DNA from: Bugula neritina
Taxonomy: Eukaryota; Animalia; Bryozoa
DNA length: 64,000 bases
NCBI GenBank assembly: GCA_964035545.1
Contig: OZ037766.1
Coordinates: forward strand, 2,108,001 to 2,172,000
Reading direction: 5' to 3'
The stretch's first letter is position 1. The number at the start of each line of letters is the position of its first letter. Of this stretch, positions 1 through 64,000 are shown piece by piece. A program made the translations under genes and the position numbers. Under the pieces are notes generated by a model. The model was not told where the DNA came from and did no database searches. It saw nothing but the letters and a program-made list of their open reading frames with translations.

Positions 1-1309
1 CATCAAAGATATAAAACTGTTTCTTCAATTTAATTTCAAAGCTCAAACCGAAAGTTTAATTTTCGGGATAATTTAAAATTTGCATTACACATTTTCATTT
101 AGATATATTAATATGAATATCTTGAACAGAAATTATGTTTACTCACTTCCTCTGGGTAGTCTTGAAATATGCAGATACCTTTCAGATGGTACCTGCATAT
201 GATATTCTTCTTAACATTCTCACTCAATGGCATAACATAGACTTGAGCCATGGTTAGTGACAGAGCTTCTGCCTTTACTGTGGAAACTGCCGTGGGGTGG
301 AGTTTATATAGTAAGAAAATGGGGCCCCAGTCACCATCCAACCAATCAAATTTGAACTTTTCTACATGGTCCTGTTACTGGTTACTTCATTCTGCTCTTC
401 ATCCAATGAGTGCTATTGTTATGAAAAATTGCCTGGGAATAACTGTAGCTAGGTATAATGAACTCATTTACTAAAAGTACTCCTGCTTGTAGATCTCCAT
501 GCTTGTATAGACGGCTTTATTCAAATATTCATAAGTTAAACTCTTCCTTAGGAGAGTAGGTATGAAATTGGCGAATAATAATGGCTCTGGTGATAAATTT
601 CGTCCCAAAACTAAAGGCATCTCTCTATGGCATAAAATTAATATAAGCTTGTTAGTTTAAAACCTTACAAAGTTGAACAGGTGAAAATTGGCCCCTTTAA
701 AAAAAAAAAAAAAATTAAATTTGATTTACCCATTCAGATAAAAGTCTAAGCAGAATAATATTCACATTCATACATCATGTGAAAAGAGCATTCTATACTG
801 AAGTTATAAAAGCAAGAATAAATCTTATAAAAATCATTTGAAATTTACTTCATAGTCTTAATTAAAAAAATTTTATTTTAAATATAATACCTCTAAATTA
901 TTGCATATGTTTGCCATTTCTTTACATTATTCTATAGGTAGAAACATTTGTTAAGTATATAGAAGACTGAATTTTATGGAATTTTGACTCATTTTCAATA
1001 TAATATATTGGTGAAGTGTTTATGCAATGACTAAGTTTACATAACAGGTGTCACTATATACAGTGTGTCAACTATTAGTCTAATACTTTATAAACTCAAT
1101 TCTATCAGACGTGGATGACAAGTTTCCATAATATTTCGACACATAAACATATTAACTTTAATATTATATTTACAATATTTATTATATTTACTTTACGGTT
1201 AGCAACTAGATGTACATTCAGTATATCCAATATGGCTGATGGACTGCAGATATAATTCACATCTTAATACATGTCTGTATGGTTAGAATAATAGGTTGTA
1301 TTTTCATAA

Positions 1310-2875
1310 TTAGCTGAAATGATATAAATAATTTCTAAACAAAAAATATTAAAAATATATTTATTAAAATGATGTCACCCCCCCCCCCTTCCCATAGAAG
1401 CTAAGCTAAGTTTCCTGTAGACGATTCCCACATGGAAGCCTCCAAAATTTGAAGAAACAAAATAGAGAGGTTTTTAGATACTGTGGTAATCAATATTTTC
1501 AATAAACCTGAAATATTATTTGCATTAAAGATTATTTTTAAAAATAATGCAAATGAATTTACTGTTTGAGAAATGTATTATCACAAGAAAAGAAAACTTC
1601 TTATAACTAAAACTAGAATTTAAGACATAAGTTTGGTCATCACGCACCCCAGGCATTCCCCCATATAATTATTCGAAAGTTCCCCCTGTTCCAGCCATTT
1701 TCTCTTAAAGCTACTTTTTACAATCTCTTTTACATATAGAAAACTTTTTCTTGGAGTTTTACTTATTTACAGCACAAAATTAAACAATTGTATAAAAAGT
1801 AGTAGTCCTCCCTTCTACTAATAGTATTTTCTACTTTTGTTTGAAATGTTTCTAAACAGCAATTTAACACTGCCAACTTTAAAATGCAACAAAACCTTAG
1901 CTCACTTACCATAAAAGGGGAATCTTGAAACATACATGTGCCCTTCAGTGCATACTGGCAAATAGTTTCTTTCTTTGGAGAGAAGTTGGGGTGTTGAAGA
2001 TGATTGCTAGATAATTTATTACATATAATAAGATACAATGAAGTTGGATTTCTAAAAATTGGAATAATTTATTTTTTGTAGACACCAGCTGTGACCCTCC
2101 TACATAATGGACATGTTTGAGATCTTTGCATCCACCTCTGTATACACTAGAATCAGAGAAAAATAAGATACAATGAAATTTGATTTTTACTTCACTCTCT
2201 TCACTTTCAGAGAAAACATATACTTTCAGTATTTCAAAAAATATTAGTTACGATAGACTTCAGCATTATCTACAATTTTCTAACATTATTTATATCTTAA
2301 TGCATGCCTGGATGCTTAAAATAAAATATTTTATTTTTCCTGAAACAAAGTATTACAAATTAAAATAATATTAATAATTTCTAAGCAAAAAATATTAGGT
2401 ATCTTAATAGAAAATCTCTTTAATTTCAAAAAATTAAATAGATATATCTTGAATATTGTGGTAACTCATATTTTCAATGAACCTAAAACTTTTTTTGCAT
2501 TGTAACTTTTTTGAAAAAATAATGCAAATGCATTTACTGCTTGGACAAATTGATACATAGAAAATTTTTTTTTAAAAAGAAACTAGAATTTGATATCATA
2601 AGAACTTTTATAGTTTGTACTTTGAAATTTCTGAGTACTTAATTCATCAACTCTGTAACATAAATTTTTTTAGTTCATTCTATTCTATAAAACCTCTTTT
2701 ATCTTTATAAAGTTCAAATAAGACAACTGATGATTCTATGTTTGGTCATCACACACCTGGTTGATCTGACAGAAGAATTTTAATTGCTGGAGCTCACCCG
2801 GGTATTTCCACGATGTAGTTACTGGAAAGTTCTCTCTGCTTCAGCTATTTTCTCCTAAAGCTATGCTGTATTGTA
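1310..2875. repeat. Diverged local segmental duplication (~1310-1715 vs ~2365-2875)
   Basis: Shared collinear blocks: aaaataatgcaaatg, aaactagaattt, gtttggtcatcac and cagc(c/t)attttctc(t/c)taaagcta. The copied exon-like frame reads RKWLEQGELSNNY in one copy and RK*LKQRELSSNY in the other. Confidence 0.7.
2069..2146 (-). CDS. Terminal exon fragment encoding the C-terminal half of a RING finger (CIQRWMQRSQTCPLCRRVTAGVYKK*)
   Basis: Acceptor ttctctgattctag precedes TGT at 2146. The C-x3-W-x6-CPxCR pattern is the standard RING C-terminus. TAA at 2069-2071. Confidence 0.65.
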   Translation of the reverse strand, partial: CIQRWMQRSQTCPLCRRVTAGVYKK

Positions 2876-5800
2876 ACTCTCACTAAACTGTTATCCTATA
2901 ATTATAAGTATGATTGTTCAGATTACAATTAAGTTACCCTGGTCAGCTATGTGTATTTAAAGTAGCTCAGTCAGCTTGAATGGGCTTACATCTCTTTTAA
3001 GTTTGGAAAATAACTCACTTGAAAGAACCTAAAATTTTAATTAAATTAATTACACAACAAAATTTATATAATACTACAGTTTAGTTTTTAATATATATTG
3101 TGTTTTTTCAAATCAAAACCTTAAGAATTTATATTAGTTGGGTTTTTTAGTTAATGGGTCTTACACCACCTATATTTTTATACGATTAGTAGTAAAGTTT
3201 CAGAAGAAGCTTTTAAGGAGTGTTAGAATTTAGGTTTAATTTTTTTTCTAAGTATTTCTAATACTTGTTCTGCAAACTAAAATTGTTGATTAACTGAACC
3301 ACCATAAAGTCTTTAATCATAAATGAAGCTGGAAACACATTGCTTGTATTTCCTGCCTTGGTTAAACGTGCAACTTTTATTACCAGCTGTGATATCTTAC
3401 GTGGAGAATTGATAACAGATAAAGAATGTCTTGGCTTGTAATAGAAAACTTGAGATTTTCTATATTTGTACTTGGCAGAGATTAGCGAAAATGCAATAAA
3501 AATGCACAAATGTGGAAAATCTAGTTTTATAGCATTGCCATCTTTGAATTTTTTATGTTTCAAAGTTTTTTCATAATTTTACAAAAATATTGAAAAGCTA
3601 CATTAAGTATTTCCTCCAAACCACGCAGCTTTTTTTCTTCTTTATGTAACACACATCAACTCAATCAATTTAAATATATTTCTCAAGCTTATAAAACATG
3701 CAGCTATGCTTCGATAATTTCTCCCAAAATTTCAAATCAAGCTTGGAAGCCAGCCATTTTCCAGCCAAGGTAAAAACTAAAAAATTGCATCAGAAGATAG
3801 TTTCAAATAGTATAAAGAGTATTCCCAGGTGCTTGCAACCTCAAGTTCAAATAGTTGAGTCAATAGGTTCCGTTAAAGTCAGATAATTGCTTCAAACTGC
3901 TCAGCCATTACACCTAGCAATTAACTCAGGTAATTGTGCTTTTTGAAATAACTTGACAAGTGCTACTTGTCAAAATTTACTGAGTAAACTCAAGTTCATA
4001 TAATTGAGTCAACAATTGGACTCGGCTATTTTGCAGCTTAACTCAGATGTGGGGTAAGCCGTAAATTATTCTCTTCTGTACATCTGAAACGAGAATTTAC
4101 CATTCATCTAGCTGGAAGCAGCTCACCTTATAATTAATTAAATTACAGGCTACCATTATATCCTTTTGAATGTTTAACCTGTCCAAAGCCAGATGTAGGT
4201 TAACAGCAAGTTGAGACTACAAATAGAACTTCTGTTGATATTCATGAGAATTGCAGTTTTTAGCCATTTCTTACCTGAACCATATAGAAAAATATTCTTG
4301 CTAACTCAAAGCAAACTTTTCTCTTATGATAAAAATAAGTATAATTTTTGTATATAATTCAACTCAGCCGTTGAAAACACCTGCTTAAAAGCCATTTTTC
4401 TATGAAAGAATAATTGTTTCAATATTTATTCTGCTTAAAATTCCTGTATAATTTTGTTTATGTTATTCTTCTTGTTCCTATCTAAATGGAGAAATGTTTT
4501 GTGAATTGAAGCAGTTGTTTTTTGATATTGTGCTGCTTACGAAATCACAATGTCAACAAAATTTAATTTTCTCAGATGCATATACTAAAGGGCCAAACTC
4601 ACAGCCTGTTACTACAGGCTTTGATGCTAAACAATAACCCATTCAAGCTGCAACAACAAATAACTACTAAGCTGGCAGTTACGCAATAGTAGACCTTATG
4701 CTGCAAAACTGTACCAGGTCATTTTTGTAGACGTGCAAATTTTAATTGCATTTTATAAACACTTAATTTCGACATTTTAAAAAATCATTTCAAGAGTCAT
4801 CAATTTAAGATATGAAATTAAATAATGCATGAAACAAAAGTTGCACAACTAGCTTTTAGAAGCATGCATTTTGCATTTGAACTTGCAGAATTTTATATCA
4901 ATTACAATGGTAGAACATTGACCTGGTACACTTTGCTGATTGGCTGAGTTTTACATGGTCTATTATGTTATATGCTGAGTTAATAGCCTTTATTATATTA
5001 TGTCTACAGCTACAAATTCAGGAAAAGGTAACTCCAAGTTATATTAATATTATAATTAACATATATTGTACAAATACTACAATACATTTCAAAATAAGAA
5101 ATAAGATCTTAGTAGTAAAAAAGTGGCTTTAAAATGCTGCAGACTTGATCAAAAGGTATTTTTAAATGCTAATCTTTTTTATTTGAAAGCTTTCTTCAAA
5201 AGCTGAGTCTATCCTGATGAACATTAGAACTATAGTTACTCTGCTGGACTGTAACACTTTATTGCTAGTCTGCAGAGGTTCTCACATGCAGCTTCTGGTG
5301 GCTCAGATGTGTTGATTACAGTTGTCTTTCCCCTCAATTGTTCTTCTGACAGATATATAAAAACTTCCTTGATACTTGAGCTATAAGTAATTCTGACTGT
5401 AATACTTTTGGTGTTGGTCATTGCCCGTTAGTTTCTCTTGCAGTTTCTCCCGGAACAGGCTTATTGCTGTGAGTTGATCTCTACTTTGAGAACTTGGCTG
5501 TACAGAATTTCCCCAGGTGACTAAAGTTTGATATAGACTATTTCACTTCACTGAGACAAAGCCAAGAACAAAGTGTAGGTATGTCAAACATATTAGAGTT
5601 TTCTTCCCATGATTATTTAACACTTTGCTATTGTATGGTAAAAACTGTACTATATGAACCAGTCACTGCATGTCACTGTCAAGTGTGTCACTGTATACTT
5701 AATGCATGTGCTGTAAATTAATTTATACAACTGTGTTTACTTATAGTGGTAAGGTGGCTGCAGAGAGCTCTAAAGGACTACCACATGAATATATTGGAGA

Positions 5801-7427
5801 CTGATGTAGACATCATAGCAGATTCCCTGCTTTTGTTTCCTTCCTTTTTTAATGTGCATATGTAATGTTGATTTATATTATTAGTCAATGGGAATCTTGT
5901 AGTATAGTAATAAACAGTATAAAATGGCTGCTTCAATTTACAGCTCTAACTAGGTGTGCAAGTGTATTCCAACAAATCACTGATGTTTAAAAGTTTCCCA
6001 TATTTAATTTGATGCAGTGTTTTTGGGCTAACTTTATAATTGATTACTAATTAACAATTATATACCTAAGTAGGTAAAATGATTATACTTGTTTCTGTCA
6101 TTGGATTGTGCTCTTATTAAATTATTTTTGCAAAACAGAATAAAGTTAGTTTATATGGCATTTTATCTTTTTTTTTGCAAAATTATGAAGCATTTATGTG
6201 ATAATCAACAAATAAAAGAATAATTTTTTTAATTGTTTCCTTACATGGGACATCTTTGCCCAAATGAACCCACAAAATATGCAAAGAAAATATACACTTA
6301 GAAAATAACAGCAAAGGGAACTATCACAATAATTAGTATTAAGTACATAAGTAGACTAGGTTGAAATAAGTCTAACAATAACTTTTGAGTCATAATACTA
6401 ACAACAGAAATTAGCACTCAATAATAGATACTAAATAACTATTAATATATTGAAATACAAGTCAAACAGATACTTTTGAATCATAATAATGCTACTTGCT
6501 GCATGGCTCTTCTGTGATACTGCTGGGTCTTGTATCTTCCACCACCTTTGTTTCGGCATGTTGAGTTTTTTCCAACATTTCATTTTTGACCAAATATAAC
6601 AAAACAAACCAATATTCTTTGCCTTCTTTACTTATGAGCAGCTGGAAAATTATTTTGGTTCATGAACTGCCAGTCCATGCATCGTGAGCAGTCTATATGT
6701 GGCTTGTATTTAGTCTTATAACAAAGTAATTTGCATCTCCCAACTGCAACTCATATTTTATTAGAGAACATATATGGGAATTTTAAACACTGTATTTCTT
6801 CCTTTTTTGTATGCTACCTGTAGTCTAGTAATTAGAGCACCTGTATTGTATGCCACATGTGCTCTAGGTTGACATCTTGTCAAACAAGAGGGGCAACTTC
6901 TCAAATTACATTGCTGCAGTATGAACACTGTTTAGAAACTGCTACAAGATTTTCACTTTAAACGTAAATATGTTTATTTCCAAAAATTTTAAAATATTAT
7001 AATTTATATTGTTGCTATACAAGGTAACCAATAAAAAGTTTGGCAGTCTATAAATGATATATTCATCAATTCCAAAAACTAGGTATTTACATATCTGTGC
7101 AAGTTATTGGTGACATTTGTTCTATTATATACAGTGTGTGTTGCAATAGAATATAATTAGTTGTTATTAAATAGCACTAAATATAACAATGCAAAGCATT
7201 ATAAAAATAATAAAAAAATACATTGTTATCAACATAATTTTGAGCAACCATGTAATAGTAAGTAGCAACATTACTATAAATTTAGTCAATTGATGAAAAG
7301 TCCATTTTCTAGGCAGATTGTAATAAATTAACAATGATTTATCTTGACTCAAAATTATTTATAAACATTCATAGAAAAATAGAAGTGAAAGGATTAACAC
7401 AATGCATTAGTCTGTAGAATCTCTATT

Positions 7428-10400
7428 CTATGCATCACTAGTCTCACTCATGAGTATTGAGCTCTGATCCTCGTACAACGGGTTGTTGTATTGGTTTGGT
7501 GACAAATCATTGAAGTCATCATGCAGGTCCAGTGGAAGACGGTTTAGGCGCCGTGATTTTTTCCTGTAACAAATTCAAATTATTTGATAAAGTTACATTT
7601 TTATCTTTTTAAATTGTTTCGTAATACAATTGAAATACTCTGAATCAAAATAAATTAAATATAGGTTTTGCAGTTTATGTATATCCTAGTATATTGCTTG
7701 TTATTACAGCAACAATAAACTCATTGCTGTAGAGTGTAGATTGTTATGGCAAAATTTATTCTAAGATTATGAGGCAATAATATGATTTGCTAATTACTGT
7801 ATAACATAATTATGAACATGATAAATAAAGAGGACAACTCTAATTACCTTCTGATGAAACACACCACTGCTGCTATTACTAGTATTAAAACTACTAGTCC
7901 ACTGATACAGCTCACAATGATCTCTATAATAAATAAAATATATCATATTATTTAGTCAGTTGCTAGCACAATTTATCTTTGTTTTTTATTTAGTTACTTA
8001 CTACATATACGTATAGTTGTATATAGCTAGCCAATATGCACCTGATAAAAAATTAAACAAATTGTAGAATTCCATTCTAATATTTGTAATTCCAATTGTT
8101 TCAATTTTGACTAAACTGAGTCATGCATAACTCAGTTTTGTAATCTTTGGAGTTATGAACCCAGTTTACCATTATTATAGCACATAGGTTCCTGGTTGCA
8201 AAAGCAGAAGTGTAATCAAAACTCAAAAAATTTTAAAAAGAATCATGTTAAAGTCTATTGCTTCAAATCAATACCTATAGTTGGTTATAAAAATGTAGTT
8301 GTGATTATATAGAGGTGACAACTCTATATTCCTAAATTTACTCACCATGTAGGAATGCCATGTTAGTGGAGTTACCTCCCTGCTGTTTTCCTGTGTTACC
8401 TAAAATGTTTATCAGTAATTAGCTTGTTTAATTTTGTGAAGCCCACTATATTTTAAGTTTTTGCAAATATCGTGATGGCAGCATTTGAAACAAAACAATA
8501 ATATTTTACATTCACATTGAACAGCACTATATTATTTTCAGTCAAAGATAATGCTGCTCTACATATAATAAATAAAAACGAATGTGAAGAAGGTGTGACA
8601 GAAAAAAAAAACAAACTCACCTATTTTTCCTGCTACAGGTTTATCTGTTGATTTGACGCCAGACTTTGTTGGCTTTTGACCAGGTAGAGAAACAGAAGGT
8701 CTAGTACCTTTGCTTGGCTCTGTCGGCAGTGAAGGAACTTTGGACACAACAGTTGAGGTTTCTGCATGGGATGGTGGAGTTACAGAACTAGACACTGAGT
8801 CTGTCGGAGTTGGTGAAGTCATATCTGTTGAACTTTGTTGAGTGGAATTGCGTGCTCTCGCTGTAGTTGTGGCGTGAGATGACACAGAATCCGTGTGACT
8901 TGTACTAGCGGACACTTCTGTGCTAGTAAGTTGTTGAGTAGAACTTGTAGTTGGGAGAGGGGTTGCAGTACTGCGTGTAGAGAGGTCTGTGTGCGAACTA
9001 GGTTTAGTCTCACTTGACGTTGGAGGCACTGATGAAACATTACTTATAGTTGTAGAACTTACTAGAATTGTAGACCATTCAGTGCTTGGACGGTCAGATG
9101 GTTGTAGTCTTTCTGTAGTAGTTGTTAGAGCTTGTGTTGTAATGGGCATTGTAATTGATTCAGTGGATGTGACAGTGGGTGTGGTAGTTGGTGTGGTAGT
9201 GGGTGTAGTGGTAGTAGTAGTAGTAGTAGTAGTTGTTGGTGTGGTAGTAGTAGTAGTTGGTGTGGTGGTAGTAGTTGTAGTTGGTGTGGTGGTGGTAGTA
9301 GTCGGTGTGGTAGTAGTTGTAGTTGGTGTGGTGGTTGGTGTGGTAGTTGGTGTAGTAGGTGTGGTAGTAGTTGTAGTAGGTGTGGTAGTAGTTGTAGTTG
9401 GTGTGGTAGTAGTTGTAGTTGGTGTGGTGGTGGTAGTAGTAGTTGGTGTGGTAGTAGTTGTAGTTGGTGTGGTGGTGGTAGTAGTAGTTGGTGTGGTAGT
9501 TGGTGTAGTAGGTGTGGTAGTAGTTGTAGTAGGTGTGGTAGTAGTTGTAGTAGGTGTGGTGGTAGTAGTAGTAGGTGTGGTGGTAGTAGTAGTTGGTGTG
9601 GTGGTAGGTGGACTATAATCTGAAACAAACATAATTATTTACAGGTTTTAAAAAAAAGTTTATTTCTTTTTTTTACAATTAAATATTAAAATTTAACAAA
9701 ATGTGTTTAAAATAAGCAATTACTTTACTTATTCTACATGACAACAAACAAAGATTATGTGCGAACAATAGTGGTATATGAGCTTTCTATGACATAATGG
9801 AAACCACTAGCAAGATCACATGTACCCCACATTCACACTTGCCGTAACGTAAAATATCAGCCATTTTTGATGTGAAGTTTTCAAAATCCGCTATTAGGTA
9901 CAATCTATGACACTTCATTGGACAATTATATCCAATGAGTTGCCGAAACAGCTTTTCTGTCCAATAGAAGCTCCCCAAAACTCGTTTGAATCAAACAATG
10001 CTTGATCCTAATGCTGTACAGGAAGCTCAAACATTTGTAAAAATGGCTGATGTTTGCTGTTACGGCGCACGGTACGGCAAGTGTAAATGAGGGGTGAGCG
10101 CTCATTCACACTTTTTTTAATCAAGCAATGCTTGATCCTAACGTACTACAATGCCATTTTACGTTACAGCCTAAGGTGCAGCAATAGTTTGTCTATAGGG
10201 GGGTTAGACAAAGCATAGCTCACCATATTCGCATATGAAGTAGTAGTGATACTTGGATGAAGAACATGGGTAATCCATCCACTTGTAATTCTGTCCTGTT
10301 CTAAGAATAGCACAGTCTGTATGTCTGCAGAAGATAGGGCACCTGTTGTCAGGCTGACCAGGTGCCCAGTTAGTAAAGCTCATGGGGGCACCTGCAAACA

Positions 10401-13400
10401 CATAGTATACTTGTAGTGACATTTGAAGTCTTGCTTGTTGTGACACTAATTCGTAAATGAAAAGCTTTAAGACACAGAATTAAAACTGAAATATAGTGTG
10501 TATACTGAAATAAACTTTGATGATTTTAGTGTATTATTATAAAGCCACTTCTAAGTTATAAATAGGCAATCTATTTGCTCATTTAAATATTGTGCTAGAG
10601 TTTTGTTATTCTTATAACACATTTTACACCTATAAACTGCAGTTTCAAATTTGTTACAGGTACAATATATTTTTAACTTAAGTAATAACTAAAAAAAATA
10701 AAATAGGTGTTTTTCAAGAGTTGATTTTTTTTATAAATATTAATTTTGATTCCATATTAATTGCACAATCATAAAATTATCTCAATTATTATATCAAAAA
10801 TATTAGGCCAGTAGCTTAGCTATGCTAATTTGTGCAGGACATGTGTGCATGCTGATTCTTTTCAACTTGCTCAAAGTATTACGTAATGCTTCATTAAATA
10901 GATGTTTAAACATTTATTTGATACCTTATAAAACATCAAAAAAAATTTCTCCTCTATTTAATAATTAGTTCAATTGTATATGTAATTATATATTTAGTGC
11001 AGTAAGTGTATTGTATAGTTAATATTTCCCCTTCAGAATAGTATGTTAATGGCTACTTAAATAAATAAAATCTAATCTGATAGATGACTGTATCCCCTTT
11101 CAAGGGTGCTCTGATATCTAATTATCAGTAGGATAGACTGATAGTCAAGTGATCAGCAATTACTCTTGAAATCTCATGTATATTAGAGATAACCAGTCGA
11201 AGGTTGTACATAACTAAATAATAGTAGGTGAGTATAAAATACCCTTAAGAAATTTGAACAATGGAACAATCATAGCATTATAACATTCTCTACAATTTAC
11301 TGAGCACTAAAAAATTTAGAACTTTGATGATCAATAAATTCAAAAAAGCTGTTTTGTGGTTTGAATTATATAGAAAATATTATATAGATTTGAATTGCAA
11401 AATTTATGTTCAATTTATTGCTTAACCTTTTGACTCTAATATATTTTTGTAAAACTCAGAGAAACATTTCTTGTTTGGCACAGATGAGTAAAAGGCACAA
11501 TCTACATTTAAAATATAAAGTAACCATAACTTTGACTTGTTTTGGTGTTGCGACGTGTATTTTGACAAGTGAAGCCCAATAGCTTTCAAACAAAAAATCT
11601 GGTTATATGGGGGGGGAGACAAGATTCATCTGCTCTATAAAAATTAGTGACTACCAAACTTAGCATAAATCCTACAGAATCTACATGACCAACTTACCGG
11701 AGTCCCATCTCCAGGCACCCTCACTGTTTCTGTCATTGGCTCCAATCCAGTAACCATTTTTACCAAACCCAATGCTCTGTATTTTCCCCACCAAATACTG
11801 CTGAATAGCCCAACTTCCTACCTAAACACACGAGAATAGAATGTTATAACTGTATGCAGAAAATATAGACTATTAGTAATGATTCACTCAATAAACTCAT
11901 TAGCTGTCAATATATGCAAATGGAAATAAAAGTTAAAGTATTATAATATAGTGTAAGAGTTGTCTGCCCAAGATGATCGCCATGAGCTGTTAACTGTATT
12001 TGGCCTCGAATCAAACTGATCACATGACTTGAGAATTAGAGAATGATAACCTTCTCACCTATGACTCATAATTTAAGCCATCAACAATGGCCACGTAAGA
12101 AAGTCCTATACTATACAATAATACGTCAGCCCTCATACTTAGAGTATGGCTGCCCTTGTGTAACATAATAACTTTTATGATAGTATATACTGAAATGATG
12201 TATAATATTTTATGAATTAAAGACATTACAGTATGTGCTGCTGTACATGCTGTTATTATATGATGGAATTGCATATATATTACAAGGCAGCAAGTCACAT
12301 GACCGAGTGACATCAGGTTGGCACATGGGTTGATTGTCTCAAAAATGCAGCATCTGTTGACCAACTGAGAACGTGTTTGAGTACAGCAATGCAGGCGTTG
12401 ATGGGTAGCAATACTTGAATACAACTTTCGATTACCTTCAGCTTTTTATCAGCTACAGCTCGCAAGTAATTGATAAATACTGTTTATGTTTAGCTATTGA
12501 CTGGGAAACTCATTTGCACACTGGTCACAACATGAGAAAATAAGCTTAACTTGATACTAAAAGTTTAATTTAATTTTATAATCATAGGCTGACACCAAAA
12601 ATAACTGTTTATAATTTGAATTGCAATTTCTATATTACTCATAGGCATAATTTGTTTCATTTAAAAAAATTATATGTGCAAGTTATTTAAAATTGGCATG
12701 TTTATCTTGAACTACATACAGAAAGATCATGCATGCAACCATTTTAGAATTGTTATGCATATCATAGGTTTAAAGCTATTTGATACATTTTCTTGGTTGT
12801 GAGCTGAGAGAACCTGCTACTGAGGAAAGTGCGGTGATGGAGAAAGGAAGAAAAGCCTGTGCTTTAAATTATTAACATATTAAAACAAGTTACCTTATCG
12901 AAATGAATCTCAACCCAGAATAAAGTTTAATAAAGTAATAAAAGAATTTAGGCTATTAAAATGTCTCCACATACTGCTCTTAATTGATGCTGCAGTGAAT
13001 AATATTCAGAGAAGATTGATGCTGTTGATTGATACATTGAATATTTCTTATTTTAATTAAATATTGCGAGCCTATAGGTACGGAGGAGATAATTCCCAAA
13101 CACTAAAAACAAAAGATGCTTCTATTGACCCTAATGGGAGAACCTACAACTGCATAAATAGAAACCAGGCATGAAACAACAACCCCAACTTCCTGCTATT
13201 GAACTCTTTATAATAGACTTCTGAAGTTGTCTTACTATAATAATATATTTAGTAATTACAGGTTACAGATGTGCAGCTACTCACTGTAACCATGTGACCT
13301 TGGTGACCTGCACAGTAGGTGTTAGCCTCTGTCCAGTATCTCTCAGTGTCAACGAAATGGTAGCATTTGCCAAACCGAGGCTCTGCGTACAGATAGCCAC

Positions 13401-14931
13401 TGGAGACGTCAGGACACCCAACAACTGCAAATAACAATAGAAAGAGAATTCTAGTTACTATTGTTGACTGCATTCTTTGAAGTTTTAAGATTAATTCAGA
13501 AACAATGCATATCACAATTAATTGGGGTTTTAGTATCAAATTTACAAACAGTATAAACAATAATAATATTAATTTAAGGCGGTATTCATCAAATTGTAGT
13601 GAGTATAAAGTTCTCTATACCACAAAAAACACCAACAATTACTTTATAGTATCTTGAGAATTCTATTTATTATCATATTTTAGCCAATCAGTTTCTTTTG
13701 TATAACCACACTATAATGCTATTGTAGCCTATATGTACATAGATTAATATATGTATTATATTATGCACTAATATTATGTTAATGTATGTTCTATATACTA
13801 TACTACTATTATATACTGAAATTTAATAGATATTTCGTACATGTACTCATGCATGTAGCCATTCTCACAACACTCCCATATTATATCTGTCATTTACTGT
13901 ATCATTATTCAACTAGCAATTTCTCACATGTATAACATCAATAATTCCTTATTGTGAAGAGTGTATAAGTATATCTACAGGCATGTCTAACCAAAGGTTA
14001 AATGTGGTTTAACTATTGCCATTGTTTTGTATATCTGATGAATGATATTAGATATTTTTTAGACATTTTTGACGTTATCAGCAAAAGCTCAGGACTGTCT
14101 TATAGTAAGTCTCTGATTGTGTGGCAAAATACATTCAAGGAGTGAAGTTAAACAATATTATATTATTTGGGAAATGTGCCTACCAATATTCTATGCTAAC
14201 CTTGTGCTATAGAAATGCCCAGAATGAGTGCATTCTATGCTAAAGCTGTGCTACAACATAATTGGATTTGAAATCAAAATTTTTGTTAGAGTTTTCATGA
14301 TTCTAAAACAACTATAATAGGTAGCTTTATTTGTGTTGCAGCACAGGTTCCATGTTCCTAATTGAGTAGATTAGTAAGAAGCTAGTATTGTTGCTATAGA
14401 AGTATAATTGTTGGCAGCAACTATTTCATTTTCAGCTAGTATAGGTTCGACATCCTAACATAATTTCATTTCAGTAGTAGGTTTAAGGAAGCTGCTAGAA
14501 TGTATAACAGTTACTCATTATACTCTACTGAGGATGGGTTTGTATTAGTTATAAGTGATAATAAAGCAATAAAACAACTCTGTCTGTGCTTGTTATAGCT
14601 AAGCACTACAGTTTTCAAAAACCTCAAAAGTTTCTTTTACTTTGCTTAAAGCTATATCTTCCTTTCTCTCAGTTTATTGTACAATTATACATATTATCTC
14701 TATTTCTTAACACGTTATACAATTATATAAACAATTTGCAGGAGCTGTGAATAATATAAACATTTTATTTACACGCTGCACCCAACTGTAGCTTTGTGTT
14801 TCAGCCTCATATCAACTCTCAAATGTATGTAACATAGGATATAGTCTATTTCTCTCACCTTGTGCTTTAGCTTCATAAACAGAAAATAGAATTAGGCAGA
14901 GTATGTTAGCAGACCAAAGTGTTATCTCCAT
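7428..14931 (-). CDS. Type-I transmembrane C-type lectin receptor with mucin-like stalk (signal peptide - CTLD - Thr/Pro stalk - TM - NPxY tail)
   Basis: 8 exons, all GT-AG and in frame: 14931-14859 ([24 protein letters not shown], signal peptide), 13424-13285 (CYHF...WTEANTYC), 11821-11698 ([16 protein letters not shown]), 10391-10224 ([11 protein letters not shown]...DCA...WMDYPC...FICE), 9619-8621 (PTTTTTT repeats, Ser/Thr-rich), 8399-8346, 7923-7848 ([25 protein letters not shown]), 7563-7428 (RKKSRR...QYNNPLYED...*). Confidence 0.92.
9170..9610 (-). repeat. Coding mucin-type tandem repeat, P(T)n units of mostly 7-8 codons
   Basis: (ggtgtggtagtagttgtagtt)-like units on the + strand translate to PTTTTTT in lectin exon 5. 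Confidence 0.95.
9826..10093. mobile_element. Probable MITE / non-autonomous DNA transposon in a lectin intron
   Basis: Imperfect terminal inverted repeats: left cattcacacttgccgtaacg...atatcagccatttt, right aaaatggctgatgttt...cggtacggcaagtgtaaatg. About 270 bp, no ORF. No target-site duplication identified. Confidence 0.5.
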
Positions 14932-16516
14932 TTTCTATAAACTTAGTGAATGTGAATAGTGACAGCTCTTTCAGTCAAATGAGGGGATTTTTTAAACTGA
15001 ACTACTAAACTGGAGAGAAGCTGTAGCCAATAGAAAACAAGTGCATGATAAATACTAACGGAATGCCTTTAGCTATATGCAGATATTATATTTATATGGT
15101 CATATAACCTAATTTATACATCAGGCCATGTAACCTTCGTGATGGAAATGTTGTTTATACACTAAAATATCACAACCAACAGGAAGTTAAATCAGGAATT
15201 ACGACACTATACACTACTTGATTTTTCTAGTTCGAGTATCTTAAGTTTGGCACATTGCCAGCAGCAATTTGCTAGTACAGTAAACTGGGGAATAAATTGT
15301 AAATTGAAACCAGTTTTAATATGAATCATAATATTATGCTAATATTAAAATTAAGTTATTTCAACTATGTTATTTATTCACTGTTATGTGTGGTTTTTAC
15401 ACTTAAAGGGCTAAACATTGGTCCAGTGTAAGTATGTAAAAACAACTATTGAAATAATTGGGGATTCTCAACTGTTTTATGACAGTATTATTAATAGTGA
15501 AAAATATCACTTGAAGAAGTAGATTGTGTTTATAATGTTAATTTCAGGAACTCTAGTACTCCATCAAGTTAGAGGCTGTTTGTTTTACCTCAACCTTTAA
15601 GCAATACAGATCTCTAATGCTATCAATGGTTTGATTAATTTACTTAAATAATTATATTCCATGGAAACTGGAACTTAAAATTAGCATTTTGTATCATTAT
15701 TTAGTTCTGTGGTTTTTTAACTTTCACATCTTTTCTATGAATAAACGCAAGCACTTATTGCAAAGTATTCACAGGTATTTGAATGGCGTTATGTAACAAC
15801 TATTCTTTGTTTGCTTACATGCCAATTCGATACAAAAAGCGTTGACTATTTTTAATAATATATTTATAACAAAAGTAATTACCGCCATCAAAACTTCACC
15901 TATTAAAGAATTATATTGGCTGGACTCTCAGAACATATTCAAAATTTTAAATAAAGGTTTGACAACTCCAACACAGCTAGAGAAACTCTCATTAGGTGAC
16001 TGCAATATCATATTATTATATTACAACTACATTATAAGAAAAAGTTATGCAAAAGCATAACTTATTTAAATAATTCAAATACATTGAATGAGTTCAAATG
16101 TAGTTACCCATAATTTTCTAAACATCTAAAGCTAACTTCATACAAGCAATTTACAAATTGCTGTTTAGCTATATGAGCCCATATATCCTTAGACTTAAAT
16201 ATCTGATTGGCGATGTCCTTTCTTATTTTGATGTACTTAGAGTAACTTTAAATTGTTCACCTATTTGGTTGGTCTTGTACAAACTATAGGGCATATTGCA
16301 TATGCAATGCTCATAGTGTATAAACTGTATTATATACATGGCGCAGGTAATTTGGTTAGTTTTTGTGTCTTTAATAGAGTTGTCTGTTCTTATAAAAACT
16401 GTGCCTATTTTGAAAGAAAATAACACAAGAAAATATTTTTTGATAAAAGATAATTATTTGTAAAACTCAAAAAAACTGAAACTTTTTCAATTTTGTGGCA
16501 TACGACACTTTTTGTT

Positions 16517-16538
16517 GTTACCTAGGATACCGGAAGTT
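16517..16538 (+). promoter_or_regulatory. Putative promoter element of TIR gene A: RFX X-box-like GTTACCTAGGATAC overlapping an ETS site ACCGGAAGT
   Basis: Both motifs are present at 16517-16530 and 16529-16537. They are followed by a plausible non-coding first exon (donor gtatgt at ~16611) and an acceptor (ttttaaag, 17629) just before the ATG at 17681. Confidence 0.45.
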
Positions 16539-16749
16539 GCAGAAAGGCGTTTCATGCCTGTATCAATAGCATAGGCCCCCCGAGACTGATCATTTAAAAT
16601 GTAGATTTTTGTATGTTAGGTCTACTGTAATTTCATAAAATTGCCCTATATTTGAAATGGGTTGTATTTTTGATATTAAAAATAGAGCTGTAGCTTTCTA
16701 TATATAGTTTTTTGACTGCCAGTCAATTCATCAATATGATTACTCAAAG

Positions 16750-17350
16750 TTCGTAGCTGCATACTCATACTCATACTGACTGATAGTGATAGTGATACTC
16801 AATGAATATGACAATCTCATACTTTGATAGTGATACTCATAGTCATAGTGATAATCATGGTCATAATAATACTGATAGCGATAGTCACAATGAGTGCCAT
16901 ATCAATATGAATATCCATAATCATACTCGTAGTGATAATATTATTTATATTTATAGTACTAGTAGTACCCAATCTCATACTGATACTCGCAGTTAATGTT
17001 ATACTGATAGTGATAGTGGTAGGCATAACACAGAGACCAACTGTCTGACAGCAAATCCATGCTGATGCTAAAAATTAACCCGAATTTCATAGTCATGGCG
17101 ATAGGCATAGTGATTGGTATAGTCATAATGATTACGGTAATGATAATCATAAGGCATCACGCAAAATGCAAATACCTGATAAATGTTGCTAGTTAGACTA
17201 AAGGTAAATAAAAATTAATGTAAATATAATACTTATGCTATAATAGCAGTTATACCTATAGACTATAGTTATACTTATAGTATAGTAAGTAAACAAAAGC
17301 TTCAAGTATATTTACCAGTGATAGTAATTCTAATAGTAATAATAGTAGTA
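16750..17350. repeat. Low-complexity (ata/gat/act) tract in the putative first intron of TIR gene A
   Basis: Degenerate tri-/hexanucleotide repeats such as gatagtgatagtgatactc. Confidence 0.7.
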
Positions 17351-17680
17351 AATATACTTGATGTACCAGTACTAAGACTCAATTGAAATTAAGGTCGAAG
17401 TTGGATGTACCTGCTTTATTTAGTTTCATTGTTGTAAGTTACCATTACTATAACATAAATTTAAATAATATTTTTAAATTATAATAATTATTAGGATGTT
17501 GTAATATGTAATTAATTTTATTACTAATAATTATAGTGACCTAAAGGCTGAAAAAAATTAAATTGTGATGCTTATACTGTGTCACTTGTTAAATCTATTG
17601 GTGTGAGCAAATGAAGTTTTCTTTTAAAGGTTCAGCCTATAGGAGCTGTTACAGTCAATTGAAGATTTATCACTACAGAA

Positions 17681-20600
17681 ATGGCTTCCAGATCTCAACA
17701 TGTCTCTACAAATAATTCTAATCCTGATCATCATAGTAATACTACTAGTACTAGTAAGATTGAAGTTGGTGATACTCCAGTTGATAGTCTGGCTGTCTCA
17801 ACTAGCGCCAATATGTCAGATGCTAAATCCGAGAAGACAAATCAGAATTCCTCTCTTCCACAAATATCTCCTTCCAACTCAGTCGGTCTTACTCAAGTAC
17901 CAGCTGCCCCATCTTCATACATTACAAATGCAAACCTTGAATTAACTAAAACTGGGAGTCATATTCATACTGATACGAAATCCAACATTCAGACTGATCA
18001 TCGTTGTGAGAAAGTTGTGAACTCTAACACAGAAAATCTGTTTCAATCTGTGTCTGAAATGCAAACTAGTAAGGATAACTCGAATTCCCATGTTGATTCA
18101 GGAGTTATGTTACCCAAACGAATTGCTCAGATGAATGAAAGTGATCGAAAACTCTGGTGTTTGACAGATGGTAATGCAAATCACTGCATTGAAGATCTTG
18201 GATCTTTAGTTCAGACTCTGGTGGCAGAATTTTCTTTGGAGAGTAAAGCTTTTCAAATTTACTCTCCACTAGTTGAGTAAGTCTTGAATTAAAATTATTT
18301 GAAGTTTATATATATTACAATAATTTTTAGTAATGCGGTATGGATGTTTTAGAATGATCTAGAAAGTAGCTAACTTCCTGTCAGATATGCATTAGTAAAA
18401 GTAGCAAGTTCAATGTCAACTCATAATATGTATTTTTGAATAAATTATGTGACTGTTGGTATATTTTTAGAAGTACGAATGTTTCGGGTAAATTTGTTTA
18501 AAGTTTGTTTAAATAGTTTAACTTTTCATATTTTAGACTGGTCGGAAACGCCCTTTTGCTTGCTAAATGCTGTGAACAGAACCGTCAAAAGGTAGCTGAA
18601 CTCTTAGTTGAAAGCGGATGGGTCGAGTTTCTGATGCTACAAACAGAGACTCTACTTAAACAAGTTGATCTGGCAGCAGACGGCTGGAAAGATGACATCA
18701 TCATTTCTAAAACTAACATACTCCTACAGGGACTGACAACTCTGACATTTATAATTAACCAGAGTAGTAAAGAAACTGCGTGTAAATTGAAAAACAACTT
18801 GGCAAAGGATTTATTAAAACTTTTAAAACATAAAGATTTGGAAACTGCAACTTCTAACTCACTCGAAGACCAAGTATTCTCTAGGCTTATGCATTTATTA
18901 GAAGATTTGGTTTTAGCAGAGGCGTTCAGTCAAATGATGTTAAACGGGGTTCAGTTAGAGGTTGAAGAGTTGATGTTGAAATATCTGGCAGGTACTCAGT
19001 CTAAAGATGTACGTCTGCTGAGTCAACATATTCTGTCCCACATCACTCATGATGACACAACTCCTCGGCTTTCCATTGAATACATGAGCAAAGCTCAGCC
19101 GACAGACGGGTCTCTCAGCGACTTCATCAAGTCTGCTCAGCACGTTGTGAAGAGGCTGGAATCCATAGATTTATCTGTTCACATGTCTAAGCCTTGGCGA
19201 ATGATTTGGGATTTTAGGTAACTTTGCTATATTCCAGTGCATGCACTTTTGACAGTGTATGGCAGGTCCTCTCTGGTGATCTCATGTACTTGGTTAAATA
19301 AATTTAGTTTATTTTCACACATGCAGATTATTTTACTTGTAGATATAATTTTTCACGTACCAAATATTTTTGCAGAAATTTTTAAAACAAATTGTCAAGT
19401 GATGCAGTACTCATCCGCTCATAATTTGTTAATATTTAATGTACAGGTTTATGGAACGAATAGTTATCTTCTCAACGTACGAAAAGTGTTCATCTGATGT
19501 TCGCTCCAGTGTTTTCCAGGCAGTCGTTAAGGATGGTACGTGGTTCAGGTTTATTTCAACATTTTACCAAAAGTTGATGTTGAGTTTGGATCACTACAAC
19601 CCTGAAACAACTGACCATCTGTCAGCGTTAGTGCTGGAGTCAGCTTTGAGCAATTTGCTCTCAGCTCTCCTAACCATTCACAACGGGACTGACGTCTGCA
19701 AAGAACAGGAAGTGCAGCAAATGACCTTTGACCTCTTTCACGGTCTGTTAATTCAGCAGTTGCAAAATCCCATTATGATAGAAGCTCTTTGCGCAAAGTC
19801 AGAGAAAAGCGGAATCTATGCTGTTTTAGCCAAGATTGGTTACTCGATGGTAGTTATTATTTACAACTGGACGTATCACTTTGACTCCTGTATCGCGACG
19901 CTGCGGGCCAAAGGAATGATGGCTGTTGCGAGGAATATTCGTGAAAACGCACAGAATTCCGAGTTGCGTACCATGGCTTTGCTGACCATGGCTTATATGG
20001 TGGATGAAGACAGTGAAGACGATCATGAAGAGAAAGATCTGCTTAAAATGACAGACTCTGAACTGACCTTTCTCATAAAAGAGCTGGAGAATTCAGCAGG
20101 ATCTCAAGTGAAGTATGCCTACCACCCGAATGAACTTATTGATGCTTTGACTCGAGTGGCTGTCAATGATCACAACAAGTTAAAGGTCATTGATCAGGGC
20201 GTGCTGCCTCTTCTCGTGCAGTTCCTGGACGCTGACAAACATGCTCCCGAGTATCAGGTCGCTGCTGCCAACGCTCTCTGGAACTTGGCTTTCACAGATG
20301 AGAGCTGTCAAAGAATAGTCAAGGAGACAGGGTGTGTTGAAGGTGAGATGGGTTTTATTCAAATTATTTATTTAGTAACTTTTTGAAAATTTATTTTCAG
20401 TTGTGTGGACCATGAGCTGTTATATAGTAATAGATGAACATGTGATAAAATTATGAATAGTTTGGATAGATTTACTCCTTTTGTTAACTTTTAATTACCA
20501 ATTATGTAAAGTAAATGGTTAAAGACATGACTAGTATGAGGTCTATTATAAAGTCTACTATGCTATAATATATACTATACTCTATAGTATAAGTGTCATA

Positions 20601-23600
20601 CATGTTTCCTTTATTTAGGATTGTCCAAACTGAAAGCCTCTAAACACGAAGACGTGCGGAAGGCAGTGGAAGGTGCTCTGTGGCAGATCCAAGAAAAACA
20701 CCATCAGAATTCTAAGACAGGTGCTTCTTCTGTTCATCAAGTGATTTTTTTATATTTCCAACACTCGTTGTAGTGTCAAAGAAACATTTCAATCGTTGCA
20801 TATTAATAATAGACTTCAACTCTTTGCAATGCACCCAACCTTTAAACTGCTGTATTGTGATTATCTTCCTTGGAGACACAAGCTTTTATGTTGAGTAGTT
20901 TCAGAACGACTTTTAAGTTATGAAAAAGTGCTGATGACTTAACAACGAATAAAGTTTTGCCTGGTGTAACATTTACACCGACAACTGGCAAGTAACAAAT
21001 AAATCACTTGGATCGTTGCTTTAAATTGTAGCAAGAACTTTTTTTAATGAAATTTTGTCAGGCAAGCATTACACACATTGAATTTATTAAAGATTAATTC
21101 TAATTTAATACCAAAATAAGTTAAAATCAATTGCTTGATTTGTCGTGTAGTGACTGTAAAGAAGCAGATAATGCTAAGTTACAATCACCAATCAGCTGAG
21201 CAAATGTTGAAGATCAGGAATATACTGACCAGTCATGGCTACAAGGTCTGGATAGATGTGGACCGTATTACAGATGGTGAGTTGTTGAAACCTTACACTT
21301 GCTAGAACTGTTTGTATGTTAGTAGATTTCACAATTGTGGCTAACAGCTGGTTATATAAATGAAATATTAGTAATTAAAACAGGAAAACCGATATCGAAA
21401 TCGTTCTTGCTTTATCTAATTTATTTTTTATTCAAATGCATGTTTTCAACCACTGAATAGTTATAAATTGACTCTTCTAATTTTTTTGTTGACAGTTTGG
21501 ACACATAACTGTAAATTTTGGTTATTTTCCACAGTTTTGGAGTTTACTTTTGTATTTTTAGGGGGTTCGATGTTGGATGCTATGAGACAAGGGATTCAAG
21601 AATCGTTTTTGGTGCTCATTTTTATCAGCGAAGCTTATAAAAACAGTGTTTATTGTAGAGCAGGTAATGTATACTGTAGTGTATGTAGTGTATACTGTAG
21701 TGTATACTGTAGTGTATGCTGTAGTGTATACTGTAGTGTATACTGTACAGTATACTGTACTGTATACTGTACTGTATACTGTAGAGTACTGTATATCGTC
21801 TACTGATTTCAGAGGCTGAGTATGCATTTGCGCAGAAGAAGCGATTCCTGCCCATAGAAGTTGACGCCAACTACAAGCTCAATGGCTGGCTCAACGCTCT
21901 CCTGGGTGCCAAGTATCGGTATTGTCTGACCAACCCGCGAAGATATGACATGGAGGTGAAGGCCATTCTGTCTAAGATCAGGCATGTTATTGGTCCTGGG
22001 AGCAATGGAGATAGTGAGTATCGCCTCAGACTTGTCTGTATTCGTGCTGTGACATGCATACTTACACTTTACTCTTGATTCCGCTAGTCACCATATTTGT
22101 GTATCATTTAAGCTCCATCCAAAATTTTGAGAATTTAAGAGTTGAGTTGAAGCATCACCACACTATGCTTGTACTTAGCATGAAAGAGTTCTAATGAAAT
22201 TTACTAGTTTTTGGCTGTAGTCTGTCATAAGAAAGTTTTTTATTTCTTCTATTATATTTAACCGATGTAGGGAAGAAGTATCGGCTTCCGCCACCTATCC
22301 CAGAAGCCCACTCTCACAAGGATGATTATGATGTAACTCCTGAAGGCTATCTGAACCCCCATCCACCCCCTCTGCCAAAACCTGCTGAATTCCACTCTCA
22401 GAAAATCTCTTCCCCGGAACTGCCCAGTCCTTTTGCATCTCCTGGGGCTACACTTTCAACTCCCTCCAACCACCAATTGAAATGCTCTTCGTGGACTTCA
22501 CAGCAAGTTGCTGATTGGCTAGACTCGTCTAATCTATCTCAGTTTAAAGAGAGGTAACGAGTTACTAATACCAGTTGAATTGTGCATTCAGTTAGGTGGT
22601 CATAATGAGCACATTCTAGAATTTTCCAGCTGAAAAAGTGTTAGGTTTTTGTATTGCTTTCTGAGTTGAGTTAGTGTTAATAGTTCTTGAAACTGGTATC
22701 AAGTTAACACTTAAACCTGTTGGCAAGGTCATTTAAAGGTGGCACTGATTGCATATGACTTGGTTTAGCAGTTTAACAGTAAGTATATGCAATGGACTGG
22801 GCTGCACGTAATGGCATGATGTTATTTGTAAGTCGCTAACTAAAGATATTTCTTATCGTTTACTATAAGTCTTAGTGTAGAGTAAGAAAGATAAATGATC
22901 TTGTATATAGTAGACAAACAGCCATTTTTTTACAGTCAGGAGTTGTCTGTCCTTTAAATAAACCTTCTGTCAAGAAAATAGAAATCTCAAACTAAAACTT
23001 CCGGTTATTAGTTAAAAATACAGGCTGGATAAGAACTGATTGTATGACAATATTGTGGTTTCCCTTTGTGTAAATGTATTTTAATTCTAGTTGAGGAAGC
23101 AAGTCAAAAACATATTAAGAAGTATCAGTGCTATTTCAAACTTGTTAGCAAATTTCACCCGTAATTTCTTTTTCTAGTTCCTTGTAATAATTTCATAGCA
23201 GATCTTTGATTTTTTGATTTGCACTTAATTTCTTGTTCCTTCTGAGCAGATAACTCTAATGTTAAGCAATTTCTGTTCATAAGAAACATGATTTTTTTCA
23301 GCATTAAAAACTGTCAATCTGGCATGTGAAAAGCCCTAAAGATACTTTATATTGTGATAATTATGTGTTTTCTATTGCTTGGAAAACTGTAGATCTTTAC
23401 TTATAGTGTGGTTTTCCCTCTAGAGTTTAAGTTGAGGGTGAGAAGAGTTTGTGTTACACTATAACGACAGTTTATGCTATAATTATTTTCAAACTCTAAT
23501 GTTATTTGAAAAACTTGCGAGTTTGCACAAATGTTGATTTTTAGCATTTTAAAACAATTAATATAATTTAATATAATATAGTTTCAACAAGTCAGACTGT

Positions 23601-23843
23601 TTATATTAAATCTTTTAAACTCCGCTATGCCACTACTAAGTCTATCGTCATACATCTATCATCACATACTCCTTGGTTTCTAGTTTCAAGGAGGTGGACG
23701 GGGAAATGTTAGCTGAACTCGTTCTTCTCTCTCGAGATCACAAAGATATGTTTTACACGCTGCTGAACAAAACATCAGTGACTCATATCGCTGACTTTCT
23801 CAGATTCAGCTGCGCTGCCAGGAAGTTATACATGCAGCAATAG
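17681..23843 (+). CDS. ARM-repeat - TIR - SAM protein, paralogue A (~1048 aa)
   Basis: 9 GT-AG exons in frame: 17681-18276, 18537-19217, 19447-20342, 20619-20720, 21151-21276, 21562-21663, 21813-22013, 22271-22553, 23684-23843. ARM signatures: NKLKVIDQGVLPLLVQFL...AAANALWNLAF and VRKAVEGALWQI. TIR_2: IMLSYNH...GYKVWIDVD...AMRQGIQES..VLIFISEAYKNSVYCRAEAEYA...FLPI...YKLNGWL..LLG. SAM: WTSQQVADWL...L.QFKESF.EVDGEML. AATAAA at ~24206. Confidence 0.9.
21664..21800. repeat. 12-bp minisatellite (gtagtgtatact)n filling the intron that splits the predicted catalytic Glu codon of TIR gene A
   Basis: About 10 near-identical units between the donor at 21664 and the acceptor at 21812. Confidence 0.9.
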
Positions 23844-24643
23844 TCAGCCCTAGTCCACTAATTATAAAGTTGTCCTATCTTTCAAATACCTGATGGTTTG
23901 TTTAAATCTTCAGTTGTTGGTTCATAGCCATTTTTCAACCTTTACAATAGTCACTGCGCCAGTTTATTTATGCTGTATCTTAATTTAAGAGTTTTTTTTA
24001 AAAGTTAGTTGATAGAAGTACATCTCACAATAGTGCTCAAATAAATATAGGATTCTATCTTTTTATAGTGTAATGATCTACAATTGCCAACTGTTTCTGT
24101 GTGTTTGACATTTTAAATTATTTTTGTATTTGATTTTATATTTCAGACATTCTTTTAGATGTTTTTATCACATATATATTTTATTTTCATATCTCTTTTT
24201 ACCCAAATAAAATGTATTTAAATAAACCTAATCTATGCACATCCAAATACCCACAGTTCTATTACTATAATAAAATTTTCTGTGGAACATAGCAAAAGGA
24301 TTTTGTTGAACAATCTAATATGGCGATTTAGGTAGATCTACAACTATAAATCTAGTTGTGAATATATTCTTAGTGTCCTAACACCTACATCAACCGTAAC
24401 CAGGTTGTTACAGCATGTTAGGACTTAAAAATATTAGCACAATTCTAGTAAATAGAGCAAATGGTTTAGGATAATTACAAATGTGTAGCAAATAGTGAGG
24501 TTGTGGCATTAATGTGAATATTATATCATAACTTGTTTATACTAATACCGTAACAGTTTGGTTGTGGCAGCTGTTAAATTGAACATAAAGCTATAGTTAT
24601 CTTCTCCTGTGCTACAACGACATCCTTTTTTTCTTTGAACAAC

Positions 24644-24657
24644 GTTGCCTAGGCGTC
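24644..24657 (+). promoter_or_regulatory. X-box-like motif GTTGCCTAGGCGTC upstream of TIR gene B
   Basis: Two mismatches to GTTGCCTAGGCAAC. It lies ~150 bp upstream of a plausible first donor (caag|gtattg at 24801); an acceptor ttgcag at 25357 precedes the ATG at 25368. Confidence 0.35.
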
Positions 24658-24969
24658 TAGAAGTTTTAGCGTCTCGTAGGAGGATTCATCGTACAAACCG
24701 TTAAAATAACTCTGAATAATATGTAAAACACGAACTATAGTTCCCGTGACAATGCACAAACATAATAATATTGTTGTTGAGGCACATGAGACTTTTCAAG
24801 GTATTGCCGTTTTCCATTTAACGTCTGTTTATTCGTGTAAATGCTTAAATTATGATGGCTTTGGCGTCTAAAACCACTTTTTTCTATGAAACTTGAAAGC
24901 TATCATAATTTCATTCATGTGAGCTATTTTACTATGATAGTTACAACGTTAAAAATATTTACAACCAGT

Positions 24970-25150
24970 TGCTAGTAGTACTACGTCTACTAGTACTAGT
25001 AGTAGTAGTACTACACTGTCACTAGTCACTAGTACTACTAGTACTAGTACTACTAGTACTACTACTACTAGTAGTTGTACTACTCTGATAATTATAATCA
25101 TAATGTCTAGTCACTAATGATGAATTACTATCATTATGATTATGGTTAAT
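24970..25150. repeat. (act/agt)n low-complexity tract in the putative first intron of TIR gene B
   Basis: Runs such as tagtactactagtactagtactac. Confidence 0.8.
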
Positions 25151-25367
25151 ATTATATTCATATTGCCTATCTTTGCTATTTTGTACACAGCATGAGTGTA
25201 AAAGGATAAAGTCTGCCATTTTGTATTTTGCAATCAAGTTTATATTCTGACGTGATTTAAATAAGTACAATAACCTATCTATAATTTTCTTTAAATTTTA
25301 ATGTATTCTAACCTTGGCCAAAAGCAAATAAACTCATTTTATATTAAAACATTGCAGCCAACCAGCC

Positions 25368-28300
25368 ATGTCAAGATCATCAGGTTCAGGCTCATCATTG
25401 CCACCATTAGTTGATGAAAGCAAAAAGTCTCATGTGCAACACAAAACAAAGAGTCCAGATTATGCTAATAAAGAGTTTTCTAACTTCACATGTGCTGCTA
25501 CTACTGGTGTGTTATCTCAACCAATGATTCCTGTACCTCCGCCACCTCCACCACCACCAGCTTCTTCTTCTTTGCCTTCTGCGTCATACGACCCGGAAAT
25601 TACCAACGCTTTACGGGCACAAGTTCGAAGACGTCAGAATGTTGATAAAAAGCAGTCAGAAGATATAGTTTCTTCTGGCTCCTGCAACGCCTCTCAGTCA
25701 TTTGATCCGTCCCTTACAAGGGTTCCAGTTCCTCCCCCTATGCTTATACGAGACGTGTTGTGTGCCCAAATCCAAGGAACAGTCATGAACGCCAAACAAC
25801 AACAAAGTCTTAGTGGTTTACACAAGAGATTTACTCCAAAGTATATGCGGAACTGGGTGTTGCAAGAAGACAACCTGACCAATTGTTTAGAAGATGTTGG
25901 CTATGCAGTGAGAACATTGAAGGCAGTGCAAGGGGCATATGCTAGCGGAGCTGAAGATTACAAGCCATATTTTAGGTATATTCACAGTTATTCATTCTTT
26001 TGTAAACTTTGATGTCTTTGTTGTAGACTATGTAAACTCACTCTCTCAGTTTTTTACTCACAGAAGTTTATAGTCGCTATCCCTGTGAGAAACGCTTGAT
26101 GGAAAGGGTTTTTGTTAGAATGGGCTAAGGACTTATTTAAATGAGGCACAGGAGCAATTATGACTGGATGCTCTTCCTAACATCACCAATGGCCTTTGTC
26201 GGGGTTCGAACCCATGACTTCGTGTTCACAAAGCAAACACTCTAACCCCTAGACCACGGCTGCTCCCTTGTTGTAGACTATATATTTTTTACAAATAACC
26301 AACTTTACCAGACAGTGTATGTATGCAATGTTTGACTAGTTTAGTTCTATTGAATGAGCATTCTTCTAGTATATGCCAGCTGATACAGTCAGCTGTTGAA
26401 TGTTGATATGTTAACTTGCTATGTTACCTTAAATTTTATATTTTCCAGGTTAATTTATGAGTCGGTAGTACCTGTACGTGATGACGTTTCACAAACTGCC
26501 AAAGAAAAGATTATGCAAGAGTTACTTGGCTGTGGTTGGGTGCAGGTGATTAACGTTTACTTAAAGTTGCTGATTGAAGATGTCATAAACCCGCCTACAA
26601 ACAAAGAAGGTGCAGCACTTCACTTGGGCGGGCCTTGTGATAATGTGGTTAGCGCAATAGACACCCTGCGTCACCCAATTCACTTGTTTTCTACAGATAT
26701 TGTGACACAAATCTTTGATCTGTTCTACAACATTGTCATTGAGAGCCTGCAAGCTCTGAGCGTTGTTGAACTAGCACCCGATTCTCGAAGAACTGCCCCT
26801 AATCGACTTATGAATGCTTTGATTAGTGTGCTGCTTGATTTTCTACAAATTGCCGAGATGCGCCGGTTGAAGTTTAAAAGTTCGGATACCCAAGATTTGG
26901 AGACTTTGCTTCAGAAGTATGTAGTGATTCTGTCAAAGACACCATTACAGTCTTTGTGTCTAACAGCTTTGAGTTTTCTCGCTTCGGTAGAAGATGAAAT
27001 TCAGTCCCGCTTTTCTGTTCGTTTTCTACAAACTACTAAACTTACTGATGACAACAAAGATCAGTTTATGAAAGATGCCTTATTTGTGGCTCAATATTTA
27101 GCAACTACCTCGTTAGAAAATCATATGAAGCACCCATGGAGATACCAATACGAGTTCGGGCAAGTATTACAATTGATTCATGAAAATGATTTTGTATTGA
27201 ACTGAACTGTTTTGAAACCCTTGATGCTGTCTTGTATTTAAATAATCAATTTTAGAACTTTTCATATAAATTATAAAGACTAATATATTGCAATAATAAA
27301 GAGTCTTGTAAATTTGGTGATTCAGTAAATAAAAATTGTTTTTTGTTTGCCGTATGATGTTTGCTTCTGGTATTCTAAAATTTTGTTTTGTTTATTATTT
27401 CAGTTTTGTAACTCGATTTGCAACTGGCAAGCCATCAAAAAATTGCTCGATTCAAACTCAGCTAAGTGTATACGAGGCTATGATAAAGGATGGGCTTTGG
27501 GACACATTTATCACAGACTTGTATAAGAAGGTGATGGACTATTTGGACGCTAATGGCGATGACAAGTTGCTCAACCCAACTATTAACACAACTCTAGTGA
27601 ATATCTACTACGGATTTCTGCTCACTACGAATGGTATTGACATTTTAAAGAACAGCTCAACTCTACAAACAGTTTTCAATCATTATCATTCCTTGGTCGT
27701 CAGTCAGCTGCAAGTGCCGAGAGTGATTCAAGTTTTTCACGATGAGGTTTTGATGGGAAGCGCCCTCTATGCTCTAGGCAGAAGTATGATGATGATGGTT
27801 CATAACTTTACGTATCGTCATGAACCGAGTATCCCTGTGCTGAGAGAGCTAGGTATGATTCGCATTGCCAGGGATATTCGAGCAAAAGCGGACATATCTA
27901 CTGTGAAGACAACCAGCTTGCTAATAATAGCCTATCTAATAGATGAAGGCGAAAACAAGGAAATGATGAAAATGGCTGACTCAGAACTGAAATATTTAAT
28001 AGCCGAGCTGGAGAAGTCATTGCTCTCGGCAACGGCGTCTATCTTCGGGCCACAAGAGTTGATAGAAGGACTTACAAGGATTGCCGTTGTGGATGAAAAT
28101 AAATCGAAGTTGATTGACCAAGGAATACTACCTCTTCTGGTAAAGTCTCTCAAGAACAGCAGGAAGTATGAGTCGAGTCATCAGGCTGCTGCCGCCAAGG
28201 CTCTGTGGACGTTGGCTTTTAATGATGGCAGTCGACAGCGAATAATTGAGGAGAAAGGCTGTATGAATGGTAAGCTGTATAAGATTGTTTATCACTGCAA

Positions 28301-31300
28301 CCATAGTTTTAGATTTGTACTGCGATGACTTCATGCGATGCAGTATGCTGTAGTCAGACATACTACTACCTAAAGCTTGCTAGTTTAAAATACTGGATTT
28401 TAGCAGATGATTATAACATGTTATATGAAATTTTTTCTGACTATGATGTGTAAATTCTTAGCATTGAACAACTTGAAAGACTCTGAAAACCCCAAGCTGA
28501 AGGAAGCCGTGGCCGGAGCTCTCTGGGAACTGGGAGGGAAGAGTAAGCGAGTGGAATCTAGCAACTTCTTTGGTGAAAGAGGTATTTTATTTATATATTG
28601 AGAATTCTTTAGTAAAGAAGGTATTAGATTTATGATTCATGAGTTTTTTTTTAAAGAAAAACAAGTTTGTTTGTAACCTATAGGTATTTCATAAACTCTA
28701 CTGCCTTTAGAAAAAACCATCTGCTCTTTGAAGAGCCGGAATATTCTAGAGATCATATCTAAACAAGTTGCCCAGTAAAATAAGGATTGTGTGTGCATTC
28801 TATTTTTAGCTGAGAAGCATATTATGTTGAGCTACAACCACGAGGCTCAGAATGAAGTCCTCAAAATGAATAATATGTTAAAAAACCTGGGCTACAAAGT
28901 TTGGGTGGATGTAGAAAAGATAACGGAAGGTAAGCCAGACTGCTGGCATTTCTATTTTTAGAATAATTTTATTTTTTTTAATTATATAAAAGAGTATGTT
29001 GTTGTGATGTTAGAACTAATACATGTTGTTGTTTTTTATGCCTGCATGGGGAGAGAAGTGCGAGATTTAACAAATTAAGTGATATTTGCTAGTACGTGTG
29101 CACTAATTAAAAAAATATTCCAATTGGCAGAGTTTGTGTGTTGTATGTAGAGTTGTCTTCTTTTGCAGAAAGTATTATTTCTAATACTTTGAAAATTTAC
29201 TATTATATATAGACATGCTTCAGTGTGTAGACTTAAATTTATATTACATCATTCACATGTCTGAACACTTGTGTTTAGATGGTGACTGTTTTCCTAGTGA
29301 TAAAAATTATCAATCATTACAATAGTTTTGCATACCTCACTACGGTATTTGCTTACAGTAACATATGCTTGTGTGATTATATGCATACAGGGACATGAAA
29401 TATATGCTTACTGTAGCATGTAAAAGTTACATTATTACTCATATCTGTATTTTAAATGGTTTATCTTGTTTATATGCTTGGAATGATTAAAATAGACAAT
29501 TTATTTGATTAATAATTTAATTTTAATTGATTGATTGATTGATTTATTACATATCACAAACATGACAACACGTTGCAAAATTCAGTGTAAATACTGGCTA
29601 TAATAAGTAGGAATGAACAAAAATAAGAGAAAAAATCAAAACTCTGTTGGATTATTTAAAATAAAAGCTCATTTAAAGTATTTACAAGATGTCGCAAGAA
29701 GCTATCTCTGCCCCATGCCCCTCTATATTTGATGGTTCGATATCTTCCAGAAGGGCATTGACTAAGAAGTTGTTGATGAAATGGTCATTGTCTGTTATAT
29801 ATTTGATGGCAAGTTCTTTAGTGAGTTTCTGAATGTGCAAATTAATGTTTAGATACTTAATTCCGAGTTTTGAGCAATCTTTGAGAATTCTTCGAATAGC
29901 CTTTTTATCACTGGCATAGATACAAGTAAAAATAGTAGGTAGACAATAGGCGATGCGGGACATGATTAATTTTTCTTGTGAAATTTCAGGAGGCTCCACC
30001 CTAGAGGCCATGGCTGATGCAATAGAAGGATCTTATTTGGTGTTAATCTTCTTTAGTGAGGCGTATAAGAAAAGCGCAAACTGCCACTCAGGTGAAGATC
30101 TGCAGCTTTTACTATCCTCAGTTATAGAGGTCATTGTGTGTGAGAGTTATAGAGATCATTGTGACTTACATTCTGCCTTATGTATAATATATTAGACATC
30201 GATGCTTTAGCTTATTTGTAGTATAATAGTAGTCATTATGTATAATTCACAGCGATGTCTATATGAAAGACTTATTATATCACTCTTCGTTATAATATAC
30301 AATAGATGTCGTTGGAAGTTGTATTCAATTGACTGCGAGTGACTTTTCCTTAGCTTGAGTTTTGGTCTGGGATTCAAGGTCAGAGTTTGACTGCCATATT
30401 ACATGAACTGACAACTTCCCATGCTGTAATATCTACTAGAACCAATGCTACTATATTATATATTATTCAGTCTCATGTCTCAGTGAAAATTGACATCTTT
30501 TGAATTGTTTTACTGTATCAGAAATAAGAGTAACTTTTAAATAAGAGTAACTGTTGAAACCGCATTTCTTTTATATTAGTAAGTTTGTAGTTTGCCCGAT
30601 TCACTGGTTGGTTTTATTTGTTTCATGTAAGTTTCACATAAAGTTTGTTACATTACCTCCTGCACATACTTTTTGTGTTTAAACATTGTAGTAACTCATT
30701 ATTTGCCTGAGAACCAAGCTATACATGTTTATTTGTGATGCTATTACAAAAAAGAATCTTTGTTTTTTGTAGAGGCGGACTACGTTTTTGAAAAGAGGAA
30801 GCAGTTTTTGCCGATACAAGCTCAGCCGGGCTACAAGCCAGATGGGTGGCTGGGGATGCTGATGGGAACGAGATACAGGTACACCTTAGTCCGTCCTGAC
30901 AGGTACGAGGCTGAGATGAGTAAACTGCTTCAACAAATTCAACAAATCACCAGCAGCGAGGTGGGGAGTGCTGCCACTGTAGAGAGTTCTACTGCCACCG
31001 CAACTAGTATAGTTACTCCTAGCATAGCTTCTGGTAAGTTTATTCTGTCTCTAACTACAATATAGACTATTATATATCAGAATATTTGAATTCCATTTGG
31101 CATGTAATATGCTTTGTACTCAAAAACAAATATTTCAAATTGTTTTTGTCCCAGAATGCTTCATTTGCATAATTATACAGTCATTTGAGCGCCAAGTTGT
31201 GAATTATTATTGGTTAGTTCAGTACTTGAAAATTTCATGCAACATGTATGTTATGTGTGTTTACTTTATAACAATAATTGTAAATGTAGTTTTCAATTTA

Positions 31301-32316
31301 TTACATTTTCACTGATTATCAAGCTACTTATACTTTAAAATATATTGTATTTTATATTAGGCAATGCAATTTTGTAATGCAATATTATATCATATTATAT
31401 TGTTTTCTGCATGATATCATATAGCATAGTATATTGTTATGCGCTTCTTTGTACCTACAGATGCACTGATTTATAAAGACAAAATATAGTAACTGTTTTA
31501 AAATGTGGGAAAGTGAGTTACATGACATAAAAATAATATACAAAAAATGTTAGCATCAATTAGAATTGTTTATTACAGGACAATACTTATCACTGGCTTT
31601 ATCTACATGTTTACATGTTGTTTTCACTACTTCAATCTCACTAAGCTTGTATGTTTCTATCCATGACTACAGAAGCTGCTCCAGTGTTCAAGCCACCTGT
31701 TGCAAGAGACTTTGAGTGTAAAACCTGGACCCATCAGAAAGTGGCGCAGTGGCTAGATGAAAATGATCTCACACATTTGAAAGAAGTGTAAGTTATCTTC
31801 TCTTGTAAAGAGCGGACAAATACCTCTAAGATGTTTATTGCTTTGACTATTTACTGCCTACCAATGTTGTGTGAAAGTCTAAACAAATTTTATATGGCAA
31901 AAGGAAAAGTCTTGCTTCTGAAACGCCTGCATAAATTTTTTATCAGAAGCATGCAGTGCAGTTGATCATATTAAAAACATTCATTTCTATTTATTTATTA
32001 TAAACTTTTATTTGTGGAAATGGAGAGTTTCACAGGTTATATATTATTCTCAAGGTTTAATGTTTTTTAAAAAATATTTCTAAGTTTTACAAAAAAAAGC
32101 TTCCATTCAAACAAAGCAAAAGCACTCTGCTCAACCCTTCAGGCGAGTGACTTTTCATATTCCAGGATGAAAGATTTTGACGGCCCCCTCCTTGTTGAAC
32201 TCGTAAAGATCTCCACTGATGTCTCCACGCTTTACGGACTTCTTGGCAAAGTTCCAGGTATCAGCTTAGCTGACACACTTAAACTGGGTCGAGAAATACA
32301 AAAGCTCTTCAAATAA
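25368..32316 (+). CDS. ARM-repeat - TIR - SAM protein, paralogue B (~1017 aa) with a poly-Pro N-terminus
   Basis: 9 exons with the same intron phases as gene A: 25368-25975, 26449-27159 (GC donor), 27404-28269, 28462-28581 (alternative donor at 28572 possible), 28810-28929, 29990-30091, 30773-31033, 31673-31787, 32166-32316. ARM: NKSKLIDQGILPLLV...AAAKALWTLAF. TIR: HIMLSYNH...GYKVWVDVE...AMADAIEGS..VLIFFSEAYKKSANCHSEADYV...YKPDGWLG. SAM: WTHQKVAQWLDENDL...DFDGPLL. Confidence 0.9.
26032..26267 (-). mobile_element. tRNA-derived SINE, copy 1 (intron 1 of TIR gene B)
   Basis: The minus strand begins gggagcagccgTGGTCTAGGGGttagag (A box) and contains GGTTCGAACCC (B box). It is flanked by a 14-bp target-site duplication ttgttgtagactat (26018-26031 and 26268-26281). 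A second copy lies at 49697. Confidence 0.88.
29527..29975 (-). mobile_element. 5'-truncated non-LTR retrotransposon (CR1/L2/Rex-like 3' end) in intron 5 of TIR gene B
   Basis: The minus frame IAYCLPTIF...DKKAIRRI...DNDHFINNF shifts into CPSGRYRTIKYR...RDSFLRHLVNTLN, which resembles the PSGRRY...NSF C-terminus of these ORF2 proteins. It is followed by AATAAA and an (ATCA)n tail at ~29527-29550. Confidence 0.7.
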
Positions 32317-33630
32317 TAGAACATGCAGGTTCTCTTTTGTAGAAATTTATTAACGTTGCCTGTTATAAATTATATATAATTAATGCATTTTTGATGCAAA
32401 TACTTTCATAATAATTATATACTATTCAGACTAATCATGCATTCAGCTTGGTATAAAGTTTTTCATGTTTTTTCAATGAATTTTATTAGAATTATATTTT
32501 TATATGTAGATTTACTATTTCATATGTACATTGTATATATGACAATTTTTTTCAAAGTAGCTGCGTATTTTTCATATATTTTTTGACAATATTTTTCAGC
32601 TACTATATAATTTTTATTGAAATAATTTTTTCTTCAACTACAATAATCTTGCGCTGTATTGCAATTTGAGCAAATTTGTTATTCTAACTGATAAATTGAT
32701 CACTCTAAATATTGACACAACAAATTATTTAAATAATTTAGAATTGTCAGATTTTAATAGATTAAGCAAACCTGTGTTGTAACATAATAAAACATGGCAG
32801 GTGGTACAACAATCAAACGCTTAATAAAAAATATGATATGAAATTATTGAACATTTAGTTTATTGTATAATTAATACTTTTACATAATAAAACTATATAA
32901 ATGTGTGCAAAAGAGTAACAAAATAATAATAATGAGCTTGCCCAGAGGCAAGAGAACCTATCTTAAAGTTACTGCAAAAGGTCAGATCCACAAAAATACA
33001 AATGAAAAAACATCAACAGTTTCATGAAGTCACAGAGTAGAAAATCAGTTGAGACAATTAAAATAACGCAATTGGCCACGAATTGATGGGTTGTGTATTA
33101 AACTTTAAAACATTTGAGGAGTAAAACATAAAGTCTAAGTATTCGCTTTGAAAAGGTTAATAAAATAAGTTCTACTAATATATAAATTGACTAGTGCCGG
33201 TGTGATAAAAAGCATCCATTAAAGCAATGATAAAGCTACTTATAATAAAATACAATTATTATGCTACAGATAAAAGAGCAAGCAAGTAACACTATGGAGG
33301 ACACAATTCCAAATTCAAGTTTTGTAAAAAGTACAGCAATTGGTTTATTTGCCTAAATACGACATAATAAAGTATAGAACAAGAAAGTTTGATAAACAAA
33401 ATCTAAGTTAGAAAGGCAAGTAATACAGGCTTCATATATCAGACCCGTTAAGTTGGCCATCTAAGTAGAGTACAACAGCGGCAGCAGTAAAAGTACAAAA
33501 ACAAAGCTTACAAACAACAACGGTTTTACTGCGGTTAGAGTTGTCCCTGTACTGAGAAAACTTAGATACTATACGCCAGAATTTCAGTGTGGTAGGAGCA
33601 GCTAGTGAAAGGTTTGACATCATCATTAGA

Positions 33631-36600
33631 TTACTCGTAACTCTCTCTAATAGCACAGCATAGCAGCATAGAGAATACCATGCCTATCAGCTGAAACAAC
33701 CAAACACATCATTGTCATGTGTCGAAAGATAAACTGGTAGATACATGTATATTGCTGATTCATTAAAATACTAACCAGGTATTTCCTAAATGTATACATG
33801 TACTGCTATTACAATAAACTAGTTAAAAAAGTTAACATTAGTGTATATTTTCTAGAAATTCAAGGTATGCAGCTGCATGTAGAGTTAAGAGAAGTTAAAA
33901 CATTTGGTTAAATGATGGCTAAAACCTTTCAACTAACAAAAATATAATATATTATACAACAGAGAACATAACTCCAATTATTCCCCAAAAGTGTGCCATA
34001 TTTCTTAATATCTGATTAGATAGTAACATAAAGATATGGACTGCAGCAAAGTAAGGCTGGGAATCCTACAGGGCCACCCGCACACACAGATCAATAGCTA
34101 GGGGAGGATTTCTGGCTATAGTTGAAAATAGTGATAACAAATAGTAGACACAATCTATGTTATGTATATACAATAACCAAGGACTGCAACTCCAGAACTG
34201 TAGGGAGCAATAAAATGGATTTAAATTCAATTTGCTCCTTGACATAGTACTAGATCCAACCCTGTTGAGAATATCAAATGACGGGTGGTATACCCCTTCC
34301 GACACTACGTGAAGACTGAGTGTAGGCAGCATATCACAGCATCACGTACCATGACGCAGCCTGTGCTGATGGACACGGCAGCCAGGATCACTCCGTAGTC
34401 GTTGATGAACTGCTCGGCCTCTGCTTTACACCCGGGAGTACCGTCTGCTGCCACAAAGGACTGTGTGGGATGTTGAGGACAAGACGCGGGTATGGCATCG
34501 TGCACCTGAAGAGAGAGAGAGTAGTAAACTGTATACTATGATATGTTACAGTTTCATAAAACTGTAAAACTGAAACAGGTGGTGAGAGTGAGATATTTTC
34601 TGCTTCTCCACCAAACTATGTTAACAAAATAAACTATCACATGTGTAGGTTATAGCCGAATGTAGGTCACATTATACCTGAATGTAGGTCACATTATACA
34701 TGGATGTGGGTCAAACTATACTTGGATGTAGGTCACATTATACCTGAATGTAGGTCACATTGTACCTGAATGTAGGTCACATTATACCTGGATGTAGGGC
34801 ACATTATACCTGGATGTAGGTCACATTATACCTGGATGTAGGACTTGTACTCTGTAAGATAATCTTCCAGTCCACAGCAGCCCAACGTCTGCTGAATCAG
34901 GTTGACGAGGTTACTGCTCTGAGGGTCGTATGTCTGAATTTCCTCCTCAAACTCTTCTATTACCAGTTCAATGAACTGCAATACAATACAATACAATGAA
35001 CTGCAATACAATACAATGCAATGAACTACAATACAATATAATGAACTACAATACAATAAACTACAATTTAATGAACTAGATAAAAAGATGCATTAAAATA
35101 TAATACAATACAATGAGTTGGGCAATGGGTGAGAACATATTAAAAATATATATAATTGTGAACAGACTGTCTGTCTGTGTGTCAGTAATAAGGTTTAAAA
35201 CACAAGTAGTCAAATCAAGTCAAACCATGGCTCAAAGTATATATAAATTATCAAAAAAACCAACATTTCGATCATTACTGAAAAATAAAACTTATTGCGA
35301 GCAAAACTTATGATTTCTAGAGTTTATAGCCATCACAGAGTTTGTATATAGTTAAATGCATCATGGTATGGCAACGGGGTGAGATTTTTGGGTAATTTTG
35401 TTCTGAAAAGACAATTCCAAGCAACTGATATTTATTCCAAAATACGCTGTAATTTACCCTCAATGTAAGAACTACCCCTTCTTATATTTAGTTCTCAGCA
35501 GAAGGTTAACATGTTTATATTATACTGTAAACATTTAGTATAGCACAGCCATGGTCTTTGGAATAACAGTTACAATCAACCAGCGCCTGGTTTGAATATG
35601 TTTATAACTCCATTCATCAGCTTTCGTACAAGAAGATTCTTATATTTTATTATAGGAATAAACAAATACAAGATGGCTCTTGTACCAAGAAAATGGCAGC
35701 ATGATTATGATAGCGTCAGCAGCAAACATCACAGACAGCCGAGAGCAAAGTTCAATATAAAGCAGTTCACAGTTACTATGTAGTGAAATAGTTGTGAAAT
35801 ATGAGGCAATACAGTATCTCGCATTGCAATCAATACTCATGGCTATACATTTCATCTCTTGAAATTATAGACTCGATTGTTAAATATTATATGCAGTGCG
35901 TAGAGACTCAAACAATAGTGGCAGCGAAATAGCATCATAGCTTTAAATATTTCCCCTCCTTATTATATATATCTCTAGGGATAGACTTGGGCATTGCGAA
36001 TGACACAAAGTTTATTAATATTTAAAACTACGTACAGCTGCACTTAATAAGTAACGTACACTTGCATGTGCTTACCTTTTATATACATTTATAGCATGTA
36101 CGCACACCAAACATACCACACTTCAGCACTTACAGCGTAACATGTTAATTTTACTTGCCACTAAGTCAAATATGTAACTTACACCTGCATGGACTTACCT
36201 CATCTTTCCTGATGAAGCAAAGAGTGCCAATAGCTATCAGTCCAGCAAAGAGTATGAACATACATACAAAGAACTGTAAATAGAAACATAATATACAATA
36301 TAATAATAGAATATAATATAACATGTATTCAATTTCTGATGGAATGCAGTTACATTCCGATTACAATTGGGGAATAGAAGTGCATGAAAGTAAAATATTC
36401 AACAATGATTGCACTCAACAATGATAGTGAAGATTGTGGGTGAATTTGACCAGGAGATATAATCAATTCCCCAGTAACTAGTAGAATGTAACTAGTAAAT
36501 GGTAGGCATGTGGAAACCAAAGGAAATAATTAACATTTCTACAGTCACTACACCTACATCTATCAATCACCACCTAACACAGGATGTCATGGGACTAGCT

Positions 36601-39413
36601 GGCAGGTAGACTGCCTGACAGGTAAGTTATTTATCCTCGCCAAGTCTACCGGCTTGTCGGGTAGAACTTGATGTCTAGGACCAGGAGAGAGAGTAACTGA
36701 GAGTGTGGACTATCAAGTGATGCCAATATAGAGTGTACAACCCTGCACCTTTTATTATTATACGAGAAGAAATAGTCTTTGTCTATAGAGTCTCAATGCC
36801 TGAACATAAACCCAACTAGATGTAGCTTCATGTTTAGCCTGAGCACAATAAGAAATCTAGTTTGAGGTGCAGTTACTGTTAATTATCTAAATTCCCCATA
36901 ACCTTGAATAAAACCTCAAACAACCTTCCCAATACCTAGAGACTAGTTCCAGTCCAATTTATCATTTATTACTGATATGAGTTTCACCAAGTTCATTGCA
37001 AAGTTGACCACACTATGAGCTGTTAGCCATTGGCTGCAAAGGCAGCCGAATCTCTGCGGCAGCAATAATCAAAACACAGACTGTATTCAACTCAACTATA
37101 CATGCACCTGTAGACATGATTAGTTATATTATTAGGCTAAGCTGGTAAATTGTCTACCTGGGAGTGAGAAATTCACTCCGTTATTAAAACCATCATCTAA
37201 TTATTGATATTTTAATTATACAGAAAGAAATAAACCCACTTAAGCTATGCTGCAGGTAATTCAGCCCAGACTTACAGTACAGGCTGTTAGCTGAGATTCC
37301 AAGAGGTATTACAGGCTAAATTGTAGACTTTCAGGGCACTAGCACCTTACTAATAGCGTTTTTTTTTATGATTGAATAAACAGTTTAGGCTAATTGAACA
37401 CCAAACAGAACAGTAAGAGGCTATTTCATGGCAGCGTGACTTTCTAGGCAGCAAACAAGGACTATTTTGACATCATTACACAATCTTATCACTAGAATCT
37501 TACAAAAACAGGAAATATCAGACATTATCTGTAGACAGAAGTGATCTACTACAACAATATTACATGTAATATAAACAAGTGCTAGTGGTTGTTGGCTAGT
37601 TATCCAAGTTATGGTGAAGTAACGGCTTCCTTGTGACTAACCAATCATCAACGGCTTTACATCATCTTGAGTCATTTGATCTGTTACACTCGCAAATGGA
37701 TGATACTGTTTATTGTTAGGTTTTGTATTGTTATTGCAGTAATATTGAAACTATTTGGCACTACTCCCAAACAGCCACATAAAGTATTTAGCATTACTAG
37801 TAGTTTTATTGGCTGAACATTCATGACTAGTTAAAGCAGCATTAAATGCTACAGTAGATTCTGCAATGGTTATTAGCACTACTGAAGTAGAGATTGCATT
37901 GTTCAGCTCAAAGAAACATGAAATTAGAAAAATATTGTATGCCTAAAGAACATTCCAGATAACTATTTTATAAAATGCCAATACAAAAGAGTTGCAAGCA
38001 ATAGTTTCCTAAGAATCACTGATGTAGCGGTTGTGTTAGCAGTATTTCAAGCCTGTCATTGACATTCATTAAGGCACACTGAAATTATGCTTTTGAAATA
38101 ACATTACTTTCTATGACATCATGTATTTACTCTAAACTAGATTTCTATGGACTGGTAAGGTGAATCGTGATTAAAATAAAGAAAATAAAGTGTTTTCAAA
38201 CAACTTGAATTTACAAAATCGCCCTACATAAACATACATGTGTGGCAAAAGGAGATAAATTGGCGAACGATAATTTATCAGTTTAGTTTATGTGAGCAAG
38301 TTGTCTGTTTGCCGTCAAATATTGAGAGGTGATAAATTTCAGATCATAACGTCAAGCATAGCAGAGTCAAAATTTATGACATTGCAAACACTAAACTAGA
38401 TTATAATACAATAGTTAGTTAGTGCTGTCTACAGCATTGAAGGAGCAACTTTAATAAAACTACTTACGGAAACCAGCAAGCATTTACTTTCTCTGATGGC
38501 TCCACAGCAACCAAAGAAGCCTATAATCATGATGACACACCCCACCACAATAATACCGATGCCGGCATATTGCAGGGCAGCGAAGGAGGTGTCCGCTGCC
38601 AGATCTTTGAAGGTGTCATCCACCAGAACCCAAATTCCAAAGCCAACCAATGCACAACCTATGAGCTGGAAAACATAATGTTACAATTAAGTATATTAGC
38701 AAGCCAGTCATTGCGACCAAAATTTGCTAGCAACACAGTAGCTTAGAATTTGCTTCAGACCGATTTTAAAATATCATCAAATCTATGTTGCTAGTTGAAC
38801 TAACCAAAATGTGTAGCATATAGTCAATTCAGTGAGTTTAAGAGGAAATAGTCTGAGTTTGATTAACTCTAAGCATAAATAAACTGCAATTTTAATAGTA
38901 ATTTTTTGTGATATAATAACAGCTGTCATCATCCAAGTAAAAACTAAACCTGGGTCTCATCAGAGTCACTAGTATTCGTTATAAAAGCTTCTTAGGTTAT
39001 CAACAAATAGAACTAGTAATAGTTGCCCTAACAGCTACTTAAACATATGAGACTCTAACTTATTGATTGAGTCACTGGGTAGACTGCTGTAGATTGAGAC
39101 TGGCTTTGGAGTTCTTATAAAATACCATCATGGACTTCACTTATTCAATTTCATCTTTGATCACAGCCATTCAATTTCATTCATAGTTAATGTTATACTT
39201 GTAGTTGTAGTAATAATTGGTAAGCGATTATAATTTGATATTACTTGCCAATTAATGAGTTATCATAATCACAGACAGATACCCGTGAGATACTTATGGT
39301 AATACTTATAGTCCTAGTAAGAAATGGTAACTTACCCAAAATATGAAGTTGAAGGCGAACATCAAGTATTTTATGCAGGCAAAGCATCCACTTAAACCAC
39401 TTCCAGACCCCAT
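33631..39413 (-). CDS. Tetraspanin with a 4-cysteine large extracellular loop (~236 aa)
   Basis: Exons 39413-39336 (MGSGSGLSGCFACIKYLMFAFNFIFW), 38665-38468 (GFFGCCGAIRESKCLL), 36273-36199, 34975-34832 (IQQTLGCCG), 34505-34350 (IPASC...GC), 33690-33631 (LIGMVFSMLLCCAIRESYE*). Four TM segments. Confidence 0.93.
34659..34842. repeat. 22-bp minisatellite (atgtaggtcacattatacctg[a/g]), ~8 copies, built from the tetraspanin exon-4 donor
   Basis: On the minus strand the unit contains cctacat(c/t)cag|gtataat, i.e. the exon end plus the GT donor. Confidence 0.9.
34968..35115. repeat. (caata)n repeat with 20-25 bp periodicity, copying the tetraspanin exon-4 acceptor
   Basis: atgaact(g/a)caatacaat recurs at 34971, 34996, 35021 and 35041. 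Confidence 0.8.
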
Positions 39414-39999
39414 TTTTAGTTTTTCAAATATGGATATTTGAATTTCTCTTTTAAAAATAAAATAAAACTGAAACGGCAAGAAATTTAAATAACACTGTTA
39501 GTGTTAGTAACAGTGACACCTCTGAGTTCTGACACTAACACTTACAGTCCACTGTCCTTTGGCTTTAGACTCAGACTGACTGTGACTGGTAAACTTTAAA
39601 TATTTTATATTAACCTTTACTGCCAAGCTTATAACTATTAATCCAAGTTATAGATCTGCTACGAGATATCGAACGTATATTTAAAACTTAAAAATTATAA
39701 CCTTAACTGTAACCCAGTATTGGTGAGTAAATAATTACAATAATTATAAATAGTAAATAAAAATGTTCTTCCTTTAACTGAATAGCCTAAGTTCTAAAAA
39801 CTTAACGACTCAGTCCTGAAAACTTGACAATGTGCAGACAACTCGATATTTATTATAAAACCTTCATTGGTCATTGAGTTGTCTTTTCCTGTGCCTGCAT
39901 GTCCAGTTTTTCTCCAGTAAAAAATATGGATCTCAAAATCCATCTTCAAGTTATACCGATATTCATTTTGATATTGAATGTTTTTTTGTAAAAAAATCA

Positions 40000-41010
40000 T
40001 ACTGCTGATGATTATTATTATGATGATTGTTTTATTTTCTAAAAATTCTTTCCTATTACTAGTAGACGATCCGTATAAGTATCAGTATGACTATGACTAT
40101 CATTATGATTATGATTAATGATTATCATTAATTTTAAATTTAATGATTATCATTATGATAATCATTATGAATATCATAATCAATATGATAATGACTAATC
40201 TAACATCTATCATTCTATGACTATGAGATTGAGTATCGGTATGAGACATGACTGTAGCAGAGTAGTACTAGTAGTAGTAGCACTATCGTTTATCGGTATC
40301 ACAAATTGAAATTTGAAATGGAAATTTTGTGAATAACATCAAGTTTAACACAAGTTGAAGTTCATTTTCATTTTGATTTAGAAGTAGTAGACGTAGTGAA
40401 GTAATACTAATAGTAATACGAATAGTATAATTATAATTATACACTATTTGTGTTAGTATTAATATAACATTAGTATAACTATAAGTATAAGTATTATATA
40501 ATATAATACTTATACTTATAGTTATACTAATGTTATATAAATATATTGAGTTATAAATCACTATAATATTAATAATCATAATGGTTATTAATATTATGAG
40601 TAGAAGTATTAGTTCTACTATTAAATTTAATAATAGATTTACTTCTAATATATTACTATTAGTATTAGACTTAGTTATTTTAGTATTGCAATCTAAATCA
40701 GTATCACAATTTGAATTTTAAAACTAAATAAGTAAATCACTAAATGTAATTACATTTGCAATTACTGAATTAGTATTACATATACTATTAGTATTAGTAT
40801 TCATATATTGCTGTTACAATACCTAATGAATAAGCATAATTCAATTTTGTAGTAATTATAATACTAATAGACCTAGAGTATAGACATAGTGATAATGATA
40901 TCCACACACACTTAGAACTAAGAGCAGTAGGGAAAAAATTAAGACACTACTAGTACTACTAGTAGCACTACTACTAGTACTATAATCACTACTACTACCC
41001 ACCATAAACT
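40000..41010. repeat. AT-rich low-complexity (att/agt/ata) tract between the divergent tetraspanin and zinc-finger genes
   Basis: Degenerate trinucleotide runs such as attatgattatgatt and actactagtactact. Confidence 0.7.
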
Positions 41011-41162
41011 ACATCAAGAACTAGAGATATAAATCTCTTATATAGTAGTCCCGTCTGCTATAATCTACTCAGTTTAAACTCTAGATGCATTAGCCATCCT
41101 ATTTTCTGATTTTAGGGTCATTTGTAGACTACTGGCAGAAAATTGAGTAAACAGCAGACAAA

Positions 41163-44100
41163 ATGTCTTCTCCTGGTCCAAAGACCAAGTATATGAAATG
41201 CAAGCTCTGCTCCAAAGTGGTAAACCAAAAGGTGATTTCTTCTAAATTTCCTTAAATCCACAGATCCTGCAGAAAAGCTGCTTGTTTTTATGTACTGAAA
41301 TGTTCAACCATTTTAATATAACTTGGATAAATTTTCTAGTGTCATAAGAATTGTGTTATTTAGGATTTATCAGCTCATGCGGACTCTCACCGAGAAAAGG
41401 GGGAGCTGCAGCGCTCCTCTTCAAGTGGAACTTCGGCTAAATCCTCACCGGCAGCATCTATGTCAGCGTCTTCAGTTACTGAAACTCCACATCAGGTGGA
41501 GGAGGTTGTATCCATGGCAACTACTGACACAGCTGTTTCTACGGCAACCAACGCAACAGCTGTATCCATGGCAACCGCTGTTACAGCTGTATCTACAGTA
41601 ACTAATTCTACATCTGTATCTACGGCAAGTGCAGCCACATCTGTGTCCACGGCAACCAATGATACCTCTGTATCCATGGCAACTAATACTACAGCTGTAT
41701 CCACGGCAACTGCACCTACAGCTGTTTCTATGTCAACCAGTGCTACAGCTGTGTCTACAACGACCAATCCTACAACTGTATCTGTTGCAACCAATGCTAC
41801 AGCTGTATCTACAGCAACTGCAGCCACTGCTGTTTCTATGTCAACCAACCCTACAGCTGTATCCACGGCAACCAATGATACAATTGTATCTACAACAACC
41901 ACTCTTGTTCCCCCATCAAGTAGAAAGGGAGAAAGTGGTGACGCACCAACAACTTCCTCCAACTATGCAGCCAAAGTCGACCAGCTGGTATGCAGAGTAG
42001 TTGTTTATCTACCATTCAGTGTGATTTGTTGGTGTGGAAGTTGAAACGTGATATTGTGTGTGGAATAATATTATAATATGATGCACTACCACGGTATAAA
42101 ACCAGTATAAAAGAATTTATAATATCATTAGTATGTTATATTGTTAGCATGTTATATTGTTAGTATGTTATATTGTTAGTATATTATACTGTTAGTATAT
42201 TATACTGTTAGTATATTATACTGTTAGTATATTATACTGTTAGTATATTATACTGTTAGTATATTATACTGTTAGTATATTATACTGTTAGTATATTATA
42301 CTGTTAGTATATTATACTGTTAGTATATTATACTGTTAGTATATTATACTGTTAGTATATATTTTCAGAAGCTGGTAAACCATCTACTAATTAATGACAA
42401 GCTGCTCACTGTTAATAAAGAAAGACAGACATTTACCTGCGAGGTAAGATATTGTTTTTATCTCCATTTGGCCAATATTTTAACATTTTGTTCAATTCTT
42501 GTTGACTTTTTCTTGGGTCAACAACGAAGCCAAAAGTTTTATGTATGGACATTTTTTATTTTTCTCACACTGGGGGTACAACTCCATGAGCTAATACTGT
42601 AATGCCCATCTGTTAGTATAACTCTGTAATGTTGCTTTCTAACTTATTTAGCTTTCAATAAGATTCAACTGCTGGTATTTTTGGACATGAGATTCCAAAT
42701 GTCAATTGTTTATTTTTTGTGTCTTTATGATACAGGCACATGAGTGTGTGTTGTGTCCTTAACTTCACTTGTATATGCTTATATGTATGTTGTTATGGTG
42801 TGCATATATTATGTTTGATAAAAGTTGTTCTATAATTCCCTTTTCACTTGTAGTTTTAAAATAATAGATTGATTTGGTTTTAAAATAAATATCTGTTTAA
42901 TAAAAACCTGATTATGTAGGTATGCCAATGTAATGGTCCACGGATGAACTTCAGGGCATATGTAGAACATGTTTCCTCTATCTCTCACATGAAGGTAAAC
43001 TGTCTGTAACTACTAGTACTACTACTACTACTACTGCTACTACTGCTACTACTGCTACTACTTCTACTACTTCTACTTCCGCTACTACCGCTACTACTAC
43101 TATTACTATTATTCTATGACCAATGCCATCATTATTGATTTTATCAATATTAATATTTCAATTGTTCTATTTCTGGTATTTTTGTCATAAATATAACTGT
43201 TGATTATGGTATTTTCGCACAAGTACCATCATTCGTATTCAAATAGATACATTCACTATTCATTCTCATTAGCACTTGCTGTAAAATCTAACTGTTATGA
43301 CAATAAAGCATAATGATTTACGTTCTGCAAATCGTAATGCCAACAATAATTTAATTGTTCATTGTTTCAGAATGTGTTTGTGTGGATGAACACATCAGAA
43401 TCACGAACTCTGGATAAATACCAGGTATTATTCTCTGAAGCATGTCACTAAGTTGAAATTCTGAATAGTAAATAAATGTTCATACACTCATTTATCTATT
43501 CACACATGTCTGGTATTAACAAAGTTGTTGAACTTGGATTATCAACAATTTTTTTTAGCTTTTGAATAGGTGTGTACACTTGAGCAACTTCTAGCATAGT
43601 ATTTTAGACCTACATCGAATGCTCCTCAAAATTTAATTGATATTTAAGTGTGTTTTTAATATAGGGACATTTCACATTTTCTCATATTATTTTCGTTATG
43701 CTTTGCTTTATATCATTTGATCTTTTGTAGGTCTTGGTTAAGAAGTTAAGGGCTTCTAATAAACCAATTGGTCTGTTCTGTGAAGTAGGTTTGAGCAATT
43801 TCATATTCTCTAAAATTGTAGTAAATGGGATAGAAATGTTATGTTGAATAGAAAGTTATGACTGGTAAATCTGCTGGCTAGCAATACCCATGTATTTTTT
43901 CTAACTCAATGTTCCCTGTTCCGTACAAAGCAAACTTTGTTTCTTTTGAAAAGACAATGAAGTTTTATATTGTGATGACATTTATTACTTAAAATTCTTG
44001 GTATAAATAGAAAGATATGTTCCTCTTGTACATAACTGTGATATGTAATTAACTACGTGTGGTGTTACAGCTGTGCAGGAAAGCATCATTCAACGTGAAA

Positions 44101-47100
44101 CTAGCTAGTCAGATGACCCACCTAGCATCAGAAAAACACAAAGGCAGCGCCCAGGTAAGTAGGCAGCACCTCACGTGACAAGTAGAAAGTTATTTGATTT
44201 ACCTGCTTGTTGCTTATGATTTCAACTTATTTTATTTTGAAGATGGTGCAAAAGCTTTTCGAGTCTCAATCTGTGAAATCATCTCTCGTACAAGTTAAAG
44301 CTAGCTCCCCTGACTCAAAGTCAAGTAGCATTTCATTAAGTGGTTCTAATGCTTTAAGTGGTGTCAAGTCAACTAATGCAACATTGCCTACTCACAAAGT
44401 GTCAGTACCGTGCTTAGGCAATGAGCAACCGGTAAAAGCAGCAACAGAAGTCTCAGTAACTGATACACCAACAGCTGAGCACTCAGTAGTCAATGAGCTG
44501 TCAACCTCTCAGCCAGAAACTAATAAACCACCACTTGAGAGCCTGGCAAAAACTAACTTGCAAATTGATGAGCTGAAAACTGAGAACTTGGTCATTACTA
44601 AACCTTCAATCAATAAATCAGAGACTGAGAAAACATCTGCTAAACCTATGACAGATAAAAGTCCAGTTGTACAAAGCTCAGAAATTGATAGAGTAACTAT
44701 TGGGAAACAATTGTCCAGTCAAGTAGCACCTAAAGAGACAGCAGCTAATAAAAAACTTGTGGTAACTAAGCCAGCACCTGAAAAATTGGCAAACACTGCT
44801 TGTGTTTCACAATTCAAAGAATCATCAGCTACACAGGTGTCAACTGCTGATAAACCCGTAGCAGAGACGCCTATGAGTAAAGTACCAGCAGCTACGATAT
44901 TAAATACAAATACATCTAAAAATGAGCAATTACCAAATAAAAATCCAATGGAAAAGTCAGCTAATAAGGCTTTTGCAAAGATTAATTCTGAAAGTAAGTT
45001 AGATAATACATCATCAAGCACGGACAATCAGAAAACTGTAATGCTTGCAACTACAAATTGTATTAGTAAAAGGACAGAGTCTTCAAAAGTGGAAATTCAG
45101 GCCAATAAGAATGAAGAGAAAATTTCATCTAAATCCTATAAAATGAATTCTAGTACTAATAAAAGATCTAGACGATCTGAAAGTTGGTCACCAATTCGAA
45201 AACGATCATCGTTAACACCTGATAGGCCAGAAGTGGAGATTGGTGTAGATGATGATGTTATTGTAATCGGTGCAACAGATGCCAGATCTCGATCCAATTT
45301 CAGTGTGAGCACAAGGCGCCCTCATAGATCCCACTCCCGCTCAAGATCTAGACAAGAATTATCACACCGTCGACATTCACCAAATCGAAGATTATCTAGG
45401 TCTCCTTCAAGACTCACCAAAAGCCCTCCAAGTAGAACACGGCATAGATCCCGTTCACCTCCATACAGAGGCTCTAAATCAAGACATGCTGATGGCTTTA
45501 GATCACGATCCCAGAAATCACCTGATCGGTATAAGCACAACCTTCATTCTTCAAAAAGAACTCGATCGCGCTCTCCAATACATAATAGAAAAATTGATGC
45601 TCATCGGAGGAGGCGGTCCCGATCTCCTATCTCTACAAAAAGAAAATCACCAACTCGTTCACCATCTCCAAAACACTCGAGACGCCATTCCTCTGGTAAC
45701 AAACATTCTAGTTCTAGAGTGTCACATTCAGCTAGTCGCCGCCATTCACGTAGCCCTCAACAGTCACACGTAAGTAACGGGCTCCGTACACGACCACTTT
45801 CTCCGTGGAGTATCAACAGCTTGACATTTCTCGTTGACAAAAAGTGGAAGTCTTTCTATGAAAAATACTATGCGTCTGGTATTCGCGATGATGCCCTTTG
45901 CTTAATTTTGCAAAAAGATTATCTCCAGGCTTATAAAGGATTTTTTGTGCAAGATCCACAGTTTGAGATAGCATATCCTGTTTTAATTCAACCTGAACTT
46001 CTTCGCTCAATGCTAACGGAAAGAATAGAAAATGGGCCTTCTCAAAGTTCATCTCAATTGAGTCGAGAAGTTTCATCAGTGATTACAGTAAAAAATGTAC
46101 CAATGGCAGATTGTGATGCCCTAGAACCTGGGGAGATTATTGATGATGAACGAAAGAAAGAGCTAAAACGTGCATGGGAAAAAAATTTAGCTAGAGCACT
46201 TCCACCTCCTGTAAAGAAGCCAGCCTATACAGAAAGGCGTCCTAAAGTGACTGCAGAAAACTACACTTCACAACCTCATCCCAATAAAGATTTTTCTACA
46301 ACTACTGTTCCTGTTTCGGTTCCTCAGCCAGTTCCACCGCCTGAGAAGACTTCTGACTCGCTCCATTCTTCGGGTGTTGGCCGAACGCCGGAAGACTTCC
46401 ATTCTTTTGACAAACTTCAAGTTCTGATTAGAGAGAAGTTGAAACTGCCTACAGTCAAACCCCCATCCCCAACCAAACACCCCTCTTCTATTGAGGTTCC
46501 AGATCTGGTCAAGCAGGCACTCAAGAGTATAAAAGGGGATGCTCAAGCGGAATACCCAACCACATCCATGTCTTCAGATGGCCTGGTATGTCTATATGTA
46601 TAACACACATGTGTTCTATGTTTGACATTTAGTTTTATTCAGAGTTTTGTAAAGATTACCAGCATGAGCTTGTTTAAATGTTAATGCGCTTGCGTATTGG
46701 CTTTAGGTATTTAGAGATCCATTTCTGGGATTTGTTCACAATGTGCTTTCTGGAATCCTAAAGATGACTGGACTTCAGGATGATGTGGTATGAGTTTAAA
46801 TATTTGGTTTTATAATTATTTCAATTGTCATCAAATATTCATTATTTCCTCAGAATCACAGTAGGTATGTCGCTTTCACACACCTTTAGCACTGCATGTT
46901 TTAGCTACTGTAGAGCAGTATATTCCATAGAAATTTATTGATAGTGACTTGCTATATCAAGCTTGGTTTTATTTTTATACTTTGTTGTTTAGCTCAAACT
47001 TTCATTATACATAAATTTTAGTCACCAGTAGACAATTATTGCACTCAATTTTTTTTCAAAACGTAATCTCATGCAACTGCCATGCTTAGACTTAAAATGA

Positions 47101-47414
47101 TTATCTGTGTTTACCCAATCATATTTGATATTTGGCAAAGCAATTTCCTCTATGTGTACGCATGTGTGTAGGACTCGGGGGCTGTGCCTTCTGCGGTTTT
47201 AACCGAGCTGCATTATGAGCAGCGTCGAATGCATGAGAGTATGGTTACTCCCGAAGGTCATCTGTTGATTCGGATGGCTCGGATGTCATTGACTAATAGA
47301 GATAGACTGCACTCCAAGTTTGGTTCGTCTCATGCTGATGTCGTGGGAATACTGGAGAATTTAGACCGGGACGTATTACAGCTGATAGCTGATACACCAA
47401 TGCTCAAACAATGA
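41163..47414 (+). CDS. Zinc-finger protein with one C2H2 and two matrin/U1-type fingers, a Thr/Ala repeat and an RS-rich region (~1233 aa); probable nuclear RNA-binding factor
   Basis: 10 exons, all introns phase 0: 41163-41231, 41364-41987, 42369-42443, 42920-42994, 43371-43424, 43731-43784, 44071-44154, 44243-46585, 46707-46787, 47172-47414. Fingers: CKLC...LSAHADSH; CEVC...HVSSISH; CELC...HLASEKH. RS/SP-rich block RSRSRSR...RSRSP at ~45280-45760. Confidence 0.8.
41508..41900 (+). repeat. Coding 27-bp (9-aa, VS[MT]ATxxTA) tandem repeat, ~15 units
   Basis: Units start at 41508, 41535, 41562 ... 41886 with an exact 27-bp period. Confidence 0.9.
42128..42360. repeat. 18-bp intronic minisatellite (gttagtatattatact-type) ending at a splice acceptor
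   Basis: About 11 near-identical units plus shorter degenerate ones, running into attttcag at 42368. Unit length read by eye as 16-18 bp. Confidence 0.85.
43008..43112. repeat. (cta)n microsatellite
   Basis: actactactactactgctac run in an intron. Confidence 0.9.
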
Positions 47415-49696
47415 TTCTCAGACTTGTTACTCTCCCTCTAGTTGGAAATAGTAATATACTGCGACATGTATTCTAAGGGAAACTGGAAAATGCAAAAACT
47501 GAGATGATGTTTTACCACAGTATTGTAAATTTTATGAAAAAGATTGTGTTACTGTAAAGGATAAAGTAAATATAGAACTAATATATAAGTCAAAACACTT
47601 CCTGTTGACCGCATGAGAATATGCAAGCATGTTGGCTACAAGAACTGAAGATGATGGTGAAAGAAATGCTACGGGAATAGTATCTTACAATATATAAAAG
47701 TACGGACTATAACATGTACACCTACCGGCAATCTCGTCATTGTATTATAGAGAAGAAAAAGAAGGATATAAATGTTATTAAAATGAAAGAAAGTAAAGAA
47801 GCAAAACATGCCCATCATAGACTGTAAACACAACAATATATGCCGAATAAATATTATATTTGAAATGACTTTTGTTGCAGTTATGGTGCAGTTGTTTCAT
47901 TATAAACAATATCAATTAAAATAAATGTTTGTTGAATAAGGTAATAATCTGATAGTCAGTGTATACTTCTGTAGTAATACCAGTATCAGTGCTATGAAGC
48001 TGGCCAGTGCATTTAGAAGTTGTTTATTATATGATTTGCAGGCTCACTACTAGCATGTCCATTGTTATGTTCTCTTTTAAATGTATTGTACATAAAATTT
48101 GTATATGACTTTCCAAGTTCTTTGAAATTTGTCTAGTGCTGAAGCTACAATTTTAATGGCTTCTAGTTTGTTTTATATTTCTTCTAGTAGCAAATTATAT
48201 ACACCTACATTTAGATTTTCTTGGTTTAGATTTAAATTAGTTGATTTTTCTTGTACCTGAAACAGGCAGTTTTGGAAATAAAATGAATAGACCTACAATT
48301 TGTTGTAATTGAACGGTTAATGTGAAGTCTCAGCTTCATTTTACTGTTTAATTCTAACGCTCTTCCTACTGTATTTGGCAGAACAAAGTGCAGTGCGGTG
48401 CAAAGATTTTAAATGATCAAAATGGTTTAGAAATCAACTCTCTGTTCTACTATTATGGCAAAAAATTACTCTTGAAGAGCCTAGATTTAACTGAAAATGC
48501 TTACCACCCTAAAGGAAGTAGTGTTTAATGATTTAACTTTAGTTTCGGTCCTTTTATAAAAGCCTTTAGGGGTTTTAACAGTCTACAAGAGTTTGTAGTA
48601 AACATATATAAGGAAAGCAATTTGCGATTTTATATGCCAACCTGTAAGTTCCCTTCATTGCTGTTCCATCCTCCTACTGGACCATATTATTCAGGGCAAT
48701 TTAATTTAACCAGTTCTTAAGCACAGTATTTAGTGGCAGTAATTCTACATGGATTGCCTCTATACCTACTTTGTGTTGCTGATTCATTCATAATGTTAGG
48801 ATTATAATGTTTTTAAAAAATAGTTTTTAACCCCAAAATACTGGTTCTTTTTATGTAGCCATGTGTAGCAGCATATATTAGATGTTGTAGTCTAGATAGC
48901 GGAGTTACCTTGGGATGGCATCAATATCATGTATGGCTTATAATTTAAAGTTAATTTATGAGATATATGTCATAGCTACTATCAAGAAGTGGGGTTAGAT
49001 GATTTCCCAAAACAGTTCTTGTACCGTGTTTGCCTCGAAGCTCTAAGAAATGCCGGGCAATTCGTAGCTGTATTTGCCTGCAGTTGCGTGCCTATTTCCA
49101 TGGACTTCATCTGCATATAGTCCCTGGTAAGATTAGTATGCAGCGGCTATGTAAAATCCTATGAACCCAACTAGTCTATACAATGTTATTTCTCTCATCT
49201 GCTGTTTGTTCTCTCTTTGTCACCCATAAATAGACAACTTAAAATAGTTTTATATCATCCATTGCCTACCAATAGTTATGTATTGCAGCGTAAGTTACAC
49301 GAATTATTCAACACATTTCAACTATTGGTTGCCTCAATGAATCTGAGTGGTTAACTTTTAAAATCATTTCTTGCTGTATTTAACATTAAATTGGTTTTTT
49401 AAAAGAATACTTTAAAAGGTCATGTAAAAATGCTTTTAATTTTAGAATGAGGGTGGATGAGTTGAAAGGACTTGTGAATAAAACTGCAAGTAGAAGAAAT
49501 ACAAAAAAGTTATGGGAGCTGAAAGTTTTTCAGAATTGCTGGTGGGTTTTCACAGTGAGTATTTCTTATGTAATAATTTTGCAGAAAGTTAAAAGGAAAT
49601 TATTATAATTATTTTGGACAGTGTTAGTGTATACACATCGTAATTTCACTCTGTGGTTTGTAGTGTGATTCAGTCAAATACTGCTTCACATACAAA

Positions 49697-49910
49697 CTCG
49701 CACAAGTTTATAGTCACTATCCCTGTGAGAAACCCCTGAAAGAGAGGGTTTTTTGTTAAAGTGGGCTAAGGACTTATTTAAATAAGGCACAAGAGCAATT
49801 AAGTCTGGATGCTCTTCCTAACATCACCAATGGCCTTTACTAGGGTTTGAACCCATGACTTCATGTTTACTAGGCAAATGCTCTAACCCCTAGACCACAG
49901 CTGCCCCCTT
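49697..49910 (-). mobile_element. tRNA-derived SINE, copy 2 (intergenic)
   Basis: Collinear with 26050-26267 (gggctaaggacttatttaaat...ctcttcctaacatcaccaatggcc...gaacccatgacttc...ctctaacccctagaccac). Flanked by a 16-bp target-site duplication ctgcttca(c/t)atacaaa (49681-49696 and 49911-49926). Confidence 0.88.
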
Positions 49911-51809
49911 CTGCTTCATATACAAATGATCTAATTTATTAGTAGCAGTTTGAGCTGTGTAATAATTGTTGCATGAGAAGTTATCTCCTTTTTATTAAAC
50001 TTGACAAGCTCAAACCACAAACCAAAGATTAAAAAGCAATGGTGATTTTCGGAAATAGTATCTTTGACCTAACATCTTGAATAAAGGCGTTGAATATATG
50101 CGAGACCATTTAGGCGGTGTGTTTGAATGATATAAATACTTTCAATACTAAACGCCTACTACTATCTATATTATATGATGGGTCATTTTCTGGTTTTGGT
50201 TAAAACTGCAAATTTAACTTTATTTGATAGGAATATCCACTTTTTTGTTGTATAGTAACCTTCAAGTAGTTTTATAATAATTAAATGTTTTTATAATATT
50301 ATGATTATTTCGATTTATTGATGCAATGTCTTATAAACATACAAATGAACTGCTGATGAAAGCTATATAAAGGAATTTGAAAGTTACATAATCAACAAAT
50401 TAATAAAAAAGGTTTAAAACAACTTAGAATCTCATTGCCTATTATGCATATATTTTGAAATTTTTATGAAAAAACTGAAAAAAATTTGGCTATTAGGTAC
50501 AAAGGTGTAGGTTTTTGCTTTGCTGGAATTTATAACTTTTTAGCAGTTAGGGCTGGTGCACTACTGCATCATTGTGCAGACAACTTTTCATGATTCAATT
50601 ATATGCGAGAACTAGCACTATTAAAAGCACATGCAACTCTGCACCTATCTCAATCTGTATTTGTGGGAAAATTTTTCTCATTAAAACCCATCACTATGTG
50701 TGGTGTAAATATCTTAGTTTCCATTTTGGGTATTTATTGCTGATATGCAGTAAATATGACACAAAAATACTGGTATTTCATAAGTGTATGCTGGGTGCAT
50801 GAGAAATAATACACTATTTGTTTCCTCTAGTATCTAAACATTTCTCTGCTCATCATAGATTGATGTCATGAACGTTATGTAACATCATGTCAGCGTGTCA
50901 ACATGTCCGCACGTTATTATATGTTTTCTCTAAATCAAGATTATTTTGGTGTACAACTTGTTGCGAAGTGTTTTTTCTAATTACTAGTTGTTTCATTTCC
51001 TTTTTAGAAATCATGAAAAGTTTCAACCCAAACTTATTAGTGGTGTTTGTGTTACTTTGAGCTGTTAATACATAGACTGGAGTCGTCACCTCTTTTATGC
51101 TCTCGTTTGTATTGAGCACATCTACTACGTGTGAGTATTTTATATTCTAAGTATAGTCATTGTAGATGGTTTTGATTATGTACACTATACAACAGCAAGA
51201 TATGAATAGAAATTTCTTGTCTACACGACATCTGACAAACCTAAATACAATAAAATTTCAAAACTATGAAAGTGACAGTTTATAGAAAAACATTTTGGCA
51301 AAAAATTTAGATCTACCAATATTTTTATGGTGTGAAACATTTGCTATGTAAAGATTAGATAAAATACAGTTTTTTCCTTTCGTAGTAACCCATGATAATA
51401 ATATTGTAGTGCTGGATTACTATGAACTGTGTTTCATTAGAACATTAATTTTTAGCAATAGACTAATCACACTATGTGGTAATTTCAAATCAATTGCATT
51501 TTTTCTTATACCAAATCAATTGCATATATTATGTTAATTGCATAATGTAACTATGTTGCTGGAATTTGAACAATGCAATAATCACATTATTGTTGTGTAT
51601 GTAACATTGAATAGCATTTTTACTCTCAGATTTACACTTGTGGCACAAATAAATATTTTCAAAATTCAAGTGCAATTTGAGGAGCATAGAACATGCTATG
51701 AAGTTGTTTATTCAGAGTGCAAGTTGAACAATATGACTGAGTAATTTGTAAATAGGGAATACTAAACCCCATCATTCACAGAGTTCATGTAGGTTACTGC
51801 AATCACAGC

Positions 51810-52135
51810 TTTTACTTACTTTAGTAGGACTCTACATACTTATTTACACTTACTTTATATACTATCCAGTGTCTATACTGCACATTCTATACTACACTAT
51901 ACTTACAATACGTATGTACTTACTATACTTTACTTGCTATGCTATACTTACTATATATTATACATACTACGCTATATTTACTAAACCGTTATACTTAATT
52001 CACTTACTAAATCATACTACACTTACTATATTATACTACACTTACTATACATACTAGACTTACTATACATACTACACTTACTAATACTATAGTACACTAT
52101 GTTTTCTGTACTCATACTTACTATGCATACTATGT
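51810..52135. repeat. Low-complexity (tact/tacac) repeat
   Basis: Degenerate cttactatac/atactacac units. Confidence 0.8.
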
Positions 52136-53092
52136 AAATGTAATAGCTTAAGATGCTCATAATTCATCCTTTCGTTTAATTAACTGCACATATGCAAAAA
52201 AAAATTATTTTACTTCATGTACGTATGAATATAATATAATGATTCTTTTGTGTTTTCAGTTGACTTTATTGCAAGAAACCCAGAGCTGCAGTCAGCATTT
52301 AGTCGAGACTCTCTCCCAAGTTATACAGCTTTTTCAATCTGAATATGTTGCACTGAGGCTAAATGATATTATGAATCGCAGTTTGTTGTTGGGATATAAT
52401 TTTATTTTATAATTTATGAAAAAAACAGCATAGTAGACAGTAAGAATTTTATAATAGAAGCTAGTATTGCTGTAGACAGTAATTATTGCATAATGCACTG
52501 CATAGACAAAATAAATGTACAAGTAACCTGAAGTATGGATTGCTGTTTATTACACAATTATCGTAGAAAAAAATGTGGAAAATGAGGGAATTTTACAAAA
52601 TACTTCTATTTAACTTTTCCTTCAGTTAGAATAATTTTGAATAGACTGTTTTTGATTCCTGCACAAAATTTAGGACTGATACCAGTAATATCTGCTCTGC
52701 TCCATTACGTAATAGTCTGGTGTTAGAGCTTTATATAGAGCATGAATATAGACACCGAAGATTTATAAATTGAACTCAATTAAAAAAAGATTATCAAATT
52801 TGTTGAGAGCAATGTAGTAGAAGACTTTGGTAGTTTCAAAATTAGAGAGGATAACTGATAAAATGGAAGTAAATTAATAGACCATAGAAAGTATCATGAG
52901 CAAATAATTTCAAAAGAATGATTAATTTCACATAAATGTTGTGCTCCCACTTGCCTGAGGGAAAATTCATCTACAGCTAGAATACGTCCCGCAATGGCTA
53001 ATAAATAGAACTAATACTATGTACATGTTAGAAATGTGCATCTAAAGGTTAGTATTATGAGATTACAATTATAGACTTCATTGATTACTCAG

Positions 53093-56000
53093 CTAATAGC
53101 TGTACTTCTTTCTTACAAACTTCCTACTTCTTGAGATTTGATGGGTCAATGCAGATGAGAATATAACTCCAAATATCTACAAATCAATATATTTAGCCAA
53201 CACAAAGCCTCATCACCTTTACAGGTGGCAGCTAATATTTTCTTGTAAATATATGTATTAGCATAACAATCTTTCCATCTAGTGATATTTTTATTAGGCA
53301 AACTAAATTTGCACACCAAAACTTTAGAGAAATGCAATTTCTATTAAACGACCAATATTTTTATTCAAAATATCAAGATTTTACACATCTGTGCAAATCT
53401 GATATATACAGTAGCTCTGTAGTGGACACTAACATATACACACCTGTATTACCATACACACCTGTATTACGCTGAAACCAAGAGAAAGTGCTGGAACTAA
53501 CACCATGTTCAGCCTTAGACCCTTTTCAATAACGAAGGCACAGCCCTACCATAAGACATGTAACATATTAGTATCAGGTAACATGCATTCAGTCACCAGA
53601 CTATTGCACAACGTTTATGTTATGTTCTGTAGCCAATCACAAATCATGCAATTATTTGAGAGTGTTGATTTCCTTTGAGTGAAATAGACGTAATATTTTC
53701 TTAAAGTAGCAATTTTTGGAATATCACTAAGAATTTGATTGAAGAAATAATTACATTCACTACATTGTGTGGCACAACTATATCTATAAAGAGAGAACAG
53801 AGAACTGAGTGTAAAGATATAGCATAACGTGACACCTTTGTATATATATTGGAAGGATGCTCTATTTTCCCACATCCACTGACCCTCGATATACAACAGC
53901 TATCTGGTGTGGTCGTATTGAGAGACTTTATTACGGAGTTGTTCTTCCAATCTTTGTATGACGCTGAGCCACAACACTTGTACTGTAAAAGCAGACGAAC
54001 AATATAATAAGACTGTTCCATGATATTCACTACATGAGTCATATACCGGCAGACATTATCATATGACATCCTCATTGCATCTATTTTAGCATCACTACTG
54101 CACAGCATTGCGTCATGACAGTGCGTCACAGCATTGTGCTCTAGGACTATATCACAGTCATGACACTATGTCACATCACAATGCTACTAAATAAAAGCTG
54201 TACACGTGATGTAAAATTTAATAAAAATTAGAAGTGTCCTCTAAAAAATATTGATTCATTTTGATTGAACTAGAATTTTCAATTTAATAACCAAGTTCTA
54301 ATAAAATAGCGCAAACTCTTGAAATTGTTGACCAACAGATGCTGGTTTAAATTGAAACTTTGTAAAAACAAGATTGCTTATTCCGAGTTTGTATATTAAT
54401 ACACAGCACTAATTTATCCATAACAAAGATCTAGTAAGCTTGTTTGTTGAACCGCAGGTTTAACCCAAATTAGCTTCTCTACCATTTTATTTCAATGACC
54501 CAAACTGCAGTTTACCAGTTTACTCTCTCAGCAAAATATCATAGAAAATAAAAAATGAAAAAACTCATTAGTACACAAACAGCAGAAACATGATTTTATC
54601 ATTAAAATGAGATAGAAAAAATGAAAGAACCACATTGTGTAAAGTATCAAGATATAAACAAGCTCAGTGTAATATCCACACAGCAAGTGGAGGCCAAACA
54701 AAGCATGCATAGAAATCTTCAACAAACACCAGCTGTCTTATCTATATGACCATCTGACAGGAAGCACTTGCGAGCACTTGCCTTCATTTGCACATTATCT
54801 ATGGCATTAGTTGTAGAGTCTTGTTTCCCCCATTCCTTTATGGTCACTTCAGATATGTATTTGGGGAAAGTGGCATTGTCAACTTGAACATATGTTATGT
54901 ATGACATCATGCCAATAGATAACTCCATCATAAATATCACCACCAGTAGCACAATGAACTATGAAATAGTAAAACATAATATGTATAGTTCCACTAGTTA
55001 CATAAGAAGTGTTCATGGACATCAAAAACTTGTGAAATAGCAAACTGTAATCAATGATAACGCTGGTTTCATTGTCAAAACTCTCCAATTTTCTAAACTT
55101 TGGATAATCCATCAGACTTAATTGTGCAAAAACAGAAAAATTGGTCATAACGTGGTAGAAAAAACTACCCATAACCACAAGCAGGTAACAAGCTAAATAT
55201 AGATTCAACACTCATAGCCAATCCACTGCATGTAGTACTGGTGCTAAGACAGGCCACACTTGTATACACACAAGGAGAATAGCAGAGAGCTACTTACAGC
55301 TACCAAACTAGAGGGGCGTTCCTGCACCACCCCAGTACACCCCACAATGCTGGATATAAGAATAAGACCGCCAACAGCCACTGTACTGTACACTGATATA
55401 GAGTAGAGCGGTGACATTAGCAAGGTCAAATCCCACTTCTCCAACAACGTCCACATTCCGAAACCAACCAGTGTCATCCCTGTCAGCTAACAAATATTCA
55501 GAATAGGATGTGTTTAACACCAACACATACTTTCATTGTCTGCATATTTGGCGTGTCTGGAATAATTTCTATACTTGAAACCCTGTCATTCCAGCTAGTT
55601 GGAAACACTAGCTGGCACAGCATGGTGTTGAGGGGAGAAGATGGTGATATATTAGGTAATGTAAACCCAGAAGAATTCAGAGTAGAGTATATTAAACATG
55701 ATAGTCATCAACTGTACAGTCAACCCCAGAGTTTAGCTTGGCAGAAAATTCAACAAGAAAAATAAAACTAACCAAGTTTTGAGCAGGGAAGCCAGTTTAG
55801 TATGGTAACAGTTGTTGTCAAGATAGTGTTTTATACAGCTTTTATGACCAATTGATGCTAACAACTCATTCAAATGTGTTTCAATGCTTGCAGTGACAGT
55901 GGAATGACATTTAAAGAGAAACTTCTGCATACAGACTAATTGTAGGTACACTAGTTGGCTGTACATACGGCCTGACGTTAAAACTCAAAGATACATAATA

Positions 56001-56466
56001 AATATAATAGTAGGTTTGCCTTGAAACTTTCAAAATCAATTCATGAACGGAAAGTTTATAATTATTTTGTGTGACAACAACCAGACAAATTAATTATAAC
56101 GCATTTCATTCACTATTTTAAAGTTAAAATCTTATGAGTCATAATTCACAACCAAACTAAAGTGCTACAGCTAAGCTATGAGTTATGTATCTCTATTCTA
56201 ACCAAGGTCATACATGCAGATTTATGTTCAAAAACATTGTTTTTTACATGTAATCCTTTAATAGCAAAAAATACTTCCTAGCAACTACAGGTTGCCATGG
56301 AAACAGCAATAGGTGTATAAGACATTACTATATACTAAATTATTAACAACTTCCGGCTTACCAAAAAGACTGTGTTGAAGCTGAAAACAGCATATCTAAG
56401 AAATATTTTGGTACATAATTCACTGGGTCTCTTGGCTGGAGGGTAATGGAGCACCTGTTGTGGCAT
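53093..56466 (-). CDS. Tetraspanin, CD151/TSPAN11-like (6-Cys EC2, ~261 aa)
   Basis: Exons 56466-56362 (…FLRYAVFSFNTVFL), 55486-55298, 54958-54782 (GC donor), 53982-53836 (YKCCGS.SY.DW...PDSCC...GCG..HPSNIY, the CD151/TSPAN11-type motif), 53545-53462, 53176-53093 (IFGVIFSSAL...KKYSY*). The acceptor at ~56537 implies an upstream non-coding exon, possibly with its donor near 60636. Confidence 0.88.
56291..56304. promoter_or_regulatory. RFX X-box consensus match GTTGCCATGGAAAC in the first coding intron of the CD151-like tetraspanin
   Basis: Exact match to the GTHNYYATRRNAAC X-box consensus. Confidence 0.45.
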
Positions 56467-59400
56467 GTCTTCTTGATTAGGACACCTGCTGGTGTGTGTC
56501 ACAGGCACAGGATGTGAGTGTCAATCAGGGTGTCTGCTGCAAGCAGTAGAAAGACACATAAAACCTAGGAGGAAGTGATCAACATGCTATAAGAAAAACA
56601 ATTGTATTTTTACCGTATCTACTGCTATTTATAACACACTTTTTAAAAAATAAAATGAGGCTGACTGTGGTAGCTATCCTTTACCAGACCAATGATTTCT
56701 AAAATATTACGTACACTTTATAAAGAATGTGAGATTTGCTCAACAACAAAATCTATTTTAAAATCTGTCTTAGTAAAGAAAAAGAATACCAGTAGTTGAT
56801 TGACTAATGAGATATACTTTAGGCTATTTAAAGAAACTTCTCAAATTCAACAGTTTTTACATTCTGCTGCAGTCAGTGTTTATAGATTTATGCTAAAAAT
56901 AAGTCACAGCATTTTCTTGGGTAGATTTGCTATGAGAAAATTATGGGAGTTCATTTGTTCATGTTTGTTATCAACTTGATCAACTTCAACAACGTCATTA
57001 CAAGAAACATTATGTTACACTCCAGTGTAGATAAAATCAAGTACTGCGTGATATACACTCTTACGGCAATAAGCAAGGTAGCTAATAGGTAGACTACTGG
57101 CACATACGTGTATGTGAAATCATTTACTATAGAAATAGACTGTTGCTATATATTGTTAAAACAAAGCAAATTAAAGTAAAACTTACAAGAAAAAATTTGA
57201 GACCAAATAAAATGAAATAAATAAATGTTATACTAAAATCATCAATTTAAAAAAGTCTTCTGCAATGATTTAGTTAAACTAATTAACAGATTCATCTACA
57301 AAGTTCTATCTGAAAGGTTAAAAGTTAGAACTGCTATAGTAATGGCTGCTATGAGTGAAGAAAATTGTGCTTCATTACAGGGTTTGGCAGCTGAAGAAAA
57401 AAGGTAGTAATCTTAGAGCATACAATAAGTCTTTGATAGAACGTTGGTCCAAACAAAAAACATGATCACTAGTGTTTCGTAATCAATGCACAATTTATTC
57501 ACTCAGTTCAACTTGGAGTCAACTAGATTAGCCCTACTGGCTCCTCAGTAAATTAGAGTAAAGAATGATGCTGGAGAAATCCATTCATTGTGTTAATACT
57601 TGAGGTTTACCTAATGTCACTCATTGAATTGCCTTATTTGAGTTTATCAATTAACACCTTTTTGAAACAATCAGTGGTTTTCCAATTTAATAATTGTCAT
57701 TAGCAGCATTTGTTACTTCAACAATGGCCCTCATACACGTGAAGTTGGCATAACTTGTAGACAAAACAAAGAGCAGACAATGTAACATTGTAGATAGGCA
57801 AACATAATGTGGCCAAACTGCATTATTATTCAAACACGCAGCAAACAAGCTCTATTGGTGTAAATGTAAAAGCCGTATGCTAATATTAATGTGTATGGCT
57901 GTCTTTTTATAAGCCAAGTATTTATTTGCTAATATTTTATTATCTTTTTACAAAGAGGTATGCAAATATCTATTGTCAGTGATAATATTTCATAAGCAGT
58001 AACAAGAGCCTAACACAAACAATCCTAACCACAGTTGTGATGGTTGAGTATTGTATGTACAGCTAAACTGTGTATTTTGATGATTCTAAACCAAGTAATA
58101 CCACTCAACCCTTCTCCACTACTCTTAACTGAATTTATAGACATCTTGCATGCATATTAACAACTTCTTGATGTGCTATTTATTTTATTTAGGGTTTCAA
58201 GCTTAAATGTGACATTTAAACTAGACTTGAACAAAATTTAATGATTGATCTGCAGCTCAAAATCTCAGTATTACAATTGATGTCAGTAAGGGTGGGTGTG
58301 AGCCTGAGACTAATTTAATTGTATCATTTTCTTATTTGGTTCACAACAATGCTCTTTGTTGCTATAAGCATAACGTTGGCTGCAATTAATTATAACTTAA
58401 AAACATGTCTTTATAAGTTTTCAATAGTAAACCAGAAAGCTCTTCACAACTAAGTGGTTGACAACAATATTATAATAGGGTGGTTATTGTTACTGATGCA
58501 ACAATAGAGAATTTATTGTCTGTTATTAGCTAAGTTTTAAACCCTCCCCTTATACTCATAGGTTAAAATTTTATATCTTTATATAAAATAACAAAAAACT
58601 CAAATGGTCTATCTGTTTAAAAGAGCAAGTTCCTGTAGCCTATTAGTCTAATGATCCATTAATACATTAGTGAAGTAATTAGTACATAAAATTCCGGTGA
58701 TTTTAACACTTAATCCACAAATGTTTACAGTCAAGTATTTTATCTCCAAAACCAAATTACAGTTAGCCACAAAATGAAATCGTTATGTAGGTGGGCAGTT
58801 ACTGATTATGAAAAATATTTATATCAGCTTAAAAAACCATGAAACATTATCTGACGCAACATCATTAGTGAATAATGATGATAACATAAGTATGCTTTAA
58901 ACTTTAACATTGATTAGGATTTCAATATTATTAAACATATTGTTGCTGAGTTGAACTACTAACACCAACATAGATATCTGCCTTGTTGAAACAAAGCTGA
59001 TCTCCTAATGTCGTCATAAAATTCTTTCCAGACGCAAATCCTACCACTTGAAAAATTCATGTCTCATGTTAAATAATGCAGGAGTCAAAATAATACGAAT
59101 TGAAAAACTAAATAAAACTGAGTAAAATGTAAATTATCTAACTATTAATTATAGAATATGTGGAAATGGTGCCCAAAAGATCTTTTGTAAAAAAGAGTTT
59201 GAATTTTGCTATCGAAAATATCCATTAGAAACTCTCTGTAGCTATAAGCACAGAAATAAGTGAATGTGTAACTTGCATTTCAAATAGACAATAGTAGAAT
59301 TGACGAGAAAAGATGACAGTTCAAAAGCTGTGGGAAATTACAAATATTAACATCTATTTTACAGTAATTTAAAAGAGCCAGTTAAATTATTATAAACTAC

Positions 59401-61559
59401 TGCTTTAAATTGGATTCACCTTTAAATTTACAACAAGGATTATTGGCCTAAAGTTAAACAAATGATAATATTAATAAGTCAATCTTAATGGTAAAACATC
59501 AACATTACTGCTTACTGACATTTACTATGGTTAATAAACTCAGCAATGGCAATGAAGTTTGAGAACTAAATTAGTGTAAACAAATACCACCATTACAATT
59601 TTAATTTCATTTAATAATTTCATCACCTACGACAAGTATCTAAATTACTAACAACATTAGAACTATAGCAAATAAACTTATCAGTAAGCTAACTAGTAGG
59701 AGTAGAAACAAGAATGAGAAAAAATATAAAAATTCAGGTTGTTTATCCCTAAGTGGTAGTTAAAGTGAGCAACTATCTGTGATATCACATGATATTATAA
59801 GTGGATGAATAACTAATAGTAATAGCAACTACAAACGTTTTAAAATGACAGCCACTGTAAATGAGTATAAGTTTAGGATTAAGTCTCACAGAATATTGAA
59901 ACTAGTTTTATTAGCAATCATAAATGTGACTGCAGTTGTCCCAAATACTTTGACATTATTTTCAAAGTTAGACATGCAGTTGTGCCTAGCCTACAAGTAC
60001 AACTGCATGTAGTGAATAGTGTGCCGATTAAATAATAGTACAAGTAAAATATCAATAACTATAAGATTAGGTGTAAATAAGTCTAATGCCTATTGTCATT
60101 ATTATTAGCATCACTCAAACAACTTTTACTCTACAACTTACGATTATTATATAAACAAAAAAGCTTAGCATAAGAATAGCTAACCTAGTAAACTAAAACA
60201 GTGTTAGAGAGCAAATTACTGTTACTTGCTGTGTTAGCAATATTCTCAGCACTTTGCTATAAGTATAACCACTAGCCAGTAATACTACAACTATAAATAT
60301 AACTTCTAAGCATAACTATTACTGTAACTATCAATATAATTATAAGTACAACTATCACTATGTTTATTCAGACTATTAGTATTACAGTTCTCAAGTTTAA
60401 CTTATTAACTTTAAGTTCAAACGCGTGATATCATGAGTTTACAAATTAAAATATAAAAATTTAATCAAAAAATTAATATTAATTATTTAATAACTACAAG
60501 TATTAGTAACATCAGCCGCCGGCAATATTATTATAAATTTTAATATTATAATTATTATAATTAATATTATTCGATACTGAAAGTGAAACCTTATAAAATA
60601 TTTAAATTCCCCTTGTAAAACAGTGATTAAACTTACAAATTGATTTAGTAATCAACTTGAAATTCAAATTAGCAACTGATGAGCTTTAGTTTGAGTTCCA
60701 CTTAGACTTAGTTTTCCATCTCTAGCTTCAGTGACGATGTAATGTAACAGACACAGTAACTCAAACACTCGGTCTCACTGAGTTTCAGTTAGAAATTCAA
60801 ATCGATCCGATGATAAATTCCTATGAATTTTTGGCAATGATTATCATTAAAAAAACACAAAGTTAATCAAGCAAAACCAACTCCAAACTATTATACCTTA
60901 AATTTGCTTTGCATTGTGACTGCAAATAAAGCTACTGTTGCTATCCCACCTTCAACACAAACTGTCACTGTGAGTGTTGACATGATATTTGATATGAAGG
61001 AAACAACAAAATTAATACAATCTACTCGCTGTTCAAAAGTAGCCGTATATTTTGAGAGGTTTGCATATTATGCGATACGAACGCAGAAAACCTCTCTACA
61101 CCAAAAAAACTCCTAGAACTACTACCAATTAAAAGAAAATTTACACCTTGACCTAGTAAAGTTTTTTTTTTATAAATACAGGAGAACTAAAAACGCTATC
61201 AACTCTCTCTATCTCTATGCCTCTATCAGCTTTGTACAAAAGAAATACAGCTATATTAGCTATGGTCATCTTTGTGCTTTGTAACTTCCGTTTTTACTGA
61301 AATATTTTTTAGTCGAAGTTAATTCGGTCAGCGATTGTGATAATTATAATAGTTATAGTTACTTGATACTTTGTCACTTATTTTAGGTTTTTTTGCCAGC
61401 AAGAAATAAGTGATCTGTTGTAAAATTAAATTGTAGTATTGAATAATATGTTTTGATTTTATCAACCCAAATTTAATGGAATCATAGAATGAGATGGACT
61501 TGGAGAACTTGAAGTTCAAGTTGAAGTTCTAAAAGTAAAACTAAAATTAATGTCGTTTT

Positions 61560-61960
61560 TATTTTGAATTCATGCTATCAATATCATTATGACTATTCAT
61601 CATCATTTTAATTATCATTATAATTATCATCATCGTTTTTAGTTCTTTTAAGTCCAAGTCTATGTTAGAGTTAAACTCGGCTTGAAGTCAAATTTTGTTT
61701 TAAACTTTAAGAAAAACTAAAAGTAAATACTAAATGATTTAGATAAAATTTATTAATTGTTATCATTATGACTATTGATTATGATACTCATAGTTATACT
61801 AAGTTTATTTCTATAGTTATACTTATAGTGATAGCCTATGGCTATAGTATAGGTATTAGGACTATTAGTATTAGGTATAACTGTAATAGTTAATACTAGT
61901 AATAATTACTAATAACTATAAGTAACAACTAATAAGTAATAAGTATAACAGTTTTAACAA
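61560..61960. repeat. AT-rich low-complexity tract upstream of the sphingosine kinase
   Basis: Degenerate (att/ata/agt) repeats. Confidence 0.65.
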
Positions 61961-62718
61961 GTTTTAATTTTCATTTTGGCTCAAGTAATAACTTTGTTAT
62001 TGCAGTGACATACTGATAGTGGCATTTAGTATCAGTATAAATATCACTATCAGTTTGCATTCTAGTAATTGAGAAGCCAGTGAGACTTGAAATAAACAAT
62101 CAGTTTTTTTAGCCATAATGATAATGTATTTACATTACAATTATTATGTTAATGGTATATTTTAATAAACTAAAGTTAAACTGCTCTATTAGTGTTTGCA
62201 CTGTCAAGATTATGATCATTTGTACTCATCAATCAATCTTAACTCAAGTTTTACTTATTCAAATTTTTTGTTAAACAGAATATGTAGACCAATTATAGTG
62301 TTTCTATGAAAGCTCACTTGTGTGTTTAAAGTTCCGTTTTTATGAAAAATCTCTGATGGTTAGTTAAGAACTTTATATCTTATTATGCTAGTAACATAGT
62401 TAGTTTCTGCTTGTATTACAGGAGTTATTGTAGCGAAATTTTTTTCCTGGTAAAATTCAAAGTCTTTGTGTAAAGCCCTCTAACTGTTGACCTTTGGCAA
62501 AAATATTCTCATTACTATAACTTGATTAAAATGTCTGGTATATGTATTATTACAAATTAGAGAATTAGTTATTAGTCATTGAACTTAAAACTTATCTGTT
62601 GCACAATATTTTTCAAAGAGCAATTAAAATATTGCAACAAATGTTATTGCAATTGTATTAACAATTTATTGTTGAATTAAGAAATAGAATTTTTTTCAGG
62701 ACCAGCTTTTACTCCAGT

Positions 62719-63930
62719 ATGGATATTCCTTCCCTATTGTCTGATCTTCTATTCACTCTTGGTCCAAAAAGCAAAGTTAAATTCAAATTAGAACTATTCG
62801 ATGAGCACCTCAAAATTTCAACAGATAGTGAAAGTGAGAAGAAAGCTAGAATTATTAAATATGCAGATATCATTGGGTTAAAGTTAAATGAGTCGATGAA
62901 CTCTCAAAATGGTGGGACCCCTCACTCAGCTCCAATAACTCAGCACCTTGTGATATACTCATACCCTCGCACTAAAAGTTTTCTAAGCTCAAAGCTGACG
63001 AGGAAACGACTCTGCACTGACTTGGGTCTAAACTGTTTGGACACGTCTGAGAACAACTTGAAAGTTCACAAATTACTACACGAGTTCATTCTGAAGAAGG
63101 TGCAAACTCATTCTTCAAATCAGGGTCAGTCAGCTTAATATAAACTTTAAAAGCAAATGGATATTAAACTCTCCATAAATAGAAATAGTAATTGACTTGG
63201 TTTTGATGTTACAAATAAATAAGTATCATTTTTTTATTTCGCCTGAGTCCGATCTTTTGTTTAGGAGGACAGTTTGTAAGGTTTGGGAAGCCTCTGTTGG
63301 TGTTGCTAAATCCCAGATCTGGCAAGGGTGAAGCTAAGAAACTGTTCCAAAACAAGATCAGACCCATGTTTGAGGAGGCTTCTGTTGAATTTGTGTGTTT
63401 AGAAACAGGTTTGGCTATTTAGACCTATTGTTTACATTTTTCTTAATGAAAAGAGGTTCATAGAATTAGCATCTCATTTTTAGCCTAATAATAATTATTA
63501 ATATGTGAAATATAAACAATACAGCTTGTTTTTTTAAATACTAAATTGATATATGCACCATATATTAGAATTGTTACTCTGTAACTAATTAGTGATGACT
63601 ATTATACTCTGGTTGTAGAAAGAGCTGGACACGGTGAAGAGATCGCTCTATCAACTGACCTCTCTCTCTACAGCGGTATAGTAATAGTCTCTGGAGATGG
63701 CCTTCTGTTTGAGGTTTGTTTACTGTTGCCGTCGGTTACTAGAACAGGTGCTGTAATGACCTTGATGTAGAAGATGTTGTTAATGTATAAACAAGCTATG
63801 GTTCTGTTTGTCAGGTGTACCAAGGCCTCATGGCCCGGCCAGATTCAGCCCAGGCTGTCCTCACTCCTGTTGGCATTCTACCCGCTGGGTCGGGTAATGC
63901 ACTTTGCTGTAGTATTTGCTACGCTGCCGG
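62719..63930 (+). CDS. SPHK: Sphingosine kinase (DAGKc superfamily), 5' part; runs off the window
   Basis: Exons 62719-63124 (N-terminal extension), 63265-63408 (LLVLLNPRSGKG, C1 motif), 63619-63713 (IVIVSGDGLLFE, C2 motif), 63815-63930 (GLMARPD...PVGILPAGSGNAL, C3 motif). Confidence 0.9.
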
Positions 63931-64000
63931 GTAAGGTCATACTGCTGCCTCGGCGTACGACAGCTGTTTTCAGACATGATAGTGCTGAAACAACTTGTCT

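Follow-up and report, generated by a model that had tools for sequence, protein, structure and literature searches.

Two adjacent genes on a Bugula neritina (species complex) contig raise the question of what a protein with the domain types of SARM1 in a different order is, and what it may do. The window, meaning the whole stretch of DNA analysed, is 64,000 nucleotides long. Gene A (17681 to 23843, + strand) encodes 1048 aa, and gene B (25368 to 32316, + strand) encodes 1017 aa. Each has nine exons with identical intron phases (2,2,1,1,1,1,1,2), as the initial annotation had described. That annotation read each product as about 600 aa of ARM-like repeats followed by a TIR domain and a SAM domain, and proposed a separately assembled or permuted SARM-like, NAD+-consuming immune module. 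The exons are as follows.

Gene A exon 1, 17681..18276, + strand: start codon, low-complexity N terminus (aa 1 to ~150), beginning of the helical region; dN/dS 0.63 versus a sister sequence
Gene A exon 2, 18537..19217, + strand: extra helical block (aa 199 to 426), a degenerate duplicate of the family N-terminal ARM part; dN/dS 0.20
Gene A exon 3, 19447..20342, + strand: ARM core (aa 426 to 725); Pfam Arm 1.7e-8; matched by the family profile; dN/dS 0.26
Gene A exon 4, 20619..20720, + strand: last ARM repeat
Gene A exon 5, 21151..21276, + strand: first part of the TIR, His771 replacing the family Trp; Pfam TIR_2 3.7e-5
Gene A exon 6, 21562..21663, + strand: middle of the TIR, the last base being the first of the Glu835 codon; Pfam TIR_2 5.9e-4
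Gene A exon 7, 21813..22013, + strand: remainder of the Glu835 codon, C-terminal half of the TIR
Gene A exon 8, 22271..22553, + strand: Pro/Ser-rich linker, first SAM helices; Pfam SAM_2 0.0056
Gene A exon 9, 23684..23843, + strand: remaining SAM (SAM aa ~971 to 1044), stop
Gene B exon 1, 25368..25975, + strand: start codon, Pro-rich low-complexity N terminus
Gene B exon 2, 26449..27159, + strand: extra duplicated ARM-like block, then a GC donor; dN/dS 0.15
Gene B exon 3, 27404..28269, + strand: ARM core; Pfam Arm 8.8e-4; dN/dS 0.11
Gene B exon 4, 28462..28581, + strand: last ARM repeat
Gene B exon 5, 28810..28929, + strand: first part of the TIR; Pfam TIR_2 2.8e-5
Gene B exon 6, 29990..30091, + strand: middle of the TIR, first base of the Glu843 codon; Pfam TIR_2 1.4e-3
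Gene B exon 7, 30773..31033, + strand: Glu843, C-terminal half of the TIR, Ser/Thr-rich linker
Gene B exon 8, 31673..31787, + strand: end of the linker, first SAM helices; Pfam SAM_2 0.05
Gene B exon 9, 32166..32316, + strand: remaining SAM (SAM aa ~944 to 1015), stop

Both genes are real and intact. The translated models run without stops, the splice sites are conserved, and dN/dS values of 0.11 to 0.30 indicate purifying selection, which together rule out a pseudogene or an ORF artefact. Intron 2 of gene B requires a GC donor at 27160 that is kept in a sister sequence 91% identical; the GT donor at 27164 was ruled out because it breaks the frame. We infer the splicing of the predicted exons from the gene models, and all three domains are joined in a spliced transcript of a paralogue. 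RNA support for A and B from X1, the one run found, was dismissed, because its even coverage over introns marks it as DNA. An Rfam miRNA match in intron 6 of gene A is a simple repeat that scores far under threshold. The two proteins are 32% identical. Blastn detected no DNA similarity between the genes, which rules out a recent A/B duplication.

The domain order was examined in two ways. Pfam, run exon by exon, gave Arm, TIR_2 and SAM_2 matches, with the SAM_2 match in exon 8 weak for both genes. A family profile built from 43 database homologues only, A and B not being in it, matched the ARM-TIR-SAM order in A (aa 433 to 1044, E 1e-119) and B (aa 465 to 1015, E 3e-127); its SAM alone matched at 5e-13 and 5e-9, respectively. 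The SAM of homologue P0066 has a predicted five-helix SAM fold (pLDDT 95), and SAM domains (Z 9 to 10) head its list of PDB matches. The proposed order and the C-terminal SAM therefore held, and the three folds are established in homologues. The ARM-like stretch is helical, as proposed, but about 230 of its ~600 residues, encoded by exon 2, form a degenerate internal copy of the family N-terminal ARM part (gene A exon 2 versus exon 3, hhalign E 1.7e-5; versus the family profile, 1.6e-5), and the first ~150 aa of the products are low-complexity. Across the family, conservation falls from the TIR (0.63) through the C-terminal ARM (0.47) and the similar SAM (0.45) to the N-terminal ARM (0.31). 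Such a gradient would suit a protein whose effector is fixed while its sensor end varies.

A and B are members of an old, widespread and little-studied family that is defined by the ARM-TIR-SAM architecture and is not private to Bugula; the suspicion that the architecture was not unique proved right. The family occurs in corals, flatworms, molluscs, annelids, brachiopods, echinoderms, amphioxus, tunicates and lampreys, and has Atlas clusters in green algae. In a redundant set, 128 of 148 fetched family TIRs are followed by a SAM, and none has a SAM solely upstream. A pattern scan of GTDB genomes confirmed no bacterial relative of the family TIR, a weak negative; P0187, a candidate "prokaryotic" relative, adjoins ASC-channel genes and appears eukaryotic. 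A literature search for the term "ARM-TIR-SAM" found no paper. The ecTIR-DC families were reportedly defined by Gerdol et al. in 2017. Earlier surveys list an "ARM-TIR" category of 11 genes in oyster and Aplysia (PMC9334734, PMC4346834), an amphioxus TIR-SAM transcript (PMC2575513) and coral "SARM-like" proteins (PMC10236652). The TIR itself is catalogued in the preprint of Hurieva et al. 2026 (bioRxiv 10.64898/2026.04.20.719644) as cluster A0A0B7AZE4, which has at least 595 rows, with 6 B. neritina entries among the rows listed. Accession A0A7J7JFK8 (TIR 772-901, Glu844) agrees with gene B to within one residue and is probably gene B. Two points are new here: a SAM at the C terminus is characteristic of the family, and bryozoans have a fast-evolving subfamily in which an ARM block is duplicated internally and three family motifs are altered.

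The B. neritina genome holds seven full family genes. Three such pairs occur in it alongside single genes, which makes a dedicated two-gene module improbable. The second C2 pair consists of recent duplicates (83 to 98% DNA identity). Rotifers and Dimorphilus also have many copies. Repeated lineage-specific expansion is typical of immune genes, and the expansion seen here counts for an immune-type role. In a quick IQ-TREE tree whose deep forks are unresolved, the TIRs of A, B, L007, L008 and L017 form one clade (SH-aLRT 100) that adjoins three ARM-TIR-SAM homologues (support 93). The subfamily of A, B and the second C2 pair is a long-branch clade.

The catalytic-position Glu anticipated by the initial annotation is present on helix C of the TIR (E835 in A, E843 in B). 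It is found in 99% of the ~148 fetched family TIRs and aligns with the Glu of SARM1, Cat1 and RPS4. Both genes also keep the Ser-Tyr, Trp-x-Asp, Tyr-Lys-x-Ser, Cys-x-x-Glu and Gly-Trp-Leu motifs. Three near-invariant family residues are replaced in both: a Trp (91% in the family) by His or Lys, the BB-loop Met (93%) by Ile, and a SAM Pro (98%), whose motif is lost. In gene B, His replaces the Arg preceding the Glu. These replacements, the long branch (SH-aLRT 100) and the extra ARM block might indicate that, within an enzymatic family, A, B and the second C2 pair serve as additional sensors, as decoys, or as regulators, assembling together with canonical paralogues. However, in all four genes the Glu and most residues of the TIR core persist, under strong purifying selection, and we regard such a change of role as improbable.

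Is the family a rearranged SARM1? The genome has its own normal SARM1 gene (G000:C1:~16.665-16.672 Mb), to whose TIR those of A and B are 13% and 16% identical. The SARM1 Arg pair after the first strand and the SARM1-specific loop are absent from the A and B TIRs. No homology was detectable between the family ARM and the SARM1 ARM exon (profile probability 0.7%, E 0.085), and the family ARM is structurally nearer Vac8 and beta-catenin (Z 18 to 19). An origin from the SARM1 gene by circular permutation or shuffling would fit two observations: the top structural match of the family SAM is SARM1 SAM1 (Z 9.9, with PHC3, SAMD1 and DGK-delta within 1), and an intron interrupts both SARM1 and family genes at the catalytic Glu, the two positions differing by one base. 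However, the TIR lies on a saturated branch in the quick IQ-TREE tree, and two surveys place SARM1 in another cluster or clade. Such a derivation is very hard to credit. Sequence comparison indicates that the family is not derived from SARM1; permutation is rejected, and the "separately assembled" half of the original proposal stands.

Whether the TIR is an enzyme is less settled. The best PDB matches of the family TIR profile are enzymes, Cat1 (4.5e-9) and RPS4 (6e-6). The Glu by itself is no proof of activity, as TLR2 and IL-1R9/10 illustrate, and the TIR_2 matches, although confirmed, do not diagnose a TIR subtype (PMC13142454). The statement that no functional characterisation existed is outdated for the isolated TIR. 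Four core TIRs of the cluster (Chlamydomonas, amphioxus, gar and Phallusia), expressed as isolated domains in E. coli, gave no cADPR, 2'cADPR, 3'cADPR or NAD+ loss. The TIRs of more distant relatives, from oyster (A0A8W8J0Z4, 639 aa, TIR 369-497), herring and Adineta, made cADPR (Hurieva Table S4). The activity of these relatives counts for an enzyme; the four silent core TIRs and the loss of three near-invariant residues in A and B count against it.

The silent core TIRs would also suit a noncatalytic scaffold or adaptor of the TLR/MyD88 type, in which the ARM binds a partner and the TIR and SAM recruit other TIR and SAM proteins. The structural neighbours of the family TIR include those of MyD88, IL-1RAcP and Hydra TRR-2 (Z 16 to 17), level with the SARM1 TIR (15.7), and an adaptor or regulator role is hypothesised for ecTIR-DC proteins in PMC6321704, which cites those families. 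However, the Glu is retained at 99% and the pocket residues are kept too, across animals and algae, and relatives are enzymes. The family also occurs in green algae, which are not known to have TLR/MyD88. We therefore consider a scaffold unlikely.

A SARM1-like executor, whose assembly would cause bulk NAD+ loss and the death of the cell or zooid, would account for the three domain types common to SARM1 and A/B. Cat1, the best PDB profile match, is an NAD+-depleting filament. One TIR that shares the motifs, from coelacanth, depleted NAD+ and gave no cyclic product, but the core members caused no depletion, most active animal TIRs also left NAD+ undepleted, and active relatives mostly produced cADPR without depletion (Hurieva et al., including Table S4). 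The SARM1 Arg pair is not conserved either. The executor is about as doubtful as the scaffold, and the "NAD+-consuming" label is weakened.

The best explanation for A and B, which we judge to have an even chance of being right, is an ARM-gated, SAM-assembled NAD+-processing signalling enzyme. The proteins would be cytosolic and would signal in innate immunity or stress. The ARM solenoid, whose N-terminal end is variable and in this subfamily doubled, would bind a trigger and keep the neighbouring TIR inactive. Through the C-terminal SAM, tethered by a flexible linker, the proteins would then assemble, bringing TIRs together to form active sites; that a single SAM need not polymerise counts against this step. 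The assembled TIR would cleave NAD+ at the conserved Glu and release a nucleotide signal, e.g., cADPR, rather than drain the cell.

The family bears on whether animals use TIR enzymes besides SARM1 for immune signalling: its animal TIR cluster is large and its catalytic Glu near-invariant, yet its core members were silent as isolated domains. A candidate explanation for that silence is that the C-terminal SAM, mostly missed by annotation, is needed. More tentatively, we suggest that an ancient family spanning eukaryotes, from green algae to lampreys, independently reached the three-part SARM1 design and gives animals a second class of NAD+ enzymes gated by an ARM and assembled by a SAM, was missed by screens of isolated TIRs because of this need for the SAM, and diversified its sensor in bryozoans by internal ARM duplication. 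If so, a convergent SARM1-like enzyme would exist in many invertebrates, lampreys and probably Chlamydomonas, a tractable model. The two Bugula genes are themselves derived paralogues, and other members would make a better starting point.

Among known systems, the invertebrate ARM-TIR and ecTIR-DC surveys give domain counts and no function. Members of cluster A0A0B7AZE4 have the same motifs in the TIR as A and B, preceded by an ARM region (TPR clan). Among the rows listed, however, the C-terminal SAM is seldom annotated, isolated TIRs alone were assayed, and the cluster description does not include the exon 2 duplication or the motif changes. Cat1, a CRISPR-associated TIR, and the plant TNL RPS4 share the aligned Cys-x-x-Glu helix, but their partner domains differ from those of the family, and similarity does not fix the product. 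SARM1/TIR-1 has the order ARM-SAM-SAM-TIR with two SAMs, whereas A and B have ARM-TIR-SAM with one. SARM1 is single-copy, and its isolated TIR is active in the assay in which core family TIRs are silent; the family is multicopy and fast-evolving, with unrelated ARM and TIR sequences. What A and B have in common with SARM1/TIR-1 is an ARM, a SAM and a TIR in one cytosolic chain, a Glu at the catalytic position, and a plausible gate-and-assemble logic.

Exons defined from the raw sequence gave two intact genes with no internal stops:

17681-23843, gene A, 9 exons, 1048 aa
25368-32316, gene B, 9 exons, 1017 aa

Both have intron phases 2,2,1,1,1,1,1,2 and GT-AG splice junctions throughout, except for a GC donor at gene B intron 2 that is kept in a 91%-identical sequence from a different sample. 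Exon-wise Pfam scans of both genes matched exon 3 to Arm, exons 5-6 to TIR_2, and exon 8, weakly, to SAM. Profiles built without these genes covered their whole ARM-TIR-SAM stretch. The initial annotation of two nine-exon ARM-TIR-SAM genes with identical phases was thus borne out. The proteins are 32% identical overall (exon 2, 21%; exon 3, 41%; TIR, 51%; SAM, 40%). Against orthologous DNA of a sister lineage (Logan SRR4020083), the dN/dS ratio was 0.30 over 800 codons of gene A (p 5e-16), and 0.15 and 0.11 for exons 2 and 3 of gene B. Both are genuine genes evolving under purifying selection. Gene A was found in a single sequencing run, of DNA, and the exon joining in both genes is predicted from genomic sequence. 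The window also contains the following:

8559-9632, minus strand, Thr/Pro mucin-like exon, by eye (zero Pfam matches)
13249-13560, minus strand, C-type-lectin-like exon, by eye (zero Pfam matches), possibly of one membrane lectin gene with the preceding exon, upstream of gene A
16750-17150 and 24960-25160, tracts of simple AT-rich repeat upstream of genes A and B; one resembling the second tract lies upstream of a paralogue elsewhere in the genome (L007)
21667-21790, within intron 6 of gene A, short tandem repeat, degenerate and of very high genome copy (contig depth 3000-6000 vs ~100), the cause of a spurious Rfam miRNA match
26056-26269 (gene B intron 1) and 49696-49910, SINE-like dispersed repeat of ~215 bases with a tRNA-like core (zero ARAGORN tRNA calls), also at three loci elsewhere (L007, L016, L020)
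29682-30011, minus strand, ORF of 109 aa in intron 5 of gene B, by appearance a candidate retroelement fragment
~33400-35100 and 53701-54129, minus strand, exons matching tetraspanin (Pfam 0.0048 and 1e-7), probably from two genes

Three tandem pairs are present in the genome (A/B, C2:2.82-2.84 Mb, and C1:8.58-8.59 Mb). A further complete gene lies at C4:3.48 Mb, and TIR exons alone were detected at two additional loci (C3:18.80 Mb and C9:6.41 Mb). In all copies, a phase-1 intron splits the codon of the catalytic-position Glu (E835 in A, E843 in B). A 2272-base contig (SRR4125604) contains nine genomic exons of the C1 paralogue end to end, with introns absent. Therefore, ARM, TIR, and SAM are joined in one transcript of this paralogue. 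Across individual exons, one genome paralogue shares 92-100% identity with B. neritina KAF6031536.1, which places the genome in B. neritina or its species complex. A 284-aa beta-propeller-like exon precedes the ARM-TIR-SAM paralogue at locus L009 (G000:C1:8.594-8.595 Mb, minus strand) and is fused to it in KAF6031536.1 (947 aa); because the exon is missing from the transcript contig, this NCBI fusion may be an annotation artefact. In the TIR of this locus (C1:8,589,7xx), Gly replaces the Cys before the catalytic Glu, a Cys that is 98% conserved across the family.

Database searches used single exons as queries, and the joined A and B models were compared with fetched sequences only. An exon 3 profile from four paralogues retrieved 656 representatives, many of 550-800 aa with the order Arm, TIR_2, weak SAM. 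The architecture, suspected at the outset of not being unique, is shared across many animals: Watersipora, Owenia, Dimorphilus, Lingula, Patella, Pecten, Fasciola, sea urchin, crinoid, Ptychodera, Saccoglossus, amphioxus, Styela, four lampreys, Pocillopora, Acropora, Nematostella, and acoels. The family TIR is also present in a choanoflagellate. SAM follows TIR in 128 of 148 near-complete fetched TIRs, a redundant set, and lies solely before it in none. Two mostly chlorophyte ESM Atlas clusters (TIR_2, 100%; Arm, 71-84%; SAM, 84-93%) align over most of the model, presumably in the same domain order. In some predicted chains (P0064 and P0209-P0212, from Dimorphilus, Nematostella, and amphioxus) the ARM-TIR(-SAM) unit occurs twice, which could reflect tandem genes merged into one model.

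Structure predictions were made for database homologues rather than for A and B. In the AlphaFold2 model of the Watersipora protein (pLDDT 81), a helical solenoid is followed by a TIR, then by a disordered linker, and finally by a helical domain at the C-terminus. The nearest structures to the solenoid are Vac8, beta-catenin, and APC (Z 18-19). Folded alone, a homologue's C-terminal domain is a SAM (pLDDT 95), as the annotation had proposed.

A and B lie within a long-branch bryozoan clade (SH-aLRT 100, quick tree). Their exon 2 block of ~230 aa was found, among the species sampled, in only four genes of this genome and in one other species. It is flanked by phase 2 introns. By hhalign, it aligns to the opening 110 residues encoded by exon 3 (E 1.7e-5) as well as to the N-terminal ARM part of the family (E 1.6e-5). 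Exon 2 is best read, on moderate evidence (hhalign probability 79%), as a putative old internal duplication. Both proteins carry other residues in place of a TIR Trp (91% conserved), a Met of the BB loop (93%), and the Pro motif of the SAM (98%). That they might be derived regulators seems improbable; the catalytic-position Glu is retained despite these changes.

Surveys have listed ARM-TIR genes (PMC9334734, PMC4346834), and an amphioxus TIR-SAM transcript (PMC2575513) and coral "SARM-like" proteins (PMC10236652) have been described. This analysis adds three points: that the C-terminal SAM is a trait of the whole family, that the family is independent of SARM1, and that the ARM part of A and B is probably duplicated. 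In Hurieva et al. 2026 (10.64898/2026.04.20.719644), TIR cluster A0A0B7AZE4 comprises at least 595 rows, whose sources are animals, green algae, and one thraustochytrid; among the rows examined, nearly all have the Glu and SAM is seldom annotated. The cluster includes B. neritina A0A7J7JFK8 (TIR 772-901, Glu844), which by residue numbering alone is probably gene B. Isolated TIRs of four members (Chlamydomonas A0A2K3E7X5, amphioxus A0A8J9W3M3, gar W5N735, and Phallusia A0A6F9DHT8) gave zero product and zero NAD+ depletion in E. coli. The family to which A and B belong, as derived members, is large and already catalogued, and its TIR was negative in a first test. This silence is either the expected consequence of SAM removal or evidence against catalysis; the authors caution that activation through oligomerisation is missing in isolated domains and that the assays did not cover every product. 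An adaptor without catalysis, a role proposed for ecTIR-DC proteins (PMC6321704), is a minority possibility.

Among neighbouring TIRs, judged by eye to have the same motifs, those of oyster (A0A8W8J0Z4), herring (A0A6P8EVF3), and Adineta (A0A814VN55) made cADPR, that of coelacanth (H2ZXV5) depleted NAD+, and several others were silent (10.64898/2026.04.20.719644). SARM1-like NAD+ depletion by the family is, like the adaptor role, rather unlikely. We give about even odds to a gated NAD+-processing signalling enzyme, a reading that draws on Glu retention, active relatives, repeated expansions, and a conservation gradient highest in the TIR and lowest in the N-terminal ARM. In this scheme, the ARM would sense a trigger and restrain the TIR, the SAM would assemble the proteins, and the TIR would produce a nucleotide signal. 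An immune role is inferred solely from the type of domain and the pattern of expansions. Rotifer members of the TIR cluster (A0A821I2U9, A0A819WKS3, and A0A820ZM32) are annotated with Mab-21/nucleotidyltransferase (cGAS-like) or ADP-ribosyltransferase fusions (Hurieva et al. Table S2); if real, these would support an immune nucleotide-signalling context.

The annotation had also offered a separately assembled or permuted SARM-like protein. The first description is fair. Permutation is contradicted by the genome's separate, normal SARM1, an ARM-SAM-SAM-TIR gene on C1 (L020, G000:C1:~16,665,000-16,672,000, minus strand), by the ARM, for which homology to the first SARM1 ARM exon was undetected (probability 0.7%), and by TIR identity of 13-16%. 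The family TIR profile matched Cat1 (4.5e-9) and RPS4 (6e-6) ahead of SARM1 (4e-3). SARM1 TIR falls in a bacterial clade away from other animal TIRs, and a TIR_2 match does not define a subtype (PMC13142454). Descent of the family from SARM1 is very improbable. Two hints favour a link to SARM1. SARM1 SAM1 is the top structural match of the family SAM, tied at Z 9-10 with PHC3, SAMD1, and DGK-delta. An intron also lies at the Glu in each gene type, with positions differing by one base: directly before the codon in SARM1 (phase 0) and inside it in the family (phase 1). Neither is enough for a SARM1 origin. SARM1 is ordered ARM-SAM-SAM-TIR, whereas the A/B family is ordered ARM-TIR-SAM, with a single SAM.
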